Shown one piece after another: positions 1 through 64,000 of a DNA stretch of 64,000 nucleotides. The notes beneath the pieces were generated by a model that was given only the letters and a program-made list of their open reading frames with translations, was not told where the DNA came from and made no database searches. Positions within the stretch are counted from its first letter, which is position 1, and each line of letters begins with the position of its first letter. This DNA is from a virus, in IMG/VR virus record IMGVR_UViG_3300025000_000007, positions 1-64,000 of that record. The stretch is one strand, 5' to 3'. Made by a program: the position numbers and the translations under genes.

Positions 1-1022
1 GGGCATAAGCCCGAATGGAGATACAAAGATGAAAACAATCGAAGAAGTAAGAGAAATGACAAATGAACAGATCCTCGTTGAAATGAGGAAAATTGCTGGA
101 AATCAGATATCAAACAACTATAATGAAAACAAAGAAGCAGCAATGTACTTTGCTGTGATGTGTCAGAGAACCGGAAAAGACCCGAAGCCTAAAATCAAAG
201 CAATGGGATACGGGATATATGAAGAAGCTGAAACTGAAGGGTGGTTTTAAGGAGTGATAACCAACGCAAGACATTAACACAATCCTCCTTAAAAAATCAA
301 ACTCCCTCAAAGAATCCGCGAGAGAAAACAGTGCGAGAAGAACTATCCCAAAATGGTCAAATGGAATATTAATTGAGGTGAGAAAATGACTTACAGAATA
401 AAACTAAAATCAAGAGTAAAAGAACTCAAGGAGAAGCGTAACAAATGATAGACTATACTCAATTATCTAACTCAGAATTCAGCATCATAGTAAAAAGTGT
501 ATTCATCCTAGCTCAAATACCAGATTGTCCGCTATCCGCTGAAGAACTGGCCGAATTACAAAATATTAAGGGGGATATATGGGCTGAAATGGCTAAAAGA
601 GGACAGGGGATAAAATGAAACCTCTAAAATACATAGCAGCTCTCACATGGATTACTATCTTCCTGGGAGCTGCGTTTCTAGGATAGATTATAAAGAGGGA
701 CGAATGACACCTGATCAAATCCAACTAACAACAAATTCTCTCTTCCTTGTGACAGTGGTGTTTATTTTAGTTCATTTGGGATGTAGGATTTTAAAAAAGG
801 GATGCGGAGGAGAGATGATTTTAAAGGGGGTGAAAACATAGGAGATTTCAGAGACTTCATATCATTCATGAAAATATATTTTATCGTGTGGATATTTATT
901 ATGGGATACCTAACTTATAAAATGATACTAAATATAATAACTTAAAATCAGATAACTTTAAAACATACTTCAAAATAAGGACAGTAGGTGTATTAGACCT
1001 ACTACCGCAGGAAACGGAGGCT

Positions 1023-3554
1023 TCATAAAGCCCCAATTGGCCCGCAGACCATTTCTTCACCTGTCTTTTCATTGTCAAATGAACATTCAAATAATCCCTC
1101 AATCCAATTTACAAAGTCTTTTCCTCTTTTAGTTGTGTATTCTTCGCTTACTGCACTTGAAATTAAGTTATAATCGTCTGATGAGCACACAAAGCGGAAA
1201 TCATCATAACCGAGTAACCGCCCCTTCTTTTCAATAAGTTGTTCTTCTGTGTGTGAACGTCCCATTTCATATTCGATTGCATACATTTTACCGTTAATTT
1301 CAAAGGTTAAATCAGCCCCTTGATTGTGGTCAGATGAACATTTAATCCCCTTTGATACTAGATAGCTCTCCATCTGGACAACGCAGACAAAATGCTCAAC
1401 AGTCATTTTACCTAGACCTTCCATATTCATTTGATTCCCGCTTATTGCCCCAGGTCTGTGCCACATAGTACAAGTTCCGCGTCCTGTAACTGAGGGCAGC
1501 CTGATAGCTTTTACCCACCCTTCCGATGCAAGATAAGAATCATTCCCTTCTACCCAATCTTTGAGAATCACGCCATGATGGGAAACCAGATGTTCATACT
1601 CTGGAAGTATCGAATTTTGAGTAAAACCGATAATCGGAGATGGTCTTTCTTTTTTATATCTTCCTTTGATTATTTCTGTTTCTTGCTCAGTTGCTTCAAA
1701 TCTGATAGGTATTTCTTCCCGCCGACTAGAGATTAAAAGTAGTCCTTCGCCCTGTTCACATTGGAGCAAATTCTCCACTGCCGTTTTAGAAAGTCCAAAA
1801 TACTCTCTAATGGGTCCTACTTTAGCTTCATCAAGTGTAGCACCCATGACAATTCCCATTGACATATTAGTCTTGAACTCTTCATCTACGTTATTCTTTA
1901 CAAGGTCACCGGGGTTCTGAGTCATTAGCCAGAGCGTCATCCCCTGCGCTCCACCCATAGCAACCGTATCAAGAAGGAAGTTACTTAAGTGTGAGCTCCT
2001 GAAAAAGACTCTGGCTTCATCTACAGCCATTATGGTTTCTTTCTCTAGATCAGTTCTAAAACGTCCTCCTACTATGCCAGTAACAAGAACATTCATAGCA
2101 GGCTTTATCTCTTCGTCTACACCTGAAATATCAATTACAATATAGTCCTTTGAGAAGTCTATATTATTTCCTCTCTTGTTCAGGTAGCAAAGGGAACCAT
2201 CTTCTCCGATTGGTGAAGTTTTCCTGTATAATGCTCCTGCGCTCTTCCTGGTTTCACTTGTATTGCTATCGTTCTCCATATCCTGTCTAAATAATTCTCT
2301 GAGATCTGAAAGGACCGGAAAATCTTTTTTCCATGTTTCCGGCTTGGTTCTTATTATTCCCTTCTGCTTGTAGAGTTTATGAAGTGTATCTTCAAGATAG
2401 CCTTTTGCCGCGCTTGAAAACTCTCCTTCCATCCAGACAGCAAAGAAGTTTTTCAAGGTTCTAATATGCTTGAAATATGCTGACGAATATGCAGCCGGTG
2501 AGTTTCCCATAGTTTGAGGGTCAAAGATGATCTGTAGAGGGTTTATAGACTGTCCGAATTCTCCGATGTCAATAACCGTTGCCCCGTCTCCGTAGTATTC
2601 AGCTACAGCCCTGTAATCAGTCCTTGAGTCTGCCTTTGGAGTAATATAGACAATCCTCTTTCCTAGCATGTCATGAGCACGCATTAAAAGCATAGATACG
2701 GTAAACGTTTTTCCTGACCTAGTTGGACCGAAAACCACCATATGCTGAGATGCCAGGGATGCCAGGTCTATTATTACCTCGGCATTGGTTTTCTTATCTT
2801 TCCCGAAGTAAAGCCCCTGTTCATCAATGCGAGAATTCAAAGAGGTTGATGTACAAAGAATTGCGGCTGTATCAGAATGTACCCGAATCCAGAATCTTTC
2901 GTCAGATGCTGGATAAGGTCTTGAAGCTATGAAAGCGGCTTTCATCATATCGTAAGGGATTGTATATTCTATAAGTTCAGATTGTAGGATTCCTAATATA
3001 TAAGATTCAGCCTGATATACTTCAGTTTCACCGCCCATTATCGTTATTATGAAAGAAGCATTGTAAACATTTTGAGAGTTATAGTATATTTCGTTGAAAG
3101 TTGCTCTGATATCAGTAGCTTCATTCTCAAGCTGGATATCCCCTATAGAGCCTTTCGTGTACTTCTTAGCGGTTTCCTGATCCATAGAATTGCTAATATA
3201 TGCCTTCTTCAATAGTTCGCTTGTCTCAGCCCTTGGGATCTTGATTAATCCAGTACAGATGTCTATCTTACAACCTACAAAGGAAAGCTCCTGTATGCGC
3301 TCTATCGCTCTGCTAGTCATACCCGGAGGAATCCCGTTAACGTCGTCTTCTTCTGATAGTCCTCCAACTATGCACCTCACATAAGTATGTTCATCAATGC
3401 GCAGGTGTGTATCATATTCTTCAAAGCGGTCAGGGGATATTAATCTTGAGAGGTCTTCCTCTTCTTCTTTATCGAGTATGTACTCCTCTGCTCTCATATT
3501 AAAGAGCCTTAGCCCCCTGCAGTAATCTTTCATGTATATTATAGGATTAATCAT
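1023..3554 (-). CDS. virB4: VirB4/TraC-like (HerA/FtsK superfamily) transfer ATPase with C-terminal PD-(D/E)XK-like domain
   Basis: Walker A GPTRSGKT preceded by HMVVFG, INPL motif, Walker B MAVDEAR, LMTQNPGDL and GEGLL motifs. The C-terminus has H...GADL...AIEYE. Confidence 0.85.
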   Translation of the reverse strand: MINPIIYMKDYCRGLRLFNMRAEEYILDKEEEEDLSRLISPDRFEEYDTHLRIDEHTYVRCIVGGLSEEDDVNGIPPGMTSRAIERIQELSFVGCKIDICTGLIKIPRAETSELLKKAYISNSMDQETAKKYTKGSIGDIQLENEATDIRATFNEIYYNSQNVYNASFIITIMGGETEVYQAESYILGILQSELIEYTIPYDMMKAAFIASRPYPASDERFWIRVHSDTAAILCTSTSLNSRIDEQGLYFGKDKKTNAEVIIDLASLASQHMVVFGPTRSGKTFTVSMLLMRAHDMLGKRIVYITPKADSRTDYRAVAEYYGDGATVIDIGEFGQSINPLQIIFDPQTMGNSPAAYSSAYFKHIRTLKNFFAVWMEGEFSSAAKGYLEDTLHKLYKQKGIIRTKPETWKKDFPVLSDLRELFRQDMENDSNTSETRKSAGALYRKTSPIGEDGSLCYLNKRGNNIDFSKDYIVIDISGVDEEIKPAMNVLVTGIVGGRFRTDLEKETIMAVDEARVFFRSSHLSNFLLDTVAMGGAQGMTLWLMTQNPGDLVKNNVDEEFKTNMSMGIVMGATLDEAKVGPIREYFGLSKTAVENLLQCEQGEGLLLISSRREEIPIRFEATEQETEIIKGRYKKERPSPIIGFTQNSILPEYEHLVSHHGVILKDWVEGNDSYLASEGWVKAIRLPSVTGRGTCTMWHRPGAISGNQMNMEGLGKMTVEHFVCVVQMESYLVSKGIKCSSDHNQGADLTFEINGKMYAIEYEMGRSHTEEQLIEKKGRLLGYDDFRFVCSSDDYNLISSAVSEEYTTKRGKDFVNWIEGLFECSFDNEKTGEEMVCGPIGAL

Positions 3555-4402
3555 AATATCGCCCTCTCGCTTGATATCTCTCTATAAAACTTCTTAATTT
3601 CCTTTGCGTCTTCCATTTGTCTAGGTTTTAGATTCGCTCTTTTCATGTTCAGTAAGAGTCCATCGAGAACCGCCCCCATTGCGATTTCTGCTGATTGAAC
3701 TGTGTCATGTTTTCCTAATCCAACGAACGCATAATAGCGATACATCATAATGTGGGTTTTATCACCCATGACTTTCTGAAGGATGCCATTGAGATGTTCA
3801 GCCCTTTCCTTGCTTCCTGCCTTGTTTGCTACTTTCATAATGTACTCGATTATTGCTTTTCTAGGGTTGACTTTACTAACAGCGTGGATCTTGAATATCC
3901 TTCCAGCGTGTAGCCCATCAACAAGACCTTTCATAACAAGTGAGTGCCCCTCTCTTTCATCTTCTGTGATTCTCTTAGGGTTAAGTGCAATAACTACCGC
4001 AAATTCATTACCAGTGAACTCTAAAAGCCCCTTTTGGTGTATTTTCCTAAGTGGATAAACTGTACTTAAGAACGAAACACCAGCAGTAAGTTTATTTTTT
4101 ACATGTGCTCCTGTCCGTTCTCCTATCCAGAAGTTTATTTTAGTCCACAATCTTTCCGCTTTTTTAGGGTTCACTCCGATGTATTTTAGCCAGATGCCTC
4201 CGAGAATAAGCAATCCTATAAAACATGTAAACTGTATCCGACTATCAGTATATTCTCTCATTACTGCAAGCAGGCGAGAGCTTAAGAATCCAAATATAAA
4301 AGTAAACCGGAACCAAGCAGAACGCGGGTTTGAATATGCGCTTTCCCTGTGATCTTTTATTACATTCGGTTTTCTAGGCTGCGTATATGGAGTTTCTGCC
4401 AT
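3551..4402 (-). CDS. Membrane protein of the transfer module (VirB3/PrgI/TcpE-like position)
   Basis: Two N-terminal hydrophobic helices followed by a soluble domain; stop overlaps the VirB4 start. Confidence 0.5.
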   Translation of the reverse strand: MAETPYTQPRKPNVIKDHRESAYSNPRSAWFRFTFIFGFLSSRLLAVMREYTDSRIQFTCFIGLLILGGIWLKYIGVNPKKAERLWTKINFWIGERTGAHVKNKLTAGVSFLSTVYPLRKIHQKGLLEFTGNEFAVVIALNPKRITEDEREGHSLVMKGLVDGLHAGRIFKIHAVSKVNPRKAIIEYIMKVANKAGSKERAEHLNGILQKVMGDKTHIMMYRYYAFVGLGKHDTVQSAEIAMGAVLDGLLLNMKRANLKPRQMEDAKEIKKFYREISSERAIL

Positions 4403-4403
4403 G

Positions 4404-5345
4404 TTATACCCTCCTCAGTACTGCTAATTTACCTGTTTTCGTGATGGTTCCAAGTCCCCAATTACTAAACATCCATTTGTAATTTATATATGCGATTAAT
4501 AGAAACATTACAATGTAACCGCCTGCCCCATCTTCCCATCCTACCCATTTTATACAGATCAGGCAACCACATGCAATAAATAGACTGACAATCTGTAGAG
4601 ATACTATCTTGTGGTACTTGTTCCAAATCCAGGTTATTTCCTCATGCCAGAATCCTGAGAAATACCATACACCTAGAATCCTTGAAGCCGCGTAGACTAT
4701 AACAATAATCCAGGGTCTTATTATGAAAAATACAGCTACCCCTAGGTCAACGATACTCATAAAAAAGTACATCCAAGCGTTATCTAGGGAAGGCTCGATA
4801 TAATCAAGTACATTCATCATAGCGTACTGAGAGATTACAGTACACAAATCAAGTGTTGCGAGCACATAATACGGAGTGAAATATGCTACAATGCACATCA
4901 CAGACCCCCAGACAAATCTCTCTTCCGAAAGATCCCGCTCTCCGAGAACTTTTGAATATGCCTGGTAATTAGTTTTTGCTATTGTTGTAGCCGATGCCAT
5001 CCCAAAAATAAAAATAACTACCAGAATACCCCACGTATAATATGTGTTCTTCTCGAATTTTGCAATTTCGGGGATGTTCTGTGGCTCCGGGTTCATTGTC
5101 ATGAATTTTACGAGCGATGCTCTTGTAGCTCCGTATTCTGAACTTATGTTTTCATCTAATCCTGGAGCATACATCCCATCTATCCATATTGAATTTATAG
5201 CATCAGCCGCGGATCGGAGGATCATTTCCCAACCCTTTAAAAACATATTTGCCCCTGCTTCTTCTGGTCCGGGTCCCTCTGCGGCATGCACTGGAGCCGC
5301 CAAAAGAAATATTAAAAACATGCTAAAAATCATTATATTTTTCAT
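4404..5345 (-). CDS. Polytopic membrane protein, VirB6/CedA-like
   Basis: Signal peptide MKNIMIFSMFLIFLLAAPVHA (start moved from 5417 to ATG 5345), about 6 TM segments, in operon with VirB4. Confidence 0.6.
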   Translation of the reverse strand: MKNIMIFSMFLIFLLAAPVHAAEGPGPEEAGANMFLKGWEMILRSAADAINSIWIDGMYAPGLDENISSEYGATRASLVKFMTMNPEPQNIPEIAKFEKNTYYTWGILVVIFIFGMASATTIAKTNYQAYSKVLGERDLSEERFVWGSVMCIVAYFTPYYVLATLDLCTVISQYAMMNVLDYIEPSLDNAWMYFFMSIVDLGVAVFFIIRPWIIVIVYAASRILGVWYFSGFWHEEITWIWNKYHKIVSLQIVSLFIACGCLICIKWVGWEDGAGGYIVMFLLIAYINYKWMFSNWGLGTITKTGKLAVLRRV

Positions 5346-5389
5346 AAAAAAACAGCTCCTAAAAAAATCAATATATCCAGGATGTAGTA

Positions 5390-5737
5390 TTACATCCCGA
5401 ATTTTCCAGAAAACCAAACAAACAGATTGTAGAGGACATATGCTCCAATGCCAATCCAGAATACACTTATAGCGTGATTCTTAGAATTAGATGCCTGTTG
5501 ACTGTGCCCCCTCCTAGCTTCGATTGCACTCCACGCAGAAAAACCGAATATCCCTCCGATGATTATAAGCTGAAACAGAGAGTAAATATTCGGGATTGTC
5601 AATTCGGCATATGGCTGTATGGAAGCGTCTAAACCGTTTATTACTTTATCTGCGAATCCATCCCCTGGCGCTGCAAGTGCATTACCTGCTGACATCAAAA
5701 CCGAGCCAGCCCCTAGTACAATTTTTCTAAAGTTCAT
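5390..5737 (-). CDS. Pilin-like protein (VirB2/CedA1-like)
   Basis: Cleavable-looking leader ending ALA-A, then two hydrophobic helices with a short basic loop; first gene of the operon. Start set at ATG 5737. Confidence 0.55.
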   Translation of the reverse strand: MNFRKIVLGAGSVLMSAGNALAAPGDGFADKVINGLDASIQPYAELTIPNIYSLFQLIIIGGIFGFSAWSAIEARRGHSQQASNSKNHAISVFWIGIGAYVLYNLFVWFSGKFGM

Positions 5738-5781
5738 TATATCACAGTTGAATATTCTTTTTTGGTATATACTAAGCATTG

Positions 5782-5835
5782 CATGTATATATATGTTATG
5801 TTAGCGCATGGTATTGCAAAACATATATATACATG
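5782..5835. promoter_or_regulatory. Divergent promoter formed by a perfect 16-bp inverted repeat
   Basis: CATGTATATATATGTT (5782-5797) and AACATATATATACATG (5820-5835) lie between the transfer operon and a divergent AbrB-like gene; each arm contains a TATA element. Confidence 0.75.
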
Positions 5836-5879
5836 ATTGTTTAATATTGGTATCAGGAAAATTATAGAGTGATTCGATA

Positions 5880-6074
5880 ATGACTATACACAAATTAAAA
5901 GTAAGAATGAATATCAATGAGGATAGAGGCTCAGGTACTATTTATCTTTCAAAAGAACTCGTACAAAAAATAGTGCCACCTGGAACAGTAAAAACATCAG
6001 GTATAAGAGAAAAAGCAGACTTGATTGCATACTATGACGATGAGAAAGACGAAATATTAATAAAAGAGCCATAA
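5880..6074 (+). CDS. AbrB/SpoVT-like small DNA-binding protein
   Basis: 64 aa with GSGTIYLSKELV...DEILIK pattern. Confidence 0.55.
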   Translation: MTIHKLKVRMNINEDRGSGTIYLSKELVQKIVPPGTVKTSGIREKADLIAYYDDEKDEILIKEP

Positions 6075-6090
6075 TGAAGAGGATATCGAT

Positions 6091-6384
6091 TTGTATACAA
6101 AAATTGGAATAATACTATTATTAGCTCTTTTAACCTCTGGCTGTTTAGCCGATGCATTGACACAGGAAACTTATGTAGATCCGGATAATGAAAATAATAC
6201 TTTAATCTTGTTTGTGGATGGTAGTTACAGATGGCATCAAACAAATTATGATAAATCTGGAGAATGGTACGAAGAAGAAGAAATAATATATCTCAATATC
6301 GATTCTTTTTTTGGTGATCAAAAATTAATAAAAAAAGGAAGTTCTGTTTTTTGGTCAAATGGTGCTGAATGGGTAAAAAATTAA
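6091..6384 (+). CDS. Small lipoprotein (possible entry-exclusion protein)
   Basis: Hydrophobic leader with lipobox LTSGC; adjacent to the transfer operon. Confidence 0.6.
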   Translation: MYTKIGIILLLALLTSGCLADALTQETYVDPDNENNTLILFVDGSYRWHQTNYDKSGEWYEEEEIIYLNIDSFFGDQKLIKKGSSVFWSNGAEWVKN

Positions 6385-6393
6385 ACCTTTTTT

Positions 6394-9300
6394 TTAAATG
6401 AATTTACCCACTACCATATAAAGAACTTTTAATATTGCCCTTCCGTATATTCCTATTATCACGATAAAACTGAGTAGGGGATAACTCAATATCTTTAAAC
6501 TGTCGTCTTCTATTACTTCATACTCAAATTCTTCAATCTCGAAGGAATCATACGGGGTAACCACGGTAACATTTAATTTTCCAATATCGAATGGCTCTTC
6601 TATGCGTACTCCTCTCGGATTCTGTGTTATTTGCTTTCCTGAGATGGACCACGAATCTATTGTTTCATATCGAGTACTCTTAAATCCATTTTGTGCTGTA
6701 CCGATGTAACCTAAGAGCCTGCGTTCAGTGCATTCAGATTCATTATAGGATGTATCAACTCTTACTATTCCGTCTATCTCGGGTGTATACACAATAGCAT
6801 GGGACCCATTATAATGAGTTACATACACTTTTGGAGGCTCGAACACAGGGAATATATCAGGCGTATCATATTTTTTTACAAATTCTACGGTTTCGCTTTT
6901 TTCCTTGTAGTAAGGGATCTTCACGGATTGCCCTAACACATTATAAGTTTTGTACGCTTTTACTTCGTACTTTGTTTTTACGGTTAGTTTTACGGTTAGT
7001 TTTCCATCATTTGAGGTAAGTTTTGTACTTGTTTTCTGGCTCACTGGTCTTTTTGCCAGATTCTCAGTTCCAAATAGGACTATCGCGCATTTATCCGGGC
7101 TTTCTGGAATGTATGTTTTATTCCCTATGCGTATTTGCCCACTGTATCCTGTGATATCTATCCATGCGTCTGTATAACGTCCTTTATGTGCCCATTCTTT
7201 CTGAGGCGCAAGCGTTCCCTGCTCAAGATATGCACCGTCTGAGAACTCCATATCAAGTACATCAAATATTGAATCAAACACTTCCTCACTATCCTCAATA
7301 CTAGGAGGATTCTCATATGAAATATCCTTCGATATCCCTTGAGTCTCTAACTCATCGGCATCCACAAATTCATTATCATGAATATACACGTTTTCAGTTC
7401 CATCATGCAGCCAGATTGCCTTAAGCCCAGGATCAGAAAACGTATTAAATCGAACTTCTATATCTTGAGTTTTCCAATCAGGCTTCCTTGCATCATAACC
7501 TTTTGAAATGCCTGCATCCCCTATTTGAAGCCCGTTTTCCCCATTTTTATGTGCTCCGTAACTGTCGCCACCATACGAAAAGAATAAATTATTCTCAATC
7601 AGACAGTTTTTGCAGTTATCAAGTCTCGCACAATCCGAGGTTATTCCAGCTATTTTATTATCCTGGAGAACTCCATTTTTCACACACGAGAGGTAGATCC
7701 CTTCATGCTGACAATTTGAAATTATATTATCATAACAGGAAACTCCATCAGCATACCTAATATAAATCCCATCTGAGAAGGAATTATACAATTTCATATC
7801 GTGAATTTCTATATTTCCACCTAAATTATTAGATGATCCCGCAAGAATAATCAATTTCTCGCAGTTGTGCTCTTTTCCTGCGCCATCATTCGCCCATTTT
7901 GAGTCAAAAGCTCCGCAGTTTCCATCTATTGAAAACCCGCAAATCTCGATATCGTGTGGAACTATTGTCTTGTTATCGATGTCTTTAGCAGGGCATCCTA
8001 CAACAGGAATCCCCTCTCTGAACCACCAGGAAGATTCTGAATCAACTCTTACGATAGTTTCAGGTGATCCTATCATGGATGTTCCAGGATAAATCCAGAT
8101 GGTCCCATCTACTACATAGAGTCCGTCAAGATAGACAGTTCCTCCGGTTTTAGAAGCTTCCAGGAGAGCATCGTTAATCTGTTCCTGATCCCTCTTTCCA
8201 TCACAATCTGTAACATAAATATAATTTTCAGGATCTTTTTGGATGTTATCTTTTTTAGCAGGTTCTGGAATTACAATATTATCCAAATCGACTACAATAT
8301 CAGTCTTGCCTTTCGCGCTATCATCCAAAACATTATCAAGAGACACATGAGAATCCAAATCAAGCCTATCAAATGTGTTTTCAACTATCCGTACTTTCCC
8401 GCCAGAATGGCCATTGCCTGAAATCTCGATATCGGATTTCCCGATGTCAGAAAATACATTATCTGTAATTTCTATGTTTTCATCGTCCTGATTGCACAGG
8501 ACATATACCCCGTACCCTGAAATATCAGAAAACTCATTTTTCCTGATTACAATATTATCATATGCTACCTGCTCTTTGTCTGCATCTCCGAAATATACCC
8601 CAGACCTACCACCTTTTTGAATATTATTTTCAATAAGAAGAGTAGTTCCCTTCGCGTACCATGTCCCTCTATATGTAAAAACAGAATCTCCTTCAATATA
8701 ATTATCTCTGACTATGTGTACACCATTATCTGTACTGCCTCGGTTTGCTACAGCCCCATAACCACCGTATATTTTATTATTTGCAAACAGAGAGGTTAAA
8801 GTGCCATCCCCAAACGCATAAAATCCATTACCCGGATGAATCTCATTATTTGTGACTACATAATCAAGGGCTACATTATGAGCGTCTACAACGTTTGCAC
8901 CTGCGATAGTTGCCCCGACCATGTAATTATTTTTTATAATTACACCCCTCACAAGAGTACTTCTTTCATCTGTATTTCCGGTTACGGCATGTCTGCAATT
9001 CTCGATATGGTTATTTTCTACGAGAGCATACGCAGTCCCTGACCATATTCCTACCCCATACCCGGACCCTGGCTTGAGACAGTCATAAATTTCATTGTTT
9101 GAGGCTTCCACATTAAACGAAGAATAAAATGAGATTGCGGACATTCCAGAGTCTTTGAACCAGCAGTCTTTAACTGAGCTATCAATGCAGTATCTTATAG
9201 ATAGTGCCTCATTTGGTGTTGTTTTCCCGCTATCCTGGAATCTAATATTTGAAACGTGAATTTCAATTGGGCGTCTAATCTCATATCTTGGGGAATCAGA

Positions 9301-9831
9301 TAAACCATAGTCTCTCAGGAGAGGTTCATTCAGTGTTACAGTGTTGCCTGATACGCTTTCTATTTTGTAGAGTTCTCCTGTTAGTTGAGGCCCCGTTTCA
9401 TCATCTTTTCCGTAGTCCAGAGGACACCAATATACTTGTTTCCAGATCTTGATCAGGTCATTCTTTTTAACCTGTGAAGCGTCGCTTAATGTAATTTGAG
9501 TATCGCCTTTTTTTGAGGATGTTGGCAGTTTACCTTCTGTTATTTCCGAGCCTTCAAAATATAAACCATTATGAGATCCCGATCCTGTATTTAGATGGAT
9601 GGTAACTGTTCCTTCTCCCTTTAGAGTCAGGCTTTTATCTTTCTGGTAGACCCGGCTTGTAATGTAATAATCCCCTGATGGGATGATTATAGTATCCCCG
9701 TTAGATGCGCTATCTAATGCTTTTTGGATGTCTGTGCCTGTAGTTCCTGATACTGTTATTTCAGCAGCCGTACAGAGATTAATTGAATATAATAAAAGTA
9801 GTAAGATTAATACAACTTTTTTCACATGCAT
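6394..9831 (-). CDS. Secreted, C-terminally anchored protein with two parallel beta-helix domains (pectin-lyase fold, disaggregatase-like)
   Basis: Signal peptide, PbH1-type repeats and a C-terminal TM helix. Domain 1 aligns by eye with the tail spike 48578-50797; domain 2 aligns with 40519-41946. Confidence 0.8.
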   Translation of the reverse strand: MHVKKVVLILLLLLYSINLCTAAEITVSGTTGTDIQKALDSASNGDTIIIPSGDYYITSRVYQKDKSLTLKGEGTVTIHLNTGSGSHNGLYFEGSEITEGKLPTSSKKGDTQITLSDASQVKKNDLIKIWKQVYWCPLDYGKDDETGPQLTGELYKIESVSGNTVTLNEPLLRDYGLSDSPRYEIRRPIEIHVSNIRFQDSGKTTPNEALSIRYCIDSSVKDCWFKDSGMSAISFYSSFNVEASNNEIYDCLKPGSGYGVGIWSGTAYALVENNHIENCRHAVTGNTDERSTLVRGVIIKNNYMVGATIAGANVVDAHNVALDYVVTNNEIHPGNGFYAFGDGTLTSLFANNKIYGGYGAVANRGSTDNGVHIVRDNYIEGDSVFTYRGTWYAKGTTLLIENNIQKGGRSGVYFGDADKEQVAYDNIVIRKNEFSDISGYGVYVLCNQDDENIEITDNVFSDIGKSDIEISGNGHSGGKVRIVENTFDRLDLDSHVSLDNVLDDSAKGKTDIVVDLDNIVIPEPAKKDNIQKDPENYIYVTDCDGKRDQEQINDALLEASKTGGTVYLDGLYVVDGTIWIYPGTSMIGSPETIVRVDSESSWWFREGIPVVGCPAKDIDNKTIVPHDIEICGFSIDGNCGAFDSKWANDGAGKEHNCEKLIILAGSSNNLGGNIEIHDMKLYNSFSDGIYIRYADGVSCYDNIISNCQHEGIYLSCVKNGVLQDNKIAGITSDCARLDNCKNCLIENNLFFSYGGDSYGAHKNGENGLQIGDAGISKGYDARKPDWKTQDIEVRFNTFSDPGLKAIWLHDGTENVYIHDNEFVDADELETQGISKDISYENPPSIEDSEEVFDSIFDVLDMEFSDGAYLEQGTLAPQKEWAHKGRYTDAWIDITGYSGQIRIGNKTYIPESPDKCAIVLFGTENLAKRPVSQKTSTKLTSNDGKLTVKLTVKTKYEVKAYKTYNVLGQSVKIPYYKEKSETVEFVKKYDTPDIFPVFEPPKVYVTHYNGSHAIVYTPEIDGIVRVDTSYNESECTERRLLGYIGTAQNGFKSTRYETIDSWSISGKQITQNPRGVRIEEPFDIGKLNVTVVTPYDSFEIEEFEYEVIEDDSLKILSYPLLSFIVIIGIYGRAILKVLYMVVGKFI

Positions 9832-9886
9832 GAACAGTATAATATCATCAAAAGATATAAATATTTTGCCGGCATATTTACAGGCA

Positions 9887-10057
9887 ATGAAGCGTAAATA
9901 TTGGATTACAAAAACAGGAAGGGTAATCTTGCCGTTGCCCGCTCCTATCCGTGAAGAACTAGAAGATAAAGGAGTTGAGTTTAAGGATAATGGAACGGCT
10001 GATTATAGGATCTCTGGAAAGAAGGTAGTAATTGAATTTGAACAAAAAGAGGATTAA
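9887..10057 (+). CDS. AbrB-like small regulator
   Basis: MKRKYWITKTGRVILPLPAPIREEL...KKVVIEF; start at ATG 9887, after a TATA element. Confidence 0.55.
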   Translation: MKRKYWITKTGRVILPLPAPIREELEDKGVEFKDNGTADYRISGKKVVIEFEQKED

Positions 10058-10387
10058 ACGAATGAACACTGAAGAAACTGAACTAAACAGAATTCAAAAT
10101 AAAATGAGAACACTCTTTCAGGAAGTTGTAAAAGATAATCCAACCGACAACCATTTCACGACAATCGCAAGGGCTTGCTCGATTGTCGGAATTTCAATAG
10201 ACGAACAAAAGGAGATTGAGAAAGATGTTATCAGGGGAACGGAACGATGACTGGAGTATATGATCTTATAGAAGATATTAAAGATTTTCACATGAACCCA
10301 TATACCAGATTCACACTGGAAGAAACCGAACGAAAAGAACGCAAAATGAAGGAAATGAAATAATATAACTCACGGAGGAATAAAACT

Positions 10388-10600
10388 ATGGCACTTTACA
10401 GAAAGAAAACACTGACCCCAATTGAGCCTTATATGCCAGGAATGGAAGATGGATTCATGGATGGAGAACCGTATATTGCAACGAATCTGGGAAACATGCG
10501 AATACTCCAGACTGATATGATCGCAACCGGAGTAACAGGCGAACGATGGCCGATTAGATACGAAATATTCTTAGAATCTTACGAGCTAGCAGAGGAATAA
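10388..10600 (+). CDS. PGDYG-like phage protein
   Basis: YRKK...I.T..G.M.....D.I.TG..GE.WP....F...Y pattern; GGAGG RBS. Confidence 0.6.
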   Translation: MALYRKKTLTPIEPYMPGMEDGFMDGEPYIATNLGNMRILQTDMIATGVTGERWPIRYEIFLESYELAEE

Positions 10601-10659
10601 ACGGGAATCGAGAACGACTAGCCCTAAAATGTGCCCGAACTGTAAGACAACATATTGGA

Positions 10660-10965
10660 ATGAACAGAAGACGGAGAAGAACGACAATGATTAAAGAACA
10701 ATTCCAAAAACTGAAATCAAAAATCATCACAATGAAAACACCTGCAAACGAAAAAATGTTAAAGAAGATGTTTATTGCTTCTGGTTTTGTCTACATCGGA
10801 ATTACCACCTCTTTGATATTCATCCTAAATGGAGTGAATATCCTGATTCGGTCTGGAGTGCCTGAAAAAACAATTATTCAAGGATTTGGTGTTTTGTTTG
10901 TATTATGTGGTTTCGTATGCGCTAAGAATATTATTCCGGCTACAAGGAAATTGATGTCTAATTGA
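10660..10965 (+). CDS. Small membrane protein
   Basis: Two hydrophobic segments. Confidence 0.5.
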   Translation: MNRRRRRTTMIKEQFQKLKSKIITMKTPANEKMLKKMFIASGFVYIGITTSLIFILNGVNILIRSGVPEKTIIQGFGVLFVLCGFVCAKNIIPATRKLMSN

Positions 10966-10986
10966 GGTTATCAGGAGGAAGAAAAC

Positions 10987-11271
10987 GTGACTGGTATATC
11001 ACTAACAACGATAGCAATCATAATTTTAATCCTTGCTCAAGGTTTGGAATCTCTTATGAGATTGATATTTTGGGCGAAAGGCAAATCCACAAAACATAAT
11101 TTGTTTTCTGTTATTTCCCCTTTAATTACTGTCTACATACTGTATGGATTGATTATCACTGCAAGCGAAGCTGCTGTTAAAACTTATGTTTACATTGAAG
11201 GTGGGATGTTTGTACTTTTGTGTGTCCTTTCTATTCTTGCTGCTGGGATTATAGCATCAGAAAATAAGTGA
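10987..11271 (+). CDS. Small 3-TM membrane protein
   Basis: Three hydrophobic segments; GGAGG RBS. Confidence 0.55.
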   Translation: MTGISLTTIAIIILILAQGLESLMRLIFWAKGKSTKHNLFSVISPLITVYILYGLIITASEAAVKTYVYIEGGMFVLLCVLSILAAGIIASENK

Positions 11272-11671
11272 GGTAGAAATACAATGTCTTACGATGAATC
11301 AGAAGCTCTAAGCGATTTTATAGAATATGGATGGCTCGATGTTGACAAAGAAAATATAGTTTCCTGTTGGGCAGATGGGAAGACCTACAAGGCAAAGATA
11401 ACTTTTGAAGAAGTTGTTGAGGATTAAAATATGGGACTTGAAATAGCAAAAGATAAACCACTTGGTACTGAATTTAAAACATCTGAACTGTATGACGATA
11501 ATGAATTAATGATAAATGTACTTGGAGAAAAGTGCAGACTTGTTAAGATTACATTTTCATTCGTGGGAGACACAGATATGTTGATGGACGTTGGATTGTG
11601 TGCTAAAGGTTTCAACGAGGAAGATTACATCTAAATCCTGGGATATACTGTTTTATCATTAGTTAAATGGA

Positions 11672-12169
11672 GTGTTTGTGATGGACGATAAATATATTAG
11701 AATGGTTCTTGCCCTACCGGATGAATTCTTCGATGGATGGGAATTAGAAGACGGTGATCAGATATACCTTTGTAGAGACATAGATGATTACTCATGTTCT
11801 GAACAACACGGACTGTATACAATATTTGATAACCTGTTGGCTAACAATGGCATTACATATACTGAAAACTGGCATTATGCTACATGGATGATGTTAGATG
11901 GATTAATACGTCCGATCCCTTCACAGAAACAACTTCAAACTACAATTAAACAACACTGGATAAAAGCAGATGATACAGTAAAAGATTATGACGTTTTGGT
12001 CTTTTTTCAAGATTGGTTTCGGGCGCGTTATGTGTCTAATTGCACATACTGTATCCGATATAAAGAAATTGAAAATGAATCAATTGATTGTATCTGGCTG
12101 AGATACACAATGCATGTTATTTGTAACAAAACATGGAACGGCGAAAGGTGGGTACTAAACGAGGATTGA
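11672..12169 (+). CDS. Hypothetical viral protein
   Basis: 165-aa ORF in a co-oriented gene run. Confidence 0.5.
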   Translation: MFVMDDKYIRMVLALPDEFFDGWELEDGDQIYLCRDIDDYSCSEQHGLYTIFDNLLANNGITYTENWHYATWMMLDGLIRPIPSQKQLQTTIKQHWIKADDTVKDYDVLVFFQDWFRARYVSNCTYCIRYKEIENESIDCIWLRYTMHVICNKTWNGERWVLNED

Positions 12170-12171
12170 AC

Positions 12172-12498
12172 ATGAGAGAAATAAAATTCAGAATGCAAGA
12201 CGCATTGGGAAATTGGGTATATGTTACCATTTGGAATGTATACCCCATAAAAATGGAGTATTATAATAATTTATGCCAGTACACAGGACTTCGCGATAAA
12301 AATGGAACTGAAATCTATGAAGGAGATATTGTAATAAAACATGGCACTGATTACGATCCTAATACGTGGGGCGGAGAAAATAGAGTCGTTGTATATGTTG
12401 ATGGGACTTGGTATCCCGTAGCCAAATGCTATTTTGATGTGAGTCTAATTGAGGTTATCGGGAATGTCTATGAAAATCCTGAATTATTGGAGGATTAA
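12172..12498 (+). CDS. YopX family phage protein
   Basis: MREIKFR...QYTGLRDKNGTEIYEGDIV...EVIGNVYENPELL signature. Confidence 0.9.
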   Translation: MREIKFRMQDALGNWVYVTIWNVYPIKMEYYNNLCQYTGLRDKNGTEIYEGDIVIKHGTDYDPNTWGGENRVVVYVDGTWYPVAKCYFDVSLIEVIGNVYENPELLED

Positions 12499-13358
12499 AA
12501 ACATGAGACTACGAACAAACGCAAAACTACAGAATTTTATGGAACATCAATCCAAAAAAATAGAGCAGACCATTCAGGACATGAATGAATTTCGATTGAA
12601 TACGATGAGGATGGAAATTAGAGAGCATTCTGGCAGACAAAATGCATGAGGGGAACATGAACCCGAATATTCAGATGCTTTCCTGGCAGGCTCAATATAG
12701 AGCCGCTTGGATGGCCTGGTTTCAATTATGTGAGGATGAAATGTGAGTCAAAGACGTACGCGAGAGATGCCATTATATCGAGAATGGCTTGAAAAAATAA
12801 GAGAGGTGCTTAAGAAATATGGAACTAATAGATGAATAATCCCGCCATCTACGGGCTGCAAGATGACGGGATCAACACACCAACGTGATATAAAAGTGAA
12901 TATAATATAAATAAGTTCGTTTAATGAGGTAAACAATGTTTGCAGAGATATTTTCACAAATCCAAACAACTTCTTATAATCCCTTTTGTAACGAGTGTAG
13001 GTTCTTGAGCATAACTGAAAAAGAGCAGGACAAATTAAAAGAAAAGCCGGATCATATATGTGAGAAGTACGATGTTAAATTAGTTCATTTACAGTTTCAT
13101 CCTAAAATATTGAAATGTCATGAATGTTTGGATCATACTACGGATATTCACTTTTAATTTACTTTCTTTTTTTTAAAAACGTGATCGGCTAATTTTTGCT
13201 ATGTGTTTTGTATTGTTTCTTGTTTGTTTAGGGTAGACTATTGGTATTGAAAAGTGTATTCTCTGAATTCCCATACTATTTTTATGTTATGAGTTATATA
13301 CATCAGCACTGTATAGTACAGTATAACTTTATATATTATAAGACACTTAGTACTTAAT

Positions 13359-13505
13359 ATGGTAAGAAACGGAGATGAAACTTCTATACCTCTCAAGAAG
13401 TCCACGAGAGAACGACTTGGGACTTTTGGGAATAAGAATGAATCATGGGACAGACTGTTGAACAGGTTAATGGATTGGATAGAAAATGATAAGGAGTTGA
13501 AATAA
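13359..13505 (+). CDS. Small ribbon-helix-helix protein (not in ORF track)
   Basis: MVRNGDETSIPLKKSTRERLGTFGNKNESWDRLLNRLMDWIENDKELK, about 25 nt after a TTTATATA box. Confidence 0.7.
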   Translation: MVRNGDETSIPLKKSTRERLGTFGNKNESWDRLLNRLMDWIENDKELK

Positions 13506-13951
13506 AATGGTATCCCCCTCCCCGTATTGTAAACATGGTAGAATAAAAACCAAAGTATGTTTAAAAGGAAAAAAGAGATGCGATGCACAGAGATGTATTT
13601 ATTATGAATTGAATGCGAAGGCAAAGAGGGAAAGCGAATCACGATTAAGATTATCGTAAAATGGGAGTGAAAACAATGTATGAAAAGAAACTCAGGGTAA
13701 CATGCGCAGACGCTCACGGTATTAATACAGATATCATATCAAAAGCAATTTCAATTGAAAACTTCCTGCTTGCATCTGGTGAAATTCCTCAGGGATATAC
13801 AAGAATGGATCTTCTCTGGCTTGCCGTTGATATGAGAAAAATTGAGATTCTTGCGGATATTGAAGAAGATCTAAGCGTAATTCGAGAATCTCTTAGAACT
13901 GTAGAGTTTGGAGATATTGAATATAATGATCCATAAGAGAGATGAATTAAA

Positions 13952-14230
13952 ATGAACAACAAATACAGAAACATAACACTTAACCAACTAGATTTAATGA
14001 AACATGCTGTTGGTCTTGACCAAGTAGGCGCAAAACCTAAGCGCGGAACATACACAGCATATAGAAATTACTTTTGCACTTATGGGAAGGATGAAGATTG
14101 GGAATCCCTGGTGGGGTTAGGAGTCGCCATATCTCATATCGGAGATCCGTCTGTATATTACCATGTATCAAAAGATGGGTTGCAGATGATGGAAGGCGTG
14201 TTAGGGTTTAAGATTGTGGAAGGGAATTAA
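13952..14230 (+). CDS. Phage-type hypothetical protein
   Basis: MKHAVGLD...YRNYF...W..LV..G.A pattern typical of small phage proteins. Confidence 0.5.
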   Translation: MNNKYRNITLNQLDLMKHAVGLDQVGAKPKRGTYTAYRNYFCTYGKDEDWESLVGLGVAISHIGDPSVYYHVSKDGLQMMEGVLGFKIVEGN

Positions 14231-14251
14231 AAAATAAAAGAGTGATGAACT

Positions 14252-14983
14252 ATGAAAGTAATATATGAACCAAAAGGAAAAGCTAAAGAATACGCTGACC
14301 TAGCTGTAAATCTGTATAACGGTTGTTCTCATGGCTGTGAATACTGCTATGCTCCTGCTGTCATGCACAAGACTAAAGAAGATTTTTTTAAGATACCATC
14401 ACCAAGAAAGAACATTATCGAACTGTTAAAAAAAGACATAACTGAAATGGTTGTGAATTGCGACGAAAGAGAAGTGCTTATGTGTTTCTCTTGTGATCCG
14501 TATCAACCAATCGACACTGAATACAAACTAACACGGGAAGCGGTCAGGCTATTTTCAGAGCATGATATCAATTTTGCCATACTCACAAAGGGCGGTAAAC
14601 GCTCAGAAAGAGATTTTGATATCATGGAATGGAGTTCTGACCTTTGCAGATATGGAGCTACCCTGGTATTCTGCAATGACGATCACTCAAAAAAATATGA
14701 ACCATTCGCGGCTCCAACTTCGGAAAGGATAGAGAGCTTAAGGAAAGCTCATGAGATGGGTATCAGGACATGGGTGAGCTTAGAACCTGCTTGGAGTTAT
14801 GCAGATGTATCAGACTTGATTCAGAGGACTTCCGGATATGTGGATGAGTATAAGATAGGAAAGCTGAATTATCATGCTCATGCAAAAGAAATTGATTGGA
14901 AAGTGTTTAAGGAAGAGGTCGTTTATTTGTGTGATGGATTGGGAGTTAATTATACTTTGAAAAATGATTTAGCAATTCTTTAA
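14252..14983 (+). CDS. Radical SAM protein (SPL/DUF5131-like)
   Basis: GCSHGCEYCYA CxxxCxxC motif; DPYQ, LTK and WVSLEP motifs. Confidence 0.85.
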   Translation: MKVIYEPKGKAKEYADLAVNLYNGCSHGCEYCYAPAVMHKTKEDFFKIPSPRKNIIELLKKDITEMVVNCDEREVLMCFSCDPYQPIDTEYKLTREAVRLFSEHDINFAILTKGGKRSERDFDIMEWSSDLCRYGATLVFCNDDHSKKYEPFAAPTSERIESLRKAHEMGIRTWVSLEPAWSYADVSDLIQRTSGYVDEYKIGKLNYHAHAKEIDWKVFKEEVVYLCDGLGVNYTLKNDLAIL

Positions 14984-15109
14984 TTTACTTTTCTCCCTCT
15001 TTTGTCTTCACAACCTGAACTATTCTCTTTTAATTCACTCTTTTTTAGTTGAATCTTGGATGAAAGTTGGATGTTTGTTTACTTTACTTCGGAAGCGTTA
15101 ACAATTCTC

Positions 15110-15460
15110 TAACTTAAATACAACAATATAATATTATATTATTGGTATATTAATGTATATTTTATTGTTCAATTTAATAAAACTCATTAGATTAATATTG
15201 GTTTGGTATAGCAATGTTTGTATTAAACAATTGTTTATTTTACGATATTAATATTATGTTTAATAATTAAAGTAATATTATTTATTTACTGTAGATATCG
15301 TTAATAAATTACGATATTTTTATTAAAGTCGTTGGATTATTAGTTATCGAGTAAATTAATATGTCTTTTTTTACTTGTTATAATTTGCACATATTTGCAC
15401 CAGAAACTATTTATCCTAATATTGCCATTAATATTAGTAGTAATATTGTTAATAATTGGT
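15110..15460. other. Extremely AT-rich non-coding tract
   Basis: Runs of TAATATT/ATTAAT with very few G/C, upstream of the AbrB-recombinase pair. Confidence 0.6.
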
Positions 15461-15466
15461 GATTTT

Positions 15467-15628
15467 ATGGCAGCAAATCAGGTAACTATCCAACGTACTA
15501 ACACAGGACAATTAACCATTACAATCCCTATAGCCATTGCTGGCTCGAAGGGGTGGGGAAAAGGCACGAAATTAGAATTTGTAGATGATAGATATGGAGA
15601 AACTGTCCTGAAGGAAGTGAAAGAATGA
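15467..15628 (+). CDS. AbrB/MazE/SpoVT family DNA-binding protein
   Basis: GQLTITIPIAIA...GWGKGTKLEF motif; stop overlaps the recombinase start (ATGA). Confidence 0.75.
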   Translation: MAANQVTIQRTNTGQLTITIPIAIAGSKGWGKGTKLEFVDDRYGETVLKEVKE

Positions 15629-16158
15629 CCGTCAGAGTATATAGGAGGGTGTCAACAAATCTTCAGGATTTTGAAGAACAGAACCGAGGAATTGAAAGAT
15701 ACCTACAAAATAACGGGATAAGCTCATATGTAAATTATGAAGAACCTGGGATAACCGGGACCATAGCTGAACGTCCTGTATATCAAAAATTGCTTTCTGA
15801 GGTAGTCAGTGGAGATATTGTATTAGTTTATGAATACTCAAGGATGTGGAGGGATCTTGAAGAACAGGCTAAAATTATAAAGCGTTTTATGTCGATTGGG
15901 GTAATTTTAATATCTGCGGTAGAGGGTCCGGTAAAAACCATAGACGATGTTTTGAAGTTGAATATACTAGGGTCCGTTAATCAACACGAGGCTGAAAGAT
16001 TCCGCAGGCGTTCTATGGAGGGTATTAAAGCACTACAGGAGAAAGTCTCGAAGGGTGAAGCTATTTGGAACGGTAGGGGGAAGGATAAGACCCCGAGGAA
16101 AACGGATGGATATTTTAGAAGATGGGCTAACAATCGTATAGGGGTCGCACATGAATAA
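15625..16158 (+). CDS. Small serine recombinase (resolvase/invertase family)
   Basis: YRRVST catalytic motif, TG...ERP, GD.VLV...SR.WR and the E helix; no clear C-terminal HTH. Confidence 0.9.
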   Translation: MTVRVYRRVSTNLQDFEEQNRGIERYLQNNGISSYVNYEEPGITGTIAERPVYQKLLSEVVSGDIVLVYEYSRMWRDLEEQAKIIKRFMSIGVILISAVEGPVKTIDDVLKLNILGSVNQHEAERFRRRSMEGIKALQEKVSKGEAIWNGRGKDKTPRKTDGYFRRWANNRIGVAHE

Positions 16159-16679
16159 CATCCTCGTAAAATGTTTCAACTGCTCAAACCGCTCACCCTG
16201 CTGGCACATCAAAGATGATCTTCCCCCCGGCAGAGATCCAAAACAATTCAAACTTAAAAAACTCAGCCTGCTTAAATTCTTTGTAAAACGTGTGTTAGAT
16301 GGTTCTTATGGTACTATATTCTCATATGAGTATATTTGTATCCGATCCATAATTGACATGCTGAATCCGGATCTAAGTAAGGAATTGAGCCATATATATA
16401 CAAATCAATGCATAGGTATGATTGAATCTATGGTAAATGCTCAAAATAATGGATGGAGCTGTCCAGGTGATGACCCCGAAGCAGGAGAGGATTTTAAGCT
16501 TAATCTAAGCCCCGCTACACCAAAAATAAAAACTGGTTAATGTGTTTGTACCTCTGAAAGATCAACCGTACAAACCGCATTAAAAGCCACGGTTCTTTTT
16601 TTCACATGACACCACCCGCATAACCGAGGAGGATAATCTGAATCCTCCTGGTAGCGTGGGCAAGTGCCACAAATCAGAC

Positions 16680-17633
16680 TCATGGGGTATTAACGACTAT
16701 CATTATTTTATCAGTGTCTGCAATTCCTGTGGCATCCTCGATATAAGTTATTACTCCGGTTGCCACCGTTATATCAATCCCTACCGCATCATCTCCTGTG
16801 TTAAAAGATCTTCTCTTTCTGGGTGTCAGACAGTTATATATTTCTGATCCTGTAGTAAGATCAAAAATACTTAGAATCTGTTCTACTGTTACCGTATCAT
16901 ACGGACTTGATAAAGTGATTGTCTTTTCCGATGCGTCCAGAGAATAATACGCTGCTGGGATTACTTTTTCCGCGCCTACAGATGTCCCTATTGAGATTGC
17001 CCCAATCAATCCGTTAGTTGCATCGAATTCTCCTGCTACCGTGTCGGTAACTGCCTGTATCGCGGTTATTCCATCCTGAGCTGTCCCTAATGCAATCGCA
17101 GTTGCTCCAAGATCAGCGGTTGCCTGGATGGATTCTAATGTTTCAGTTGTCCAGGTTGCACCTTTGATTTCCGTGAATGCCGAATCCATTTCGGTTTTTG
17201 TGGGTGCATCGTAGTCAGTTAGTGCGGTATCACATTCCGCATTTATTGCTGCAAGTGTCAGGAGATCGGTGATTGCCTTCACGTCCGTGAGATCATTTAC
17301 AACAGCGGCGCCGTCTGTACCTTCCCATACTGCGGTTGCTATCAGTGATGGAGGAGGGACAACGTCTATTAGGAGATCGGCGGTCCCTTCTGTGGCGGTG
17401 ACTGAAATAGAAATAGTATTATATGGATTTACTGCAAGTGTATCGGGGACTGTCAAGAGAAAGTCCCGCATATCAGAATCATAAGCTGATATCGTTGGAG
17501 TTGAGAGCGTTGTTTTCTCCCCCCCGTTGACTCGATATTTCACGACGGGATCTGTGAGGGTTGTTACCTCTGCCCCGAGATTGTCATATGCTCTGAATGT
17601 GTGTATTTTAGATGTGCCTACAATTTGATCCAT
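16680..17633 (-). CDS. Putative virion/fibre-associated protein
   Basis: Thr/Ala/Asp-rich; its C-terminal domain resembles the N-terminus of 18097-21123. Confidence 0.5.
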   Translation of the reverse strand: MDQIVGTSKIHTFRAYDNLGAEVTTLTDPVVKYRVNGGEKTTLSTPTISAYDSDMRDFLLTVPDTLAVNPYNTISISVTATEGTADLLIDVVPPPSLIATAVWEGTDGAAVVNDLTDVKAITDLLTLAAINAECDTALTDYDAPTKTEMDSAFTEIKGATWTTETLESIQATADLGATAIALGTAQDGITAIQAVTDTVAGEFDATNGLIGAISIGTSVGAEKVIPAAYYSLDASEKTITLSSPYDTVTVEQILSIFDLTTGSEIYNCLTPRKRRSFNTGDDAVGIDITVATGVITYIEDATGIADTDKIMIVVNTP

Positions 17634-17705
17634 TTTAGTGCCCCGTTATTATTTTGCAAGAATGATATTTTAAATTTCATTTAGTCGCTCCTTGTTTTTA
17701 TAAGA

Positions 17706-18095
17706 TCATTTCTCAAGAATTACAGTTTTTTCAAGTGCGATCTTGATATCACTTACTTTTGCTTCAAGTCCACCTGCTGAATAATCCTCAATAACAGGAA
17801 TCCAGCCAGCTTTAACATCTCCTGCCCCTGCTCTTGCTTCGGCTTTTGGTAATGCCTGAGTATACGCCTGAGAAACCAGGAGTTCAATGTTTTCAACAGA
17901 TGGCTCCATTTCGGCAGGGATTTCAATGTATTCGATAAATTCAGGCAGTTGATAAGCTCCTGCTACTGTAGAATCTTTTGGAATTCCTGTTTCATCTGTG
18001 AGGGGATTTGTGGAGTCCTCAAACGGGACTCTTAGCCTGCGTTCTCCGTCTATGACAGTGGGTTTTCCTTTCAAAATTAAATTTGGGGTTGCCAT
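17706..18095 (-). CDS. Hypothetical protein (possible fibre chaperone)
   Basis: 129-aa ORF immediately downstream of the fibre-like gene. Confidence 0.45.
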   Translation of the reverse strand: MATPNLILKGKPTVIDGERRLRVPFEDSTNPLTDETGIPKDSTVAGAYQLPEFIEYIEIPAEMEPSVENIELLVSQAYTQALPKAEARAGAGDVKAGWIPVIEDYSAGGLEAKVSDIKIALEKTVILEK

Positions 18096-18096
18096 T

Positions 18097-21000
18097 TTAG
18101 ATCACCATAGTATAATTTTTCAAAAATTGCGTTATTGAACCGTTTATGGATGCCTCTAAACAGTCCGGTATCAAATCAGAATCAGTATCTAGTGCCAAAT
18201 CTGCAAATGAAATCTGACCGTGATAGATCGAGCCTTCGCCCGGATAGAGATTAAGCTCGTGAATTGTTCCGGTTTCGTCTCTTTTGAATGAAAGTGCCTG
18301 CGGTCGATGAGTATGCAGATAAAAATCAATTATTGATGTTGAGGGATCATAGAGAGCTAACCAAGGTTTTGTGAGGTTTTGCAAGCCGTAAGATGTGTTT
18401 GTGGAGTCGGTGAATTCATGGGTTGTGCTGCCCATGTTTTCCACGCTGTGTAGATTGTCAGCTATGAACTCGAGGCGGGCGCCGATATACCGAGCGGAAG
18501 CCGACGGAGCGTTATACGCACCCCGGCAGCCGGGCCCAGCACGCGGCCCATGATCCCAGCTGCCGCCGAACCGCATGATTGAAGGGTTGTAGCGAGGGTA
18601 GTAGAAATAATCACATAGATACGTCGAGCTTGATCCAGCATTAGCAGACGGAATAAATGACAATGCTCCAAGCTCTTCGGATTGTATCCCATTTATGTAT
18701 CCATCTTCTGAAACCGGCACAGTTCCTGCCCCCGTTTCATATGATCCTTCTGCAAGTGTAGCGGATGGAGTGCCAGTTCCATCTCTTTTCAGGATTGTAT
18801 AAGAGCCATCACTTAAATTCAGATTCAATCCGGCGATAAACTCCCAGCAGTTTCCGTATATGTTTTCTATCCCTCTCCAGCAAACCGGGGTTTGCCCATT
18901 TGTGCCTGAGCCGGTCCCGGTTCCATTTGTGCCAAGACGAGAATCAATTGAATCTGCCCCGGTTGTTTTCCCGGCATATCCTGTGCCAGATGCGAGATCA
19001 ACGATCCCCATTCCCAACGCCGTCTGTGTGTCAAATGTGCCAGTTTCGCAGAAAATTAATGCCTGAATAGCAGAGTATCCCCATACATCAGTAATCCCCC
19101 AACCAGTGCCGTTATTTTTTGCGTATGTTTCAGCATCATCAAGAGTCAGTCTGCCAGAGTTTGGCAAGTTTGGATAGGCTACTGAGCCTGTACATGGCAC
19201 TTTTCCAGTTGCAGATTTAAGTTTGAATACCCCACTTTCAATTTCTCCAGATGCTTCTTTTGCGCCGATGTATACAAAATCTCTGTCAGTTCCACCCCTC
19301 TGAACAAACCACGGGTGTAGTGTGAATCCAGTGTGAGGATAGGGAGAAAACCAGTATCTGTAATATGGTGCGGAGTATTCGTATTTATAATAAAATTTCG
19401 GGCGTTCAACCATTAAATTCCCAGACGCACCGGATAAATCAAGCCCATCACCGCGCGCGTTACTTCCATATAATATTTTGTCTCCTGATATAACACATCT
19501 CCTCTGACCTGAAAAAATTGGGTTTGTATCGAAATTGTAACTTGTTACTGTGTTTCCGTCAACGTCTATTCTGCGCAGTGTTGGCGATTCGTTGGATGAA
19601 TCCCGTTCAAATCCGATTATATTTGATTGATCTGTAGACTGATTTAGTGAAATTTGTGAGCCTGTCTCACCGATGTATCGGATTACAGTTTTAAACCGAC
19701 ACTGACTGAACAATCCTGATGCAGGAGGCAAATCAACTCTCAATCCTATTCTCTTTGATGTACCTTTATTTCCACTGTAAGTTATATTCCCTGAACTTCC
19801 ATCTTTTGTTTCTCCTGAAGAACCCTTTGGAAAAACTGCTCTGCCTGCTCCTGCTCCGTAAACATCATCAAATTTCGTACCATCTGCGGCAGTGAAGTTG
19901 GCTGATGTTTGAGCTACCTGAGCGTAGGCTGCATCAAGAGAATGAGTAGATGCTAATTGATATGCTGTGCCGTTGTGTGTGTAAAGTGCTAGAGAGGTTG
20001 CTGAAAGATTATCTGGGACTTGTACCTCGACATATGCTGATTTTGCAACGTTTGTATATATATTGCTAATACTATATGTGTTTGCGGATTCGCTGCCAAC
20101 GTCGCCTATACCAATCCATATACGCGAAATCGCAGTAAATAAAAATCCGGCGTCTAATCGGGAGGGGTTTTGTCCAGACGTTGCCACTGGGGCGTGTATT
20201 GGAAGTACAAAACGTGTAAGAGTATTTGCCGATACTGGAAAACGCGAGCCTGTATAGCTCATGATAGGATAAGATGATCCAGTATATGATTCCAATCGAA
20301 GATATAACGTGCATGACTGTGAACATACGATATCAAAACTAACAAATGTGGGGGATGATAAATTAATATTCAATGCTTTTGTTATTGAATGAATTCCTGT
20401 AGATTTTGCATTGCCTGAAAAAATTAAACGGCCATCTGTAGATGAAATTGTGCCAGTTCCGTCAAACGCACTCCAGCCGGTAATAATACTAGAATCTATA
20501 GCCACCGATGGATTATTATCACCATCGTTCCGCGCCGTAAACTCCTGAGTAATCGTATGTGCAGCAGTATCAACAGCCAAATATCCAAGCTCTTTTAATT
20601 TCCCGGCTGTCAACGTTTTTGTACTATTTTGTCCTGTGATATCTGTAAGATAAACACCATCCGTAGACGTATAAAGAGTTCCGGGCAAATAATCAGGAGA
20701 TTCAGACCCTTTTAATCCACCAAAATCAGCAGTTAACCTGTTTGTGTTTGCAACATATTCATTATAAGAAGGAAGTATAGCCGCGTTTTCAGTCGGAAGA
20801 ACGAGAACTTTCCCGGTAGTTTCAAGAGTAATCACACCATCGGTTGCTTCCAGAAGTTCAAGAGAGCCGGGGATAGGAGTTCTCAAAACAATCTGTAATT
20901 TATCATTTGCCAACCCGTCCGAAGGATACGAATGAGTAATACATCCGTTTTCCATCACAAGGGGATACTTAGGATTATCAGCATTATAAAATTCCATATC

Positions 21001-21123
21001 CCTAGAAAGATTACGGATTCTGAAAATGTTCTCTACTGATAAATTATAATATTCATAGGAGGGCCATATCTTTTTATTTGCGGGATCATAGGAATAATGC
21101 CCGCCGGGGATTACATTTTTCAT
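18097..21123 (-). CDS. Fibre/adhesin with internal CLec (Mtd/FGE-like) domain; DGR target-like
   Basis: MVERPKFYY, LHPWF, YIGAKEA, WRGIENIYGNCWEF and FGGSW...IGARLEF motifs characteristic of Mtd-like CLec domains. Confidence 0.75.
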   Translation of the reverse strand: MKNVIPGGHYSYDPANKKIWPSYEYYNLSVENIFRIRNLSRDMEFYNADNPKYPLVMENGCITHSYPSDGLANDKLQIVLRTPIPGSLELLEATDGVITLETTGKVLVLPTENAAILPSYNEYVANTNRLTADFGGLKGSESPDYLPGTLYTSTDGVYLTDITGQNSTKTLTAGKLKELGYLAVDTAAHTITQEFTARNDGDNNPSVAIDSSIITGWSAFDGTGTISSTDGRLIFSGNAKSTGIHSITKALNINLSSPTFVSFDIVCSQSCTLYLRLESYTGSSYPIMSYTGSRFPVSANTLTRFVLPIHAPVATSGQNPSRLDAGFLFTAISRIWIGIGDVGSESANTYSISNIYTNVAKSAYVEVQVPDNLSATSLALYTHNGTAYQLASTHSLDAAYAQVAQTSANFTAADGTKFDDVYGAGAGRAVFPKGSSGETKDGSSGNITYSGNKGTSKRIGLRVDLPPASGLFSQCRFKTVIRYIGETGSQISLNQSTDQSNIIGFERDSSNESPTLRRIDVDGNTVTSYNFDTNPIFSGQRRCVISGDKILYGSNARGDGLDLSGASGNLMVERPKFYYKYEYSAPYYRYWFSPYPHTGFTLHPWFVQRGGTDRDFVYIGAKEASGEIESGVFKLKSATGKVPCTGSVAYPNLPNSGRLTLDDAETYAKNNGTGWGITDVWGYSAIQALIFCETGTFDTQTALGMGIVDLASGTGYAGKTTGADSIDSRLGTNGTGTGSGTNGQTPVCWRGIENIYGNCWEFIAGLNLNLSDGSYTILKRDGTGTPSATLAEGSYETGAGTVPVSEDGYINGIQSEELGALSFIPSANAGSSSTYLCDYFYYPRYNPSIMRFGGSWDHGPRAGPGCRGAYNAPSASARYIGARLEFIADNLHSVENMGSTTHEFTDSTNTSYGLQNLTKPWLALYDPSTSIIDFYLHTHRPQALSFKRDETGTIHELNLYPGEGSIYHGQISFADLALDTDSDLIPDCLEASINGSITQFLKNYTMVI
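18469..18573 (-). repeat. DGR variable-repeat-like segment
   Basis: 105 nt with 76 G+C (72%) and only 9 A by hand count; no codon ends in A; encodes RFGGSW...GARLE. Confidence 0.65.
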
Positions 21124-21889
21124 TTATATCCCCTGCCGGAGGTAATTAAAATCAGTTATTAAATAGATCATATGTAATACAATAACACTTTAAAATAAAA
21201 ATGTTTGTATTGATGTCACTTTTATTTATTATTTAATCTGAAAAGAATATATTGGATTGAAAACTTAAAAAAGAGTGTTTAAAAAAAGAAGGATGTTATT
21301 ATAATAATTTATCAGTATTAATTTCTGTCTGTCCCTTGACAGCTTTGATTCCTCCAATTTCAACAGGTTCAAAAAAATCCGGTTTGTTAAGCATATCTAC
21401 TATATTTTGGGGGCAGTTTTTAAAATATATTGATTCATCGGTCAATATCTTCAGTTCGTAGAGTATATCAACTAATTTTATAAGATTTTTTATTGGATCA
21501 CATGGGATACAGAGGGTGGGGCATTCGTCGAGATCCATGTTTAATCGTTATCGTCAAAATTGAGCATACTTAGGTTTATATATAACTTACCAAGTGAGCT
21601 ATATTTCTCATCGATCTTTTTAAAATCGTCCTTGAATATATCAAGAATTCGATCCATTATCTCATCTGATTCTGCCTTAAACTCTGCTTTTAAGCTAGCT
21701 AGTTCATCTGTGTCCATTATATAATCACCAGGTTACAAATATATCTATATATTTTTTAATATTTAAACTAATTTATTCTGTTTCATTTGGTGTGCTGTTC
21801 ATTAGTTTACAATCTTGTATATTTTACTAACCTTTAACTACATTTTCAAACTGAATATTCATTATATGTATATTCAGAATGTTGGAAAA

Positions 21890-22237
21890 TCAAGCTATAA
21901 TCTGTTCCCCATATTCCGACAGTTCCAGATAATTGATTCTCCCGTCGGTGGGATTCCATTTCAATGTGATAACCCCTTCCTCCTGAAGTTGATCAATAAC
22001 TTTTTTTGTAGTATACCGAGAAAGTGACAGCTCGTTTGAGATCTGTAATCCATATGTCTGTGGGTTATCATGAATAAAAGCAACTATCCTATGATAATCA
22101 TCATTATTATGAAGGCACTGCTTACACCATGCCGTTTTTCGCCCATTCTTAACCGGGAACTCATCAAGAGGCATCATTGTAAAATGTTCAGGATTCTTAC
22201 AGAGTTTTTCTGTGTAACCCCTGCCTGTACGGCTCAC
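21890..22237 (-). CDS. Zn-finger plus winged-helix protein
   Basis: C..H and CKQC, then QISNELSLSRYTTKKVIDQLQEEGVI. Confidence 0.6.
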   Translation of the reverse strand: MSRTGRGYTEKLCKNPEHFTMMPLDEFPVKNGRKTAWCKQCLHNNDDYHRIVAFIHDNPQTYGLQISNELSLSRYTTKKVIDQLQEEGVITLKWNPTDGRINYLELSEYGEQIIA

Positions 22238-22608
22238 GCGCTCGCCTCTGAAACACTATATAATTTATAATTCCCTCTCTGAGAATAACAAATCGTTCCA
22301 TCAGCTTCTAACTGATGCAGGTATCCTCGGATAGTATGAGGCGACTTTCCCAGGTTCAGAGCAATTTCAATTGCATGAGTTGGTTGTTTTCTTGATATGA
22401 AATTAAGAACTGCATCAGAGCCAAGAGCAGGCTTGTAAGTTTTGACAAGTCGGAATCCCCCGGCGTGCCCTCGTATAGGACGATCAGATGATGTTATACT
22501 GATGTCGAATGATTTACCGCATTTCTCGCATGTTGAGGAAGTGCCTGCATCTTTTATGGAAAGGGTTGTAATACGGTGATGGTAGTAAGGACAGTGTTTT
22601 GTAGTCAT
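22234..22608 (-). CDS. Zn-ribbon plus winged-helix protein
   Basis: CPY...CEKC, then EIALNLGKSPHTIRGYLHQLEADG. Confidence 0.65.
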   Translation of the reverse strand: MTTKHCPYYHHRITTLSIKDAGTSSTCEKCGKSFDISITSSDRPIRGHAGGFRLVKTYKPALGSDAVLNFISRKQPTHAIEIALNLGKSPHTIRGYLHQLEADGTICYSQRGNYKLYSVSEASA

Positions 22609-23530
22609 TCTTCCTCCACGATGAACATCTTCTCAAATTGGGATAGAAGGCATTTCAAAAGAGCCTGTTCCTTTCTTGCTATTTCCTCATCCTGAACGCT
22701 CATAGAGAGTTTGAACAGTGGGTTATCAGCATAGAGAGCTTGTTCTCTTATGTCGATTGCTTTTACAAGAAGTGCTTTAAATTTTGGGATATTCTCTTCG
22801 GTTGTCATAATAGTCGCTCTTTAGTTTTTATCTAATCAATTTTAAGCCGTTTTTCATTTGCCTAATACAAATACATTAACTTCACGAGAAATGCCCGCAA
22901 ATCGCCTGAGATTCGATCTCTCGTATAATTGCACGTCTAGTTAGTTCAACGCCGTACACATTTCCATATCCTCGATATTTATCACAAAATTCCCGAGCTT
23001 CAATATCAGGATTTAAATCCGGCTTGGAATGGACTAACCATTTGATGTCCTTGAAGAATAACTCGGAATATTGATGTGCAAATTCATCTCTAGCTCTATA
23101 GAGACTCCAGCCGGGATGCAGTTTATAAAACTCTTTTCTCTCTTTTCGATAGGATTCTAACGTTTGAAGATGGTTTTTTAGATCAAGAAAGAAGTTTGGA
23201 TCTGAATAAGTTGGGAGGGCTTCCCAATGGATTAGGTAGTTAGATGGAGCCTGATGATACAAAGATGACAGAGTAATTAAAAGAATACCCCCTTAACCAC
23301 ATCTTCTTTGTAATCCTTTGACATCTTATGCTCAAGAGAATATGCAAGCTGTTCAAATTGAGATTGAAAAGACAATACTTGATTTGCCTGCCTTACCCAA
23401 TGGATACTATTTAGTAGTTCATTTAAAAGAGACATCTGAGATATTATAGTTTTTAATACAGTTCCTAATTCTCTATATTTTTCAATTGGTATGCAGTTCA
23501 TAATTATCGCCCTGGTTTTTGGTCACATTT

Positions 23531-23826
23531 TTGTAAGATCTTGTAAGAGCTTACTTACAAGAATTAAAAAATCTGTAAGCGGTATACATCAACCTTACTA
23601 ATCTAATACATGAAATTTTATTACAATATTCTCTATTTGTGTTAATATTCTTATATAATTTAAAGAAGTCAAACCATATTTTTTAACCGGCTTTCTTCTT
23701 TGTTTTAGAAGCTTTTCTTTTTAGTTTACATAATCACTCATTTTCTCATTTTTCTCCCTTCATTCTTTCTCTTTGTTGTAAGTAAGAGCTTACATGTTCT
23801 TACAAGCTTGTAAGAGCCGTCTTACA
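23531..23826. repeat. Clustered TGTAAG/CTTACA repeats flanking an AT-rich core; candidate replication origin
   Basis: TTGTAAGATCTTGTAAGAGCTTACTTACAAG (23531-23561) and TTGTAAGTAAGAGCTTACATGTTCTTACAAGCTTGTAAGAGCCGTCTTACA (23776-23826) in a 330-bp intergenic gap. Confidence 0.6.
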
Positions 23827-23833
23827 TACATAG

Positions 23834-24421
23834 CTAGTAAAGCTTTTCGATATATTCTATAAAGTTTCGGTTTTTGTTGTTTTTACCGACTCTAACTTCG
23901 TTAGGAAACATCTCAAGAGTTTTATTCATTACTTCTTTAGTTGCCTGTCTTACTCCCTTTGTGGTTGCCCTGTGTTCCTCTGGCACTTCATGCAGGAGAA
24001 ACTTCTGGACTTCAGGACCAAGCATGAACTTTTTACCATTTCGGTATGCTTCAGAAGGGAGATGGTCGCGTAGGAGTCTAGCCCGGACTTCGGTTTCATT
24101 CCCTGCCACTAAAACAGTTTCTTTTAAAATAGGGATAGAAGAATCATCAATACGCTCGGATAAAAGAGCCAACTGCTCAGGGATTGTTTTAATTACTTCT
24201 TTATCTTCGCCCTGTGAGTCTTCCCCGATGCAATAAAACTCATCTGCGCCGAGGTGGTTCTCGATATTAGAAACACGTTTGAGTAAAAAACAGTCGGGAT
24301 CTGTTAACACCCGCATTACTAACCCCTTGAATACGCCGTATACTTCGGGATCTTGCAGGAGGTTTAAGAATTCCTGAATTTTAGGATTGGCGAGCATGGA
24401 CGTTTGCCTCATCTTGCCCAC
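23834..24421 (-). CDS. Hypothetical protein, possible origin-binding protein
   Basis: 195 aa ending 8 bp from the repeat cluster; basic helical C-terminus. Confidence 0.4.
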   Translation of the reverse strand: MGKMRQTSMLANPKIQEFLNLLQDPEVYGVFKGLVMRVLTDPDCFLLKRVSNIENHLGADEFYCIGEDSQGEDKEVIKTIPEQLALLSERIDDSSIPILKETVLVAGNETEVRARLLRDHLPSEAYRNGKKFMLGPEVQKFLLHEVPEEHRATTKGVRQATKEVMNKTLEMFPNEVRVGKNNKNRNFIEYIEKLY

Positions 24422-24509
24422 CTTAAAATAGAATGCGTGTTCACTATTGTCGCTCTCCTAGTTTTTTGTATCTATTGTTTATCAGACTTCTTTTATTTAT
24501 TACTATGTT

Positions 24510-24674
24510 TTATATTGCTTCGAGTAGTTCACATCGTCCATTTGGTATTTTTATAAACACTTCTACAGAATCACCTATATTGATTCCGTATTTATCACAA
24601 ATATCCTTAATGGACACCCTGTACATCGTTTGTATGTTTCTCTCTCCGCAGTTAATACATTTAATTTCTACCAT
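24510..24674 (-). CDS. AbrB-like small regulator (not in ORF track)
   Basis: MVEIKCINCGERNIQTMYRVSIKDICDKYGINIGDSVEVFIK...; TATA box upstream. Confidence 0.6.
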   Translation of the reverse strand: MVEIKCINCGERNIQTMYRVSIKDICDKYGINIGDSVEVFIKIPNGRCELLEAI

Positions 24675-25278
24675 AGTACATTAAATGTACTTAGTTGTAT
24701 ATATAACTTCCTAACGACCTAAAAAATTAAATAATAAGGAAATTATCATTTATTCCACCGGGATTTAATCAAATTAATAGGATCACTGTCTAAAGTACAT
24801 GGTTTCGCCACGCTGCAATATTTAATAGCTTCTGCCTCTACATTCGAAACCTTTCTTTCGTGCGCAACTCCAATTCTGGTTTCCATTCGTTCTTTATACT
24901 GCTGTTCGATTCTCATATCATCTTCTGTGAATTTCCACACAAAAGATTCAACGTCCCATAACGGAGAACGTGTAACATTGCTGAGACTGGTTTCAGCTTC
25001 TTCCGATTGCATAATATAAAAATCAGTTTCAACCGGGAAAATGTCAGAGCTTATCAATCCACCCGCGGCCATTTCTTCCTGCAACGGTTTATTTATTATA
25101 GTGTACTTCCTCAAACACGGTGCTTTTCCTGAAATAATAAATTCTTTTCTTGATATATCCGCATGGAGTAAGCAGGCTTCACCGGCAGGGGAGTGTATGT
25201 CGCTGCAATTGTGACAAATGAATAACATTAAATCACCTCACAAAAAAATAATAAATTGTTATCTGTTTAAAATTTTCG

Positions 25279-26247
25279 TTATACATTCAAATAAAACTCC
25301 CTTGCCACAAAATCGGGGGTTTTTATAAGTTCCTGATCTATGATACAATATCCAAATGGGTGTCTTCTATTTTTATTTTTAGCTCTATTGTTCTGAACTT
25401 TATCATATTCCAATGTTTCATTATCAACATCGTGTAATAAAAAACCTATTTCTCTCCCTTCTCCAAAATATTTAAACAATGCTTTTGTTACATTAATCTC
25501 GTTAAACTCGTCCTCTTTTATTGGAAGCACGCACGTCACAGACGACACAAGTATTTTATCCCGAATTTGAGCAGGATATCCATTCTCAAGAGTATTCAGT
25601 ATTTCTTCCATTAAATGCCCTGCTGATCTCATATAATACTTATATTTAAAAATTTCAAACGCGGTTAACTTTTTATTTTGGATTGCATCCACTTTTATTC
25701 CACTTTCCCCATGTTCAAATCTTGCTGCTTTTGCCGCACACGATGCCTTTTTTAATCGGATCGCAAATTCCATTACATATTCAGATTTGAATGGTCCAAT
25801 TTCCTGATATGTATTTTTTAGGTAAAATCCGGGTGGTAAAGAAACTTTCCCTTCATCATTTACAAATAAATATATAAAATCTGCACAAGTTGTACCTACA
25901 CCATCACCACATTTAGTAATACCAATGAAGTCCCTAATATCAGGCAGCCCATCAAATGTTAAAACCGGATGTCCAGTTGCTTCGCATAGAGCGATTGCCT
26001 TATTAAGCTCACCTTCTGTAAATTTTTGCCCCTTAATCTCCACCCATCTATTACACTCAGTTAACCAAAAATCAGGAAGATACCACCCTGCTTCTCCTAA
26101 ATCATAACCTTCTTTTTCATACTCATATTTTATTCCCAATGCATCAAAGAAGACCGCCCACCGTGCTTCTAATCTGCTTCTAAAACGATACCCGTTATAG
26201 TGTGTTTCAATAGGTTTTAATAGTCGCTCTTTTGTTTTTCCCATCAC
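25279..26247 (-). CDS. PD-(D/E)XK-like phage nuclease with C-terminal extension
   Basis: YNGYRFRSRLEARWAVFFD...YEYE...YLPDF...WVEIKG. Confidence 0.75.
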   Translation of the reverse strand: MMGKTKERLLKPIETHYNGYRFRSRLEARWAVFFDALGIKYEYEKEGYDLGEAGWYLPDFWLTECNRWVEIKGQKFTEGELNKAIALCEATGHPVLTFDGLPDIRDFIGITKCGDGVGTTCADFIYLFVNDEGKVSLPPGFYLKNTYQEIGPFKSEYVMEFAIRLKKASCAAKAARFEHGESGIKVDAIQNKKLTAFEIFKYKYYMRSAGHLMEEILNTLENGYPAQIRDKILVSSVTCVLPIKEDEFNEINVTKALFKYFGEGREIGFLLHDVDNETLEYDKVQNNRAKNKNRRHPFGYCIIDQELIKTPDFVAREFYLNV

Positions 26248-26250
26248 GGA

Positions 26251-26439
26251 TCACTCCTGCGTTTCCTCTTTCCTCTTCTTAACATAAATTTCAAACTCAC
26301 ACCCTGCAAATTCAGTACCCACCGTTTTAATCTGCCCCCACGCGTCTATAGTTCCAGTAAATCCCGCCTGAAACTTTGATTCTTTTATTTTGATGTCGCC
26401 AACAATTTTAATAGGTTCTAGTTTTCTCGGTCTTGCCAC
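26251..26439 (-). CDS. Small AbrB/DUF2080-like protein
   Basis: GTIDAWGQIK...EFAGCEFEIYVKK. Confidence 0.4.
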   Translation of the reverse strand: MARPRKLEPIKIVGDIKIKESKFQAGFTGTIDAWGQIKTVGTEFAGCEFEIYVKKRKEETQE

Positions 26440-27192
26440 GTTATCACCAAAAAAAGAATTAGATTGATGTTGCCATTATTGACAACAAACTTCCAAGAAT
26501 TGCGTCTTTCGACCCATTGTAAGAAGTTTCGGCCCACACCTGAACGCTTCCTCCGACAGGGCAAATAAGTATCTCAAATTTATTACACGACATTGCCTCG
26601 ATTCTTGCTTTGATCTTTTTTGCATGGTTTTCTGTCATTGTTCCGAGATCAATTCTTGTGAATGTTTTTGGTTTCTCATCATTTCTAATCTGTGCTTTGT
26701 TCTGTGTTATCATGGTCATTTATCTCAGTCCTCATTTACCTTGCTGTATATTATAGTATAACGGTGAAACTATATATAGTTTAGCATTTAATATTTGACA
26801 TAAAAACTTCCTAACTCCATAAAAAATAATATAAAAAAGTAAAAATTAAAAAGTAACTCCCGCATCAACAAATCTCGTTATCTTCAGTTTTGCACTCCAA
26901 TATTGGATACTCACAAGACTTCCCTATAAAGCATCCCCCACATGCTAATAATTTTTGATTTAAACAGTTACTACAACGTGCTCTTTTTTTACGTTCCGAG
27001 AGGGATGCATTTATTATGTCTATTCCTGGAATAAGACTTCCCGGCGGTGGTACTTTAATCATGTTTCCGCCTCCCGATCCTCATCTACACAGCATGGCTC
27101 ACAATCACAAGTATTTTCAAATATGTGACATCCCTTACAGGTTCCCCCTGAGATACCCAACTCGGAACAGTTTAAACACTTTGCTCGTATTG

Positions 27193-28125
27193 TCATGCTT
27201 CCGCCTCTTCAAGTCTGGCTCGGGAAGCATTCAAAGCCTGCAATTCAGCTTCATGATAAGCTATCTTCTCAGAAATAACTTTTAAATCATTATAAACAAC
27301 CCGATCCAACTTTAAAACTATTGGATAATTTTTAATTAACCATTGGCGGATCATATCTTTATACATCTTAATAGCTCGCGCCCTGTTCCCTGCGAAGATC
27401 ACATGACATCCTCGCATCTCAAGCCCTGCAATTGTTGCTTCTCGTGTTGCAACGGATACCCCTATATGATTTGTATTTCTCTTAGCGTGCCCGTTGTCGT
27501 CCCTTCCATTGTATGCAGGCACATACTTTATGTAATCCTCGTAAGAGCATTCTGCAATGAGATACATCTCGTGGAAGCGGGAATCGTCCTTGAATCTCTT
27601 TATTTCTTTGTAGAAAGTCTCTCTTGAGTGGGCACTTGAAAGAGTTGCATATATGTCATTTGGGATACCTTGCCCTTTCTTATCCTCTTTCCCGCCTTTT
27701 CGTTCTACTATAAAGGGAATCCATCCGGCATAACCAACACCTTGATAGTAAGCTTGATAATCAGCCGTCTGCTCGATTTTAATCTCTGCTTTTGTGAGCA
27801 TTTTCCTAACTTGATGCCCTAAATCTTCTTCTTTCCAGGGATAATGTTCTTCGGGGGATTGAAAAATAATCACTTCTACGAGATCAGCCCATACTTTCAG
27901 TTGATTATTTAATTGAGATTTGAGTGTTTCGATGTCCGCTTCCAATTGTTTTTTAACAACAGCGATATCTTTTTTTGGAGCTTTTAAAGACAAACATTTA
28001 GTTATTTTAGTCTCTTGTGTTTTTATTTGTGCGTGTAGTTCTCTGATTCTTGCCTCATAATCTTGAATAGTCTTAACTTTCCCCACGTTCCCACCCCCCA
28101 TCACATACACAAGTCGAATACTCAT
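27193..28125 (-). CDS. ERCC4 (XPF/Mus81-type) nuclease domain protein with N-terminal coiled coil
   Basis: TADY...FIVERK...RETFYKEIKRF...YLIAE motifs. Confidence 0.75.
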   Translation of the reverse strand: MSIRLVYVMGGGNVGKVKTIQDYEARIRELHAQIKTQETKITKCLSLKAPKKDIAVVKKQLEADIETLKSQLNNQLKVWADLVEVIIFQSPEEHYPWKEEDLGHQVRKMLTKAEIKIEQTADYQAYYQGVGYAGWIPFIVERKGGKEDKKGQGIPNDIYATLSSAHSRETFYKEIKRFKDDSRFHEMYLIAECSYEDYIKYVPAYNGRDDNGHAKRNTNHIGVSVATREATIAGLEMRGCHVIFAGNRARAIKMYKDMIRQWLIKNYPIVLKLDRVVYNDLKVISEKIAYHEAELQALNASRARLEEAEA

Positions 28126-28376
28126 CCAATTCTTGATCCTTTTTCTGACACTCTGGTAACTTCTTACAGTTCCCGCAGGTATCTTCAGGAGGATTCATTT
28201 GAAAGCCTCCGCACAGCCCTCACAAAGTCTCTGTCGGTGTCCAATACCCTCTTTGTAATGCCACTCATAAACAGCGCATCGTTTCCATTCTCCGCATTTT
28301 TCACACTGGGTAAAATATGCCATGCCTGCCTGTTTGAGTCCTATAAAATGCAGGATAGTCGTTTCGGGTGATGGAA

Positions 28377-29051
28377 TCATACCCCCACCGCCAGGATCTT
28401 CTTAATCTCATCCATGTCAGAGCCAACTCTACAATGGGCATTGATATCATGCAGGAGAATTACCCCAGGCTTCAAACCCGCTTGAAATGCAACATATTCC
28501 AACAGGTAAGCGTATCCCCTCAGATCATTTTTCATGGCAATAGCCATCTCATTAGACCTGCCGAGAATCGTTAAATTAACATAGTCATTATCTTCGTCTT
28601 CTTCGGTGTCCCATACCAAAGTGACCATACATGGAACTTCATTCTTCCCGTAATGTTTTGTCTTAAAAAGAGGATTTACAATTCTACGGCTTTTAGGTGA
28701 CTCCTTCAGTTTTCTAATAGTCTCATCTAATCCACCATCTTCATGGAGTTCCTGACCGTATGTATATTCAGGGTCCTGTACATCCAGACCGGCATTTTCC
28801 CCAAAACAAACAGGGTTTCCAGTTATCAGGTTTTTACCAAAAGCGAAACCACATATAAAACTAAGCAATTCTTCTGAATCTTCGCAACAGTAACATGGAA
28901 TTACTATAATAACATGTTTATAATATTGAACCGTTTCTCCACGTTCATCTTTTCCGCGTTTTCCTTTATTCATGATTAATTTGACTGTTCTATACGTGGC
29001 TTCTCTTATTGATTTACAGACTAATGTTTGGGGGATTATAGGAGGTGTCAT
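28377..29051 (-). CDS. Thymidylate synthase/dCMP hydroxymethylase superfamily protein
   Basis: YTYG, SRR, catalytic PC, RSNE...ND and NAH motifs; start set at ATG 29051. Confidence 0.8.
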   Translation of the reverse strand: MTPPIIPQTLVCKSIREATYRTVKLIMNKGKRGKDERGETVQYYKHVIIVIPCYCCEDSEELLSFICGFAFGKNLITGNPVCFGENAGLDVQDPEYTYGQELHEDGGLDETIRKLKESPKSRRIVNPLFKTKHYGKNEVPCMVTLVWDTEEDEDNDYVNLTILGRSNEMAIAMKNDLRGYAYLLEYVAFQAGLKPGVILLHDINAHCRVGSDMDEIKKILAVGV

Positions 29052-29175
29052 AATTTCCCCTCCAACTGCCTGAACATCCCACAACACGAACAATCCGGCT
29101 GATGAGTACAATTATAACTATCACTTTTATATATTGTGCATTTTTTATTTCCTTTCGGGGAAAAGGGGCACTGGC

Positions 29176-29712
29176 TCATAATAACCCCTCCGGAATTCTT
29201 GAAACGATTTCCTCATGTATCTCTTCAACGGTCTTCCCGTCTACGAATATCCCCTCATATTCCCTTGAAATACCTTCAATTATAAACAGCTTACTTACTT
29301 TCTCTTGATACTCTTTTTTCCCGTATATGTCAGAATCCTGTCCGTATGGGGCCCCACAAAACACAAGTGTGAAATCTGGTTCAGGAAGCAATGCAGCGTT
29401 TTCTCTTACCCATTCTTCATCGAGTCCATCAGCCAACCCATAAACAATCGCAGATAATTTAAAACGATCAAAAATATAATTTTCATTTGGGTTCAATCGT
29501 CTGATAGTTTCCGTCTTGTTGCTGTCCTGCAATGCTTGAAACGAAACCGGTTCAAACGGCAATTCTTTATTCAATATCTGCCTTATTATCTTTCCCGAGT
29601 ATAATTCCTCGTTCGGAAATTTAACATAAGTCCATCCAAACCTTTCAGCTAAAAGTTTAGCGTGTGTTGTCTTCCCTACACGATCCTTTCCGCAGAGTGC
29701 TATTATTTTCAT
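29176..29712 (-). CDS. tmk: Thymidylate kinase-like dNMP kinase
   Basis: P-loop GKDRVGKTT, FP, DRF..S..VYG and PD motifs. Confidence 0.85.
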   Translation of the reverse strand: MKIIALCGKDRVGKTTHAKLLAERFGWTYVKFPNEELYSGKIIRQILNKELPFEPVSFQALQDSNKTETIRRLNPNENYIFDRFKLSAIVYGLADGLDEEWVRENAALLPEPDFTLVFCGAPYGQDSDIYGKKEYQEKVSKLFIIEGISREYEGIFVDGKTVEEIHEEIVSRIPEGLL

Positions 29713-29794
29713 TTTGTTTGTCGCTCCTTTAGTTTTTCTTAAAAATTAGTATTCTTCAGGATGTTCTTTTATATTGATAATCGACTGCCATCAT

Positions 29795-30379
29795 TTACAC
29801 CTTCACGAATAATTCACAGTGGCACATATCTTCCAGCTCCGCAGTCTTGGCCTGCTGCACCCATCCAGGACACGGGCAGAATGTATGATATTTTCCATCA
29901 CTCGGAACGGTGCAAGGACATGGAGTATTCCCTTTCTCAGTCTCGATTACGCCCATATACAGAAGAGTACCAAGCAGCTCGGGGTCTTCAATATTGAGTT
30001 TGCATCCTAACTTCCCCGCTACAAATAATAGATGCTTGAGTGGGATCTCCTGCGGGTTCCATGTGAAAACTGTTACATCGTCATTTGTTGAGATGTCTTG
30101 AATGACTCTATAAAATGATTCACTCGTTTCAGTATTATTTATTTTAATAAATACATGAGGGAATGATTTCTTAACCTTTTGAACTTTCATGGCTTCATCA
30201 TTTGACAGATACCGGACGGTATTATTTTTGATTCCGCTTTTTTCTTTTCCATAAAATTCAGGGCGACTTTTAAATGAGAGTGTGTTATCGTTGACTTCCA
30301 TCACAACCCCTGCCAGAGTGTCAAAATGAAAACGATTAACGATACGACAATCACAAAGTATTTTAGCAAATTCACTCAC
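29795..30379 (-). CDS. ASCH-like domain fused to a ferredoxin:thioredoxin reductase catalytic-like domain
   Basis: FKSRPEFYGKEKSGIKNNTVR at the N-terminus; CPC...CPC...CHCELF at the C-terminus. Confidence 0.6.
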   Translation of the reverse strand: MSEFAKILCDCRIVNRFHFDTLAGVVMEVNDNTLSFKSRPEFYGKEKSGIKNNTVRYLSNDEAMKVQKVKKSFPHVFIKINNTETSESFYRVIQDISTNDDVTVFTWNPQEIPLKHLLFVAGKLGCKLNIEDPELLGTLLYMGVIETEKGNTPCPCTVPSDGKYHTFCPCPGWVQQAKTAELEDMCHCELFVKV

Positions 30380-31265
30380 ACGCCCCCAATGACCTTATAT
30401 TCAGGCATATCACATGGGGCAATTACCCGGATACCATCTTTATTTTTTATGAACAGTGGTGCGCCCTCATAGGACGGTAATAACATTTCCCCCACTACTA
30501 ACAAATCTTTTCTAAAAAATCCATACATCCCGTATCCATTTTTAATAAAACAGTGGTTATCGCATACGGAATGTACCGCGCTTACAATGTCTCGCTTTGA
30601 ACGGGATGAATCAATACTGTCATGCGTTGAGAGCATTTCCCAAAATGGCTTTAGGTGGTCTGGCAATTCTGATTCATTTTTGACGGTTATGCAGGACATT
30701 TAAACCGCCTCTTCCATACACATTCTAAGAGGTTCAGCGATTAATGCGGAAATATATAGCCCTTCAAAAAAGAGGTTTACATTCTTCGGATAGTGATAAT
30801 TCTTGATCGCGTTCACGGCTTTCCGGTTAGCCTGTTTGAGATCACGAACTAACATTATAATCCCTCCTGAATGGAGATTTTAACCTGTTCTAAAATCTCT
30901 TTTATGTGTGGGTAATAATATGAACATTTTTCAGTTTGAAAATCTGCAATCTCATCTAAGAGTGATTCGCTCTCTTGTTTTGTAATTGAAGTTATTTCGA
31001 TGTCGCTCATGTTTTTATCTCCGTTTCTTATATTCCCTTCATTTCTCCGGTTTCGTCATCCAGTTCAACAATTACCATTCCAGGCAATAATTTCTTTTTT
31101 ATATATTCAATGTGGTTAAATTTTGAGACTAACAATTCCATGTAATCCCTGTCTAAGTAGGTTGCGTTTTTTTGGAATATACATATTTCAGTCATTGTTC
31201 TTTCCTCTTCTTTTTCATAGTTTCATAATTATCAAGAACCCTTGTTAATACATCATTAAAAGAGA

Positions 31266-31751
31266 TTAATTTTCCATTTGTTTAATTTCATTCCGAAGTT
31301 TTTTGATTTCCTTATATTGTTTTTTAATTTCATTTTTGAGTGATGTTATTTCATTCTCCCGCTCATCAAATTCACTAAATACACGCCGTATAGCGGTATT
31401 GGGGGACTCATTTGACCTCATGTTTCCAAGAATCGCAATTCGGTTATATATTTCAGGGGTCACTCTGATTCCTTTATATTTTCCAGCACCGACTAATGTT
31501 GTATCCCGCTTGCACCAAATCGGATTATCCAACTCACTTATTATAACATCTTGACATGCTAACCACTCGAATGCAACTTTATTTACATTTCTCATTCCAT
31601 GTTTGGTTTTATGGTTGTGGTATACACTTCTGTGAATATCACGTGGGATGTATATTCCGATTCTGTCATCGGGTTCGATATGTAAATGATGAAACTCATA
31701 TCCTCTTACCCATGAGTTCAACGGTAGCTCATTTCTATATGGTGTATCCAT
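31266..31751 (-). CDS. HNH-like domain plus RHH/coiled-coil protein
   Basis: EFHHLH...IP..IH...H, then GIRVTPEIYNRI...ESPNTAIRR. Confidence 0.5.
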   Translation of the reverse strand: MDTPYRNELPLNSWVRGYEFHHLHIEPDDRIGIYIPRDIHRSVYHNHKTKHGMRNVNKVAFEWLACQDVIISELDNPIWCKRDTTLVGAGKYKGIRVTPEIYNRIAILGNMRSNESPNTAIRRVFSEFDERENEITSLKNEIKKQYKEIKKLRNEIKQMEN

Positions 31752-31776
31752 TGTTCTCCTAAAAAACTTAATATTA

Positions 31777-31920
31777 TTACTTTTGCTTTTTTAAATCTCT
31801 CTTCTTTACCGCGCCAGTTGACACTAAAATAAAATCATGCCATCCCAATCCAGACGCATTTTTTAACGGCTCTAGTTTTGCCTGTTCTTCATCATTAAAA
31901 AACACATTTATGTTTAACAT
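31777..31920 (-). CDS. Small RHH/CopG-like regulator (not in ORF track)
   Basis: MLNINVFFNDEEQAKLEPLKNASGLGWHDFILVSTGAVKKRDLKKQK with GAGG RBS; first gene of the leftward operon. Confidence 0.6.
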   Translation of the reverse strand: MLNINVFFNDEEQAKLEPLKNASGLGWHDFILVSTGAVKKRDLKKQK

Positions 31921-31958
31921 ATTTCAATCCTCATGTACTCTACTATACGCCGATGTTA

Positions 31959-32017
31959 TATTTATAGTTAACTAACTTAGCTACTAAGTTATAAACTAAG
32001 TTAGTTAACTATAAATA
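31959..32017. promoter_or_regulatory. Perfect 22-bp inverted repeat at the main transcriptional divergence
   Basis: TATTTATAGTTAACTAACTTAG (31959-31980), 15-nt spacer, CTAAGTTAGTTAACTATAAATA (31996-32017). Confidence 0.8.
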
Positions 32018-33241
32018 CTTTGAATACCTAGTATTAGTATAGAAAAAACGGGATGTTCTTTCCTAAAAAAACAATCAAAAAGGTGAATATGATGAGCGAC
32101 AAAGAATTTAGGATACTGAAATCAAATGCCTGTACAAAAGTCGGCAGGCCACAAACTAAAATAGAATTGCCAACCCCTGTAAGTTTCTCTCAGTGGTTTC
32201 TCTCAGGTGTCCGTAAGTATCAAAAGAAAGGTGCAGTTTTTGACCTTTCAAATAATGGAATTGTAAAAATAATCTGGCCGGGGAAACCTGCTATACTCAG
32301 AACAGTTGCAGACTTTGAAAGAGAATACGCTGAATACTGTTCTAAATTTACTCCAATTTGTACTATACCGTTTGAAGAAAACGCGGGGGTGATGGCGTGA
32401 ATCGCCTAGAATACCTCTCAATTTTATTTCCTCACATGGTATCAAGCGTGAGAGCAGCACGGTATCACATGAGAGTCAAAAACAAGAGGGGAGTGTTTTA
32501 AATGCTCTCCTCATACCGTAAAAATAAACTGTTTATATTCACTCAGTGGGGAACATTCTTTTCCTATCAAAAGAGGAACGGTAGGGCGAAGGTGAGAGTG
32601 TGACGAAATTAGAAATACCACTCACCCCTGAACAGGAAGAAACCCTCCTGCTCGGTATGATTCAAGCGGAAACCCTCTTCATGGATATCTCATTCCCTGA
32701 ATACCCATCTCCCATCACCGCGTTAGATTTGATGTTCAGGGATGCAATGAAGATGGAATCAGATATCAGAAAAGCGGTTCCGGGGGATATACCCCGGATA
32801 AGAGAGTTTTTCGATACATTGAAACTAATCGAGGAGGGTTCTGCAAAATGAAAAGAACATTTGAATTGCTACTCTCCCTTATACAAAAAAGAAGATTATT
32901 CATTGAGGGTCAAACAGGAAGGCCACTCTTAAAAAAAGATGTGAAAAGTTCACCTGTTAAAAAGATTAAACTTGCTAAAAAGAAGGATATTCCGGGCATC
33001 GTTGACCATCCAGCGTGGCGCGCAATGTTACTAAGTGGAGATGCATTTTTCGCGGAGCGTGCTGTTTAATGTCTCGTTGTTGTCAAGATGCCCCTAAAAA
33101 AATGTTAAAACTCCTTGACAGCAAAGACAGGATACTCGACCGGTTACAAATTGAAAAAAACGTTAAACGTCGAGAGAAACTTGAAAATAAATTAAAATGG
33201 ATTAATAGATCAATACTTAAATATAACAGGAGAAATTAAAA

Positions 33242-33580
33242 ATGAAAATCAAATACACAACCGAACACGATATAATAGCAGATCTTGAAACACAACTTCT
33301 ATCACTCGATGAACAAGCGGAAACCATTGAATCTCAGAAGAGGCATATTGAGAACGATCTCAGAATGCAGATAGAAATCAAAGCCGAAGATAAAGCTTCT
33401 GGACTCTCAAACGAGAAAAAGAGACAGATAGCATATGAAGAACTTGCTGATTGTAACGAGGAATTACAGGAATTTATCTCTGAACTCAGAGATATAAGGC
33501 ACGAACAGCGGTTTATTAAGATCGAGCTTGGAAATGAGGGAAGAGCATACGCGCTTAAGGTAGCTGGAGCATCTAATTAA
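33242..33580 (+). CDS. Coiled-coil phage protein
   Basis: Heptad-rich with SNEKKR motif. Confidence 0.5.
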   Translation: MKIKYTTEHDIIADLETQLLSLDEQAETIESQKRHIENDLRMQIEIKAEDKASGLSNEKKRQIAYEELADCNEELQEFISELRDIRHEQRFIKIELGNEGRAYALKVAGASN

Positions 33581-33631
33581 CTATTAAACCCGTTTATCAT
33601 TTTTTAAAAACCAAAATGGAGCGATACCAAA

Positions 33632-35038
33632 ATGTCAAATATGGATTTATTAAACGATTCTAAAATGAAAATTCTCCTCGGCCTCAGAGGATTTGCTATT
33701 GTAAAAATCAATGAAAAATCAGCACAGTGGAGAATAAACAGTGAGGACATTCTTGATATTGATGTTTCCTTCCCTCCTACACTATGGGAAGCAAAACATA
33801 AAGGGAAAGTCGTTGACTGGTCTTCTGGAATTGGGATTCCTGCGAATATCAAGGGTATGATTGAAACACTTGTTGAGGACTATAAGACGGCTTTAAAAAA
33901 CATAGGGATCGAAGGAGAACCGCAGGAAAGCCCTGCTGAAGTAGTCCCTATGGAATTCCCAAAAGAGGAAGTAATTGACGCGCAGACTGGCGCAGAAGAA
34001 GCCGATAAAATGGCTCAGCTCGAAGCTATAATGAACGGTGAAATTGAAGCACCCACCGGCATAAATAAAAACAATGTACCTGAAACTGTAAATGCTACAA
34101 TCGAACCACCAAAGAAGAATGAATGGACACAAGGTGGATATAAAGCAAAAGTTCAGAAAATCGGTTTCGCAGAAGTTACACCAGTTAGACCCGGGACTCA
34201 GATAAGACCAAGTAGGACACTCCGAGGACTTACGCCCAGGCTTGCAGAATGCGGCAAGATCAAGATAGGAAGGAAGGGAGAAACTAAAACCTCATCGAAG
34301 GGGAACCAGTTCAGATCCCCAGAAAAGCTGGATCATTTCGTAATTACAACAATGGACAAAGAAAATGATGATTTCGTGCAAGACGAAGCATTAATGACAA
34401 AACTAGGGAGATGGGATACATTTGGAGGTTACCATTGCAGAGAGATCCCTGTAAGGCTTCCTTATGATGATCCTTCGCTTAACTTCCCGACATCATACGC
34501 TTACTATGATAGTGCGGCGTGTAAGTGCAGAGGGGACGGATTCATTGCATTAACCGCCGAAGGGGAAACTGTAGAATGTAATCCAGAAACCTGCCCAAAT
34601 GTAAAAGATAAGAGATGTAAGCCCAATGGAGTCTTATCTCTCATACTGGATGATGCCCCTAGAGTCGGGGGAGTCTATAAATTCAGGACAACCGGCTGGA
34701 ATTCCATAAACAATATATTTTCATCTATGGAGTTCATTAGAGGTCTTACAAACGGACTTCTTGCGGGGCTGCCCCTGATGCTTACACTTACCCCTAAACA
34801 TACGGTAATCCCTGGCACAAAGACCAGTACCACCATTTACATGGTCAACCTTGAGTACCGGGGATCTTTACAGGAAATGGTCGCAGCGATCCAACAGACC
34901 ATGAGTACACGTGCACTTATGCAGTATTCAGTAAGGGATTTTGAGAAACTCGCTGAAGAAGCACTGGCATTGCCAGAAGCACCAGAGGAATGTAAAGAGG
35001 TTGCAGAAGAGTTTTATCCTGAGTCAGTGAAAATTTAA
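33632..35038 (+). CDS. Gp3-like (recombination directionality factor-like) phage recombination protein
   Basis: GKIKIGRKG...PEKLDHF, CRGDG, C..CP...CK and GGVYKFRTTGWNS motifs. Confidence 0.6.
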   Translation: MSNMDLLNDSKMKILLGLRGFAIVKINEKSAQWRINSEDILDIDVSFPPTLWEAKHKGKVVDWSSGIGIPANIKGMIETLVEDYKTALKNIGIEGEPQESPAEVVPMEFPKEEVIDAQTGAEEADKMAQLEAIMNGEIEAPTGINKNNVPETVNATIEPPKKNEWTQGGYKAKVQKIGFAEVTPVRPGTQIRPSRTLRGLTPRLAECGKIKIGRKGETKTSSKGNQFRSPEKLDHFVITTMDKENDDFVQDEALMTKLGRWDTFGGYHCREIPVRLPYDDPSLNFPTSYAYYDSAACKCRGDGFIALTAEGETVECNPETCPNVKDKRCKPNGVLSLILDDAPRVGGVYKFRTTGWNSINNIFSSMEFIRGLTNGLLAGLPLMLTLTPKHTVIPGTKTSTTIYMVNLEYRGSLQEMVAAIQQTMSTRALMQYSVRDFEKLAEEALALPEAPEECKEVAEEFYPESVKI

Positions 35039-35204
35039 TTCCTTCATCTTTTTTTTAATTAAATAATTACTTTTTTTATACTTTTTTCTTTTTTTGATCA
35101 AAGCTTACTGATATTTTTATAATTATACGCTTTAAATAGTGATATACTGATTATATATGATTAAAACACAACACATATAAATATTATCACTACTAAAAAG
35201 AGGA

Positions 35205-35460
35205 TTGTTGATGAGGTACAACTCAACAACGAGTAGGGTTTTTGCCACACACAAAAGCGGAGTCGCTCCCGCGTGTGGTTGTTCCCTGCTTTTCGTTTTT
35301 AAGGAAGAAATACTTAGAGGGTTTATTCGCTCTTGTTTGTTTTTGTCTGAAGGGGTAGATCTCTGACACGATCCCGTTTTGTAATGGTCAACGTTTTTTA
35401 ATTCCTGCAAACTCAAGCCCGTTTTTATGTCTCAGCGAAACATGCTGGCCACTTGAGCAC
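35205..35460 (+). ncRNA. Candidate structured non-coding RNA
   Basis: Locally GC-richer intergenic block with several nested stems, about 25 nt downstream of a TATAAATA box. Confidence 0.4.
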
Positions 35461-35527
35461 TTACTAAAATAACATACTAATATATATAGATTTTTAAAAG
35501 TGTGCTATATAAAAATATTTTAATAAG

Positions 35528-35986
35528 TTATTTCTCCCAAAATCGCCACCATTTTCTTTTTTCACCCTCAATTTGTTTTACTTCTGAACTCCTGAAATAC
35601 TGCGCAAATACGTTAAGTGTCTCGGCCTCCCGTGTCAAATCGTTGATGCGCTTATCCTTTTCTTCTAGGAGAGCTTGCATACCTTCCAGGCGTGCCGCAA
35701 CTTCCGAAGAGTGAGGTAATTTTTTTATCTCATTTTGTAATTCTTCAATTTTAGCGTAATTCTCGCGTAATTCGGCCTGTACTTTTTGTATTTCATTTTC
35801 GTATTCCTGTATTACGTTTTCTTCAGGAGGGCTTTCTTGATGCGTATTACCTAGTATTATTTCTAGTCCCTGCGTAATACAATCCGTCTTGTCTTTAAAT
35901 TTGTTAGAGTTTACAGCTTCTAATAGTTTATCATGCAATGGCTTTGGAATTTTTGCGTTTACCGGGATGCGTATTTCTATGGACAT
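35528..35986 (-). CDS. RHH plus coiled-coil protein with C-terminal KRKWWRFW amphipathic tail
   Basis: PVNAKIPKPLHDKL...KTDCITQGL, long heptad region, then WWRFW; this architecture is common in plasmid DNA-binding proteins. Confidence 0.6.
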   Translation of the reverse strand: MSIEIRIPVNAKIPKPLHDKLLEAVNSNKFKDKTDCITQGLEIILGNTHQESPPEENVIQEYENEIQKVQAELRENYAKIEELQNEIKKLPHSSEVAARLEGMQALLEEKDKRINDLTREAETLNVFAQYFRSSEVKQIEGEKRKWWRFWEK

Positions 35987-36121
35987 ATTTGAAAATACAG
36001 GGGATTGATTATTAATATTTCGGAAAATACATTATAAATATATTAATAAAAAATTTACTAAGTAGAAATGTATATATACAATAAGCATTAATTAATACTT
36101 AATAAGTAATAGGTAATTGAC

Positions 36122-36289
36122 ATGCAAGAAGACACAGAAAATGAAACGAAAACAATTAACCTAGACATTAAGCTAAAAAGAAAGATAGAGGAATACAATT
36201 TTAAGAACCGAAAAAATAAAATAAATGTTTCTAAGGTTTGCAGGGATGCGCTTTGGGAAGAATTGAGGAAACGTGGAGTAGAAGAATGA
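36122..36289 (+). CDS. Small RHH/antitoxin-like regulator (not in ORF track)
   Basis: ...KTINLDIKLKRKIEE...INVSKVCRDALWEEL; ATGA overlap with the next gene. Confidence 0.6.
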   Translation: MQEDTENETKTINLDIKLKRKIEEYNFKNRKNKINVSKVCRDALWEELRKRGVEE

Positions 36290-38325
36290 CAATTAAACAT
36301 GTTAAACAGGAATTACAAGAAAACTTCATTGAAATGACTAAAGAATCTACTCATTTATTTGAAGTAGATTTAGATAAAGACGCACTGTGGGATTTGTATC
36401 TCAGTAGTTTTCCAGCCGGTACAAACGAGATATTCAGAGAAAGGCGCGAGCATGACTGTAGTGCTTGCAGGCAGTTCATAAAGAGAATAGGTAACGCAGT
36501 TATCATAAAAGACAATACCATTCGAACAGTTTTTGACTTTGAAACTGAAAGTTTTGAGTATAAACCTGTAATGAAGGCACTATCAGATTTTGTCAGATCG
36601 AAAGTGGTTTATAATATTTGGGTGAGTAAATTTTCAAAAATCGGAATTGATAAGAATTACGAGCAGACAGAAGGGAAAATAATTGAATGGGAACACTTCT
36701 TCCTGGAATTGCCAAGTAAATACGTGAATAAATCGGGTAAATCTGAAGGAGATGTAAAAGGAGATTTTAGGGCAACAAAAGAAGTATTCAAAAGATCACT
36801 GGAAGAAATTACAGAAGATAGTCTTCTAACCATCATTGAATTAATAGCGTCCAACACTCTTTATAAAGGGGAAGAATGGAAAGGAGTGCTTTCTGAATTC
36901 CTCAAATATAAAAAAGCATATGCTAAGTTAGATTCCGAAACAGAAAAAAATAATTTTACATGGGAGCAGTCCGTAAAAGCCGGGGCAGTGATCGGAAGAA
37001 TCAGGAATCATAGTATTGGCGTTCTTCTCGTTGATATCAGCGGGGGCATGGATTTAGACGAGGCTGTCAGGAGATATGAAAATATTGTAGCCCCTACCAA
37101 TTATAAGAGACCGAAAGCGATATTCACTAAGAAGATGCTAGAGGACGCAAAAAAGACGATTGAAGATATGGGATACATCAATTCATTGCCCCGGAGATTT
37201 GCAACACTCCACGACATCACAGTTAATAATATTCTCTTCTCAAATAAGGATTCAGCAAAGAAAATCAAGGGAAATGTGTTTGAAGAGATGTCAAAAGATG
37301 TTGCTGTGAACTCAAAGAAGTTTTCAAAAATCGAAGAAATGTCGATTGATAACTTTGTTCAAAATGTTCTTCCAACTGCAAAAGAACTTGAGGTATTATT
37401 TGAGAATAGTCATTCTAAAAGTATGGTGTCTTTGATCGCGCCTGTAAATAAAGATAGTCCTTCAATGTTCAAATGGGATAACGCTTTCAGTTGGGCGTAT
37501 TCTGGAAATATAACAGATTCCTCCATGAAAGAAAATGTCAAATCTGCGGGAGGCAACGTTGAAGGAGTTCTGAGGTTTTCTATTCAGTGGAATGATGGAG
37601 AGTATAATCCAAACGACTTTGATGCTCACTGTATTGAACCAAGGGGAAACGAAATTTTCTATGCAAATAAACGTAATCCCAGAACTACTGGGCAATTAGA
37701 TGTTGATATTATCAGCCCACAAACAAATAAACCAGCGGTTGAGAATATAACCTGGACTGATAAATTTAAAATGCAGGAAGGTATTTACAAATTCTTTGTT
37801 CGCAATTATAATAATAGAGGAGGGAGAGAAGGATTTAAAGCAGAAATAGAGTTTGATGGACAAATATATTCATTTGAATATAATAAAGAACTAAGACAGA
37901 GTGAAAATGTACAGGTTGCCGAAGTTACTTTCAATCACAATACAGGCTTTACAATTGTGGAAAACCTACCCTCAAATGTCTCTACAAAAGAAGTATGGAA
38001 CCTTAAAACGAATCAGTTTGTTCCAGTGTCGGTAGTCATGTATTCTCCTAATTATTGGGATGAACAAACCGGGATTGGGCACAGGCATTATCTATTCATG
38101 TTGAAAGACTGCATTAACCCCGAGCAGCCGAATGGGTTCTATAACGAGTTCCTGAAAAGAGAACTTGAACAGAATAAAAGAGTATTTGAGGCACTTGGTG
38201 GTAAAATGCGAGTGCAGGACACAGATGATCAACTATCAGGTATAGGATTCTCATCTACAAAAAGAAACGAAGTTATTGTAAAGGTAAAAGCACAGACTGA
38301 AAGAGTAATTAAAGTAAAAATTTAA
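36286..38325 (+). CDS. Large conserved phage protein with YfaP/DUF2135-like domain
   Basis: HDCSACRQF Zn-like motif; DFDAHCIEP...LDVD...AVENI motif. Start set at ATG 36286. Confidence 0.6.
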   Translation: MTIKHVKQELQENFIEMTKESTHLFEVDLDKDALWDLYLSSFPAGTNEIFRERREHDCSACRQFIKRIGNAVIIKDNTIRTVFDFETESFEYKPVMKALSDFVRSKVVYNIWVSKFSKIGIDKNYEQTEGKIIEWEHFFLELPSKYVNKSGKSEGDVKGDFRATKEVFKRSLEEITEDSLLTIIELIASNTLYKGEEWKGVLSEFLKYKKAYAKLDSETEKNNFTWEQSVKAGAVIGRIRNHSIGVLLVDISGGMDLDEAVRRYENIVAPTNYKRPKAIFTKKMLEDAKKTIEDMGYINSLPRRFATLHDITVNNILFSNKDSAKKIKGNVFEEMSKDVAVNSKKFSKIEEMSIDNFVQNVLPTAKELEVLFENSHSKSMVSLIAPVNKDSPSMFKWDNAFSWAYSGNITDSSMKENVKSAGGNVEGVLRFSIQWNDGEYNPNDFDAHCIEPRGNEIFYANKRNPRTTGQLDVDIISPQTNKPAVENITWTDKFKMQEGIYKFFVRNYNNRGGREGFKAEIEFDGQIYSFEYNKELRQSENVQVAEVTFNHNTGFTIVENLPSNVSTKEVWNLKTNQFVPVSVVMYSPNYWDEQTGIGHRHYLFMLKDCINPEQPNGFYNEFLKRELEQNKRVFEALGGKMRVQDTDDQLSGIGFSSTKRNEVIVKVKAQTERVIKVKI

Positions 38326-38337
38326 GGAGATATAATC

Positions 38338-38724
38338 ATGAGCACTGAAAATATGTTTGAATTTGCAGCTAGGAATAAACTCAGGTTCCCATTTAGGGGG
38401 ATAGTAGCGACTGAAGACCTCTTTGATTTGTCGCTTACTTCTCTTGATTCCATATTCAAAACGTTAAATTGTGAGTCAAAGAAGGTAAAGGAAGAAAGTC
38501 TGCTTACAGTGCAGTCAAAGGAAGATGAAACTCTAACTGTGATGATTGAAATTGTGAAATACATTGTATCTACCAAACTTGCCGAGGAAAACGCAAGATT
38601 GCAGGCAAAAGAGAAGAGGGAAAAGAAACAGAAGATCATGGAAATTATGGCATCTAAGCAGGATGTTGAACTGGCAGCAAAATCAATTGATGAGCTTAAA
38701 ATGATGCTTGATGAATTGGAGTGA
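38338..38724 (+). CDS. Conserved phage coiled-coil protein, partner of the upstream gene
   Basis: MFEFAARNKLRFPFRG...EDLFDL pattern. Confidence 0.6.
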   Translation: MSTENMFEFAARNKLRFPFRGIVATEDLFDLSLTSLDSIFKTLNCESKKVKEESLLTVQSKEDETLTVMIEIVKYIVSTKLAEENARLQAKEKREKKQKIMEIMASKQDVELAAKSIDELKMMLDELE

Positions 38725-39073
38725 ACAGGGAATAATCTTCCCTCTTTTTTAATATTTCATATCATTACAAAATAAAAACAGTTAAATACTAAGAATTTTT
38801 TCAGTACCCCCACATTCTCAAACGGCGGCTTCATTAGGATAGTCATTTCATGGGGTTTGGAAATAAATAAAGAGAAGAAACTAAGATACGCTCACTCAAA
38901 AGCCATACTTAACACTTCAATAGCCGCCCGAAACTCTCTGATCTCCCGTGTATGGCACTCAGTAAGATGATAATGCAAATGATCTTTAAGCACTTGAACA
39001 GGGTCCCTATACACAGGCTTGGGTCTGAGCCTCAGGTTAAGTTCTATTAATTTCAATATATCCCACTCCATTT

Positions 39074-39304
39074 TTAAAATTCTAAAATATCTTCTACGAT
39101 TTCTTTATAATCTTCTAATTCCTCTTTTGTCAGTTCTTCCTTCGCTCTATACTCATTTAATTTTTTATGCCCTGTCAGCACCTGAGAAACAATCATCCGT
39201 CGCCAAAATGGTTTAATATATTTTTTCAAAAGTCCGATAATGCCAACAGCTATCGCACCTAACCACCATTCAATATTTTTAATATCAAATTCAGCGACGG
39301 ACAA
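39074..39304 (-). CDS. Single-TM small protein in putative lysis cassette
   Basis: WWLGAIAVGIIGLL hydrophobic helix. Confidence 0.45.
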   Translation of the reverse strand: MSVAEFDIKNIEWWLGAIAVGIIGLLKKYIKPFWRRMIVSQVLTGHKKLNEYRAKEELTKEELEDYKEIVEDILEF

Positions 39305-39473
39305 CTTATCTCACTTCCTTATTGTCAGAGACATCCTTTTTACTTCTTCAGGATTTACATATTTAGATTTTTGAGTAGATTCAATCCATATCCGGATTTT
39401 CTCACCATTCCCCCCAATTACTATACCAAGTTCACCCTTTGACGTTTTTACTTTGACTCCACGCTCCATTTCA

Positions 39474-39776
39474 TCAGTCCTTAGCGGCATCAATAATCAT
39501 TACACCAAGCTCCTGGGCTTCAGCCGCAGTGAATCCATCTTTAGAAAGCTCCTGAGCACGTACAAATATTTTTCCGATTTCAGTTAATGAGATGTTCCCG
39601 ATGGCTCCGTTAATCTCTTCGATGAGCCCTGAATAATCTGCCTGGAGTTTCATTGCAGTTTCTCCAAGATCATCAGGGAGAAGCTTAAAACCCTGCATAC
39701 GAGCATATCCATACAATCCAGCTACAACGGTTACAGATCCGCCAAGTGCTCCGGTTATAAAAGATGCAATATCCAT
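39474..39776 (-). CDS. N-terminal TM protein in putative lysis cassette
   Basis: Hydrophobic N-terminus followed by a helical domain. Confidence 0.45.
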   Translation of the reverse strand: MDIASFITGALGGSVTVVAGLYGYARMQGFKLLPDDLGETAMKLQADYSGLIEEINGAIGNISLTEIGKIFVRAQELSKDGFTAAEAQELGVMIIDAAKD

Positions 39777-39993
39777 TTAAATCGCTCCTGTTTTTATTTT
39801 TTCCAATTTTTACAGCTTGAATTTTTACCTTTTTCCAATCCATCGCGAGAACATATACAGAGACAGTCGGAGAAATCTTCGGTTTCCTCATGGTCTGCAC
39901 AATTTGAACATGTCTGGGATGATTTCAGCTTGTCTTTGCGTTGTTTTTCTATTGCTCCGAGTGTTGAATAACAGTCCATGCACATTGTAATCC

Positions 39994-40515
39994 TCACTGT
40001 TTTAAATATATTCCAATCTCCCGATCTCCAACATGCGCCTTCAAATCCTCAATTTGTATTTTTGCATCAATTTCATTTTTACACGCGATCCATATCGCAC
40101 ACTGCACGTCCTCGATAACCGGCTTCGCGGGAACATCAACGAGGGAATAAGTGTATGATGGGAGCTTAAACCGAGATCTAACAGTCGATTTGGACGTTAT
40201 CAAATACCACCTGAGAATAACACTTTTTCCAGTCCCCGCAAGAAAACCAACACTTTCATTCTTTTCTTGATATGTTGTTTTAGTTTCAATCCATTTTGCC
40301 AATATAGTTTCTGCTCCTCCTGTTTCCTGTGCGGTAACGGTTAATGTTCCGGTAGTTCCTGCACTTACTACATACAGCGAAGCAGACAGTTTTTCTATTT
40401 TAATTTGTTTTCCGCTTACTCCGCCTATTACAACCGCTTTTTGTAGGCATTTATCACCTTCACATGATGTATATAGCGTTGAATATACCCGATTTGGATC
40501 TATTACATGTTCCAT
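39994..40515 (-). CDS. Beta-rich hypothetical protein
   Basis: 173 aa directly downstream of the beta-helix gene. Confidence 0.5.
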   Translation of the reverse strand: MEHVIDPNRVYSTLYTSCEGDKCLQKAVVIGGVSGKQIKIEKLSASLYVVSAGTTGTLTVTAQETGGAETILAKWIETKTTYQEKNESVGFLAGTGKSVILRWYLITSKSTVRSRFKLPSYTYSLVDVPAKPVIEDVQCAIWIACKNEIDAKIQIEDLKAHVGDREIGIYLKQ

Positions 40516-40518
40516 TTT

Positions 40519-41946
40519 TCACACCTTCTTATAAATTGAATACTCTTCCGTCAATGATTTTGAAATATCAAGAACGTCCTGAGAACTGCATGTTACAATT
40601 ATTTTCACAGGTTCCTCCGGAGGTTCAGGCTCTCCAACTGCCCCTCCTGAGCTTTCATCTTCTTCTATAATACAATATCGAGAAGCTTCATTCGTACCGT
40701 TATATCTCCCTGCTTCACCTCCGGAATAAATACAAGGGGAATTAACAGAGTCCAGAACATAACCTGATTCTGTATAGTGTCCACCCATAGCAGAAAGATG
40801 ATATCCATTCACGAAAAGCGGATCTTTCAGAACAGGGGCAGAGCCTGTTAACCCGTTAGAGACATTTCCATAAAAACAATTATCTGAAATATCAAGGATA
40901 TATCTGCCCTGATTTGCAATTGCAAGTCCCTGAGTTCCGACGAGATTCTTTTTTGTATTTGTTATGATGTTGTTTTTTACAGTAGCTGAATAACCTGAAC
41001 TTGAAGAGGTCGTCTGGTATCTCCCAAAAAGAATTCCATAACCGAGGCAACCGTTTATTGTATTATCCTTAATAGTGACATTATCCCATCCATCAACAAC
41101 CATGCCGCCAACTCCTGGAATACCATTTCCAGCAGGCATCAAACCACAATTAATAATTAGGTTATTACGTACTAACAGATTTTTAGCTGCATTAATGGCC
41201 GTTGCGCGGAGTCCTGCCGCCCATACCCCCGGTCCTAAAGTGTTCTGGATTGTATTATTATAGATAGAGATCTCAGAGGTTGTTTCATCCTCTTCTGAAT
41301 TTTCAACCTGAATCCCTGGGGAATATGCTTCAGTCGTCCCAAACACTAGATTATCATGGAATGATACTCCCTTAGATCCCTTGCTCCGGAGTGCTGAATT
41401 TGTCCGGCAATATGTGGTATTGTTCCAAGCCTCTACACCTGAACAGCGATCCGCATAAAGCCCCTCATGTCCGGCCTCTTTTATTAAATTTCCACAATAA
41501 AGAATATTTTCGCAATCGGTTAATCTTGCAATGTCACCCTGTGATTCTCCCGCTATAATATTTCGAATGGTTATGTTTTTTCCATTTTTAAGGCCAACGA
41601 AATTATCAAATCCCTGCCCGTGAGGTATTCCAGCGGCAGCCTGCGCTAATCTATTCCCCTTGAAAGTGATATTCTCAACTAAAATATCTGAAATAGTGCT
41701 TCCTGCTTGCCCGAAAATTGGAGTCATAGAGGGAAATAGAGTTCGAGATAACCCCGGAGAAAGTGTAATTACTGCGCTCGTATCTTCGGGCCCTGTTATT
41801 GTGGTTCCCGAATTTAGTTTGTAGGGATAATTAGCAGTATATTTATTATCCTTGAGTAATTCGATTTCGGAATAGTGGAAACCGTCGCCCACTTTGTCAA
41901 AAGTTTCCTGCTGTAAAGTTCCGCTGGATAGTTCAAGAGTTGCCAT
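40519..41946 (-). CDS. Disaggregatase-like parallel beta-helix protein without signal peptide; candidate endolysin
   Basis: PbH1 repeats, GHEGLY, NS..R and GPG.W motifs; preceded by a holin-like gene. Confidence 0.65.
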   Translation of the reverse strand: MATLELSSGTLQQETFDKVGDGFHYSEIELLKDNKYTANYPYKLNSGTTITGPEDTSAVITLSPGLSRTLFPSMTPIFGQAGSTISDILVENITFKGNRLAQAAAGIPHGQGFDNFVGLKNGKNITIRNIIAGESQGDIARLTDCENILYCGNLIKEAGHEGLYADRCSGVEAWNNTTYCRTNSALRSKGSKGVSFHDNLVFGTTEAYSPGIQVENSEEDETTSEISIYNNTIQNTLGPGVWAAGLRATAINAAKNLLVRNNLIINCGLMPAGNGIPGVGGMVVDGWDNVTIKDNTINGCLGYGILFGRYQTTSSSSGYSATVKNNIITNTKKNLVGTQGLAIANQGRYILDISDNCFYGNVSNGLTGSAPVLKDPLFVNGYHLSAMGGHYTESGYVLDSVNSPCIYSGGEAGRYNGTNEASRYCIIEEDESSGGAVGEPEPPEEPVKIIVTCSSQDVLDISKSLTEEYSIYKKV

Positions 41947-42142
41947 CTGACCCCCGATTCAATATCTCTTTAATTTTTGTACTTTTTGCACCTATAATCA
42001 TGCAAATCAGCCCACATACAGGCATAAAAAAAACACCATCGTGCTCAGTGAGCATTGCAACAATTTCAAGCGCGGCTAACCAAAATACCCCCCATATAAT
42101 CACTGCGTTATCTGAGATGTCCAGGAGAGAGCACCGCCGCAC
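41933..42142 (-). CDS. Holin-like 2-TM protein
   Basis: 69 aa, two TM helices, basic C-terminus; overlaps the start of the lysin candidate. Confidence 0.5.
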   Translation of the reverse strand: MRRCSLLDISDNAVIIWGVFWLAALEIVAMLTEHDGVFFMPVCGLICMIIGAKSTKIKEILNRGSDGNS

Positions 42143-42422
42143 AGTTCCGTTTTGTAAAATGTGTATTCATGAGTGTAACCTTGGATTATCAGTCAAACAT
42201 TATATAATTACAATATATGTGTCCTGTATTATAAACATTTGTGAATAGATATTTTATGTCATAAAAAGAGAAACGGCAGACATTGATAGAAAAGTATTCT
42301 AAATTATACATAAAGAGAGTATATTGTTATTCGATGGTTATTATATTAGTTGATTATAATTAATTTAGTTGATTCTTCTAGTATTATATTATTGAGATGA
42401 TATTATAGTTGTAAACTCATTT

Positions 42423-42468
42423 GAGTACAAACATTTATATACTTTGTACGCGTAGTATTATCTACAGG
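42423..42468 (+). promoter_or_regulatory. 46-bp promoter/operator repeat, copy 1
   Basis: GAGTACAAACATTTATATACTTTGTACGCGTAGTATTATCTACAGG, identical to 43470-43515; TATA box inside a GTACAAA/TTTGTAC dyad. Confidence 0.85.
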
Positions 42469-42477
42469 TGAAATACA

Positions 42478-42858
42478 ATGATGATAAACAGAAGAAACGT
42501 GAACCTTTTTGGTACGATGTTTGAATATGTTGAAGATGCTGACTTTGGATACTACGAAACTGCAGACGGGAAAATAAGAGAAACTCCATTCATTGAAGCA
42601 GTGAAACCTCAAGAATCATCTGATTTCATGATATTCCCCGAAGACCAGATACAATACGAAGGTAAAACCTATACTAAGGTCAATTTTGGGGAATATGACG
42701 ACGAGGAAATAGGAGAAACTTTCCTGCTGGATAGTGCCCTCGATGAAGAAGTTTTCTTGATCTATAATAAGGTAGAGGGAAAGGAAGCAACTTACAGGGC
42801 AAATTCAAAGTGCTACAGGACAGAAGATCTTGCTTATATTAGTGGAAATCTAAATTAA
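42478..42858 (+). CDS. Acidic hypothetical protein (early-gene-like)
   Basis: Starts just after promoter repeat 1. Confidence 0.55.
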   Translation: MMINRRNVNLFGTMFEYVEDADFGYYETADGKIRETPFIEAVKPQESSDFMIFPEDQIQYEGKTYTKVNFGEYDDEEIGETFLLDSALDEEVFLIYNKVEGKEATYRANSKCYRTEDLAYISGNLN

Positions 42859-43218
42859 CGAGGTCTGAAAAATGACCTCTAAAATAACTTTTTCAGGAAT
42901 CAAACACACTCTTGTCAAATCTGCTTCTGACATAACTAAAACGGAAATATCCATCGGGAAATTAAACGCACGTAGCGTTGTAAACAGGTTAGGACCAAGG
43001 CTTAGAATAGACGTCCTTGTTCTGAAAACACTTCCTGTATTAATCTGTGATGAGCCGTTCACCGTCAACGAGGACAATATCAGAAAAGGGACGAGGCGTT
43101 GTTATGAAACACTGACCAAATCGTTTTTAGACTCTGGTAAGCTCCCGGTACACGCTGATTTTTTCAGGAAAATTAAGGATGGTGATAATATAGTTGTGAT
43201 TTTGCACGAGGTCACACC

Positions 43219-43470
43219 ATGAATTTGTCAACAGAAATACAATGTCATAGTGACACGGAATTAAATTATTTTAAATTGCTCGTCGAGGTATCAAAATCTA
43301 AAATGACTATAATGGAGCTGGCAACGGCCATAGGATTGTCAGATGACAATACCCAGCGAATGATAAAAAAGTTGCAAACTAAAGGATATGTGAATAAAAT
43401 ATTCGCTGGAAAGTGCAGGTATGTATCACTCACTGATCGGGGTAAAAACGCTATAAATTCAATACAATAG
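43219..43470 (+). CDS. Winged-helix (MarR/TrmB-like) regulator
   Basis: MTIMELATAIGLS...IKKLQTKGYV...SLTDRG. Confidence 0.75.
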   Translation: MNLSTEIQCHSDTELNYFKLLVEVSKSKMTIMELATAIGLSDDNTQRMIKKLQTKGYVNKIFAGKCRYVSLTDRGKNAINSIQ

Positions 43471-43515
43471 AGTACAAACATTTATATACTTTGTACGCGT
43501 AGTATTATCTACAGG
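43470..43515 (+). promoter_or_regulatory. 46-bp promoter/operator repeat, copy 2, upstream of the type IV-B transcription unit
   Basis: Exact copy of 42423-42468, followed by RBS and ATG. Confidence 0.85.
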
Positions 43516-43748
43516 AGGAATACAATGAAAATTGTAACAGCAAGCGGGAAAGTAACAATCAACAAAAGATCAGCATACGGAAAATGGCTACAGGGATGGA
43601 TCTCTTGTGATGGATTTACAGGCGCATCAACTCTTTCAGATGCGTGGGATAGAGCAACGGTGATTAAGACGAATGGGTGCTCGTGGGAATGTCTTGGCAA
43701 ACTGATGGCATCCGAACAGAAGTTTGGGAAGGGGTGTGCAGAACCGGA

Positions 43749-44225
43749 ATGAAATTTCAAAAAATATATTTTATCTCAGATCACGCAGTTTCCGCGTTCA
43801 GGGGGCGTTTGAATTGTCCTAACCTCCCTACAAAACAAGTACGGGACCATATACTTTCCGAACTTCAAAAAGAAAATCTGGTTACATATGAGAGGTACAA
43901 CCACAAAATACAGCCCATATATCAGGGAGCATACAACGGAATTATATATCATATTCCTGTCCACCACGAAGTTAAAAAAACGGATGCGTGGGATGTTGTG
44001 CCAACTGTATTGCTTCCGGGTATGAAAACATATTCGAATTGGTTAGAAATGCTGACCGTGGAGGAGGCTGCAACTAAACTGAATGTGTCTCAAGAACAAG
44101 TTATCATATTTTTGAAAGAGGGTCGATTGAAGTTTGATCCTCAAGTAAACACAGTAATAAAAATATACAAATTGGACGTGAGGAGACTAAATCAAGAACT
44201 GATAAAAGAGAGGGTGACAACTTAA
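43749..44225 (+). CDS. DUF4258/RelE-like domain fused to excisionase-type HTH
   Basis: ISDHAVSAFRGR...VVPTVL N-domain; MLTVEEAATKLNVS...LKEGRL C-domain. Start set at ATG 43749. Confidence 0.5.
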   Translation: MKFQKIYFISDHAVSAFRGRLNCPNLPTKQVRDHILSELQKENLVTYERYNHKIQPIYQGAYNGIIYHIPVHHEVKKTDAWDVVPTVLLPGMKTYSNWLEMLTVEEAATKLNVSQEQVIIFLKEGRLKFDPQVNTVIKIYKLDVRRLNQELIKERVTT

Positions 44226-44836
44226 CAACACTTTCAAAATTAATATGTAAAGCACGTGGGATAACCCCCGCCATAGGCAAAGAACCAGGAACGTGTGTTT
44301 TTTGCGGATGTGAAACTGATCAAGGATATCCTAAAAAGGTGATATCAGACAATTTTACAGCATGGGATAGACTTGGATACGGTGATGTCGTATGCCCAGC
44401 GTGTAATCATGTTTACACAGATCCGACTTATCGAAAAAAAGCATGGGTGGTCACAAAATCCACTTTTGCAGAAATTAAAAGAGAAAATGCTAAAGTCCTG
44501 CTGCTTAATCCCCCCGAACCTCCATTCGTGATATACCTCACAATGACCTGGAAAAAACAGGGGTTTGTGAATATAATGAATAAAGTTCAGGAGTCAAAAA
44601 AAAATTACTCAATCGGACTTGATTACGAACTTATCGAGGTGAACACATCAAAACTTGAAGAATACTGCACTCTAATTACCGATCTCCTTGAAAAGAAGAT
44701 CACAAAAACTGAATTGCAAACCGGGCAATTAAAACCGAAAAGCTATGAAAAGCTTGGGTATGACATGGAACTTATAGAAAAAATAAAAACATTAGCTGGA
44801 AACCCACTATGGAATCTGGCTATATTTGTGAGCTGA
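44222..44836 (+). CDS. csf1: Type IV CRISPR Csf1 (Cas8-like) subunit
   Basis: The frame is open upstream of the tracked GTG (44339) and encodes CVFC, which pairs with CPAC; also NFT.WD, PPEPPF and KK motifs. The start is uncertain. Confidence 0.75.
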   Translation, partial: LTTLSKLICKARGITPAIGKEPGTCVFCGCETDQGYPKKVISDNFTAWDRLGYGDVVCPACNHVYTDPTYRKKAWVVTKSTFAEIKRENAKVLLLNPPEPPFVIYLTMTWKKQGFVNIMNKVQESKKNYSIGLDYELIEVNTSKLEEYCTLITDLLEKKITKTELQTGQLKPKSYEKLGYDMELIEKIKTLAGNPLWNLAIFVS

Positions 44837-44840
44837 TAAA

Positions 44841-45218
44841 ATGGGAATGGAAATCACAGACAAAGAATTACGTGGACTGCTGGCAAAAACACTTTCAGGT
44901 ATATGGAAAAGAGTATCTTGGAAAGACATGACATCTATGAAACGTTCTTCCGTAGATGTGTTTTCGGAAAGGCTGAGGGCCGCGGCAGGCATGGAGAACG
45001 TGCCCCAAATGCTTGAAAAGATCTGCAAAGGGTTAGGGCTTCCGTCCGCAACGATGGACACAATAGATATTGAAATGCTGGAAGACGAAAGGGAACGGGT
45101 AAGGAAAATGCTCGGGAAAGAATCCGTGCTTGTTGCACTGCTCACTCAGAAAGAATCAAAAGAACAGTTTGAAACTGCAAAGAAACTGAAAGGAAATGCA
45201 AGTCTGGAGGGATATTAA
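44841..45218 (+). CDS. cas11: Type IV-B small subunit (Cas11-like)
   Basis: 125-aa alpha-helical protein between csf1 and csf2. Confidence 0.65.
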   Translation: MGMEITDKELRGLLAKTLSGIWKRVSWKDMTSMKRSSVDVFSERLRAAAGMENVPQMLEKICKGLGLPSATMDTIDIEMLEDERERVRKMLGKESVLVALLTQKESKEQFETAKKLKGNASLEGY

Positions 45219-46114
45219 TGTCAGTATTACGAGTACCTGGATACATTACAGCACAGTCACCGATCCACCACGGAGGGGATGAGAAAGCAGGCAATCAGAG
45301 CCTAATCAGGCGGCAGACCTATATAGTAGATCAGGCTCCGATAGAGATCCCTGTGATCTCAGGAAATGCAATCCGGGGAGTATTGCGCCGTATGATATGG
45401 GACGATCTGCTTGAGAGGGTAGGATATACCCTTACAAACATGAAAATATATCATATGTTGTTTACAGGCGGTATCCTGGAAGCCGTTGACAGCAAAGACG
45501 TTGGAGTCATAGATATTGAAATGAAAAAGAAACTACGTGCTGAACTGCCTCCTCTTGCGGTCCTCGGAACTGCCCTAGGAAATCAGATGTTTGAGGGAAA
45601 ACTGAAGTGTGCAATTGCTCAGCCAATATGCAAGGAACTGAAAGAATTCCTTCCAGATGACCTGCCTATCGAGCCAACTACAAGCATCTATGAACTGGTT
45701 TCTTTCGATTTCATGACCCGCCTAGATGATGTCAAGGAGGCACGGCAGGAAGGAGAAGCAGCACACCAGATGCTCATGAATTTTGAGGTAATCAATCCCG
45801 GCACTATCTTTGTCCATTCATTCGCGCTTGACAATCCAAACGAAGTTGAAAAAGGGGTACTGGCCAGATCCCTGAACCTCTGGAGAGAACATCCCTGGGT
45901 AGGAGGGAAGTCTGGAGTAGGATACGGGACAGTGAAGCTGAACTATGAGATTGATGATGATTCAGCTTATCTGGAATTCATCGAAACCAACAAAGAGAAA
46001 ATATGTGAAACCCTGAACTGGCTAGAGACACGGTCAAGTGAAAAGAAACAAGACGCGGAAGAATCCGCAAAAGCATCTAAGAAGGGGGCTAAACTTCTTG
46101 CAGAAGATAATTAG
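45218..46114 (+). CDS. csf2: Type IV Cas7-family backbone protein Csf2
   Basis: SPIHHG, PVISGNAIRGVLRR, LFTGG, QM...EVI.PG and G-loop VGGKSGVGYG. Confidence 0.9.
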   Translation: MSVLRVPGYITAQSPIHHGGDEKAGNQSLIRRQTYIVDQAPIEIPVISGNAIRGVLRRMIWDDLLERVGYTLTNMKIYHMLFTGGILEAVDSKDVGVIDIEMKKKLRAELPPLAVLGTALGNQMFEGKLKCAIAQPICKELKEFLPDDLPIEPTTSIYELVSFDFMTRLDDVKEARQEGEAAHQMLMNFEVINPGTIFVHSFALDNPNEVEKGVLARSLNLWREHPWVGGKSGVGYGTVKLNYEIDDDSAYLEFIETNKEKICETLNWLETRSSEKKQDAEESAKASKKGAKLLAEDN

Positions 46115-46820
46115 AAAACTGAGGGGGTATAACCCCCCTTCAAACTTTGAGCCTTTCAAGGTTGAAGCAAAACTGGGGGCCCCTATACTTCTTGCTCACC
46201 CATATATACACGGTGACAGTGTGCTTATGGCGCTACTAATGAAACAGATACTTAAGGATGATTATTATAATCTTCCTTCTAAGTCTCCGATTCCAGTTCA
46301 TGACATTCTCAGACTGCCTCTGAAACAGACAAATGGAGTTTATCACGCCTCCGTATCTCAGTTTGATACTGATATTATCAAGACCGAAACTGTGTACAAA
46401 AGGTTTGATGAGGAACACATCAACCACGTGAATTCAAAAATTAAGAGAGTACGCAAGGGGCAGGGGTTTTTCAAAGATTATATGATTAAGTTTCCTGTAA
46501 TTCCCACAAAATCAGTGACGTTCTATTTCAATGGGGACCTGAAAGAGTGCATGAATATCTTAGAGGACCTTACAGCACTTGGGAAAAAAACAGATATTGG
46601 TTATGGTATCGTTCGCGCTGTATCGGTTGAGCCCACACCTGAAGACTATTCGTTTGTCAAAGACGGGAAGTGTATGAGACCACTGCCAGCAACCGAATTC
46701 AAAGACCTCTATGGTATCCCTTCAGTGGCTCAAAGACTCGCATGGAGGGCTCCCTACTGGGATAAGAAAAACGTGCAGATGTGCGCTGCCCCTGGTGCTA
46801 TATTCTATCAAAAATTCTGA
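46098..46820 (+). CDS. csf3: Type IV Cas5-family protein Csf3
   Basis: HGDSVL, LPL, YHAS, F...GD, LGKK...GYG.V, MRPLP and RAPYW motifs; likely TTG start at 46098 after AGGGGG. Confidence 0.85.
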   Translation: MQKIIRKLRGYNPPSNFEPFKVEAKLGAPILLAHPYIHGDSVLMALLMKQILKDDYYNLPSKSPIPVHDILRLPLKQTNGVYHASVSQFDTDIIKTETVYKRFDEEHINHVNSKIKRVRKGQGFFKDYMIKFPVIPTKSVTFYFNGDLKECMNILEDLTALGKKTDIGYGIVRAVSVEPTPEDYSFVKDGKCMRPLPATEFKDLYGIPSVAQRLAWRAPYWDKKNVQMCAAPGAIFYQKF

Positions 46821-46829
46821 GGGATATTC

Positions 46830-47543
46830 ATGATGCCTGACGAATGGCGCGAACTGTTTGAGTTATGGGCTGCAACAGACGACTACGAAAAAAGGATAGA
46901 AGAAGCTGAAAACAATATCAAACAAATTTTGATGACTGAAAAACCTACTGTCCTGTATAGCGGGGGAAAGGACAGCCTGGTTTTATTGCGGTTGGTGATG
47001 CTACAAAATGATAATATCCCGGTGTATTATAGTGACTCTGGTTATGATTATGACTCAAAACAGATCAAGATGCCTAAACAGATGACGGATGATATTATCC
47101 AAATTGGAAAGGAAGCCGGAGCGAAAATATTATACAGTTGTGGGCACAAAACGCCGAACTCTCGCCGGTTTTTTGGTAATCTGTTCAGAGTCATGAAAAA
47201 ACATGGCTGCAATGTTGAACTTTTGGGAATACGTGGTGGGGAAAGTTCAACCAGGGCCGCAAGAGTCAAGGGAGAACTTGTGAAAAGAGAAGGGACCCGA
47301 AGAGTATCTTTTCCTCTTAGAAATTTAGATTGGAGGGATATATGGGCATACCTGATCTCAAATAATATCAGGTATCTCGATTATTACGACAAATATGCAG
47401 TCGTCGAGGGGGGATATGATAAGGTGAGGCTCACTTCAAGATTCAGCCAGGGGATGATTCATAAAGGCGGGTCTTTGTATATCGACGGGGTTATGATGCC
47501 TGAATTTAGAAATGAGGGGCCGGATAAATTAGAAAAACGTTAA
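46830..47543 (+). CDS. cysH: CysH/PAPS-reductase-like protein of type IV-B
   Basis: PP-loop YSGGKDS, GIR..ES..R and PL...DIWAYL. Confidence 0.85.
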   Translation: MMPDEWRELFELWAATDDYEKRIEEAENNIKQILMTEKPTVLYSGGKDSLVLLRLVMLQNDNIPVYYSDSGYDYDSKQIKMPKQMTDDIIQIGKEAGAKILYSCGHKTPNSRRFFGNLFRVMKKHGCNVELLGIRGGESSTRAARVKGELVKREGTRRVSFPLRNLDWRDIWAYLISNNIRYLDYYDKYAVVEGGYDKVRLTSRFSQGMIHKGGSLYIDGVMMPEFRNEGPDKLEKR

Positions 47544-47578
47544 TAAAATTCAAACATGTACATTTTTTAACAACGTAT

Positions 47579-47607
47579 GAGTACAGATGTATATATACGT
47601 TGTACTC
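47579..47607 (+). promoter_or_regulatory. Degenerate third copy of the GAGTACA...TGTAC promoter/operator
   Basis: GAGTACAGATGTATATATACGTTGTACTC with the same spacing as the 46-bp repeats. Confidence 0.65.
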
Positions 47608-48577
47608 ACATTATACTATACTAATGTGTATATGACGATATGACGAGGTTTGAGCAAATGATCAGCAGAAAAGGAAGAGCGACAAAAGCAGCACAAATGG
47701 AGCAAGCCATAAAGAACGCGAAAACCATAGAACAAGTATATCAGATCCTAGATTGCAGCCAATTCAGACTTACAAGCCCGGAAGAATGTAAAATTGCACA
47801 AGAATGGGCAAGACTTCAAGAAATGAAAGCAGATCATGGAATCGGCGCATTTGCTCAGGAGGTAACCGCATGACATCTGGAACGCTACCGTCTAAGAAAA
47901 GATGCGGGAACTGCTCACATTGGGTTAGAGTTAATGTCCCTGAACAATTGATGGCATATTGCAAATTTAATGGATGTAGACGGCATAGAGATGGATACAC
48001 GGGGGTTGATTAAATGTCAGAAGTATGGGAACTCGTATATAAATGTAGGATGTGTGGAAACACGTTTTCCGGTGCTAGATGGTTCGGTGACGTTTTGGGT
48101 AATAGGGCTTACGATGAAAATGGAAGAGAAACACATCGGCACGAATGTGAGGATGGGAATGTAGGGATTGGGGACATCGTCGGATTTAGGAAAGTCGGAG
48201 ATGATTAAAAATGTCATATCTTGAAAACATGAAAACCGATCTTGAACGAATTAAAGAATTAACTTCTCTTGCAATTAATAATCTTTCGAGGGAAGAATCA
48301 ATAACAAAATATCAGATGATTATTAATGAACTTAATGAGATGGCTGAGAGAGTAACTGATGTGAAACAGAAAGCAAATATAGCTATTCATATGATTGAAA
48401 CTTACAAAAAATGAGTTGCTATGTGTTTCTTCCATCTTTTGAACCTGTGAGTGTGGAGAAAATGAATGAAAAAGATGATAATAAATAAAATAGTTGCAGA
48501 ATTAGATAATAGAGTGGAAACACTTAAAAAAAATATTAAAGTGAGTTAATCTCACATTTTCGGTTTTTTATATAATA

Positions 48578-50797
48578 TCACAATTCAGTATTATTCGCCT
48601 CTATATCGTTTGCCCCGGCGAATAAAAATTTCGTGCCCGTCATACCCTTCGCGGTGTTCCCGGCAATCACATTATAATTCGACGTTCCTGCTGTTTTGAT
48701 AGCCTGCCCCGGAAATCCTCCTGTATCGATTATTGTATTATTCTGCATAATGACATTTGATATATCTGTAATCAGTATCCCAGAATAACTGTGGTATGCA
48801 TAATTACAGTCTATGATGGTATTATTTGAAATCACCATTGAGTCCGGGGTGAACGAATTTGCATCTACTGAGATACCATTCCACGACGCATTATAGATAT
48901 TATTTCCTTCGATTACTACATTTGAGTGATCCTGATTTAATTTTATCTGGATGGCATCATACGAAATATTGCTAATGTGATTATTTCGGATAACTAACTG
49001 TTTAAACGCTTCAATGTGGTATTCGTCATCCAGGAATACAATCCCATAGTCTCCACCGTTCTGATAATTATTCTCAATGAACAGTTCCTCATCGATGCAC
49101 CAATACGCACCCTTATACAGACGAGAATTTGCTCCCCCATAAAGATAATTGTCAGTTATGATGTGAACTCCACCGTCTATGGTCCCTCTACGTTCTACTG
49201 CTCCGTTTCCTCCATAGATTCTATTATTTCTAAATGTGGAATATTGTGTCCCATCCCAGAATGCAACAGTTGAACCTACGGGCAGATACATAGTATTATC
49301 GACTACATCCATATCGATACACATATTATGCGCGTCAACACAGCAGGACGTGACTACAATAGCGGCTGTCAGGATATTATTATGTACGGATACTCCTCGG
49401 ATAAGTGAATTTCTCTCATCTGTATTCATTGTTATACAATGTCTACAATTTTCCACATGATTTGAATATATTTCAGCATGTGCAACGCCCGACCAGATCC
49501 CTATTCCATATCCAGACGCTCCGCCAGCTGTTTTTATACTGTCATATACATAATTGTTGAACAGTCTGACATTATATGATGAATATACTGAGATCCCTGC
49601 AAGCCCTGCGTTTTCCACCCGGCATCTCGATATTGAACTATTGACACAATATCTAATAGATATCCCGTTATGGACCCCGGTTTCGTCTGCGTCAAATATT
49701 CTTAGATTTTCGATGTTGACCTCTACGGGTCTGTATACGTTTACTTTCGGAGTGTCGCCTGTCGCATAATCACGCAATAAATTTTCAGTTAGTGTTATAT
49801 CGTTGCCTGATACACTCTTAACGCGATACATTTCTCCTGTTAGTTGATCGTCGTAATCATCGGGGCAGTACAATACATTTTTCCAGAGTTTGATTATATC
49901 CCCTGCCTGAACGTATGCGCCGTTCGATACTTTAATAGTATTGTTGCCAGCGACTGATGTTTCAGTTACGGATAGGTTTTCAACGATGATCTGTCCCTCT
50001 AAATAAAGCCCGTTTGTTGTCCCTGCAACTACATTTTTATTTATAGTCACTTTCCCTAACCCAATTATATTTAATGATTTCCCGGCACATGATACTCTCC
50101 CAGTCCAATTATAAACACCAGGCAGGACGTAGATAGTAGTTCCCCCATCTGCGGCAGCGAAAGCCTCGCCCCATTTGACATGATCAGATGTTCCTGTGCA
50201 TTCATATGCTGCGCCAGATCCTGAAGTCCCGATTGTAATTCCCAGAGCAGCGTCACTGTTTATGACAGTCCCCCCCCCTCCTGCAATTTCGATCCATTCT
50301 ATGTTATCAGATAAAAATTTAGTACCTGTGCCCTCTCCTGTAGGGCATAATCCAGGATTGCTAGTGGTCGCATTTAGCGTAGTTACATTATCAGCCACGG
50401 CGAGTTCGGTTATTTTTATTGCATCTATCCCATCTGATTTATGGCTGGCAGCGTGGCCGGTGGGGTATCTATTATCCGCCAATCTGACATCGTTTCCCTC
50501 GCATGCCGTCCCAGCAGTAGTCCCAAATGTCACCCCTCCGACCCCCTCTGGGACTCCCCATGTGATATCATCCCTGAGATATTTTGTTCCGGTCCCCTCA
50601 CCCTTTGGACATAGTCCATGTTTTGTTGTGCTGGAGTCAAGGTCAGTGATGTCGGTAGTGGTGCCGAGTTTATCGAGTGCAATTACATCAGTACCCCCAA
50701 ACTCATGGGCTGCTGAGTGGTCTGGTATGCTGCTTAGCGCGGCCTCAAAATCCACGGCATTCAATACAATTTTACATTTTCCATCTACGATAGGCAT
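48578..50797 (-). CDS. Tail spike/receptor-binding protein with beta-helix depolymerase-like domain
   Basis: Last gene of the tail operon; duplicated N-terminal H..H..G.D...GLCP.GEGTGTK.L.D..W unit, then PbH1 repeats. Confidence 0.75.
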   Translation of the reverse strand: MPIVDGKCKIVLNAVDFEAALSSIPDHSAAHEFGGTDVIALDKLGTTTDITDLDSSTTKHGLCPKGEGTGTKYLRDDITWGVPEGVGGVTFGTTAGTACEGNDVRLADNRYPTGHAASHKSDGIDAIKITELAVADNVTTLNATTSNPGLCPTGEGTGTKFLSDNIEWIEIAGGGGTVINSDAALGITIGTSGSGAAYECTGTSDHVKWGEAFAAADGGTTIYVLPGVYNWTGRVSCAGKSLNIIGLGKVTINKNVVAGTTNGLYLEGQIIVENLSVTETSVAGNNTIKVSNGAYVQAGDIIKLWKNVLYCPDDYDDQLTGEMYRVKSVSGNDITLTENLLRDYATGDTPKVNVYRPVEVNIENLRIFDADETGVHNGISIRYCVNSSISRCRVENAGLAGISVYSSYNVRLFNNYVYDSIKTAGGASGYGIGIWSGVAHAEIYSNHVENCRHCITMNTDERNSLIRGVSVHNNILTAAIVVTSCCVDAHNMCIDMDVVDNTMYLPVGSTVAFWDGTQYSTFRNNRIYGGNGAVERRGTIDGGVHIITDNYLYGGANSRLYKGAYWCIDEELFIENNYQNGGDYGIVFLDDEYHIEAFKQLVIRNNHISNISYDAIQIKLNQDHSNVVIEGNNIYNASWNGISVDANSFTPDSMVISNNTIIDCNYAYHSYSGILITDISNVIMQNNTIIDTGGFPGQAIKTAGTSNYNVIAGNTAKGMTGTKFLFAGANDIEANNTEL

Positions 50798-50809
50798 GTT
50801 TTTAACCTC

Positions 50810-51037
50810 TCATTCGATTGCGTAATAATTTCCTCTTCCGTCGGGAATTATTGTCGATCTATCCCCGTCCGTCGCGTTGGCCAGTTTCAGCAGGCAGTAA
50901 TCTCCCCCGGGCATCGGGAACAATAGGACGTTGTCGCCGGGGGCTGGATCGCTCAGTTTTTGAAAGACATAGTGTCCGTCACTTGTGGGGAGCATGACTC
51001 CCTGGGACCCTTCTACAATTTCAGTTATGGCCGTCAC
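50810..51037 (-). CDS. Small tail protein with internal triple repeat
   Basis: Three LP..DG.Y-like units. Confidence 0.5.
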   Translation of the reverse strand: MTAITEIVEGSQGVMLPTSDGHYVFQKLSDPAPGDNVLLFPMPGGDYCLLKLANATDGDRSTIIPDGRGNYYAIE

Positions 51038-51076
51038 AGTAATCCCCGGTTCCGTCGCCTGCGATATATTTCACGG

Positions 51077-53677
51077 TCATGATAGCCGCACCGTGACCAG
51101 TTTGCCGGACGCAGTTTGCACAACAGCAGTACCTGCCACGTCATCTTTCGACAGAATGGTGCACACTTCAGGGGTCAACTGTTTTTTGACTGTATCCTCT
51201 ACAATACTCTGTACCGTGCTTGTTGTATCGTCCGACATCGGTTTGAGATACCCAGGCGCGATATACTGATTGTAGGGAGCCAGGACAACAGGATCGGCGG
51301 ATGAATAAATATAGTCAGAAATTGCCTTTATTTCGCAGGTTTCTGTCATGTGCGAAGAGCGATAAACTATCCGTGAAATCCGTAGCCAAGACGGGCGTGG
51401 GACTCCGGAAACATCAATCATGTGAGTACTGTTCGCTTCGTCCCTGGGATCGTAGGCGACCACATAGGGGAGCTGGACGGAGTTAGTAAGGTTCCGGAGT
51501 TCCTTTTGAAACCCTGAGCCAAATCTGATGCGTTGATAAAGTTCAAGATCGAACCGGTTAACAAACTTCATTGTCACAGTTGCCCTCGGGGCTGCAAAAT
51601 AGAGGAGCCATTTTATAGCCTCGGTCTCGGCCGTGCTTTCCCTTTCCTCGATACTGTTATCATTGACTATATACTCCCTGGGGAGTTCCAACCCCTCGTA
51701 CACTGCCGGGGTATATGCAGCGGCAACGGTAGTTTCTCCGGTACTCGTTATCGTACCGTACACTATCACCGTATTGTATTTTTCATCCTGTTCTCCGGCA
51801 ACCTCCGGATCATTGATTATCGAGGGATCAGGCGCTACAAACTCTATCGGGTGGGGGAGGTCAAACCCTCCATAGGTTTGATCTATATCTGCTGCATGGA
51901 CTAGATACAGGGTGGGGGAAAGGACAGGGTGAGTATCAACAATATATTCTTTTATTTTTATGTTCAGGATCGACCCAATGTACTCCGCTATTTTTTTTAT
52001 TGCATCGTACCGGCTGGTCTTTGGGTCAAAAATAAACTGCCTGTCTGGGGTCCCGGAATCAATTATATTCCCTGCCCTTACACCCGTTTTTGATGTCCCG
52101 ATTAATTCCGAAATCCACAAATCCCATGCAGAAAACGCGCCAGCGAGCGAGATCACCTGATAATTCCAGGGTATTTTCTGGACTGAGAGATTCCTGGACT
52201 GATCCGCTGCAAACATTTTCGCAGTGTTTCCCAAAAAGTGAATGGAGGGGGTGACTGAGATCACTTTTCCGACGAAAAGCAGCGTGCCATAAACGGGGAG
52301 AGAATAATAATCATCAGTATACACAGGGTAGCCGTCGTCTGTTTCCACCAGATACCCATCTGCAGTATAGAGCGGGAACTCGTCTGGGATTTCCGAGGTC
52401 ATAACCGGGAAACCATCATCAGTATAAATTGGATATCCGTCCTCAGTGTAAATCGGGAAATTCCGGGCAGACTCCAACGCATCGTGAGCGTAATATTTGA
52501 CCGTGGACCCTTCGCCCTGGACAACATCGTCGGCAAATTCGGCTGATAGTTGAGTATATGCGTCTGATATCGCTTTTGTAATCTCGCATGAAATCAAAGA
52601 ATAGTCCCTGAGCTCGCGCCGTTCTATTATCTCTCCGTCCACCGCTGATACTGATACCGAAACATTGTCGGTTATTTGATCAGGTTGCCCGATCATAAAC
52701 CCGGATGATACTTTTATTGATACAGTATCAAAAAAATAATCTTTTACCGAACTTTGAGTAGAAACAACCACGGCGGCAGCGTCTGAAAAATAATCACTCT
52801 GCTGCAAATATCCGTTTTGTGTTTGAATATATTTTTTATTAAGTGAGATTACCGGTTCAGTGGCTGCATATTTCCGGACCCTGACCCAATCCGCGCGGAC
52901 ATATCCTGCCCCATAATACGCATAGATCTCAATCGGTAGGGCTCCAGATCCCGGCGGGGTGGTCGTGATGGTTCCACGGTAGGCATAATTGACATAAAAC
53001 CGTGGGCTGTTGAGTACATGAGCAACCCCATACACATTATAGGCAGTCCCCGACCGGTTCACACCGTCGTCGTCCCAATCTCCGGAACTGCCACTGTGAG
53101 CAAAACGGTGATCTGTCAGGAGACTACCTGCCGCCCCCTGCCATGCTGCGGCCTTTTGGGTGCTATCGTTTCGAAAACCGAGTGGACCTCGCTGTCCAGA
53201 TTGGTGTGCAGCTCGGATTTCAACCAATGAGTTGAGGGGGAATGTGTTTTTGCTCTCGATGTATCCACTAAGAGAGGAGTGCTGGAGGGTTAATATCGAA
53301 TTTGATACCGTCCCCCCACTGCCTCCGATGGTCCAGAGTGCTGTATTTATGGTCGTTCCCGCGAAGTCGTCCCAGAAATCGAACACATCTGCCCCGGAAC
53401 TTGCAGATTGTACGTTTCCGTTGCCATAATACATGTATATCCGGCTGTCGTTTGCTGGCAACTTGACCCAAAATTTCGCGGTGGAGAACGCGGTATAGGA
53501 CTCTCGATAATGTTTTAGTGGGTTTCCATGTTTGTCTGCAAACCTAACATCACGAAAATCTAACCTCATTCCGGGCAAAAATCGCAGATTGAATGATGCC
53601 TGAAACCCTGCGGTACTGGGTGGGTTTTGAACCGTTAATGAATATTTATATTTCCACAATTGATATATATTTGTCAT
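51077..53677 (-). CDS. DUF2341-domain baseplate hub/Tal-like protein
   Basis: DFRDVRF...FWVKLP...IYMYYGN...VFDFWDDF (DUF2341); C-terminal tail-hub-like region. Confidence 0.7.
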   Translation of the reverse strand: MTNIYQLWKYKYSLTVQNPPSTAGFQASFNLRFLPGMRLDFRDVRFADKHGNPLKHYRESYTAFSTAKFWVKLPANDSRIYMYYGNGNVQSASSGADVFDFWDDFAGTTINTALWTIGGSGGTVSNSILTLQHSSLSGYIESKNTFPLNSLVEIRAAHQSGQRGPLGFRNDSTQKAAAWQGAAGSLLTDHRFAHSGSSGDWDDDGVNRSGTAYNVYGVAHVLNSPRFYVNYAYRGTITTTPPGSGALPIEIYAYYGAGYVRADWVRVRKYAATEPVISLNKKYIQTQNGYLQQSDYFSDAAAVVVSTQSSVKDYFFDTVSIKVSSGFMIGQPDQITDNVSVSVSAVDGEIIERRELRDYSLISCEITKAISDAYTQLSAEFADDVVQGEGSTVKYYAHDALESARNFPIYTEDGYPIYTDDGFPVMTSEIPDEFPLYTADGYLVETDDGYPVYTDDYYSLPVYGTLLFVGKVISVTPSIHFLGNTAKMFAADQSRNLSVQKIPWNYQVISLAGAFSAWDLWISELIGTSKTGVRAGNIIDSGTPDRQFIFDPKTSRYDAIKKIAEYIGSILNIKIKEYIVDTHPVLSPTLYLVHAADIDQTYGGFDLPHPIEFVAPDPSIINDPEVAGEQDEKYNTVIVYGTITSTGETTVAAAYTPAVYEGLELPREYIVNDNSIEERESTAETEAIKWLLYFAAPRATVTMKFVNRFDLELYQRIRFGSGFQKELRNLTNSVQLPYVVAYDPRDEANSTHMIDVSGVPRPSWLRISRIVYRSSHMTETCEIKAISDYIYSSADPVVLAPYNQYIAPGYLKPMSDDTTSTVQSIVEDTVKKQLTPEVCTILSKDDVAGTAVVQTASGKLVTVRLS

Positions 53678-54063
53678 GCCTGAGCCTGCACAATTGCGTA
53701 TATGCTTACTCCTGTGATGCTTTGACCGCTTGCATTGACAACTTTCACTTTCACATACTTCCCTGCCCTGTTCATCTGGACCAGGCCGCTTATCGTCTTC
53801 CCAGCGGCCACCGCGATATCGTAGGAATCTACAGCAACATCATTAGCACCGATGGAAAACGCAGCATTTGCCCCGGTTGGGTCGGCATACAGTTCAATCC
53901 TAACGTAGCCCGTAGTTGTTGCAGACGCACTGAATGCCATCGAGAAACCAATGGAAAAATCAATAGCTCCGGACAAGTTAACACTATTAGCTGAAACTGC
54001 CGGGGTACTCGTCGTTATCGTGGCATTTGAGATAAGAGTTTGAGGTGTTTTTGCAAGTGCCAT
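53674..54063 (-). CDS. Minor tail protein
   Basis: Beta-rich, Ala/Thr/Ser-rich; within the tail operon. Confidence 0.55.
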   Translation of the reverse strand: MALAKTPQTLISNATITTSTPAVSANSVNLSGAIDFSIGFSMAFSASATTTGYVRIELYADPTGANAAFSIGANDVAVDSYDIAVAAGKTISGLVQMNRAGKYVKVKVVNASGQSITGVSIYAIVQAQA

Positions 54064-54438
54064 TTAAGCCCTCGTGAATGGGATCGTAACTGTAAATTCA
54101 GCAGCATCACCGTCTGAGTAATTGCGGTTTGCAGCCAGTACCCTCCTGTACAGGAGATGCCCTCCAGAAGGGGCATCAAAAATACCCACCTCCCTGACTG
54201 TAACATTGCCGGAAAATGAAAACAGCGCATTGAAGGAAGCCGTGCCTGGGGAGGTATAAGCACACGTTGCCTGTTTCCTTGCTGCGCCTAGTGTTGTGTT
54301 TTCAGCTCCAAGTGATGTGTTAGATGTGGACTCGGCTGTTGAATCGGTGCCTATAGCGATATACGTAAATTCACTATCAACTAATCCATTAAGGTTTTTT
54401 GCAATATATTCCAGTCCCGTGTTTGTGATCGTTCCCAT
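54064..54438 (-). CDS. Minor tail/fibre-collar-like protein
   Basis: ITNTG...YIAIGT...L.AE...VREVGIFDA..GG.L pattern. Confidence 0.65.
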   Translation of the reverse strand: MGTITNTGLEYIAKNLNGLVDSEFTYIAIGTDSTAESTSNTSLGAENTTLGAARKQATCAYTSPGTASFNALFSFSGNVTVREVGIFDAPSGGHLLYRRVLAANRNYSDGDAAEFTVTIPFTRA

Positions 54439-54782
54439 TAATACTCATCCGCCTGTCTAAATTCAATCGAATATGTCCATACACCAGACCCTTCAGCAAC
54501 TTCCCAGATATCTGAAATCTGATACACATAACATCTAAAATAACTCGCTCCGTCTACAATCAAAGTTGAATAATACTCATTTATCAGGCCCTCGACTATC
54601 GAGAGCTCGGAATCCGTTTCAGCATAACAAAAAAAAGTTTTGGGGAATTGGATTATTTTTGTAGACCGTGAAACGTGAATATCTCCAGAGAGCAATTCGG
54701 TTTCTTTTGTTGCTCGTGAAAGCGTTTTTTTAGGGGTCTGCCAGTTTCGTAGAGATACCCCCGCAAATATCACAGTACTCAT
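54438..54782 (-). CDS. Distal tail (Dit-like) protein
   Basis: Position directly after the tape measure gene; size. Confidence 0.5.
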   Translation of the reverse strand: MSTVIFAGVSLRNWQTPKKTLSRATKETELLSGDIHVSRSTKIIQFPKTFFCYAETDSELSIVEGLINEYYSTLIVDGASYFRCYVYQISDIWEVAEGSGVWTYSIEFRQADEY

Positions 54783-57520
54783 GAGAATATCCCCTTCCTG
54801 CGCCTGTCGTCAGCAATTGAAGATTTTACCGCGTTGATTATTGCCTGCAGGTCGGAATCATTTCTGACATAGTTTGGCCCGATCGAATACCTACTTCCCT
54901 CATAATTTGTTGATGAGTTTGATACACTTGAAACGTTTTTAAGTCCGGTACTCATACCAGAATCAAGCGGGCCCCTTACACTTGAAAGCGCACTTGAGAG
55001 GGGGGTTGATAGTTTCCGAATAGAGTTTATGGATTTTGTCAATGGATCAAGAAATATAAAATCCCAGTTCGGGAGCTCTTTAAACGGTCCCTCTTTCGCG
55101 GGGCTGTTGGGTAGGAGCCTCTTAAGGCCGCTTGCTGCTTCAGCGAGGGAAACTTTGGCTTTTGTTCCGGCTGATGAGATCGCTGTTGATAAAGATTTAC
55201 CAAGAGAGGATGCTGAAGAACTTGACAGACTAGATAACGAGCTGCTTATACTTGCCTGCGCCCCGGACACCGCTGATTTAATTTTATTGACCTGCGCCAC
55301 TGCTGAATTATACAAAGTACTAAGCGCGTTAAGGATTCCATCACTTAGGGATTTAACAAAACTGGAACCAACCGATGATAAATTTACACTGAGTGCACTT
55401 TTAATGGCAGTTGGTATACTCTTAACTTTTGTAATTATATTAGTCGCTGCCGTGATGATCAAATTATATATATTGTTCCATTGAGTCCGCCACGAGTTAA
55501 GTAAACTAACGACGGCCGAGACAATTGAATTAAAAACATTCCTCAAATTATTATATAACGATGTGATTAGACTGTGCAAAGTGCTAGATGCTGATGAGGT
55601 AGCACTATTAAAAATATTCCAGTTTGATCTCCATGTATTGAGAAGGAAACTAACGGATGATATAATTAAATTGAATATGTTGCGAAGTCCATTATATAGC
55701 CCCGTAGCAACTGAAACTATCATTCCTGATATAGTCGAGTACGCATTTTTGAGTGCGTCCCATACCACACCAAACTGTTGTTTTAGAGTGGAAACACTCA
55801 TTATAATAGCGTGCCATGTATACTCAAGCTGTTGCCAAAGTGCGTTTGCCTGAGACTTGAGCCATGCCCAAGCAGCAGCAGCTTTTCCCTGAATGTCCCA
55901 CCAATTCTGAGTCCATGCGACAACAAGGAGACCAACTACAGCTATAATTGCAAGGATCGGTATATTTATTGCTGCTAATACCCCTGCCATTGCAGGTGCT
56001 ACCCCTGCCAATACGCCACCGGTTGCAAACAGAGCAGCGAACGCGCTGAATGCTGTTGATATTGTCCCGACTGCTGTTATTACTGATCCAATTATTATAA
56101 GGAGAGGACCAAGAGCCGCGATAAATGCAATGAATCCGAGGATTACAAGTTTTACAGGCTGTGGAAGTGCGTTAAATCCTTCTGCGATGCTTCCTATGAT
56201 TGGGATAATATATTCAAGTGCAGGGACTAATGTATCAGTTACAAGCGGGACAAGAGTATCTTGAAGAATCGGTATGAATTTATCACCCATTTCTATAGTT
56301 AATGAGGCGAGTGTGGCTTTTATTTCATTGAGTGACTGTGTGGAGGTTTCCGACATCGTTGCATATGCTGCACCCGTTGCCCCCATAGAATTACCCATCT
56401 CACCCAATACACCGGTGTATATTCTTCCCTCATCGGCAGATAAAGCCAGTATAGCATTTCCGGCTTCCTGAGATCCAAAATAATCCGACACCCTCGCTTT
56501 CGTATCTCCAAACTTAACCCCCATCATTTCAAGTGCCTGTTCGATGGTTCCCCCGCCTTTTCGGAAATCGTCAAACGTTTGACCAGTCAAATCTTGGAAA
56601 TCGAGTGCGAGAGCTGAAGTTGGATCTGACAACTCAAACATTGCCTTTCCCATTTCTTCAGCACTTGGGACAGTTTTCAACATCCCGTCGTTCATTATTT
56701 GAATCGCTTGATCTAAAGTGCCGCCGGATGCTATAAACTCAGGGAATGATTTGCCAGAAAGTTCTTTAAATCTGTCTGCTGCGACGGACCCCTCTTTAGA
56801 TAGTTCTGATAATAACTGTTTTAATTGAGTCGTTGCCTCACTGGTAGGGATGCCTTGCAATGTCATGGCTGCAAGTGCGGAAACAATATCTCCAAAAGGT
56901 ATTTTCAGAGATGCAGCAACCGACCCAACGTTTTTATAAGAATCTGAAAGTTCTTCAATTGTTGTTTTCCCTAGCCTCATGCCGGTAATCATTATATCTG
57001 ATGCTTGGCCGGCTGAAATTACATCTGATCCATAAGAGTTTACAACACTTGTCAGCCCGTCCACTACTGTAGTAATGTCTGTAGCTCCGGCTATTGCAAG
57101 TTTTGAAGCGACTGTTAAAAAATCAAAAACGTTATTAGGGGGGACACCTGCGCTTAGAGATTGATATAGAGCAGGAACTACAGTTTCAGGGAGAATCCCC
57201 ATTTCTTTTGAAAAATCAAGAACGTCCTGAGTCATTGAATCCATTGCTGACTGGGATGCATTTGGCAGGAGAGTAAAAACCTCAGCCATCGACTTTTCAA
57301 AATCAACCGCCTGTTTGGTTACAAGTGCGATTCCTGCACCGGCTGCAAGTATAGGGGCAGTTATTCCGGCAGTCATTCCAGCACCGGCTGAACTCATGCT
57401 TTTGCCAACACTGGAAAGTTTTGTACCAACGTTTCCAATCTCGGTCTGAACTTGAGCGAATGTTTTGCTCAGTTCTTTCATGTCTCCGATAATGGATACG
57501 ATTAGTTCACCGACTGCCAT
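54779..57520 (-). CDS. Tail tape measure protein (TP901-like)
   Basis: 913 aa; FE..M..V, ALYQ..SAG and GKTT..EL core; hydrophobic middle; Trp-periodic repeats; PNSPAKEGP. Confidence 0.92.
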   Translation of the reverse strand: MAVGELIVSIIGDMKELSKTFAQVQTEIGNVGTKLSSVGKSMSSAGAGMTAGITAPILAAGAGIALVTKQAVDFEKSMAEVFTLLPNASQSAMDSMTQDVLDFSKEMGILPETVVPALYQSLSAGVPPNNVFDFLTVASKLAIAGATDITTVVDGLTSVVNSYGSDVISAGQASDIMITGMRLGKTTIEELSDSYKNVGSVAASLKIPFGDIVSALAAMTLQGIPTSEATTQLKQLLSELSKEGSVAADRFKELSGKSFPEFIASGGTLDQAIQIMNDGMLKTVPSAEEMGKAMFELSDPTSALALDFQDLTGQTFDDFRKGGGTIEQALEMMGVKFGDTKARVSDYFGSQEAGNAILALSADEGRIYTGVLGEMGNSMGATGAAYATMSETSTQSLNEIKATLASLTIEMGDKFIPILQDTLVPLVTDTLVPALEYIIPIIGSIAEGFNALPQPVKLVILGFIAFIAALGPLLIIIGSVITAVGTISTAFSAFAALFATGGVLAGVAPAMAGVLAAINIPILAIIAVVGLLVVAWTQNWWDIQGKAAAAWAWLKSQANALWQQLEYTWHAIIMSVSTLKQQFGVVWDALKNAYSTISGMIVSVATGLYNGLRNIFNLIISSVSFLLNTWRSNWNIFNSATSSASSTLHSLITSLYNNLRNVFNSIVSAVVSLLNSWRTQWNNIYNLIITAATNIITKVKSIPTAIKSALSVNLSSVGSSFVKSLSDGILNALSTLYNSAVAQVNKIKSAVSGAQASISSSLSSLSSSSASSLGKSLSTAISSAGTKAKVSLAEAASGLKRLLPNSPAKEGPFKELPNWDFIFLDPLTKSINSIRKLSTPLSSALSSVRGPLDSGMSTGLKNVSSVSNSSTNYEGSRYSIGPNYVRNDSDLQAIINAVKSSIADDRRRKGIFS

Positions 57521-57523
57521 TTT

Positions 57524-57796
57524 TTACCTCGAAACCTGCCAAGCACCGTTCTTTATTGCTCCATCTGGATGCAATTCTTTGAATTTATCGACACTTATTA
57601 TTTTTTTATCGTCGCCTGCTATCAATTGGCCAAGAACTCCAAAAAATACCCGAGCGTCTGTCTTTTTAGCTTCCCACCCGTACCGGTGATACAAAACCAA
57701 CTGATCCAGACTGCAAAAATCAAGGAGATAATCCGGTTTCGCCCAGGAAAACATAATTCCGAGCTGGGTGATTATCTCCCAAATACTTAGTTTTTT
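57524..57796 (-). CDS. Tail assembly chaperone, -1 frameshift extension (gpGT-like)
   Basis: The -1 frame is open from the slippery site AAAAAAC into the ORF ending at 57524. Confidence 0.75.
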   Translation of the reverse strand, partial: KKLSIWEIITQLGIMFSWAKPDYLLDFCSLDQLVLYHRYGWEAKKTDARVFFGVLGQLIAGDDKKIISVDKFKELHPDGAIKNGAWQVSR

Positions 57797-58167
57797 GAGT
57801 ACCCGCCTTCTCCGGGGCTCGTCTCTGCCCCTACGCCGGTGTTGTTCACGGAGGCGAATACATATTGTACAAATGCCATTAATGTCCCTATGTCGACGTT
57901 GTTAAGCATCCATTCTTTTGTCACTGTTTTGTTAGATCTCTGACAAACCATAGAAACGATATCAAGAGTATCGCCCAGGACATCAAGGTCCAGAGTTTCA
58001 TCAGTCATGGATTCCATTTTTCGGACATCGTGCTTTTTTGAGAAACTGATAAATTCCAAAGCTGCACGAGCAGGAATAAAAGTTACATCGACTTCTTCCC
58101 CTCTTAGTTTTGCGATTCGTTTTGGAGGGGAAAGGATGTCGAAATCTTTTAGCAGGGAATCACTCAT
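57787..58167 (-). CDS. Tail assembly chaperone (gpG-like)
   Basis: Between tail tube and tape measure genes; ends TCA AAA AAC TAA. Confidence 0.75.
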   Translation of the reverse strand: MSDSLLKDFDILSPPKRIAKLRGEEVDVTFIPARAALEFISFSKKHDVRKMESMTDETLDLDVLGDTLDIVSMVCQRSNKTVTKEWMLNNVDIGTLMAFVQYVFASVNNTGVGAETSPGEGGYSKN

Positions 58168-58970
58168 GCTGTAACACCCTGTTCATCAACAATTGTAAAG
58201 AGTTGTGCTCCGGCGGTTAGGGTGGGGTCACATACACCAATCAGGGTAATTTCGGGCATCATTGGCTCATCTCCATCATCAGCCGGAAATTCAAGTTTTA
58301 TCCCGCCTTCTGTGGTTGCACTGTAGACAGTTATCTCGAATTTCTTACCGGCTGAATCGGTGTTGGTGAGTCTCACAACTTTAGGAGTAATTGTGTTAAG
58401 TCCACCTGAAGAAAGTGATCTGGATGCAGATGGTGTATACGTATAATTAATCTTGATGCCTTCCCCGGTTGAAATCACAGCAGACGCGGAAACCCTGGCA
58501 ATACATGTCCATCCCTCCGAATCCACATACAAAACATAATCAGTATTCTGTACGGCTGCATTGTCTGATGCGTCCGTAACTGTGACCCCTGTAACAACTG
58601 TCCCTGCCCCGTTCTTGTGGTCGAGTCTTACGCCCGTTGTCCCTGTCAGTGTGTGCGTTTCCCCGGTGACCGCAGTTGAATCTCCTGCGACGGCTGCATA
58701 GGTATCCATCCCGCCCCTGAGAGTATTCAGGTTTGCGAGGTTGACCTCCATGATCGAAAATGTCACCGATGCTTCATGATTTCTAACAGCTATCTGAGAT
58801 TTTGGGGCATTATCTGGTGCCAGATAAACTACATCGAATTTTTCCTCGAATTTGACTCCCTGTGCTGCTCCCAGGTTGACAAGTGATCCGACTGTCGCGC
58901 CTACTTCCACTTTTGCAGATCCAAACCGGATTTGATTCGAATCCTGAACTGTTGTTTGGTATGTAGTCAT
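58164..58970 (-). CDS. Major tail (tube) protein
   Basis: I.FGSA.V...NLGA..G...E pattern; position in the module. Confidence 0.75.
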   Translation of the reverse strand: MTTYQTTVQDSNQIRFGSAKVEVGATVGSLVNLGAAQGVKFEEKFDVVYLAPDNAPKSQIAVRNHEASVTFSIMEVNLANLNTLRGGMDTYAAVAGDSTAVTGETHTLTGTTGVRLDHKNGAGTVVTGVTVTDASDNAAVQNTDYVLYVDSEGWTCIARVSASAVISTGEGIKINYTYTPSASRSLSSGGLNTITPKVVRLTNTDSAGKKFEITVYSATTEGGIKLEFPADDGDEPMMPEITLIGVCDPTLTAGAQLFTIVDEQGVTA

Positions 58971-58979
58971 TTTTAGACC

Positions 58980-59354
58980 TCATTTTTTATAAATAACTTT
59001 GAAATCGTATGGGATGTGATAAACTCCAGTTTCCGATTCATATAAATCAGGAGCTTCCAGAGGGATTATTCTGATAATTGTAATACCACTTATAGTGCCT
59101 GCATAGCCATCCAGAGCAGTTTCAACTACCTGTTTGAGATTTTGGCACTCTAAATAATCTTCTGTCCAGCAGGATATCTGAAAACGTGGCACTCCGGCAA
59201 TCTGTTTATATTTGTTTGAAATTTTTGAGAATGATAACGCAGGTAGTGCGCAATCCAGCGGCAGGACTGCCGGATAGACACGAGTACCTACGAGCGCATA
59301 AACGCCTGAATTTGCTACCAGGATTGCTCGAACTGCCTCGTCTATTGTGGTCAT
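58980..59354 (-). CDS. Tail terminator (DUF3168/gp17-like)
   Basis: LVGTRVYP..LP...P, RFQISCW and ALDG motifs. Confidence 0.8.
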   Translation of the reverse strand: MTTIDEAVRAILVANSGVYALVGTRVYPAVLPLDCALPALSFSKISNKYKQIAGVPRFQISCWTEDYLECQNLKQVVETALDGYAGTISGITIIRIIPLEAPDLYESETGVYHIPYDFKVIYKK

Positions 59355-59758
59355 TTGTATTTCCCAAATATCTGCTGAAGTTTCGTTTCAAACGCTCTCT
59401 GGATCTCTGCTGTGTTTTCATCGAGTGCAGGTCTAAGATACGGTCTTGCAGCCTGATTGAATCGCCTGCCTCGTTTATCAGGTCCGGTATATCCAAACTC
59501 GATCCTGGCAGCGTAATTCATATCAGAACCGACTTGAGATTCGATCCTTCCTGGTTTTTCGATGTTTTGCAGTTCTTTTATAGAGCGTCTCAGGTTTCCC
59601 GTGTCTACAACGACTCTCATTTTTGCGTCTCTTTCGACGACTGCTGCACCTGCGGAAACGGCTTGCGATAGTGCTTTTTGACATTCATAGTCAATAGCTT
59701 TAAATACTCGTTTGAGTTCGTTAATTCCCTCAATTTTGATCGTGAATCCATCAGCCAC
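59351..59758 (-). CDS. HK97 gp10-like tail completion protein
   Basis: IEGINEL, VDTGNLRRSI, YAARIEFG and ARPYLRPA; GTG start at 59758. Confidence 0.85.
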   Translation of the reverse strand: MADGFTIKIEGINELKRVFKAIDYECQKALSQAVSAGAAVVERDAKMRVVVDTGNLRRSIKELQNIEKPGRIESQVGSDMNYAARIEFGYTGPDKRGRRFNQAARPYLRPALDENTAEIQRAFETKLQQIFGKYK

Positions 59759-60362
59759 GTTTCGACACCGCCTTGAGTGAGGCTTCGATGTGGTCAATGG
59801 ATGATAAAAATAAATTATACAGTGTATCCACTGCTGTGATTTCATAAGTGTGATTATATCCTGGTGTGGTTGTAGTGAGTGTATCACCCGCTTCTACTAC
59901 AGCAGCAGCCGGAAGAAATACCATCGGCTCCGAAACTGTATATTTTCCAGAATCTTGATAAGAAAACGCTCCACCGAATCGACTTGTATTTGAAAACTTA
60001 CACGCATAAGCTGTCGTTTTTGTAGTCTGTGTTGGTGTACCGACTGCATTAGTTTGGGGGACAGAAGCCCCGGATGAGGTAGCACTTCCTGGGGTAAGAA
60101 TGCTTTTATTATCAGTTATAGATTCAGCCTGAAACGTTCCTGAAACAGCGTATATAGTGAGATATCCGGCTGCTGTTCCTGCTGCCCAAGAACCTGATGA
60201 CAAAACTAAACTCTTTATAATCCCGGTTGCGTGCGAGACTGCCCCCGTAAGTGTGTACCCTGCTGTAAATGCTACAGATCCAGCAGTAAAATTAAGGATA
60301 TGATCCTGAGAAGTTGAAAGAATGTTGCAGGTCTGTGTCATGGAAAAGTTAAGGGAGTTCAT
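59751..60362 (-). CDS. Head closure/head-tail joining protein with inserted beta domain
   Basis: Position in the module; C-terminal GD.L....YEI..V...H.E pattern. Confidence 0.6.
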   Translation of the reverse strand: MNSLNFSMTQTCNILSTSQDHILNFTAGSVAFTAGYTLTGAVSHATGIIKSLVLSSGSWAAGTAAGYLTIYAVSGTFQAESITDNKSILTPGSATSSGASVPQTNAVGTPTQTTKTTAYACKFSNTSRFGGAFSYQDSGKYTVSEPMVFLPAAAVVEAGDTLTTTTPGYNHTYEITAVDTLYNLFLSSIDHIEASLKAVSKRG

Positions 60363-60736
60363 TAAGATTCTCCGTCTACGGTTCCAAAACCCATCCTGCC
60401 AGATACGATAGAAAAGCCAGATGATCTATATTTTCTTATATAGTAAGTGGCCTTGTCTTCGTAATCCTGGATATCTTTGTCTATGGTGTTCTGTGCTTCG
60501 GAATTGCCGTTTTTTACTCTGGATGCAAGTTCCCCGGTGGTTCTCATCCTGCGGAGTGTAGCAGCACAAGCAGCGTTTTTCCCTGCAAGTATGAGAGTAG
60601 CATTTGATTCATCTGATGAACCTGCCCTTTCATATACCTCCGTGGCCACATCTGCGATTATCGCGGTGATATCCACATCTGCAAGCGTGGATGAGTATAT
60701 TTTTGCCCGGATGTCAGCAACAGAACACAGAGCCAT
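60362..60736 (-). CDS. Head-tail adaptor
   Basis: LCSVADIR N-terminus, helical, downstream of the capsid gene. Confidence 0.6.
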   Translation of the reverse strand: MALCSVADIRAKIYSSTLADVDITAIIADVATEVYERAGSSDESNATLILAGKNAACAATLRRMRTTGELASRVKNGNSEAQNTIDKDIQDYEDKATYYIRKYRSSGFSIVSGRMGFGTVDGES

Positions 60737-60744
60737 TTAACACC

Positions 60745-60954
60745 TTACTTTCTACCCTTCTCTACTGCCTGTGCAATAATCTCAGGTTCGGCGATCTTTT
60801 CAATTATGATTACGGAGTTTCCGAGCCGTTTAGCCTCTTCTTCAGAGCAAATAAATTCTTGACCGGTTTTATAAACGATCTTGGTTTCTACTCCGTCTAT
60901 AATTTCACCTGTTGCAAGGTGACTAACTCGGACTCTAACTTTGACATTTCCCAT
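60745..60954 (-). CDS. Small head-associated protein
   Basis: Y..G..F..SEEEAKRLG motif directly after the capsid gene. Confidence 0.55.
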   Translation of the reverse strand: MGNVKVRVRVSHLATGEIIDGVETKIVYKTGQEFICSEEEAKRLGNSVIIIEKIAEPEIIAQAVEKGRK

Positions 60955-60958
60955 GTTA

Positions 60959-61828
60959 TCACGACAGATTAGAGGTCTTACATATAGCGTTTGCCTGCTT
61001 GATTCTCAAAACACCTGCTGAAAATACCCTACCACCGATGGGACCGGTTTTCTGGAATTCTGGGGTTTTTGGGTCAGTCTGGAAATCTGCGGTAAGATAG
61101 TAATCCATGTATGGTTCGCCTACCTCAGCAGCAGGACAGACAAAACCCTGTGCGGTAGTAAGAGAAGTGCCCACTGAAATGAGCTTACCACCATTGAGGA
61201 AATCAAGTATGTCAGGGAGTTCTCTAGTTCCGACGGTATCCCTGCTTTTCCTGATTTTCTGGAATGTAGTACTGTTGACAACCCAATTGAGTTTCATACG
61301 GTCAACAGGGACTCCATCATCATCCATGAGGTTTATTGCGCCAGTGAGTGCAGTTGTAGCCACCCCAAACGTCGCAATTGCCGCGCTTGTGGAATAGTCG
61401 TTTCCTGCTCCCTGATAGAGTCCAGGAACTTCATAGGTAGTCCCATCATTGGACACACCGTTGATTATTGCTCCATCTTCTGCTTTTGCTGCCTGATAAG
61501 CTGCGGAAATCGCGTTTGCTGCGTCTACATCGTACCCGTTGAGCATCCAGCCTTCGTAGATTCTGCGGTCAATTTCGTAGTCTTTCCAATAGACCGGAAT
61601 TTTGGAGTTTGTAAGTTCAATGTTGATTGAGTCTTTGTTTCCGCTTGTGAAACCGAAACTGACATATCCATTAGACATCTCGGTAATTTTTCCCCAGTCT
61701 ACTGAGGAAACCCCGAATCCCTGTGGAGCAGTGACGTGGACCAGTTCCCTGCCTTTCAGAACCTGTCTGAGAGGAGGGACAATCTTTTCATCGAGTTTTC
61801 TTGAAAATGCTGTAATTGCGTTTGTCAT
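60959..61828 (-). CDS. Major capsid protein, HK97 fold (encapsulin-like/DUF2184-like)
   Basis: 289 aa; GRELV....G.G, P...KDY.I..R and AA...AKAED..I.NG...GL; position after protease and decoration genes. Confidence 0.8.
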   Translation of the reverse strand: MTNAITAFSRKLDEKIVPPLRQVLKGRELVHVTAPQGFGVSSVDWGKITEMSNGYVSFGFTSGNKDSINIELTNSKIPVYWKDYEIDRRIYEGWMLNGYDVDAANAISAAYQAAKAEDGAIINGVSNDGTTYEVPGLYQGAGNDYSTSAAIATFGVATTALTGAINLMDDDGVPVDRMKLNWVVNSTTFQKIRKSRDTVGTRELPDILDFLNGGKLISVGTSLTTAQGFVCPAAEVGEPYMDYYLTADFQTDPKTPEFQKTGPIGGRVFSAGVLRIKQANAICKTSNLS

Positions 61829-61840
61829 TTTTTAACCACC

Positions 61841-62728
61841 TCAGATCAGGCTCTTAAGAACAATGTCGGCTGCTGCACTTGCTGCGCTTGCTCCCTGCAT
61901 ACATCTACCCACTGGATAGAAACCAGGCGATTCAATAAATACATAAATATCGCCTGCAATCGCGTGGTTTGATGGAGTGTAGACCAAGCTCTTGATTGTT
62001 CCATCAGTCACGTATCCAGTTGGGACTCCATAAAATACAGGGGTCCCGGTTGCGTCTTTAATTTCGACTTCTTCAAGAAGCACACCGACTGTAATGGCGG
62101 CTGCACTCGCATCAACGAGATTGTGATTTACAAGTCCGAGAGCTGCACAAGATTCCCCATCAAGAAGCCCGTCAAGATCGCCGCTTTCTACGGAGTTCTC
62201 GAAACCAACGTCAAGAGTTGCACCACTTGCAAGAGTCGTAACATTCAGCATAGCATCAGTGATTCTCATGCCTGCCGGGAAGTCTATTCCGGTGTCTACG
62301 AGAGCAGTTCCGGAAGCGTTCACGAATGGTACTTTGATTGCATATCTTCCACCGAGAGCTACACCGGGAACTACCTGCCCGTTTGCCCATGGGAAAAGCA
62401 GATCGTTTTTATATGCCACTGTACCCAATGCAAGACCACTAGGCATTTTGATGAGGCAGTCTCCTGATACTACAGGAACCTGATCATTTGCTGCGTATAT
62501 TGTAGTCAGATTGGTCGGCTGATAATTTGCGTCGCACTGTTCAAATCCGAGCCATCCACCTGGGGATTTTATACCGGTTGCAACGACTACATCATCGTCA
62601 TTTGTTCCCTTGATAACGAGTCTGCCGGGGTAACAATTAGTTGCAGTCTCAACTTTCTGAATAAGCGTGGTTGGAGATCCACTCAGTACAATGCGGTTTG
62701 TAGGGGCCTGAACACCAAGATAAGACAT
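61841..62728 (-). CDS. Capsid decoration/cement protein with insertion
   Basis: PGRLV..GT.D...G.L...Y...D.V.V N-part and terminal VG.....A; located between protease and capsid genes. Confidence 0.55.
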   Translation of the reverse strand: MSYLGVQAPTNRIVLSGSPTTLIQKVETATNCYPGRLVIKGTNDDDVVVATGIKSPGGWLGFEQCDANYQPTNLTTIYAANDQVPVVSGDCLIKMPSGLALGTVAYKNDLLFPWANGQVVPGVALGGRYAIKVPFVNASGTALVDTGIDFPAGMRITDAMLNVTTLASGATLDVGFENSVESGDLDGLLDGESCAALGLVNHNLVDASAAAITVGVLLEEVEIKDATGTPVFYGVPTGYVTDGTIKSLVYTPSNHAIAGDIYVFIESPGFYPVGRCMQGASAASAAADIVLKSLI

Positions 62729-62730
62729 AA

Positions 62731-63807
62731 TTAAGCCTCCCATGTTCCATCAGATTTAGGTCTACCTACAGTGAATCCAGTTGAATTCGCCTGATTCGCA
62801 GGATATCTGATCTGAGCTGCGGAAAGTTTCACTGTTCCGAGATCCTGGGCAAGTTTTGAAAGGTCTGCTGCTGAAAGAGTGGTAAAGTCTTCCTGTTTAG
62901 TTTCAAGTCCGAGAGCTTCGCGGGCACTTGCGAACATCTTAAAAGCTTCTTCTCTGACGTTGACGGTTTTCAACTGTTCGTCATGTTCTGCGATAGCTGC
63001 TGCAATTATAGTTTTGAGTTCGGTCATGGGGACGCTTCCTGCTTTCTCTTTTTCAAGAGAGGCAATTAGAGTGGTTTTGGTTTCGAGATCTTTTTCAAGA
63101 GTCTCTTTTGATGCAGTCAATTCAGTTATCTGAGTATTTGCCTCAGTGATCCCGGCTTCTTTTTCAGAAACCGAGGCTGCAAGTTTTGTAACCTGAGTAT
63201 TCAGTTCTTCAATAGTGGATGCAGAAACGGAAGTGGACTTTTTGAGAGTGTCAATTTCCTTCTGCAACTCTACAAGTTTTGAATTAGCTGCCTTTAGTTC
63301 TTCTTCAGGTATGTTTTCACCTTCTGTTGATTGAGATGCTATTAATTGAAAATCAGAAAATAATCGCAATTCCGTGTCACCGTCTGCTGATGCAGCAACC
63401 TGATAATGAGCCTGTGACCATGCTGGATTTTTTACAAGTGTCATGGACTTTACAGAGACTCCGCCCGCCCATCCATCGTTAAGGACAGGATTGGTTTTTG
63501 AGTCACCGTACATGCTCCATTTGAGATCGTTCCATGTTCCTTCCTTCAGTTTTCTTTCGGCAACTGAATCCGTAACTTTGTAACGAGCATATACTCCCTC
63601 TGGAGCTTCCCATGCCGAATCAAAAACGCCTATTCTTCCATTTGGATCTCCGGAATAATCACAAGCGTGCGCTTCACCGGGGCAGATTTTAAGAGAAGAT
63701 GCTTTAATTGTGGAGAGAACGTTGTTTAGTTCCGAAGGGGGGATACCCCAACCGTTAACGTTTTTTATGTCTAGTGGGATTGCTAGACCCTGCACAAAAA
63801 GAGTCAT
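62731..63807 (-). CDS. Prohead protease/scaffold protein
   Basis: N.NGW, H...IG, WS.Y and LV.NPAW protease-like N-domain followed by a long coiled coil. Confidence 0.75.
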   Translation of the reverse strand: MTLFVQGLAIPLDIKNVNGWGIPPSELNNVLSTIKASSLKICPGEAHACDYSGDPNGRIGVFDSAWEAPEGVYARYKVTDSVAERKLKEGTWNDLKWSMYGDSKTNPVLNDGWAGGVSVKSMTLVKNPAWSQAHYQVAASADGDTELRLFSDFQLIASQSTEGENIPEEELKAANSKLVELQKEIDTLKKSTSVSASTIEELNTQVTKLAASVSEKEAGITEANTQITELTASKETLEKDLETKTTLIASLEKEKAGSVPMTELKTIIAAAIAEHDEQLKTVNVREEAFKMFASAREALGLETKQEDFTTLSAADLSKLAQDLGTVKLSAAQIRYPANQANSTGFTVGRPKSDGTWEA

Positions 63808-64000
63808 GGTTATAACATTATATTAGTACAATTTTTTATATAAAGTATATAAGTTGATATATATAAAACTTTTTGAGGAGTTTAAGAGTATTTTGGGGGA
63901 ATTATGAAATTGAAAACAAACTAATATATACTATAGAGTAGTTGTATAGTTAACTAGATAACTAGGGAACTTGATAATATGCGTAAAACAAAGAAGCAGT

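Follow-up and report, generated by a model that had tools for sequence, protein, structure and literature searches.

A predicted minimal type IV secretion-like module in the genome of a tailed virus of Methanosarcinales

Organization of the locus

The window analyzed here comprises 64 kb of the 73,429-bp IMG/VR record IMGVR_UViG_3300025000_000007. On the minus strand at 1023-9831 it contains a module of co-oriented, closely packed genes, which encode a pilin-like protein, a polytopic VirB6-like protein, a VirB4-family ATPase that is split into two pieces and carries an endonuclease-like domain, and an anchored surface protein (Table 1). All ORFs of a preliminary description of this DNA were found at the positions given there, and the operon indeed ends against convergent plus-strand ORFs (29-841). 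Two gene labels could not be retained. The small divergent ORF, a possible regulator, had been called AbrB-like, yet Pfam yielded no match except CDC48_N at E 0.19; a 48%-identical homolog occupies the same divergent position at the metagenome locus L084. The adjacent 97-aa ORF had been labeled a lipoprotein, which is unconfirmed, because the basis was an N-terminus judged by eye to be lipobox-like; no family match was found in Pfam, NCBIfam or PHROG, and no homolog in G001-G003.

Among the products of the record are terminase, portal, HK97-type capsid and tape-measure proteins; it has 116-bp terminal repeats, and its CheckV completeness is 100%. The head-tail module that had been reported on the same contig was thus recovered, with genes for tape measure, tail spike, capsid, portal, MuF and terminase. 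Plasmid maintenance genes were not identified in the record. The proposal that virus and module form one element is supported by the terminal repeats, the completeness, the lack of att-like repeats flanking the module, and the presence of the module in four other terminase-bearing contigs. Contiguity was corroborated in part: a Logan contig spans 7281-10632 and bridges the upstream module border, and read depth is approximately even from 800 to 12000 in public runs that may be the source sample, but the record's initial 800 bases have a raised depth and alternative joints in public contigs.

Table 1. Coordinates of the module and of further virus genes (window positions unless indicated otherwise)
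Feature	Position	Strand	Basis
VirB4-family ATPase, C-terminal part, 843 aa	1023..3554	-	AAA_10, DUF87, 4ag5_A, NF045975, hhalign
Restriction-endonuclease-like (PD-(D/E)XK-like) C-terminal domain of the above, residues ~640-843	1026..1637	-	Model and alignments
Detached N-terminal piece of VirB4, 283 aa	3551..4402	-	N-terminal hydrophobic hairpin, soluble domain
Polytopic membrane protein, VirB6-like, 337 aa with TTG start	4404..5417	-	Structure match, position
Pilin-like small membrane protein	5390..5779	-	Topology, position, language-model neighbors
Small divergent ORF, 64 aa, possible regulator	5880..6074	+	
Putative ORF, 97 aa, lipobox-like N-terminus	6091..6384	+	Reading by eye
Surface protein, 1145 aa	6394..9831	-	Signal peptide, two beta-helices, C-terminal hydrophobic anchor
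Surface protein, tail-spike-like beta-helix, residues 37-487	8371-9723	-	
Surface protein, second beta-helix, residues ~548-830	7342-8190	-	
Surface protein, module-specific conserved core and C-terminal membrane anchor, residues ~832-1145	6397-7338	-	
Disaggregatase-like candidate lysis gene	40519-41946		
Tail spike, 739 aa (beta-helix, residues 211-661)	48578..50797	-	Pfam Beta_helix 4e-18
Virus morphogenesis genes within the window, span	54779..61828	-	Profile matches
Tape measure	54779-57520	-	PhageMin_Tail 6.7e-27
Head-tail connector genes	Within 54779..61828	-	
HK97-type capsid	60959-61828	-	Linocin_M18 1.5e-15, Phage_capsid 9.2e-06
Portal, MuF-like protein, terminase	65342-70010 of the record, past the window		Phage_portal 1.8e-04, Phage_Mu_F 1.1e-13, Terminase_6N 6.7e-07

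Properties of the module proteins

The assignments as VirB4, VirB6-like and pilin-like, all made in the preliminary description, hold, with a strength that falls in this order. The large ATPase matches the VirB4-like PDB entry 4ag5_A (E 4.6e-20, residues 244-630), the Pfam families AAA_10 (3.2e-09) and DUF87 (7e-08), bacterial VirB4 in an hhalign comparison (99.94%, E 3e-37, residues 41-632 on 254-835), and NCBIfam NF045975 with 3.7e-37, yet with 127.5 bits versus a cut-off of 590. Walker A (GPTRSGKT) is located at residue 276 and Walker B (IMAVDE) at 508. The start of its gene shares 4 bases with the stop of the gene upstream. The product of that gene had been regarded as a separate protein with two transmembrane helices; it is a membrane protein, but no separate component: it is the detached N-terminal piece of VirB4, as the profile of the 283-aa family aligns with residues 20-273 of the fused 1073-aa VirB4 of a relative (hhalign 98.65%, E 5e-16). 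Its similarity to bacterial VirB4 N-termini is weak (NF045975 E 0.037; hhalign E 0.0074 and 0.0077, only about 5% probability).

The C-terminal nuclease-like domain of the ATPase is present in 17/17 homologs examined, and across 26 family members H721, D748, E761, E763 and K776 do not vary. Its AlphaFold model (pLDDT 87.2, pTM 0.81) has modest nuclease-fold matches with Z at most 7.0: VIA-align placed Cdn1 (7.0), Can2 (6.6) and Bax1 (6.5) at the top, followed by restriction enzymes and Hjc. Foldseek returned no match at E<=0.001, and its list of weak hits (E at least 3e-3) consists mainly of PD-(D/E)XK proteins. A profile search of PDB sequences was empty. The arrangement D...ExE...K differs from the canonical D...(D/E)xK.

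The gene for the polytopic protein is located directly upstream of VirB4 in all relatives and has an alternative ATG start at 5345, which would yield 313 aa beginning with a signal-peptide-like segment. Pfam, NCBIfam and PHROG contained no match, and Foldseek was empty for the AlphaFold model (13 homologs, pLDDT 72.9). Among 48,161 chains, VIA-align ranked TrwI/VirB6 (7o3v_F) first (Z 11.0, a value below the safe level for helical bundles according to VIA-align's own note; rmsd 3.9, 212 residues), DotA of the Dot/Icm T4SS second (Z 8.8), and an unrelated protein third (Z 7.3), which is consistent with a VirB6-like protein. The pilin-like gene probably starts with the ATG at 5737 (115 aa). A signal peptide ending with ALA/AP is followed by two hydrophobic helices with a polar loop between them, a topology that is kept in 16/16 homologs at low sequence identity. 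The nearest ESM-Atlas clusters (0.90-0.92) carry DUF2976, DUF4134 or DUF3852, and a protein that is annotated in a Mycoplasma ICE as "pilin-like conjugal transfer protein" has the same position and size. The PDB, the Mycoplasma pilin-like protein and NCBIfam profiles gave no significant match; it is topology, position and language-model neighbors that suggest a pilin.

The surface protein is large, anchored and rich in beta-helix, as had been described (Pfam Beta_helix 3e-28, NosD 1e-16; PHROG tail and tail-spike families about 1e-19), but only its C-terminal core aligns with the 288-350-aa anchored proteins of minimal modules. By sequence comparison, the conserved part is thus the C-terminal ~300 residues with the anchor, and the beta-helices are lineage-specific additions. 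The domain shared with the tail spike of the virus is confirmed for the N-terminal beta-helix (BLASTP, 42% identity, 457 residues, E 2e-109). In contrast, the proposed paralogy with the disaggregatase-like "lysin" is not borne out: the best BLASTP E-value is 0.077, and the two have only the Pfam Beta_helix family in common.

Occurrence in viruses, plasmid-like elements and chromosomes

In three of the four other terminase-bearing contigs, the module lies inside the head-gene block; in G062:C1 it is inserted between terminase and portal. All three related IMG/VR records contain both module and terminase. Across the five viral contigs, the module has the orientation of the terminase gene in four, and in four it is located within or adjoining late morphogenesis genes. 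It is also present in 26/284 Methanosarcinales genomes, where most copies have no linked capsid or terminase genes and adjoin Orc1/Cdc6, Prim-Pol or ArdC-like genes or ordinary chromosomal genes. The VirB4-capsid linkage that was to be checked is therefore recurrent in terminase-bearing contigs, but not the rule for genomic copies. An ArdC-N antirestriction-type gene adjoins VirB4 in three plasmid-like loci (G098, L088, L085), which represent one lineage. Three chromosomal copies are situated amid housekeeping genes, and no mobile-element genes were seen there. Two of these three adjoin phosphate-starvation genes, one of them alkaline phosphatase and PsiE genes (G236) and the other PstS- and PstC-like transporter genes (G267); according to the VirB4 tree these two loci are related and not independent cases. 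The VirB4 copies of the five viral contigs lie dispersed over the family tree; five changes are needed, and the starred branches force five.

Because it is found in five viral contigs and in 26/284 Methanosarcinales genomes, mostly without virus genes, the module is a mobile, Ced/Ted-like minimal T4SS cassette. It is common to viruses, plasmid-like elements and chromosomes and not a virus invention, and in the virus it is no chance neighbor.

Comparison with known systems and proposed function

The Ced (CedA/CedA1/CedB, Sulfolobales) and Ted (TedA/TedC/TedB, Thermoproteales) systems import DNA with a small two-helix protein resembling VirB2, a polytopic one resembling VirB6 and an ATPase resembling VirB4, but no relaxase (Beltran et al. 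2023, PMC9905601), the same minimal archaeal parts as in the virus module, and the small protein of the latter has a cleavable-looking signal peptide like TedC. However, no sequence relation past the P-loop was detected (CedB model, 36 bits versus a cut-off of 700), VirB4 of the module is split and has a nuclease-like C-terminal domain, a surface protein with an anchor is always present as a fourth part, the lineage is Methanosarcinales and not Thermoproteota, and the cassette is found on viruses and plasmid-like elements besides chromosomes. Monoderm conjugation systems (MPF FA/FATA) are the source of the best-scoring curated VirB4 model, NF045975, and of the solved relative, the Thermoanaerobacter VirB4 domain 4ag5. 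A Mycoplasma ICE (NZ_LR214994.1, Mbov_0395 to Mbov_0397) shares the order 129-aa pilin-like protein, membrane protein, VirB4. Nevertheless, the VirB4 score is far under the cut-off, identity is about 22-24%, the pilin-like and membrane proteins are without profile similarity, and the Mycoplasma ICE has a coupling protein next door. The virus record has none. As had been noted for the window, neither relaxase nor VirD4 was recovered: over all 73,429 bases, PF02534 and PF01580 matched solely the VirB4 P-loop, and nothing matched the relaxase family PF03432. Therefore, the textbook mode of conjugation is impossible for the module.

Archaeal conjugative plasmids and ICEs (Sulfolobus pNOB8/pING type, thaumarchaeal) are likewise mobile, with VirB4 and VirB6 homologs and no recognizable relaxase (PMC6563490), and the plasmid-like carriers of the module possess Orc1/Cdc6 or Prim-Pol replication genes. 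However, they carry the signature pair VirB4/TrbE and VirD4/TraG, and none of those described there is a tailed virus, the sole virus link being a provirus nested in an ICE. Bacterial phage-plasmids (P1, N15 and SSU5 types) are, like this virus, tailed and endowed with plasmid-type functions; PMC12282955 depicts them as traveling as phages and persisting as plasmids, and not as bearers of a mating apparatus, whereas the plasmid-type function of this virus is a T4SS-like module.

We give about an even chance to the view that the locus is a minimal T4SS-derived membrane DNA-translocation module, built on the principle of Ced/Ted and of monoderm (FA/FATA) conjugation, and integral to a complete tailed Methanosarcinales virus, with contact-dependent transfer of carrier DNA as the likeliest outcome. 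The VirB6-like protein would form the membrane channel, and a hexamer of the split VirB4 would dock on it via its membrane N-part and supply the energy both for assembling the pilin-like protein and for moving DNA through. The endonuclease-like domain on the motor may cut or nick the DNA substrate and thereby replace the absent relaxase and coupling protein. Contact with a neighboring cell would be made or cleared by the anchored surface protein, which, because it borrowed the beta-helix of the tail spike, may recognize or degrade the very envelope polymer that the virion does. On contact, the DNA of the carrier would move between cells. We infer DNA as the substrate because the nuclease-like domain occurs in 17/17 members and the ArdC-N gene adjoins VirB4 in the plasmid-like lineage; genes of this type commonly accompany DNA that passes into a recipient. 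The direction of transfer is also an interpretation and cannot be read from the sequence, and the three chromosomal copies amid housekeeping genes would fit a host-serving Ced-like import equally well as export.

Such an import, in which the carrier cell takes in DNA and the nuclease on the motor breaks down or processes the strand on its way in, is conceivable, though rather unlikely. A virus might scavenge DNA of lysed neighbors for nucleotides, phosphate or recombination, and chromosomal copies would serve the host. The parts list shared with the relaxase-free importers Ced/Ted (PMC9905601), the absence of a coupling protein, and the three copies in plain chromosomal context, two of which adjoin phosphate-starvation genes, are compatible with it. 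The phosphate neighbors are, however, two related loci, the curated CedB model recognizes only the P-loop, and the ArdC-N neighbor speaks for DNA entering a recipient. Moreover, where neighboring genes can be recognized, the context is mostly a mobile element (viral in five cases, plasmid-like in at least three), as predicted for a self-transfer device. We consider it improbable that the module handles no DNA at all and is a T4SS-derived pilus or adhesin for aggregation, or serves protein secretion, virion exit, receptor destruction or superinfection exclusion by the tail-spike paralogue. To our knowledge, the exit of tailed viruses from archaea without pseudomurein is unexplained, and the proximity to late morphogenesis genes in four of five viral contigs and the beta-helix of the tail spike would suit such a role. 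But the cytoplasmic motor of every member bears a fused nuclease-like domain whose key residues are invariant, plasmid-like elements and chromosomes release no virions, the tail-spike-like beta-helix is confined to this lineage and outside the module core, and the virus has a separate candidate lysis gene.

The variable location in virus genomes, the movement among very different carriers and the irregular first 800 bases would be expected of a selfish passenger of no use to the virus or of an assembly chimera. Five separate assemblies put the module on terminase-bearing contigs, though, a contig and even depth cross the upstream border, no ORF is disrupted and the motifs are conserved, and the domain exchange between surface protein and tail spike requires co-residence, which argues for use, so that we regard this explanation as quite unlikely. 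Least probable is a virus-borne defense against competitors by a HerA/VirB4-like ATPase with nuclease (MADS- or HerA-type): the ATPase has a nuclease-like C-terminal domain and matches PADLOC mad8 (E 6.4e-17, residues 248-623) and, weakly at the P-loop, HerA and DndH, but VirB4 profiles are far stronger (127.5 bits; hhalign E 3e-37), four of the five module proteins have no PADLOC match, and VirB6-fold, pilin-like and anchored proteins have no role in these systems. If contact-dependent transfer of carrier DNA is indeed the function of the module, the virus would have a second route of spread besides its virions.

The virus record and its T4SS-type cassette

The window covers bases 1-64000 of an IMG/VR virus record of 73,429 bases. 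The record is classed as bearing direct terminal repeats, CheckV rates its completeness at 100, and an exact 116-base repeat was found at both of its ends. The large subunit of the terminase, the portal, an HK97-fold capsid protein and the tape measure, which together characterize tailed viruses, are encoded on one molecule. Therefore, the terminal repeats, the completeness of 100 and the set of morphogenesis proteins (see Table) identify the record as the complete genome of a tailed virus (Caudoviricetes). The presence of a T4SS/Ced-like module on a tailed-virus contig, which had been noticed in the preliminary description, is thus confirmed. The host is probably a member of the Methanosarcinales: the nearest genomic relatives of the module were found in assemblies of Methanosarcina and Candidatus Methanoperedens, and one virus protein contains a Disaggr_assoc domain (3e-26). 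The stretch is present in four public sequencing runs of one groundwater study, none of which is an RNA run, and ARAGORN predicted no tRNA in the window. The gene for a small serine recombinase adjoins two large tail-fibre-like genes, and together they could represent a candidate invertase-type host-range switch.

Positions of the cassette genes, of further genes of the virus record and of selected features at related loci
Sequence	Position	Strand	Feature	Remarks
Window	1023-3554	-	VirB4 ATPase, C-part	843 aa
Window	3551-4402	-	VirB4, N-part	283 aa; overlaps VirB4 start by four bases
Window	4404-5417	-	VirB6-like polytopic protein	VIA-align fold match
Window	5390-5779	-	Pilin-like protein	Signal peptide, two hydrophobic helices
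Window	6394-9831	-	Surface protein	1145 aa; signal peptide, two beta-helix regions (Beta_helix 3e-28), C-terminal anchor
Window	12133-12498		YopX-family gene	YopX 7.5e-18
Window	14252-14983	+	Radical-SAM protein	8.6e-11
Window	15625-16158	+	Small serine recombinase	177 aa; Resolvase domain 9.2e-24
Window	16680-21123	-	Two large tail-fibre-like genes	No Pfam match
Window	33632-35038	+	Protein with Gp3-like 'recombination directionality factor-like' domain	468 aa; 1.1e-41
Window	40519-41946		Disaggregatase-like protein
Window	45218-47543	+	RAMP-superfamily protein and PAPS-reductase-domain protein	Plus-strand island; 3.4e-09 and 3.1e-13
Window	48578-50797	-	Beta-helix tail spike
Record			DUF2341 tail protein
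Record			Tape measure	PhageMin_Tail 6.7e-27
Record			HK97-type capsid protein	Linocin_M18 1.5e-15, Phage_capsid 9.2e-06
Record			Portal	1.8e-04, under Pfam cut-off
Record			Mu-F-like head protein	1.1e-13
Record			Large terminase	Terminase_6N 6.7e-07; C-domain under Pfam cut-off
G001, locus L024	7033-7440		YopX-family gene	Homologous to window 12133-12498
G236:C6, locus L063	787-2556, 11270-11833		Alkaline phosphatase, PsiE	On the same strand, beside the cassette
G267:C19, locus L064	6284-9097		PstS- and PstC-like transporter genes	Beside the cassette
G098:C180, locus L066	11165-11977		ArdC N-terminal domain protein	1.9e-06
Locus L088	12361-13254		ArdC N-terminal domain protein	1.9e-06
Locus L085	4082-4900		ArdC N-terminal domain protein	1.9e-06
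G263:C14, loci L070 and L071	2-2917, 31940-34856		Copies of a direct repeat	Ssb-like gene and part of a Y-family polymerase gene

The module is not bracketed by att sites, as the repeats around it are short and imperfect and meaningful direct repeats were not found. Among the public contigs, which are short and none of which spans the downstream border at 1023, one bridges 7281-10632, and between 800 and 12000 the depth is nearly uniform; the respective runs may be the source sample. In window 1-800, the stretch after the terminal repeat is a variable or repeated region common to other molecules in the sample: in public contigs its depth is raised 3- to 10-fold, several single-base variants occur, and the sequence is joined in four alternative ways (e.g., 350 joined to 443 with 33 other letters between).

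Relatives of the cassette speak more strongly than these contig data for its being part of the virus. A scan of viral contigs with a single VirB4 protein retrieved nothing. With the alignment of the VirB4 C-part family (A1) five loci were found in IMG/VR, three of which are family members, and all three records (G001-G003) have kept the cassette. Terminase genes are present on all of them (58%, 63%, and 20% identity), and one also contains a 69%-identical capsid gene. G003, which apart from the cassette has little in common with the virus of the window, carries a clear portal. The cassette separates a Mu-F-like gene from the scaffold and capsid genes in G001 and the terminase from the head-tail genes in G002; in contig C1 of the Methanosarcinales genome G062 it is situated between a terminase (25.3-26.6 kb) and a portal (39.1 kb). 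Because related viral records keep the cassette on terminase-bearing DNA, its link to viruses is real. The terminase, capsid and portal genes on the contigs of relatives speak against the view that close VirB4 homologs are never linked to capsid genes, and the lack of bracketing repeats, the border-bridging contig and the recurrence in related viral records bear out the earlier proposal that module and virus are one element rather than chance neighbors. A phage collection yielded eight unannotated contigs, all of them below 25% identity.

Components of the cassette

The VirB4 C-part has Pfam matches to AAA_10 (PF12846, 3.2e-09) and DUF87, its residues 244-630 match the solved VirB4 domain 4ag5_A (E 4.6e-20), and it matches the Mycoplasma-type VirB4 model NF045975 (3.7e-37). 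The Walker A (residue 276) and Walker B (508) motifs are intact, and hhalign aligned residues 41-632 of the family (A1) to 254-835 of a bacterial VirB4 alignment (A7; 99.94%). With its ATPase domain and an N-terminal domain it belongs to the VirB4/TraC/TrbE ATPase superfamily. Its bit scores are below the curated cut-offs of NF045975 (127.5 vs. 590), NF045971 (72.7 vs. 325), TIGR00929 (24.8 vs. 643), and TIGR02746 (23.2 vs. 567), and it shares only 20-24% identity with VirB4 from plasmids of haloarchaea, Firmicutes and Mycoplasma. Judged from these sequence comparisons, it forms a separate deep branch outside of these four subfamilies.

The neighboring gene had been described as encoding a "2-TM protein", a label that has to be replaced: its product is the detached N-terminal part of VirB4. 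Both genes are fused in a relative with a 1073-aa VirB4, and the family profile of the 283-aa protein aligns to residues 20-273 of this fusion protein (hhalign 98.65%, E 5e-16). The first ~250 positions of bacterial VirB4 are absent from the 843-aa protein, which fits this assignment. Matches of the 283-aa family to a single Mycoplasma VirB4 and to bacterial VirB4 were weak (hhalign, ~5% probability each). In G001 a YopX-family gene is inserted between the two VirB4 parts.

The ATPase domain is followed by an additional C-terminal domain of about 200 residues (~640-843), which was present in all 17 homologs tested and in which H721, D748, E761, E763, and K776 are invariant. Its model has a pLDDT of 87.2. 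Pfam and a profile search of PDB sequences gave no significant match, and Foldseek found none in the PDB at E<=0.001; the weak matches (E 3e-3 or worse) nearly all have the restriction-endonuclease fold (YaeQ, AF1548, EcoT38I, NucS, Bax1, Hjc, XisH, PspGI, FokI). The best VIA-align matches were Cdn1 (Z 7.0), Can2 (6.6), and Bax1 (6.5), followed by many restriction enzymes and Hjc (Z 5-7). The spacing of D748, E761, E763, and K776 is non-canonical for PD-(D/E)XK enzymes. We read the domain as PD-(D/E)XK-like with a non-canonical motif, and the modeled fold suggests that it may have nuclease activity.

The polytopic protein did not match any family, including those of Pfam and NCBIfam (TrbL/VirB6, CedA), and none of its 24 database relatives has a Pfam domain. 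An AlphaFold model built from 13 homologs had a pLDDT of 72.9, and Foldseek retrieved no PDB match at E<=0.001. In a VIA-align comparison with 48,161 representative chains, TrwI/VirB6 of R388 (7o3v_F) took the first rank (212 of 261 residues superimposed, rmsd 3.9 A); its Z of 11.0 falls short of the value that the tool regards as safe for helical proteins. DotA of the Dot/Icm system was second (Z 8.8), and from the third rank on (Z 7.3 and lower) the matches were unrelated helical proteins. The two secretion-system channels on top of the ranking are good, but not conclusive, support for a VirB6-type fold of the model.

The topology of the pilin-like protein is conserved in 16 of 16 homologs with almost no shared sequence, and in every contig examined its gene is part of the cassette. 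It has the topology and position of VirB2/TrbC/CedA1/TedC-type proteins. Pfam and NCBIfam did not contain a match, the best E in a profile search of the family against PDB sequences was 1.1 (unrelated proteins), and hhalign with the pilin-like protein of Mycoplasma gave 0.5%. Its neighbors in the language-model space of the Atlas (0.90-0.92) are clusters with DUF2976, DUF4134 or DUF3852, which we take to be small membrane proteins of conjugative elements.

Between residues 37-487 of the surface protein and residues 211-661 of the tail spike the identity amounts to 42% (E 2e-109). The sharing of domains with the putative lysin, which had also been proposed, was not borne out: no significant resemblance to the disaggregatase-like protein was obtained. 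In this virus, tail spike and anchored protein have exchanged a beta-helix, which suggests that they may recognize one and the same envelope polymer, perhaps methanochondroitin. Alignment with the anchored proteins of 288-350 aa in simpler modules is restricted to the last ~300 residues and the anchor; this core is therefore the conserved component, to which the beta-helices have been added. An Atlas search with the core yielded no usable match.

Distribution of the cassette among carriers

The VirB4 family was found in 26 of 284 Methanosarcinales species genomes (E<=1e-20). Thirteen contigs from 36 listed places were examined, short contigs being left out, and all 13 contain the cassette, i.e., genes for the pilin-like, anchored and polytopic proteins, the VirB4 N-part (separate or fused), and VirB4. 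A Pfam terminase is present in five of the 26 genomes, and solely in G062 is it on the same contig as VirB4. Our own terminase profile (A3) matched one of the 26 genomes and was too narrow, missing the G062 terminase found by Pfam; therefore, the low figures for terminase linkage are lower bounds. A metagenome scan, in which 80 loci were kept, added eight family members; the other 72 loci encode bacterial VirB4, ~20-24% identical, many from gut metagenomes.

The contexts of the cassette are of three kinds, namely plain chromosomal, plasmid-like, and viral. Chromosomal neighbors are a phosphate ABC transporter, a methyltransferase and a glycosyltransferase in G267, alkaline phosphatase, PsiE, PspA and Trm1 in G236, and a TPR giant, URO-D and LiaF in G255. 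The loci of G236 and G267 are close relatives and not independent cases. Plasmid-like contexts are characterized by Orc1/Cdc6 in G098 and G035 and by Prim-Pol in G107, and in G098 an ArdC-N protein adjoins VirB4. A 34-kb metagenome contig repeats the layout of Orc1, cassette and ArdC. In this plasmid-like lineage (L066, L088, L085), which also has Orc1/Cdc6, the distance from VirB4 to the ArdC-N gene downstream of it ranges from ~0.9 to 3.2 kb, being shortest in L085 and G098 and longest in L088. In G263, a 2.9-kb, 99%-identical direct repeat flanks ~29 kb with the cassette; either an element has been integrated here or, possibly, a segment has been duplicated.

When the VirB4 tree is rooted with bacterial sequences, the viral copies, five in number, are spread among the others; five changes are needed, and well-supported branches force all five. 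Therefore, the cassette has moved repeatedly between carriers. The earlier interpretation is thus supported in part: module and virus are one element, and the module is truly T4SS-like and recurs in viruses. The cassette is also shared well beyond them.

Possible modes of action and implications

A six-frame search of all 73,429 bases for coupling proteins and FtsK (PF02534, PF01580) found the P-loop of VirB4 only, under the cut-off, and no match to the relaxase family PF03432 was obtained. Likewise, a Pfam scan of 49 proteins of the record revealed no relaxase, coupling protein or tyrosine integrase. The record thus lacks the VirD4/TraG/TcpA coupling protein that marks self-transmissible conjugative T4SSs, and without a coupling protein and a relaxase of family PF03432 the cassette cannot be a textbook conjugation system. 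Archaeal conjugative elements without recognizable relaxases are reported in two publications (PMC9905601, PMC6563490). According to the latter, archaeal conjugative plasmids and ICEs pair VirB4 with VirD4, which was not found in this record. The conjugation module of the monoderm Mycoplasma ICE has the same annotated gene order, i.e., a 129-aa pilin-like protein, a membrane protein and VirB4.

The components, their gene order and close spacing, their conservation and their carriers are direct observations. In the mechanism proposed from them, a VirB6-type channel would reside in the membrane, a VirB4 hexamer would be tethered by its own membrane N-part, the pilin-like protein would be assembled by both, and the anchored surface protein would contact or open the envelope of a neighboring cell. 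DNA as cargo and self-transfer of the carrier seem to be the most likely use, because every motor bears a nuclease-like domain, an ArdC-type neighbor is present in one plasmid-like lineage, and mobile carriers predominate. A serious rival is DNA import as in the Ced/Ted systems of Sulfolobales and Thermoproteales, since the parts lists are alike (PMC9905601). Import would also be in accordance with the chromosomal copies beside phosphate-starvation genes, and these neighbors in G236 and G267 are a lead for the uptake of DNA as a phosphorus source. Ced and Ted are host-chromosomal importers; the copy described here is viral, and chromosomal copies are found in its relatives. A role as a defense system was also considered and was rejected. 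Self-transfer can be extended to a broader scenario, in which a lineage of tailed viruses of Methanosarcinales would spread both as virions and by pumping its genome into neighbors via a relaxase-free and coupling-protein-free T4SS-like machine, the motor-fused nuclease would prepare the DNA, the anchored copy of the tail-spike domain would select the recipient, and methanogen plasmids would have in this cassette the conjugation apparatus that has long been missing; taken as a whole, we regard this scenario as rather unlikely.

We class the cassette as a new, deep-branching, minimal T4SS-derived system, whose motor is split and putatively tipped with a nuclease and whose unusual range of carriers extends to tailed viruses. 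In the databases all five proteins are unannotated or labeled "HerA-like". In the searchable literature, as far as main texts go, we found no description of a conjugation or Ced-like DNA exchange system for Methanosarcinales, nor of a tailed archaeal virus with a T4SS-like module. VirB4, HerA, secretion and conjugation are absent from the main texts of two surveys of methanogen viruses (PMC9796341, PMC13573593), whose supplementary gene tables could hold annotations of this gene. The nearest of the known systems are Ced/Ted, monoderm conjugation modules such as that of the Mycoplasma ICE, archaeal conjugative plasmids and ICEs, and phage-plasmids. The latter move as phages, as described in a review (PMC12282955), whereas here a virus carries a T4SS-type module. 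The recurrence of such a module between terminase, portal and capsid genes blurs the border between viruses and conjugative elements, which is not reported in the available parts of the reviews PMC12282955 and PMC6563490.

How archaeal systems work without a relaxase is stated to be unsolved in PMC9905601 and PMC6563490. A VirB4 motor that bears a nuclease-like domain suggests how they might manage without this enzyme. Methanosarcina offers good genetics, so that the cassette makes it testable how mobile elements of methanogens move between cells.

What the first reader, a model, noticed from the sequence alone, without database searches (positions are those of the whole stretch)
6394..9831. 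Surface-anchored chimera of a tail-spike paralog and a lysin paralog
Seen: domain 1 (WKQVYWCPLDY...QLTGELYKIESVSGN...LLRDY...SIRYC...GYGVGIWSG...NHIENCRH...NTDER...VDAHN) matches the tail spike at 48578-50797 (WKNVLYCPDDY...QLTGEMYRVKSVSGN...LLRDY...SIRYC...GYGIGIWSG...NHVENCRH...NTDER...VDAHN) over about 400 aa. Domain 2 (CQHEGIY...GLQI...IEVRFNTF...AIW) matches 40519-41946 (AGHEGLY...GIQV...ISIYNNTI...GVW). The protein has a signal peptide and a C-terminal TM anchor. Inference: the virus displays both its entry and exit glycan-active domains on the carrier cell. This could act as a mating adhesin/depolymerase aimed at the virion's receptor, or as receptor-destroying superinfection exclusion, and it could change host aggregation.
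Basis: partly seen in the sequence, partly recalled or inferred. Interest (0 to 1): 0.85.

Follow-up and report, generated by a model that had tools for sequence, protein, structure and literature searches.

The report
Tail-spike-tipped surface protein of viral T4SS cassette
A head-tailed archaeal virus encodes a membrane-anchored surface protein that carries a diverged copy of its own tail-spike sugar-binding domain and always sits beside conjugation-type secretion genes, which suggests the virus may have a second, contact-dependent way of reaching cells.

Summary
The ORF (6394-9831, minus strand, 1145 aa) is real. It has a signal peptide, two beta-helix domains, a two-beta-sandwich stalk and a C-terminal TM anchor.

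Domain 1 is truly homologous to the virus's own tail spike: 42% identity over 457 aa, E 2e-109. A tree places the spike inside domain 1's clade. Raw identity to Methanosarcina chromosomal PKD/disaggregatase-repeat proteins is higher (45-54%).

Domain 2 is not a paralog of the 40519-41946 gene. The two are only remotely related (hhalign 91.9%, 20% identity).

Stalk plus anchor is the core of a small family (90 representatives). Its genes lie just upstream of TrbL/VirB6-like, PrgI/VirB3-like and VirB4-like genes:
- 18 of 19 loci for beta-helix forms;
- 8 of 8 informative loci for stalk-only forms.

These loci include tailed-virus genomes and one 21-kb plasmid-like element. N-terminal add-ons vary between relatives. 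In two further lineages they are 74% identical to a signal-peptide-less beta-helix gene of the same genome.

Best reading (about 0.5): this is the outward-facing glycan-binding or glycan-cutting arm of a virus-borne conjugation-type apparatus, aimed at the virion's receptor glycan. Enzyme activity, DNA transfer and host are all unproven.

The parts
6394..9831 (-). Target ORF, 1145 aa (P0001): signal peptide, beta-helix 1, linker, beta-helix 2, stalk, TM anchor
9763..9831 (-). Signal peptide, residues 1-23 (MHVKK + hydrophobic core + CTAA|E)
   Evidence: hydrophobicity; the same pattern in relatives. The cleavage site is inferred, not predicted by a dedicated tool.
8371..9729 (-). Domain 1 (residues 35-487): variable N-terminal beta-helix add-on, homolog of the own tail spike and of Methanosarcina PKD/disaggregatase-repeat proteins
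8215..8370 (-). Linker, residues 488-539, charged and Pro/Lys/Asp-rich
   Evidence: sequence; it lies between the alignment ranges
7300..8214 (-). Domain 2 (residues 540-844): constant beta-helix of the cassette-linked family (Pfam Beta_helix, NosD; relatives also carry PF12708)
6496..7299 (-). Stalk (residues 845-1112): one helix plus two beta-sandwich domains; the conserved core of the family
   Evidence: model pLDDT 86.6; no significant PDB fold match; 90 representatives including stalk-only proteins
6397..6495 (-). C-terminal TM helix and short basic tail (residues 1113-1145)
   Evidence: no PGF/PEF-CTERM model hit
5390..5779 (-). Small protein with a signal peptide and two TM helices (pilin-like topology; the likely start is the MNFRK methionine at 5737)
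   Evidence: no family or PDB match
4404..5417 (-). Polytopic membrane protein, TrbL/VirB6-like (the likely start is at 5345)
   Evidence: TM segments; Atlas leads with feature scores 0.90-0.93 and structural TM 0.64 to TrbL-family clusters
3551..4402 (-). 283-aa protein with one N-terminal TM; PrgI (VirB3)/archaeal TraC-like by weak Atlas leads; its stop overlaps the VirB4 start
1023..3554 (-). VirB4-like ATPase, 843 aa, with Walker A GPTRSGKT and Walker B IMAVDE
   Evidence: homologs
48578..50797 (-). Tail spike (P0002), no signal peptide, downstream of the tape measure (54779-57520) and the 866-aa tail protein
40519..41946 (-). Disaggr_assoc beta-helix protein (P0003), no signal peptide or TM; a remote homolog of domain 2

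Best explanation
The gene encodes a Sec-exported, C-terminally membrane-anchored protein. It is the outward-facing component of a conjugation-type (VirB4 / TrbL-VirB6-like / PrgI-VirB3-like / pilin-like) T4SS-like cassette. That cassette is carried by a family of Methanosarcina-associated head-tailed viruses and by at least one plasmid-like element.

The family's core is the stalk plus anchor. Onto it a constant beta-helix (domain 2) has been added. In this virus a further N-terminal beta-helix (domain 1) has been added, which is a diverged duplicate of the virus's own tail-spike receptor-binding/depolymerase domain.

Proposed working, all inferred:
- The stalk holds the two beta-helices beyond the S-layer.
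- There they bind, and probably cleave, the acidic envelope polysaccharide (methanochondroitin or S-layer glycan).
- This opens a path through the matrix for the apparatus. It also targets neighbouring cells that display the same glycan the virion uses.
- In function, not ancestry, this would correspond to the cell-wall hydrolases and adhesins of Gram-positive conjugation systems.

What is shown: domain architecture, homologies, synteny, and the recurrence of intragenomic duplicates.
What is inferred: surface display, glycan substrate, enzymatic activity, and any DNA or protein transfer by the cassette.
For: Architecture.

Synteny of beta-helix forms: a VirB4-like ATPase lies downstream on the same strand in 18 of 19 related loci. 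Sixteen were found by tblastn, L007, and L022. The 19th locus, L020, is a 2.8-kb contig that ends 1.2 kb after the gene.

Cassette order: [anchored protein][~113-129 aa, SP+2TM][300-375 aa, 5-7 TM][280-320 aa, 1-2 TM][VirB4-like]. It is conserved in the 15 loci whose ORFs were laid out, with VirB4 identity as low as about 22%.

Stalk-only relatives (SP + stalk + TM, about 320 aa): of 36 metagenome loci, all 8 with at least 3.7 kb downstream have a VirB4-like gene downstream on the same strand (7 of them also a PrgI-like hit, 4 a TrbL-like hit). Five shorter loci show a TrbL-like hit (L035 also a PrgI-like hit) before the contig ends.

VirB4 assignment: the best NCBIfam families are conjugal VirB4 types (3.7e-37 and 1.9e-20) in the window and in the 5 relatives tested. 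Walker motifs are intact.

Other cassette genes: TrbL and PrgI leads from the Atlas.

Carriers: the cassette occurs in records with a TerL homolog (7 of 14 viral records, including the DTR genomes G002 and G013 and the 100%-complete G007). It also occurs in a 21-kb DTR element with a D5-like primase-helicase and no detectable structural gene.

Domain 1 and the spike: E 2e-109. The spike is nested with domain 1 at 100/100 support, and at 98/94 with the fusions. AU tests reject the alternatives (p 0.0057 and 8e-6).

Recurrence of duplicates:
- G010: the fusion's domain 1 is 74% identical over 518 aa to a beta-helix gene adjacent to that virus's tail spike.
- G006/G008: a different add-on is 74% identical to a signal-peptide-less 388-aa beta-helix ORF just upstream.

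Modular add-ons in relatives: none, spike-like, GH16, Disaggr_assoc-like, or another beta-helix.

Glycan-active character:
- PHROG and phage tail-spike hits for domain 1.
- Domain 2's fold and N-terminal profile match polyuronate enzymes (AlgE epimerases, alginate epimerase/lyase, RbmB lyase) and tailspikes.
- Charged and aromatic residues (E153, R173, R187, Y258, R280, H281, R295, D316, H318, D342, R364) are invariant in 30 of 30 rows, covering spikes, fusions and host proteins.
Against: - No coupling protein (VirD4/TraG-like), relaxase or second ATPase was seen among the ORFs I scanned. The scan covered roughly 45 of the larger ORFs, not all.
- All VirB4 hits are far below NCBIfam curated cut-offs (127.5 against 590 bits), so none is a family member by NCBI's rule.
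- The pilin-like gene is called so from topology only. It has no Pfam or PDB sequence match.
- The TrbL and PrgI assignments rest on language-model/structure leads, which the tool itself rates as leads.
- In this virus the target is separated from the rest of the cassette by 614 bp holding two small opposite-strand ORFs. It is therefore probably its own transcription unit.
- Domain 1 is more identical to host chromosomal proteins than to the spike. The spike sits on a long branch, and the tested groups were named after the first tree was seen.
- No enzymatic, localisation or expression data exist.
- The host is inferred only from homologs in Methanosarcina genomes and from the Disaggr_assoc domain.
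Confidence: 0.5

Rival explanations
1. Receptor-destroying enzyme for superinfection exclusion and/or progeny release. The infected or carrier cell displays the spike's glycan-cleaving domain on its own surface. This strips the receptor, so further virions do not adsorb and new virions are not trapped. The link to VirB4 would be incidental.
For: Domain 1 shares ancestry and invariant charged residues with the virion spike. The protein has a signal peptide and an anchor. In this virus the gene is probably transcribed apart from the cassette.
Against: The family core (stalk plus anchor) exists without any beta-helix and is still glued to the VirB4 cassette (8 of 8 informative loci). Most relatives lack a spike-like add-on. 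This reading does not explain synteny across VirB4 proteins as little as about 22% identical.
Confidence: 0.2
2. Matrix-loosening or dispersal factor, a virus-encoded 'disaggregatase'. It degrades methanochondroitin around the producing cell before lysis, or during carriage. This breaks up aggregates so that virions or carrier cells can spread.
For: - Relatives of domain 1 in Methanosarcina chromosomes carry disaggregatase-repeat and PKD domains.
- Domain 2 is a remote homolog of a Disaggr_assoc protein and resembles polyuronate-acting enzymes.
- Passages of the review PMC12369344 state that disaggregatase cleaves methanochondroitin and that cells inside aggregates resist a Methanosarcina virus.
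Against: A membrane anchor limits reach compared with the secreted host enzyme. This reading gives no explanation for the VirB4 synteny. No Disaggr_assoc or Disaggr_repeat Pfam hit was found in the target.
Confidence: 0.15
3. One reading: a fusion of paralogs of the virus's entry enzyme (tail spike) and its exit enzyme (lysin).
For: Domain 1 matches the spike. A profile comparison shows remote homology of domain 2 to the 40519 gene. In relatives (P0008, P0011, P0016, P0019, P0052, and the second domain of P0007) a 40519-like Disaggr_assoc beta-helix is indeed fused to the same chassis.
Against: Direct comparison is non-significant. Domain 2 has 40-48% identical free-standing relatives that form their own family with their own signal peptide and anchor. 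Nothing tested here shows that the 40519 gene is a lysin; it lacks a signal peptide or TM and its PHROG hit is 'tail spike'.
Confidence: 0.05

Closest known systems
Phage tailspike / depolymerase beta-helix proteins (for example Pseudomonas phage tailspike 4RU5, LKA1 gp49, Dettilon gp208)
   Same: Right-handed parallel beta-helix. Domain 1 hits PHROG tail-spike families and phage tail spikes at 24-34% identity. Domain 2's model matches tailspike structures.
   Different: Tailspikes are virion parts with no signal peptide or TM. This protein is exported and membrane-anchored, carries two beta-helices in series, and is encoded with T4SS-like genes rather than in the tail module.
Cell-wall hydrolases and adhesins of conjugative T4SS (VirB1, PrgK/TcpG, PrgB; recalled, not tested)
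   Same: An envelope-directed, membrane- or wall-anchored protein encoded in the same gene cluster as VirB4, VirB6-like and VirB3-like genes.
   Different: No lytic transglycosylase, CHAP/NlpC or LPXTG domain was found. The presumed target is an archaeal heteropolysaccharide, not peptidoglycan. This is an analogy, not homology.
Methanosarcina mazei disaggregatase and the Pfam Disaggr_assoc / Disaggr_repeat proteins
   Same: Beta-helix proteins of Methanosarcina aimed at methanochondroitin (passages of the review PMC12369344). Host relatives of domain 1 carry Disaggr_repeat. Domain 2 is a remote homolog of a Disaggr_assoc protein.
   Different: The target has no Pfam hit to either disaggregatase family. 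It is anchored, not secreted free.
AlgE-type mannuronan C5-epimerases / alginate epimerase-lyases and RbmB lyase
   Same: The N-terminal part of the domain-2 profile matches them by sequence (E 6e-8 to 5e-5), and the model matches by fold. All act on acidic polysaccharides.
   Different: Only about 90 residues match by sequence. Catalytic residues could not be compared.
Archaeal Ced/Ted DNA-import systems and archaeal conjugative plasmids (recalled)
   Same: A minimal set of VirB4-like ATPase, VirB6-like membrane protein and small two-helix pilin-like protein. CedB is a weak hit of the ATPase (3e-9).
   Different: The ATPase scores much better with conjugal VirB4 models than with CedB. The cassette is carried by tailed-virus genomes and includes the stalk/beta-helix protein.

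Membership tests
Right-handed parallel beta-helix glycan-active proteins (Pfam Beta_helix PF13229 / NosD PF05048) | Pfam score above the gathering threshold | tested here: met
   Beta_helix 98.9 bits against 25.9; NosD 61.5 bits against 23.6
Right-handed parallel beta-helix glycan-active proteins (Pfam Beta_helix PF13229 / NosD PF05048) | Predicted beta-helix fold that matches solved depolymerases | tested here: met
   Domain 2 model pLDDT 79. Foldseek finds 36 PDB chains at E<=0.001, all listed being beta-helix enzymes, tailspikes or adhesins. Domain 1 was not modelled; its fold is inferred from homology.
Right-handed parallel beta-helix glycan-active proteins (Pfam Beta_helix PF13229 / NosD PF05048) | Catalytic activity on a polysaccharide | not testable with these tools
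   Only conservation of charged residues across 30 of 30 homologs
Virion tail spike | Encoded in the tail module, no export signal, N-terminal tail-attachment domain | tested here: not met
   The target has a signal peptide and a TM. It lacks the spike's residues 1-210. It lies about 39 kb from the tail module.
Disaggregatase-related (Pfam PF08480 / PF06848) | Pfam match | tested here: not met
   No hit at E<=0.1 in the target. The 40519 gene scores 93 bits. The relationship is remote only.
Conjugation-type T4SS (MPF) gene cluster | VirB4-family ATPase | tested here: inconclusive
   The best NCBIfam families are conjugal VirB4 types (3.7e-37) but lie far under curated cut-offs. Walker A and B are present.
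Conjugation-type T4SS (MPF) gene cluster | VirB6/TrbL-like and VirB3/PrgI-like membrane proteins next to VirB4 | tested here: inconclusive
   Conserved polytopic and 1-2-TM genes in 15 loci. Atlas leads to TrbL (0.90-0.93; TM 0.64) and PrgI/TraC-like (0.84-0.89). No Pfam hit.
Conjugation-type T4SS (MPF) gene cluster | VirB2-type pilin | tested here: inconclusive
   Topology of signal peptide plus two TM helices with a short charged loop is conserved. No sequence match to solved pilins.
Conjugation-type T4SS (MPF) gene cluster | Coupling protein and relaxase (for DNA transfer) | tested here: not met
   None among the ORFs scanned. The scan was not exhaustive. Archaeal systems may lack canonical relaxases (recalled).
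T4SS cell-wall hydrolases (VirB1/PrgK/TcpG) | Lytic transglycosylase or CHAP/NlpC-P60 catalytic domain | tested here: not met
   No such Pfam or NCBIfam hit. The similarity is functional analogy only.
Archaeosortase substrates (PGF-CTERM / PEF-CTERM) | C-terminal sorting motif model | tested here: not met
   No NCBIfam hit at E<=0.01. The C-terminus is a plain TM plus a short tail.

The most novel reading that the evidence does not exclude
A family of archaeal head-tailed viruses carries a working conjugation-type apparatus and so has two routes of spread: free virions, and contact-dependent transfer between neighbouring cells embedded in the methanochondroitin matrix, where virions cannot diffuse. 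The anchored protein re-uses the tail spike's glycan-recognition and cleavage module so that both routes aim at the same cells. Its swappable N-terminal modules would then be a second host-range determinant that co-evolves with the virion's spikes.
Probability: 0.25. Interest if true: 0.9.

Novelty: new variant of a known kind. Interest (0 to 1): 0.72.

Why it matters
Entry, exit and cell-to-cell spread of methanogen viruses are almost unknown. Methanosarcina aggregates are reported to shield inner cells from a virus (passage of PMC12369344).

Three things follow if the reading holds:
- A conserved T4SS-like cassette in complete tailed-virus genomes would blur the line between virus and conjugative plasmid in archaea. 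Its surface arm is built from the virus's own receptor-binding modules.
- It gives a concrete and testable candidate for how mobile elements cross the methanochondroitin wall.
- It points to exchange of beta-helix modules between viral spikes and the host's own disaggregatase-type surface enzymes.

Eight full-text searches found no paper describing a VirB4 cassette in Methanosarcina or other archaeal tailed viruses. The library lacks most subscription journals, and supplements were closed.

Tried and rejected
- Single-protein scans of viral contigs with domain 2 plus the C-terminus and with P0016 found nothing. The stalk-only alignment A7 found nothing in viral contigs.
- Pfam at E<=10 gave nothing for the pilin-like, TrbL-like and stalk parts, and only chance-level hits for the 283-aa protein.
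- Profiles of the pilin-like (A3) and 283-aa (A4) families against PDB sequences gave only chance-level hits.
- The stalk model has no significant PDB fold match. The best E is 0.029, to Ig-like tandems. A rank-37 hit to a conjugation NTF2-like protein (E 0.47) is too weak to use.
- Complex prediction of the TrbL-like protein (A5) with the stalk plus anchor (A2) returned no verdict. It is not used as evidence either way.
- The look-up of sequencing runs listed four DNA rows from one groundwater study and no RNA holder. It says nothing on expression.
- I considered and dropped the idea that the protein is a virion component (it has a signal peptide and TM, and the virus has an HK97-type capsid and a tail) or a PGF-CTERM S-layer-type protein (no motif).
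- I considered that the spike's nested position is a long-branch artefact. Two models gave the same placement and AU tests reject the alternatives, but the groups were named after the first tree.
- Papers: I saw passages only (find mode) for PMC4158269, PMC12369344, PMC9796341, PMC12451623 and PMC11705971. All other papers were seen as search listings only. No supplements were opened.

Full report
**1. What the window is.** The window is bases 1-64000 of a 73,429-bp IMG/VR virus record with direct terminal repeats, rated 100% complete. The repeat is 116 bp. The genome encodes a head-tailed virus:
- large terminase, portal and Mu-F-like proteins in the last 9.4 kb;
- an HK97-type capsid protein at 60959-61828;
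- a tape measure at 54779-57520, an 866-aa tail protein, and a tail spike at 48578-50797.

The only sequencing runs that hold the region are four DNA rows of one groundwater study.

**2. The observation.**
- The ORF at 6394-9831 (-) is intact and 1145 aa long.
- It has a hydrophobic N-terminus ending CTAA|E and a C-terminal hydrophobic helix.
- Residues 37-487 align with residues 211-661 of the tail spike at 42% identity, E 2e-109.
- Against the 40519-41946 protein nothing is significant by BLASTP (best E 0.077).
The same profile against the tail spike gives 3.3%.
- Pfam places the 40519 protein in Disaggr_assoc, but not the target.

So the domain 1 claim is confirmed. The domain 2 claim shrinks to remote homology.

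**3. Relatives and modular build.** A database search returned 50 relatives. Their alignment ranges split the protein in two.

Domain 1 (residues 35-487) matches:
- three other full-length fusions (P0005, P0007, P0009);
- many proteins of 670-1240 aa that carry PKD and disaggregatase-repeat domains. Several are on Mb-scale contigs named as Methanosarcina (sp. T3, barkeri, lacustris, WWM596), at 45-54% identity. This is higher than to the own spike.

Residues 540-1140 match a free-standing family of about 630 aa at 40-48% identity. These proteins have their own signal peptides and C-terminal anchors.

Other relatives carry different N-terminal modules on the same chassis:
- GH16 (P0006, P0027);
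- a Disaggr_assoc beta-helix related to the 40519 gene (P0008, P0011, P0016, P0019, P0052, and as the second domain of P0007);
- another beta-helix (P0051).

A search of 1.84 billion representatives with the C-terminal 306 residues found only 90 proteins at E<=0.001. Many are about 320-aa proteins that are just signal peptide, stalk and anchor. The hierarchy is therefore: stalk plus anchor (core), then domain 2, then a variable add-on.

**4. Structure.**
- Domain 2 plus the C-terminus was modelled at pLDDT 79. It is a beta-helix whose best PDB matches are tailspikes, AlgE mannuronan epimerases, an alginate epimerase/lyase, RbmB lyase and polygalacturonases.
- Its N-terminal profile also hits the AlgE enzymes by sequence.
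- The stalk was modelled at pLDDT 86.6. It consists of a helix, two beta-sandwich domains and a TM helix. It has no significant PDB match.
- The VIA wide library was unavailable.

**5. Phylogeny of domain 1.** Thirty rows were used: all hits with at least 350 aligned residues, plus the first spike of G010. P0004, the target's own cluster, was left out. The tree was built with LG+G4.
- The own spike, with its 75% relative P0041, sits on a long stem inside a 100/100 clade with the target, P0005, P0007 and P0010. It is sister to the fusions at 98/94.
- A mixture-model quick tree on 29 rows agreed.
- AU tests reject a tree with the spike held outside with the long outgroup branches (p 0.0057). They also reject a single clade of all virion-type proteins (p 8e-6). 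The groups were named after seeing the first tree.
- In a second virus (G010, 75 kb), the fusion P0009 and P0029, a beta-helix gene adjacent to that virus's spike, are 74% identical over 518 aa and are sisters at 100/100. DNA identity is 75% over 1.4 kb.
- In G006 and G008, a different add-on is 74% identical to a 388-aa beta-helix ORF without a signal peptide lying just upstream.

The add-on has therefore been copied from a gene of the same genome at least three times (G006 and G008 count as one lineage). Charged and aromatic residues are invariant across spikes, fusions and host proteins.

**6. Context.** On the same strand, downstream of the target, lie four genes:
- a 129-aa protein with a signal peptide and two TM helices;
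- a polytopic protein;
- a 283-aa protein with one TM, whose stop overlaps the next start;
- an 843-aa ATPase whose best NCBIfam matches are conjugal VirB4 families (3.7e-37, 1.9e-20; under the cut-offs), with intact Walker motifs.

Domain-2 relatives were found in 14 viral-contig loci and in 5 short contigs filed in bacterial MAGs. A VirB4-like ATPase follows on the same strand in 18 of these 19 loci. The remaining contig ends too early.

The five-gene order is conserved in the 15 loci I laid out. In three of them the small TM gene sits upstream instead.

Atlas look-ups give TrbL/VirB6 leads for the polytopic protein and PrgI/TraC-like leads for the 283-aa protein.

Stalk-only genes in 36 metagenome loci are followed by PrgI-like and VirB4-like genes in 7 of the 8 loci with enough downstream sequence (L063: VirB4-like only); a TrbL-like hit was seen in 4 of these 8.

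Seven of the 14 viral records have a TerL homolog. One 21-kb DTR record (G011) has the cassette, a D5-like primase-helicase and no structural homolog.

All 81 VirB4 homologs lie on contigs of 112 kb or less. None is on a named archaeal chromosome.

**7. Peculiarity of this virus.** Between the target and the pilin-like gene there are 614 bp with two small plus-strand ORFs: 5880-6074, and 6091-6384 (lipoprotein-like). An AT-rich TTTATATC box lies about 30 nt upstream of the target's ATG. The target is probably transcribed on its own. This is an inference.

**8. Interpretation.** The evidence ties the protein to the T4SS-like cassette more firmly than to virion entry or lysis.

Most likely it is the cassette's outward arm. 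The stalk would lift two glycan-active beta-helices through the S-layer into the acidic matrix. Domain 2 would be the general tool. Domain 1 would add the specificity of the virion's spike.

Whether the cassette moves the viral genome, other DNA or proteins is unknown. No coupling protein or relaxase was found among the ORFs scanned.

Rivals (receptor destruction, aggregate dispersal) remain possible for the beta-helix parts. They do not explain the synteny of the stalk core.

**9. Comparison and novelty.** The parts are known kinds: tailspike-type beta-helices, disaggregatase-type host enzymes, and minimal VirB4/VirB6/VirB3 clusters.

The combination appears undescribed in the searched literature. 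That combination is:
- a membrane-anchored stalk protein as a fixed member of such a cluster;
- decoration with swappable glycan modules copied from the carrier virus's own spike-type genes;
- carriage in complete head-tailed archaeal virus genomes.

I rate it a new variant of known kinds, with interest 0.72.

Noticed in passing
window 44339-47543 (+): A type IV CRISPR-Cas-like effector set without an obvious array in the ORF list. It comprises Csf1-like (44339-44836, 1.2e-7), a 125-aa ORF, Csf2/Cas7-like (45218-46114, 2.1e-15), Csf3/Cas5-like (46038-46820, 2.9e-14) and a PAPS-reductase/CysH-like gene (46830-47543). All hits are under the cut-offs. From recall it resembles plasmid-borne type IV-B systems, which is unusual in an archaeal tailed virus.
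   Followed up: partly
window 5880-6074 (+) and 6091-6384 (+): Two small opposite-strand ORFs are inserted between the target and the rest of the cassette. One is a 64-aa protein. The other is a 97-aa protein with a lipoprotein-like LTSGC signal. The 97-aa ORF has no homolog in the 19 related loci; the 64-aa ORF was not searched for.
   Followed up: partly
window 18097-21123 (-): A 1008-aa protein matches PHROG 5302 'tail protein' (4e-58). It lies far from the tail module, in a block of higher G+C (0.43-0.45 against about 0.35 in the flanks). Homologs lie a few kb upstream of the cassette in L006 and L012. It may be a further receptor-binding protein.
   Followed up: no
L014 (record G011, 21,095 bp, DTR): A plasmid-like element with a D5-like primase-helicase and the same cassette (492-aa beta-helix anchored protein, TrbL-like, PrgI-like, VirB4-like). 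No TerL or other structural homolog of the window's virus was found.
   Followed up: partly
proteins P0015, P0020, P0022, P0024, P0032, P0046 (Methanosarcina chromosomes): Host secreted PKD/disaggregatase-repeat proteins share the domain-1 beta-helix at 45-54% identity and interleave with viral spikes in the tree. This suggests repeated exchange between host matrix enzymes and viral spikes. The direction is unknown.
   Followed up: partly
L032 569-1364 and 1501-2667 (record G006): Upstream of the cassette in G006 lie a Disaggr_assoc-like gene, two small TM proteins (117 and 143 aa, holin-like by position only) and the 388-aa beta-helix that is duplicated in the anchored protein. This may be a lysis-type module.
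   Followed up: no
window 36238-38325 (+): A 695-aa protein has a very strong match to PHROG 1735 (E 2e-267, unknown function) and no Pfam or NCBIfam hit.
   Followed up: no
window 14252-16158 and 28377-29712: Radical SAM protein (14252-14983), small serine recombinase (15625-16158), thymidylate synthase-like and thymidylate kinase genes, and a Gp3-like recombination-directionality-factor-like domain at 33632-35038.
   Followed up: no
L018-L022: All five genome-collection hits to the domain-2 family are short contigs (2.8-12 kb) filed in bacterial MAGs (Bacilli, Gammaproteobacteria, Lentimicrobiaceae, Leptospirales, Proteiniphilum). They carry the archaeal-type cassette, so they are probably mis-binned mobile-element contigs.
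   Followed up: no

What the first reader, a model, noticed from the sequence alone, without database searches (positions are those of the whole stretch)
44222..47543. Complete array-less type IV-B CRISPR-Cas operon on an archaeal virus
Seen: csf1-cas11-csf2-csf3-cysH in canonical order, tightly coupled, with no cas6, cas1/cas2, dinG or CRISPR array in the window. Known: type IV-B loci are mostly on bacterial plasmids and phages, lack arrays, and have unresolved function; crRNA sequestration has been proposed. Inference: here it lies in an early-gene island of a methanogen virus whose likely hosts are CRISPR-rich, which fits counter-defence or an RNA-guided, CysH-mediated chemistry.
Basis: partly seen in the sequence, partly recalled or inferred. 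Interest (0 to 1): 0.8.

Follow-up and report, generated by a model that had tools for sequence, protein, structure and literature searches.

The report
Array-less type IV-B CRISPR operon, methanogen virus
A complete tailed virus of Methanosarcinales archaea carries a guide-less type IV-B CRISPR-Cas gene set with its CysH-like enzyme, a kind of locus already reported on two other archaeal virus groups, and its hosts' own CRISPR arrays hold spacers against these very genes.

Summary
Window 44222-47543 encodes csf1, cas11, csf2, csf3 and a cysH-like gene. They are tightly packed and recognised by type IV models. The window is part of a complete 73.4-kb virus with terminal repeats. I found no CRISPR array, cas6, adaptation gene or dinG anywhere on it.

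The host call is now evidence-based. Seven or eight spacers from five Methanosarcinales genomes match the virus, three of them inside csf1, cas11 and csf2. Related proviruses lie in Methanosarcinales chromosomes.

It is not new in kind. Array-less type IV-B plus cysH was published for a Methanoperedens virus and for Bathyarchaeia "Fuxiviridae". The function of IV-B remains unknown. Counter-defence by capture of small RNA is my preferred reading, but it is inferred.

Local oddities:
- csf1 has no canonical start codon: TTA stands where seven relatives have ATG, and the same sequence appears in the assemblies of two samples.
- Csf2 carries a 26-residue tail, and csf3 starts at TTG.
- A duplicated archaeal promoter with an operator-like palindrome heads the unit.

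Verdict: a new member of a known kind, of moderate interest.

The parts
42418..42481 (+). Promoter-like repeat, copy 1. A TATA box (TTTATATA) sits inside the palindrome GTACAAA..TTTGTAC at 42425-42449. It heads orf126 (42478) and orf116 (42872).
   Evidence: The 64-nt direct repeat is 94% identical between copies. The 25-nt core occurs exactly twice, against 0 expected in shuffles.
42478..43222 (+). Two small ORFs of unknown family (126 aa and 116 aa). In relatives L001, L002, L003 and L005 they lie directly upstream of csf1.
   Evidence: tblastn gives 53-73% identity with conserved adjacency. There were no Pfam or PADLOC matches and no usable Atlas hit.
43219..43470 (+). An 83-aa winged-helix regulator, a candidate binder of the palindrome.
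   Evidence: Pfam MarR_2 3.6e-06 and TrmB 2.4e-05. It matches only the C-terminal wHTH part of the Csa3, CasR and CARF models, so it has no CARF domain.
43465..43528 (+). Promoter-like repeat, copy 2 (core 43472-43496). This is the likely promoter of the unit orf75, orf158, csf1 ... cysH.
   Evidence: A GGAGG motif lies before the ATG at 43525.
43525..43752 (+). orf75, of unknown family.
   Evidence: ORF list. No family match.
43749..44225 (+). orf158 with a C-terminal HTH_17/excisionase-like motif. Its ATG overlaps the orf75 stop (ATGA), and its TAA stop overlaps the first csf1 codon.
   Evidence: It is 82% identical to the gene upstream of csf1 in L004.
44222..44836 (+). csf1 (Cas8-like large subunit, zinc-ribbon CxxC...CxxC). 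TTA stands at the homologous start position, and the first canonical in-frame start is GTG 44339.
   Evidence: PADLOC Csf1_0_IV 2.7e-39, covering model positions 3-212. Relatives have ATG at this position. Cys25 is the only invariant residue among 29 Csf1 sequences, and it lies upstream of 44339.
44841..45218 (+). cas11 (small subunit).
   Evidence: PADLOC Cas11_0_IV 1e-19. It is 88-95% identical in L001-L005.
45218..46114 (+). csf2 (Cas7 backbone). It carries a 26-aa Lys/Glu-rich C-terminal tail that is absent from relatives.
   Evidence: PADLOC Csf2_0_IV 6.6e-71. Profile against PDB: IV-C Cas7c 1.1e-35 and IV-B Csf2 (7jhy) 2.4e-27. Relatives are 272 aa. There is an insertion of about 65 nt at the junction.
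46098..46820 (+). csf3 (Cas5), starting at TTG.
   Evidence: PADLOC Csf3_0_IV 1.6e-57. The start was placed by homology to the ATG of relatives.
46830..47543 (+). cysH-like gene (CasCysH). The PP-loop SGGKDS is intact and there is no C-terminal catalytic cysteine.
   Evidence: Pfam PAPS_reduct 3.1e-13. Invariant residues in 25 sequences: S44 G46 K47 D48 S49 G133 R135 E138 R142. The AF2 model has pLDDT 80.5, and its best folds are PAPS/APS reductase, CysD and FAD synthase.
44507..44542 (.). Protospacer in csf1, matched by a spacer in the array of genome G223.
   Evidence: 31 of 36 bases match. The spacer lies between two 37-nt repeats.
44990..45025 (.). Protospacer in cas11, matched by a spacer in the array of genome G225.
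   Evidence: 33 of 36 bases match.
45246..45283 (.). Protospacer in csf2, matched by a spacer in the array of genome G254.
   Evidence: 34 of 38 bases match.

Best explanation
Shown: window 44222-47543 is a genuine type IV-B CRISPR-Cas effector module. It comprises Csf1, Cas11, Csf2/Cas7 and Csf3/Cas5, plus the subtype's CysH-like PP-loop enzyme. It is carried as an accessory operon on a complete 73-kb head-tail virus of Methanosarcinales. The virus has no CRISPR array, no Cas6 and no adaptation genes.

Inferred from the solved IV-B complex: Csf2 and Cas11 form a helical filament around a small RNA, and Csf3 and Csf1 cap it.

Inferred, about 35-40% likely: because the virus supplies no guide, the filament loads host small RNAs. 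In a host full of Cas6-processed crRNAs, some of them aimed at this virus, this withdraws or neutralises guides. That would be counter-defence. CasCysH would use ATP to adenylylate a bound nucleic-acid end or a small molecule. It would not reduce sulfate, since the catalytic cysteine is missing.

The operon is probably transcribed from a TATA-box promoter at about 43472-43496 that is duplicated 1 kb upstream. Each copy sits inside a palindrome that a neighbouring winged-helix protein may bind.

Confidence that this is a IV-B module on an archaeal virus is about 0.95. The 0.45 given below covers the whole statement, mechanism included.
For: Identity: the type IV models match all four Csf/Cas11 proteins. 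The Csf2 profile hits solved IV-C Cas7c (1.1e-35) and IV-B Csf2 (2.4e-27) far better than IV-A Csf2 (2.9e-10) or Csm3 (3.9e-10).

Gene set in relatives: among the 13 related loci L001-L013, 8 carry the same five genes in the same order, 3 (L007, L009, L010) carry them in the order cas11-csf2-csf3-cysH-csf1, and 2 are cut by a contig end.

CasCysH: the PP-loop is invariant in 25 of 25 sequences and there is no conserved C-terminal Cys. The predicted fold is that of PAPS reductase, CysD and FAD synthase.

No guide source on the virus:
- No array.
- No Cas6.
- No copy of the host repeat: the best match is 23 of 37, while shuffles reach 22-24.

Virus: a 116-bp terminal repeat and CheckV 100% completeness; terminase, portal, an HK97-like capsid fold and a tape measure protein.

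Host:
- The terminase matches 20 of 284 Methanosarcinales genomes, up to 60% identity.
- The structural genes match chromosomal proviruses at 64-73% nucleotide identity.
- Seven or eight spacers from five genomes match the virus. The reversed-spacer control gave 0 of 894 below E 0.001.

Host CRISPR load: the repeat family is in 81 of 284 genomes.

Accessory status: only 1 of 284 host-order genomes has this Csf2, and the closest provirus genome, G242, has none.

Selection: on the window's own branch the counts are 77 non-synonymous to 72 synonymous changes, against roughly 3:1 expected under neutrality.

Literature (passages read): the IV-B RNP assembles on heterogeneous non-CRISPR RNA, and a sponge role has been proposed (PMC7937560). 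CasCysH lacks the Cys and has a PP motif (PMC8175902).
Against: No experiment anywhere shows what IV-B does. A 2026 paper still calls its function unclear (PMC13676074 introduction).

In the only biochemical study, co-expressed type I-E crRNAs were not loaded. This argues against simple crRNA capture.

A sponge does not explain why CasCysH is always kept.

csf1 has no canonical start here, so the complex may lack full-length Csf1 in this virus.

The NCBIfam Csf models match only below their cut-offs.

Transcription from the proposed promoter is unproven. No RNA run was listed.

The putative catalytic Asp42 of the solved Csf2 falls in a two-residue insertion that this clade lacks. RNase capacity therefore cannot be read across.
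Confidence: 0.45

Rival explanations
1. The operon serves the virus or lysogen against competing mobile elements (superinfection exclusion, inter-virus conflict). The Csf complex would borrow host crRNAs or other RNAs as guides, bind matching nucleic acid without cutting it, and recruit CasCysH to modify or signal.
For: Type IV systems on mobile elements are generally read as tools of inter-element conflict (PMC13676074 passages; PMC10848311 passages). Relatives of the structural module are integrated in host chromosomes, so a lysogenic phase is possible. The operon sits in an accessory block beside regulators.
Against: No guide source, no Cas6 and no host-like repeat are on the virus. Host arrays contain spacers against this virus itself, so borrowed guides could turn on the carrier. 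The virus has only a small resolvase-type recombinase (15625-16158); I did not identify a large integrase.
Confidence: 0.25
2. The module has left RNA-guided immunity altogether. The Csf filament would be a sequence-independent RNA-binding scaffold, and CasCysH an ATP-dependent modifier of viral or host RNA or DNA. It might, for example, protect viral transcripts or tune host RNA metabolism.
For: The solved IV-B RNP bound heterogeneous RNAs of uniform length and not crRNA. The PP-loop chemistry is strictly conserved in 25 of 25 sequences. The nearest folds include adenylyltransferases and tRNA thiolation enzymes.
Against: The full Cas5-Cas7-Cas11-large-subunit architecture is kept under purifying selection. 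That is more than a plain RNA-binding scaffold would need. No modification target is known.
Confidence: 0.15
3. In this particular virus the operon is starting to decay. csf1 has lost its start codon, and the csf2/csf3 junction has been rearranged.
For: TTA stands where L001-L006 and L008 have ATG. The next in-frame start would drop 39 residues, including the only invariant Csf1 residue. An insertion of about 65 nt adds a tail to Csf2 and turns the csf3 start into TTG.
Against: All five frames are open. The window-branch N/S counts (77/72 overall, 17/12 in csf1) indicate purifying selection. The same sequence appears with 0 differences in contigs of a second sample. TTG is a normal start codon.
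Confidence: 0.08

Closest known systems
Type IV-B CRISPR-Cas of actinobacterial plasmids (Mycobacterium sp. JS623 Csf complex, PDB 7JHY; Rhodococcus jostii locus, here L046)
   Same: The gene set is the same: csf1, cas11, csf2, csf3 and a cysH-like gene. There is no array, Cas6, adaptation module or nuclease, and the system is carried on a mobile element. The Csf2 profile matches 7jhy at 2.4e-27.
   Different: Csf2 is only about 25-30% identical. The actinobacterial loci I fetched have cysH on the opposite strand, upstream of csf1. The carrier here is an archaeal virus and not a bacterial plasmid.
Type IV-B of a Methanoperedens virus, Mp_virus_41kb_42_49_complete (bioRxiv 10.1101/2023.08.02.551345; passages read)
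   Same: The gene list is the same (csf1, cas11, csf2, csf3, a non-canonical cysH), there is no array, and the carrier is a virus of an archaeon of the same order. The authors propose the same counter-defence idea.
   Different: That genome is 41 kb; this one is 73 kb. I had no sequence of it, so relatedness is untested. Its supplementary tree was not visible to me.
Type IV-B of Bathyarchaeia 'Fuxiviridae' (PMC10848311; passages read)
   Same: A virus-borne IV-B with an adjacent CysH-like gene. A host spacer targets the viral cas7; here host spacers target csf1, cas11 and csf2.
   Different: The Fuxivirus locus has a mini-array (two repeats and one spacer) and a viral Cas4. This genome has neither. 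The host phylum differs.
Type IV-C1 of Thermococcales (PDB 11fs 'Cas7c'; PMC13676074, passages read)
   Same: This is the best-scoring solved relative of the Csf2 clade, at 1.1e-35. It also has Cas11 and Cas5.
   Different: IV-C has a Cas10-like HD large subunit, is chromosomal, and cleaves ssDNA and RNA collaterally. This locus has Csf1 and CasCysH, and no HD protein was detected.

Membership tests
Type IV-B CRISPR-Cas | Csf1 large subunit present, and not a Cas10-like HD protein | tested here: met
   Csf1_0_IV 2.7e-39. The zinc-ribbon cysteines are conserved. No Cas10 model appears among the PADLOC matches shown for the other 106 ORFs. Caveat: there is no canonical start codon.
Type IV-B CRISPR-Cas | Csf2 (Cas7) and Csf3 (Cas5) of the type IV lineage | tested here: met
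   Csf2_0_IV 6.6e-71 and Csf3_0_IV 1.6e-57. PDB profile ranking: IV-C, then IV-B, then far lower IV-A and type III. The NCBIfam equivalog cut-offs were not reached. I did not build a reference phylogeny.
Type IV-B CRISPR-Cas | Type IV Cas11 small subunit | tested here: met
   Cas11_0_IV 1e-19.
Type IV-B CRISPR-Cas | Adjacent cysH-like gene with a PP-loop and no catalytic Cys | tested here: met
Type IV-B CRISPR-Cas | No dinG (IV-A), no recD-like helicase, no Cas6, no adaptation genes, usually no array | tested here: met
   The whole 73-kb genome was scanned. Nine of the 34 PADLOC families matched were not shown to me.
Type IV-B CRISPR-Cas | Forms an RNA-bound Csf2-Cas11 filament | not testable with these tools
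   Inferred from 7JHY.
Archaeal head-tail virus (Caudoviricetes-like) of Methanosarcinales | Hallmark genes and a complete genome | tested here: met
   Terminase, portal, an HK97-like capsid fold, Mu F, a tape measure protein and tail completion proteins. A 116-bp terminal repeat and CheckV 100%.
Archaeal head-tail virus (Caudoviricetes-like) of Methanosarcinales | Host link by CRISPR spacers and related proviruses | tested here: met
   Seven or eight spacer matches from five genomes of the order, with a clean control. Provirus matches in chromosomes. A disaggregatase-related domain.

The most novel reading that the evidence does not exclude
The viral IV-B module is an anti-CRISPR machine caught in an arms race. 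It would capture Cas6-processed host crRNAs by their repeat-derived handle, CasCysH would adenylylate and so disable them, and the hosts would answer by acquiring spacers against the csf genes themselves. In this virus, csf1 would be translated without any canonical start codon, by re-initiation at the overlapping stop of the upstream HTH gene (TTAA).
Probability: 0.1. Interest if true: 0.8.

Novelty: new member of a known kind. Interest (0 to 1): 0.4.

Why it matters
Type IV-B is still one of the CRISPR-Cas subtypes with no demonstrated function. This locus gives a natural setting in which it could be tested:
- The virus genome is complete.
- The host order is named, and Methanosarcina, a genus of that order, has genetic tools (recalled; the host genus itself was not determined).
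- The host CRISPR repeat is known.
- Real host spacers aim at the virus and at the operon itself.

A RIP-seq and interference experiment could therefore be designed from sequence alone. As a discovery it adds a third archaeal virus group to two published ones. It does not open a new category.

Tried and rejected
Complex prediction: Csf1 + Csf3 + CasCysH, with CasCysH as the partner, returned 'no answer' (score 0.00). It is reported here only and is not evidence either way.

Expression: no RNA holder was listed for the operon. Only DNA contigs of one groundwater study were available.

Fused forms of CasCysH: the 'longer' search found none. This is weak evidence.

Protein Atlas on the two conserved upstream ORFs: no usable hit.

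Phage collection: blastn of the operon gave no match.

Rfam: 0 families at gathering score in the window. tRNAs: 0.

Solitary host-like repeat on the virus: not found. The best match is 23 of 37, the same as in shuffles.

CARF protein: rejected. The PADLOC CARF, Csa3 and CasR matches come from the 83-aa winged-helix protein and cover only the models' C-terminal wHTH part.

HTH-Csf1 fusion by -1 frameshift: considered. I saw no canonical slippery heptamer upstream of the TAA (reading). Neither supported nor excluded.

Assembly error at the csf1 start: rejected. Contigs of a second sample cover 43691-47600 with 0 differences. Both samples belong to one study, and contigs hide minor variants.

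Over-targeting of the operon by host spacers: not claimable. The three operon hits came from a search restricted to 40-60 kb that scored only two candidates per genome. I inspected 11 of its short hits (3 in arrays, 8 not) and left the other short hits unexamined. In arrays chosen without regard to hits (10 stretches of 9 genomes, 681 segments), 2 matches at E <= 1e-4 fell on the virus and 0 of them in the operon. Spacer matches to relatives are also scattered.

AT-rich 31-35-nt matches at 48458-48492 in four genomes: not in arrays and low in complexity. Dropped.

Temperate lifestyle: not established. The virus has only a small resolvase and a protein with a Gp3-like domain.

Supplementary files of the two key papers (the Csf2, CysH and Csf1 trees) could not be seen. 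They may already place relatives of this clade.

Full report
WHAT IS THERE

The ORF list shows five tightly packed plus-strand genes between 44.2 and 47.5 kb. The PADLOC models taken from CRISPRCasTyper name them as follows:
- Csf1_0_IV: 2.2e-30 for the GTG ORF, rising to 2.7e-39 (133 bits, model positions 3-212) when the frame is read from about 44225.
- Cas11_0_IV: 1e-19.
- Csf2_0_IV: 6.6e-71. The best type III model reaches only 3.5e-09.
- Csf3_0_IV: 1.6e-57.

The fifth protein is a Pfam PAPS_reduct domain (3.1e-13).

The NCBIfam equivalogs for Csf1, Csf2 and Csf3 are the top NCBIfam hits, but they score far below their curated cut-offs. The proteins are therefore divergent members.

Against solved structures, a 17-sequence profile of the Csf2 clade scores:
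- type IV-C Cas7c: 1.1e-35
- the type IV-B Csf2 of 7JHY: 2.4e-27
- type IV-A Csf2: 2.9e-10
- Csm3: 3.9e-10

Csf2 is thus type IV, on the B/C side. With Csf1 in place of a Cas10-like HD protein, and with a CysH-like gene, the gene content is that of subtype IV-B. I did not build a reference phylogeny.

THE ELEMENT

The window is bases 1-64000 of a 73,429-bp virus record with a 116-bp direct terminal repeat, rated 100% complete.

Hallmark genes are a terminase, a portal protein, an HK97-like capsid fold, a Mu F-like protein, a tape measure protein and tail proteins.

On the whole genome:
- No 14-mer recurs at CRISPR-like spacing.
- The one 12-mer pair is a weak 21-nt repeat inside a gene.
- The Cas6 Pfam family gives nothing.
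- Among the 25 of 34 PADLOC families shown for the other 106 ORFs, none is Cas6, Cas1, Cas2, Cas4, Cas3, Cas10 or DinG.
- No copy of the host CRISPR repeat is present: the best match is 23 of 37, as in shuffles.

HOST

The terminase matches 20 of 284 species genomes of the order that contains a Methanolobus MAG, that is Methanosarcinales. The best match is 60% identical, and some matches lie deep inside megabase contigs.

The structural genes at 57-60 kb match many of these chromosomes at 64-73% nucleotide identity.

The same search turned up short matches inside the operon. Three of them lie between 37-nt repeats of CRISPR arrays in three genomes of 4.1-4.9 Mb:
- csf1, 31 of 36 bases
- cas11, 33 of 36 bases
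- csf2, 34 of 38 bases

That repeat family is present in 81 of 284 genomes of the order, with up to about 290 copies in one genome. The reversed-pattern control gave 0.

I cut 894 inter-repeat segments from 13 array stretches of 12 genomes and compared them with the virus. Seven matched at E <= 1e-4, one of them borderline. The cas11 spacer sits at an array end and was missed by my extractor, so the total is seven or eight matches from five genomes. Reversed spacers gave none below 0.001.

The virus is therefore a Methanosarcinales virus that its hosts' CRISPR systems have met.

Whether the operon is hit more often than the rest of the genome cannot be said, because the three operon hits came from a targeted search.

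RELATIVES AND NOVELTY

Seven viral contigs and 43 loci in species genomes encode related Csf2.

Among L001-L013:
- 8 keep csf1-cas11-csf2-csf3-cysH.
- 3 have cas11-csf2-csf3-cysH-csf1.
- 2 are cut by a contig end.

More distant loci have other arrangements, including the actinobacterial IV-B reference type.

Many of the closest hits are short contigs placed in bacterial MAG bins of mixed phyla. I read these as mis-binned viral contigs, which is an inference.

Only 1 of 284 Methanosarcinales genomes carries this Csf2. The module therefore travels on viruses and is not part of host chromosomes.

In the literature:
- An array-less csf1-cas11-csf2-csf3-cysH set on a 41-kb Methanoperedens virus was reported in 2023 (passages).
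- A IV-B plus CysH set with a mini-array on Bathyarchaeia 'Fuxiviridae', whose cas7 is hit by a host spacer, was reported in 2024 (passages).
- A full-text search for Methanosarcina + virus + 'type IV-B' returned only the Methanoperedens preprint. Searches found no other archaeal-virus case.

This is therefore a new member of a known kind.

LOCAL ANATOMY

A 64-nt sequence occurs twice, at 42418-42481 and 43465-43528, at 94% identity. Each copy contains TTTATATA inside the palindrome GTACAAA..TTTGTAC, followed by a Shine-Dalgarno-like motif and an ATG. I read this as a duplicated archaeal promoter with an operator.

The second copy heads orf75, orf158 (HTH_17-like, with ATGA overlap) and then csf1 to cysH.

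An 83-aa winged-helix protein ends just before it.

In L001, L002, L003 and L005, two small unknown ORFs (homologues of 42478 and 42872) abut csf1 directly. The window and L004 have the wHTH and orf158 genes inserted between them.

THE csf1 START

Homology to Csf1 begins at 44222-44225, but that codon is TTA. The frame holds no ATG, GTG or TTG until 44339.

L001-L006 and L008 have ATG at the homologous position.

Starting at 44339 would remove 39 residues, including the first CxxC. Its first cysteine is the only invariant residue among 29 Csf1 sequences.

Contigs of a second sample of the same study cover 43691-47600 without any difference, so this is not an assembly slip.

Changes unique to the window's branch number 77 non-synonymous to 72 synonymous over the five genes, and 17 to 12 in csf1. 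This is far from the roughly 3:1 expected without selection. It argues against long-standing decay.

How, or whether, full-length Csf1 is made here is unexplained.

A second local change is an insertion of about 65 nt at the csf2/csf3 junction. It gives Csf2 a 26-residue charged tail and leaves csf3 with a TTG start where relatives have TAATG.

CasCysH

In 25 sequences the PP-loop (S44, G46-K47-D48-S49) and G133, R135, E138 and R142 are invariant. No C-terminal cysteine motif is conserved.

The AlphaFold model (pLDDT 80.5) is closest to PAPS/APS reductases, CysD, FAD synthase and TtuA, at TM about 0.5-0.55. The profile search agrees.

This fits the published view of CasCysH as an ATP alpha-hydrolase or adenylyl-transfer enzyme and not a reductase. 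It adds nothing new.

MECHANISM

Shown: the parts list and the lack of any guide source.

Inferred from 7JHY: a Csf2-Cas11 filament on RNA.

My preferred reading, at about 35-40%, is counter-defence by loading host small RNAs, with CasCysH adenylylating a bound end or a small molecule.

Rivals:
- Inter-element competition using borrowed guides, about 25%.
- A role outside guided immunity, about 15%.
- Early decay in this genome, under 10%.

The only biochemical study found that I-E crRNAs were not loaded. This counts against simple crRNA capture. A 2026 paper still calls IV-B function unclear.

VERDICT

The novelty is modest. The added value lies in the firm host link, the host spacers against the csf genes, the promoter-operator pair and the start-less csf1.

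Noticed in passing
window 42418-42481 and 43465-43528: A duplicated 64-nt promoter-like element. A TATA box (TTTATATA) is centred in the palindrome GTACAAA-N11-TTTGTAC. The 25-nt core occurs exactly twice, against 0 expected. Assembly graphs of two samples break at this repeat.
   Followed up: partly
window 44222-44224: The csf1 start position is TTA where relatives have ATG. It overlaps the TAA stop of the upstream HTH gene (TTAA). The sequence is identical in contigs of two samples.
   Followed up: yes
window 46033-46100: An insertion of about 65 nt at the csf2/csf3 junction, relative to L001, L002 and L004. It adds a 26-aa Lys/Glu-rich tail to Csf2 and changes the csf3 start from ATG (TAATG overlap) to TTG.
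   Followed up: partly
window 43219-44225 versus L001, L002, L003, L005: The wHTH gene, orf75 and orf158 are inserted between the conserved orf116 and csf1 in this virus. The wHTH and orf158 genes are also present in L004. Other relatives join orf116 directly to csf1.
   Followed up: partly
window 7376-7395, 18730-18747, 23469-23485, 23842-23868, 34106-34137: Further matches to CRISPR spacers of Methanosarcinales genomes G223, G220, G225 and G222, outside the operon.
   Followed up: partly
window 40519-41946, 6394-9831, 48578-50797: Three large beta-helix proteins, one with a disaggregatase-related domain. They are probably tail fibres or depolymerases aimed at the Methanosarcina-type cell envelope. 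Short DNA matches to many host genomes fall in the first of them.
   Followed up: no
window 1023-3554, 14252-14983, 15625-16158, 28377-29111: Four further genes: a HerA-like ATPase (which probably accounts for the HerA, DndH and PbeC PADLOC matches), a radical SAM protein, a small resolvase-type serine recombinase, and a thymidylate synthase. One unlocated ORF matches PADLOC mad8 at 6.4e-17.
   Followed up: no
loci L019, L020, L021, L025 (CasCysH): One clade of CasCysH has CSFGKDS in place of SGGKDS in the PP-loop. The Csf1 proteins of that clade (seen in L019 and L025) have lost most of the zinc-ribbon cysteines.
   Followed up: no
loci L029, L031, L034, L038, L048: Some distant Csf2 loci in bacterial genomes have CRISPR-like arrays next to them, unlike the clade studied here.
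   Followed up: no
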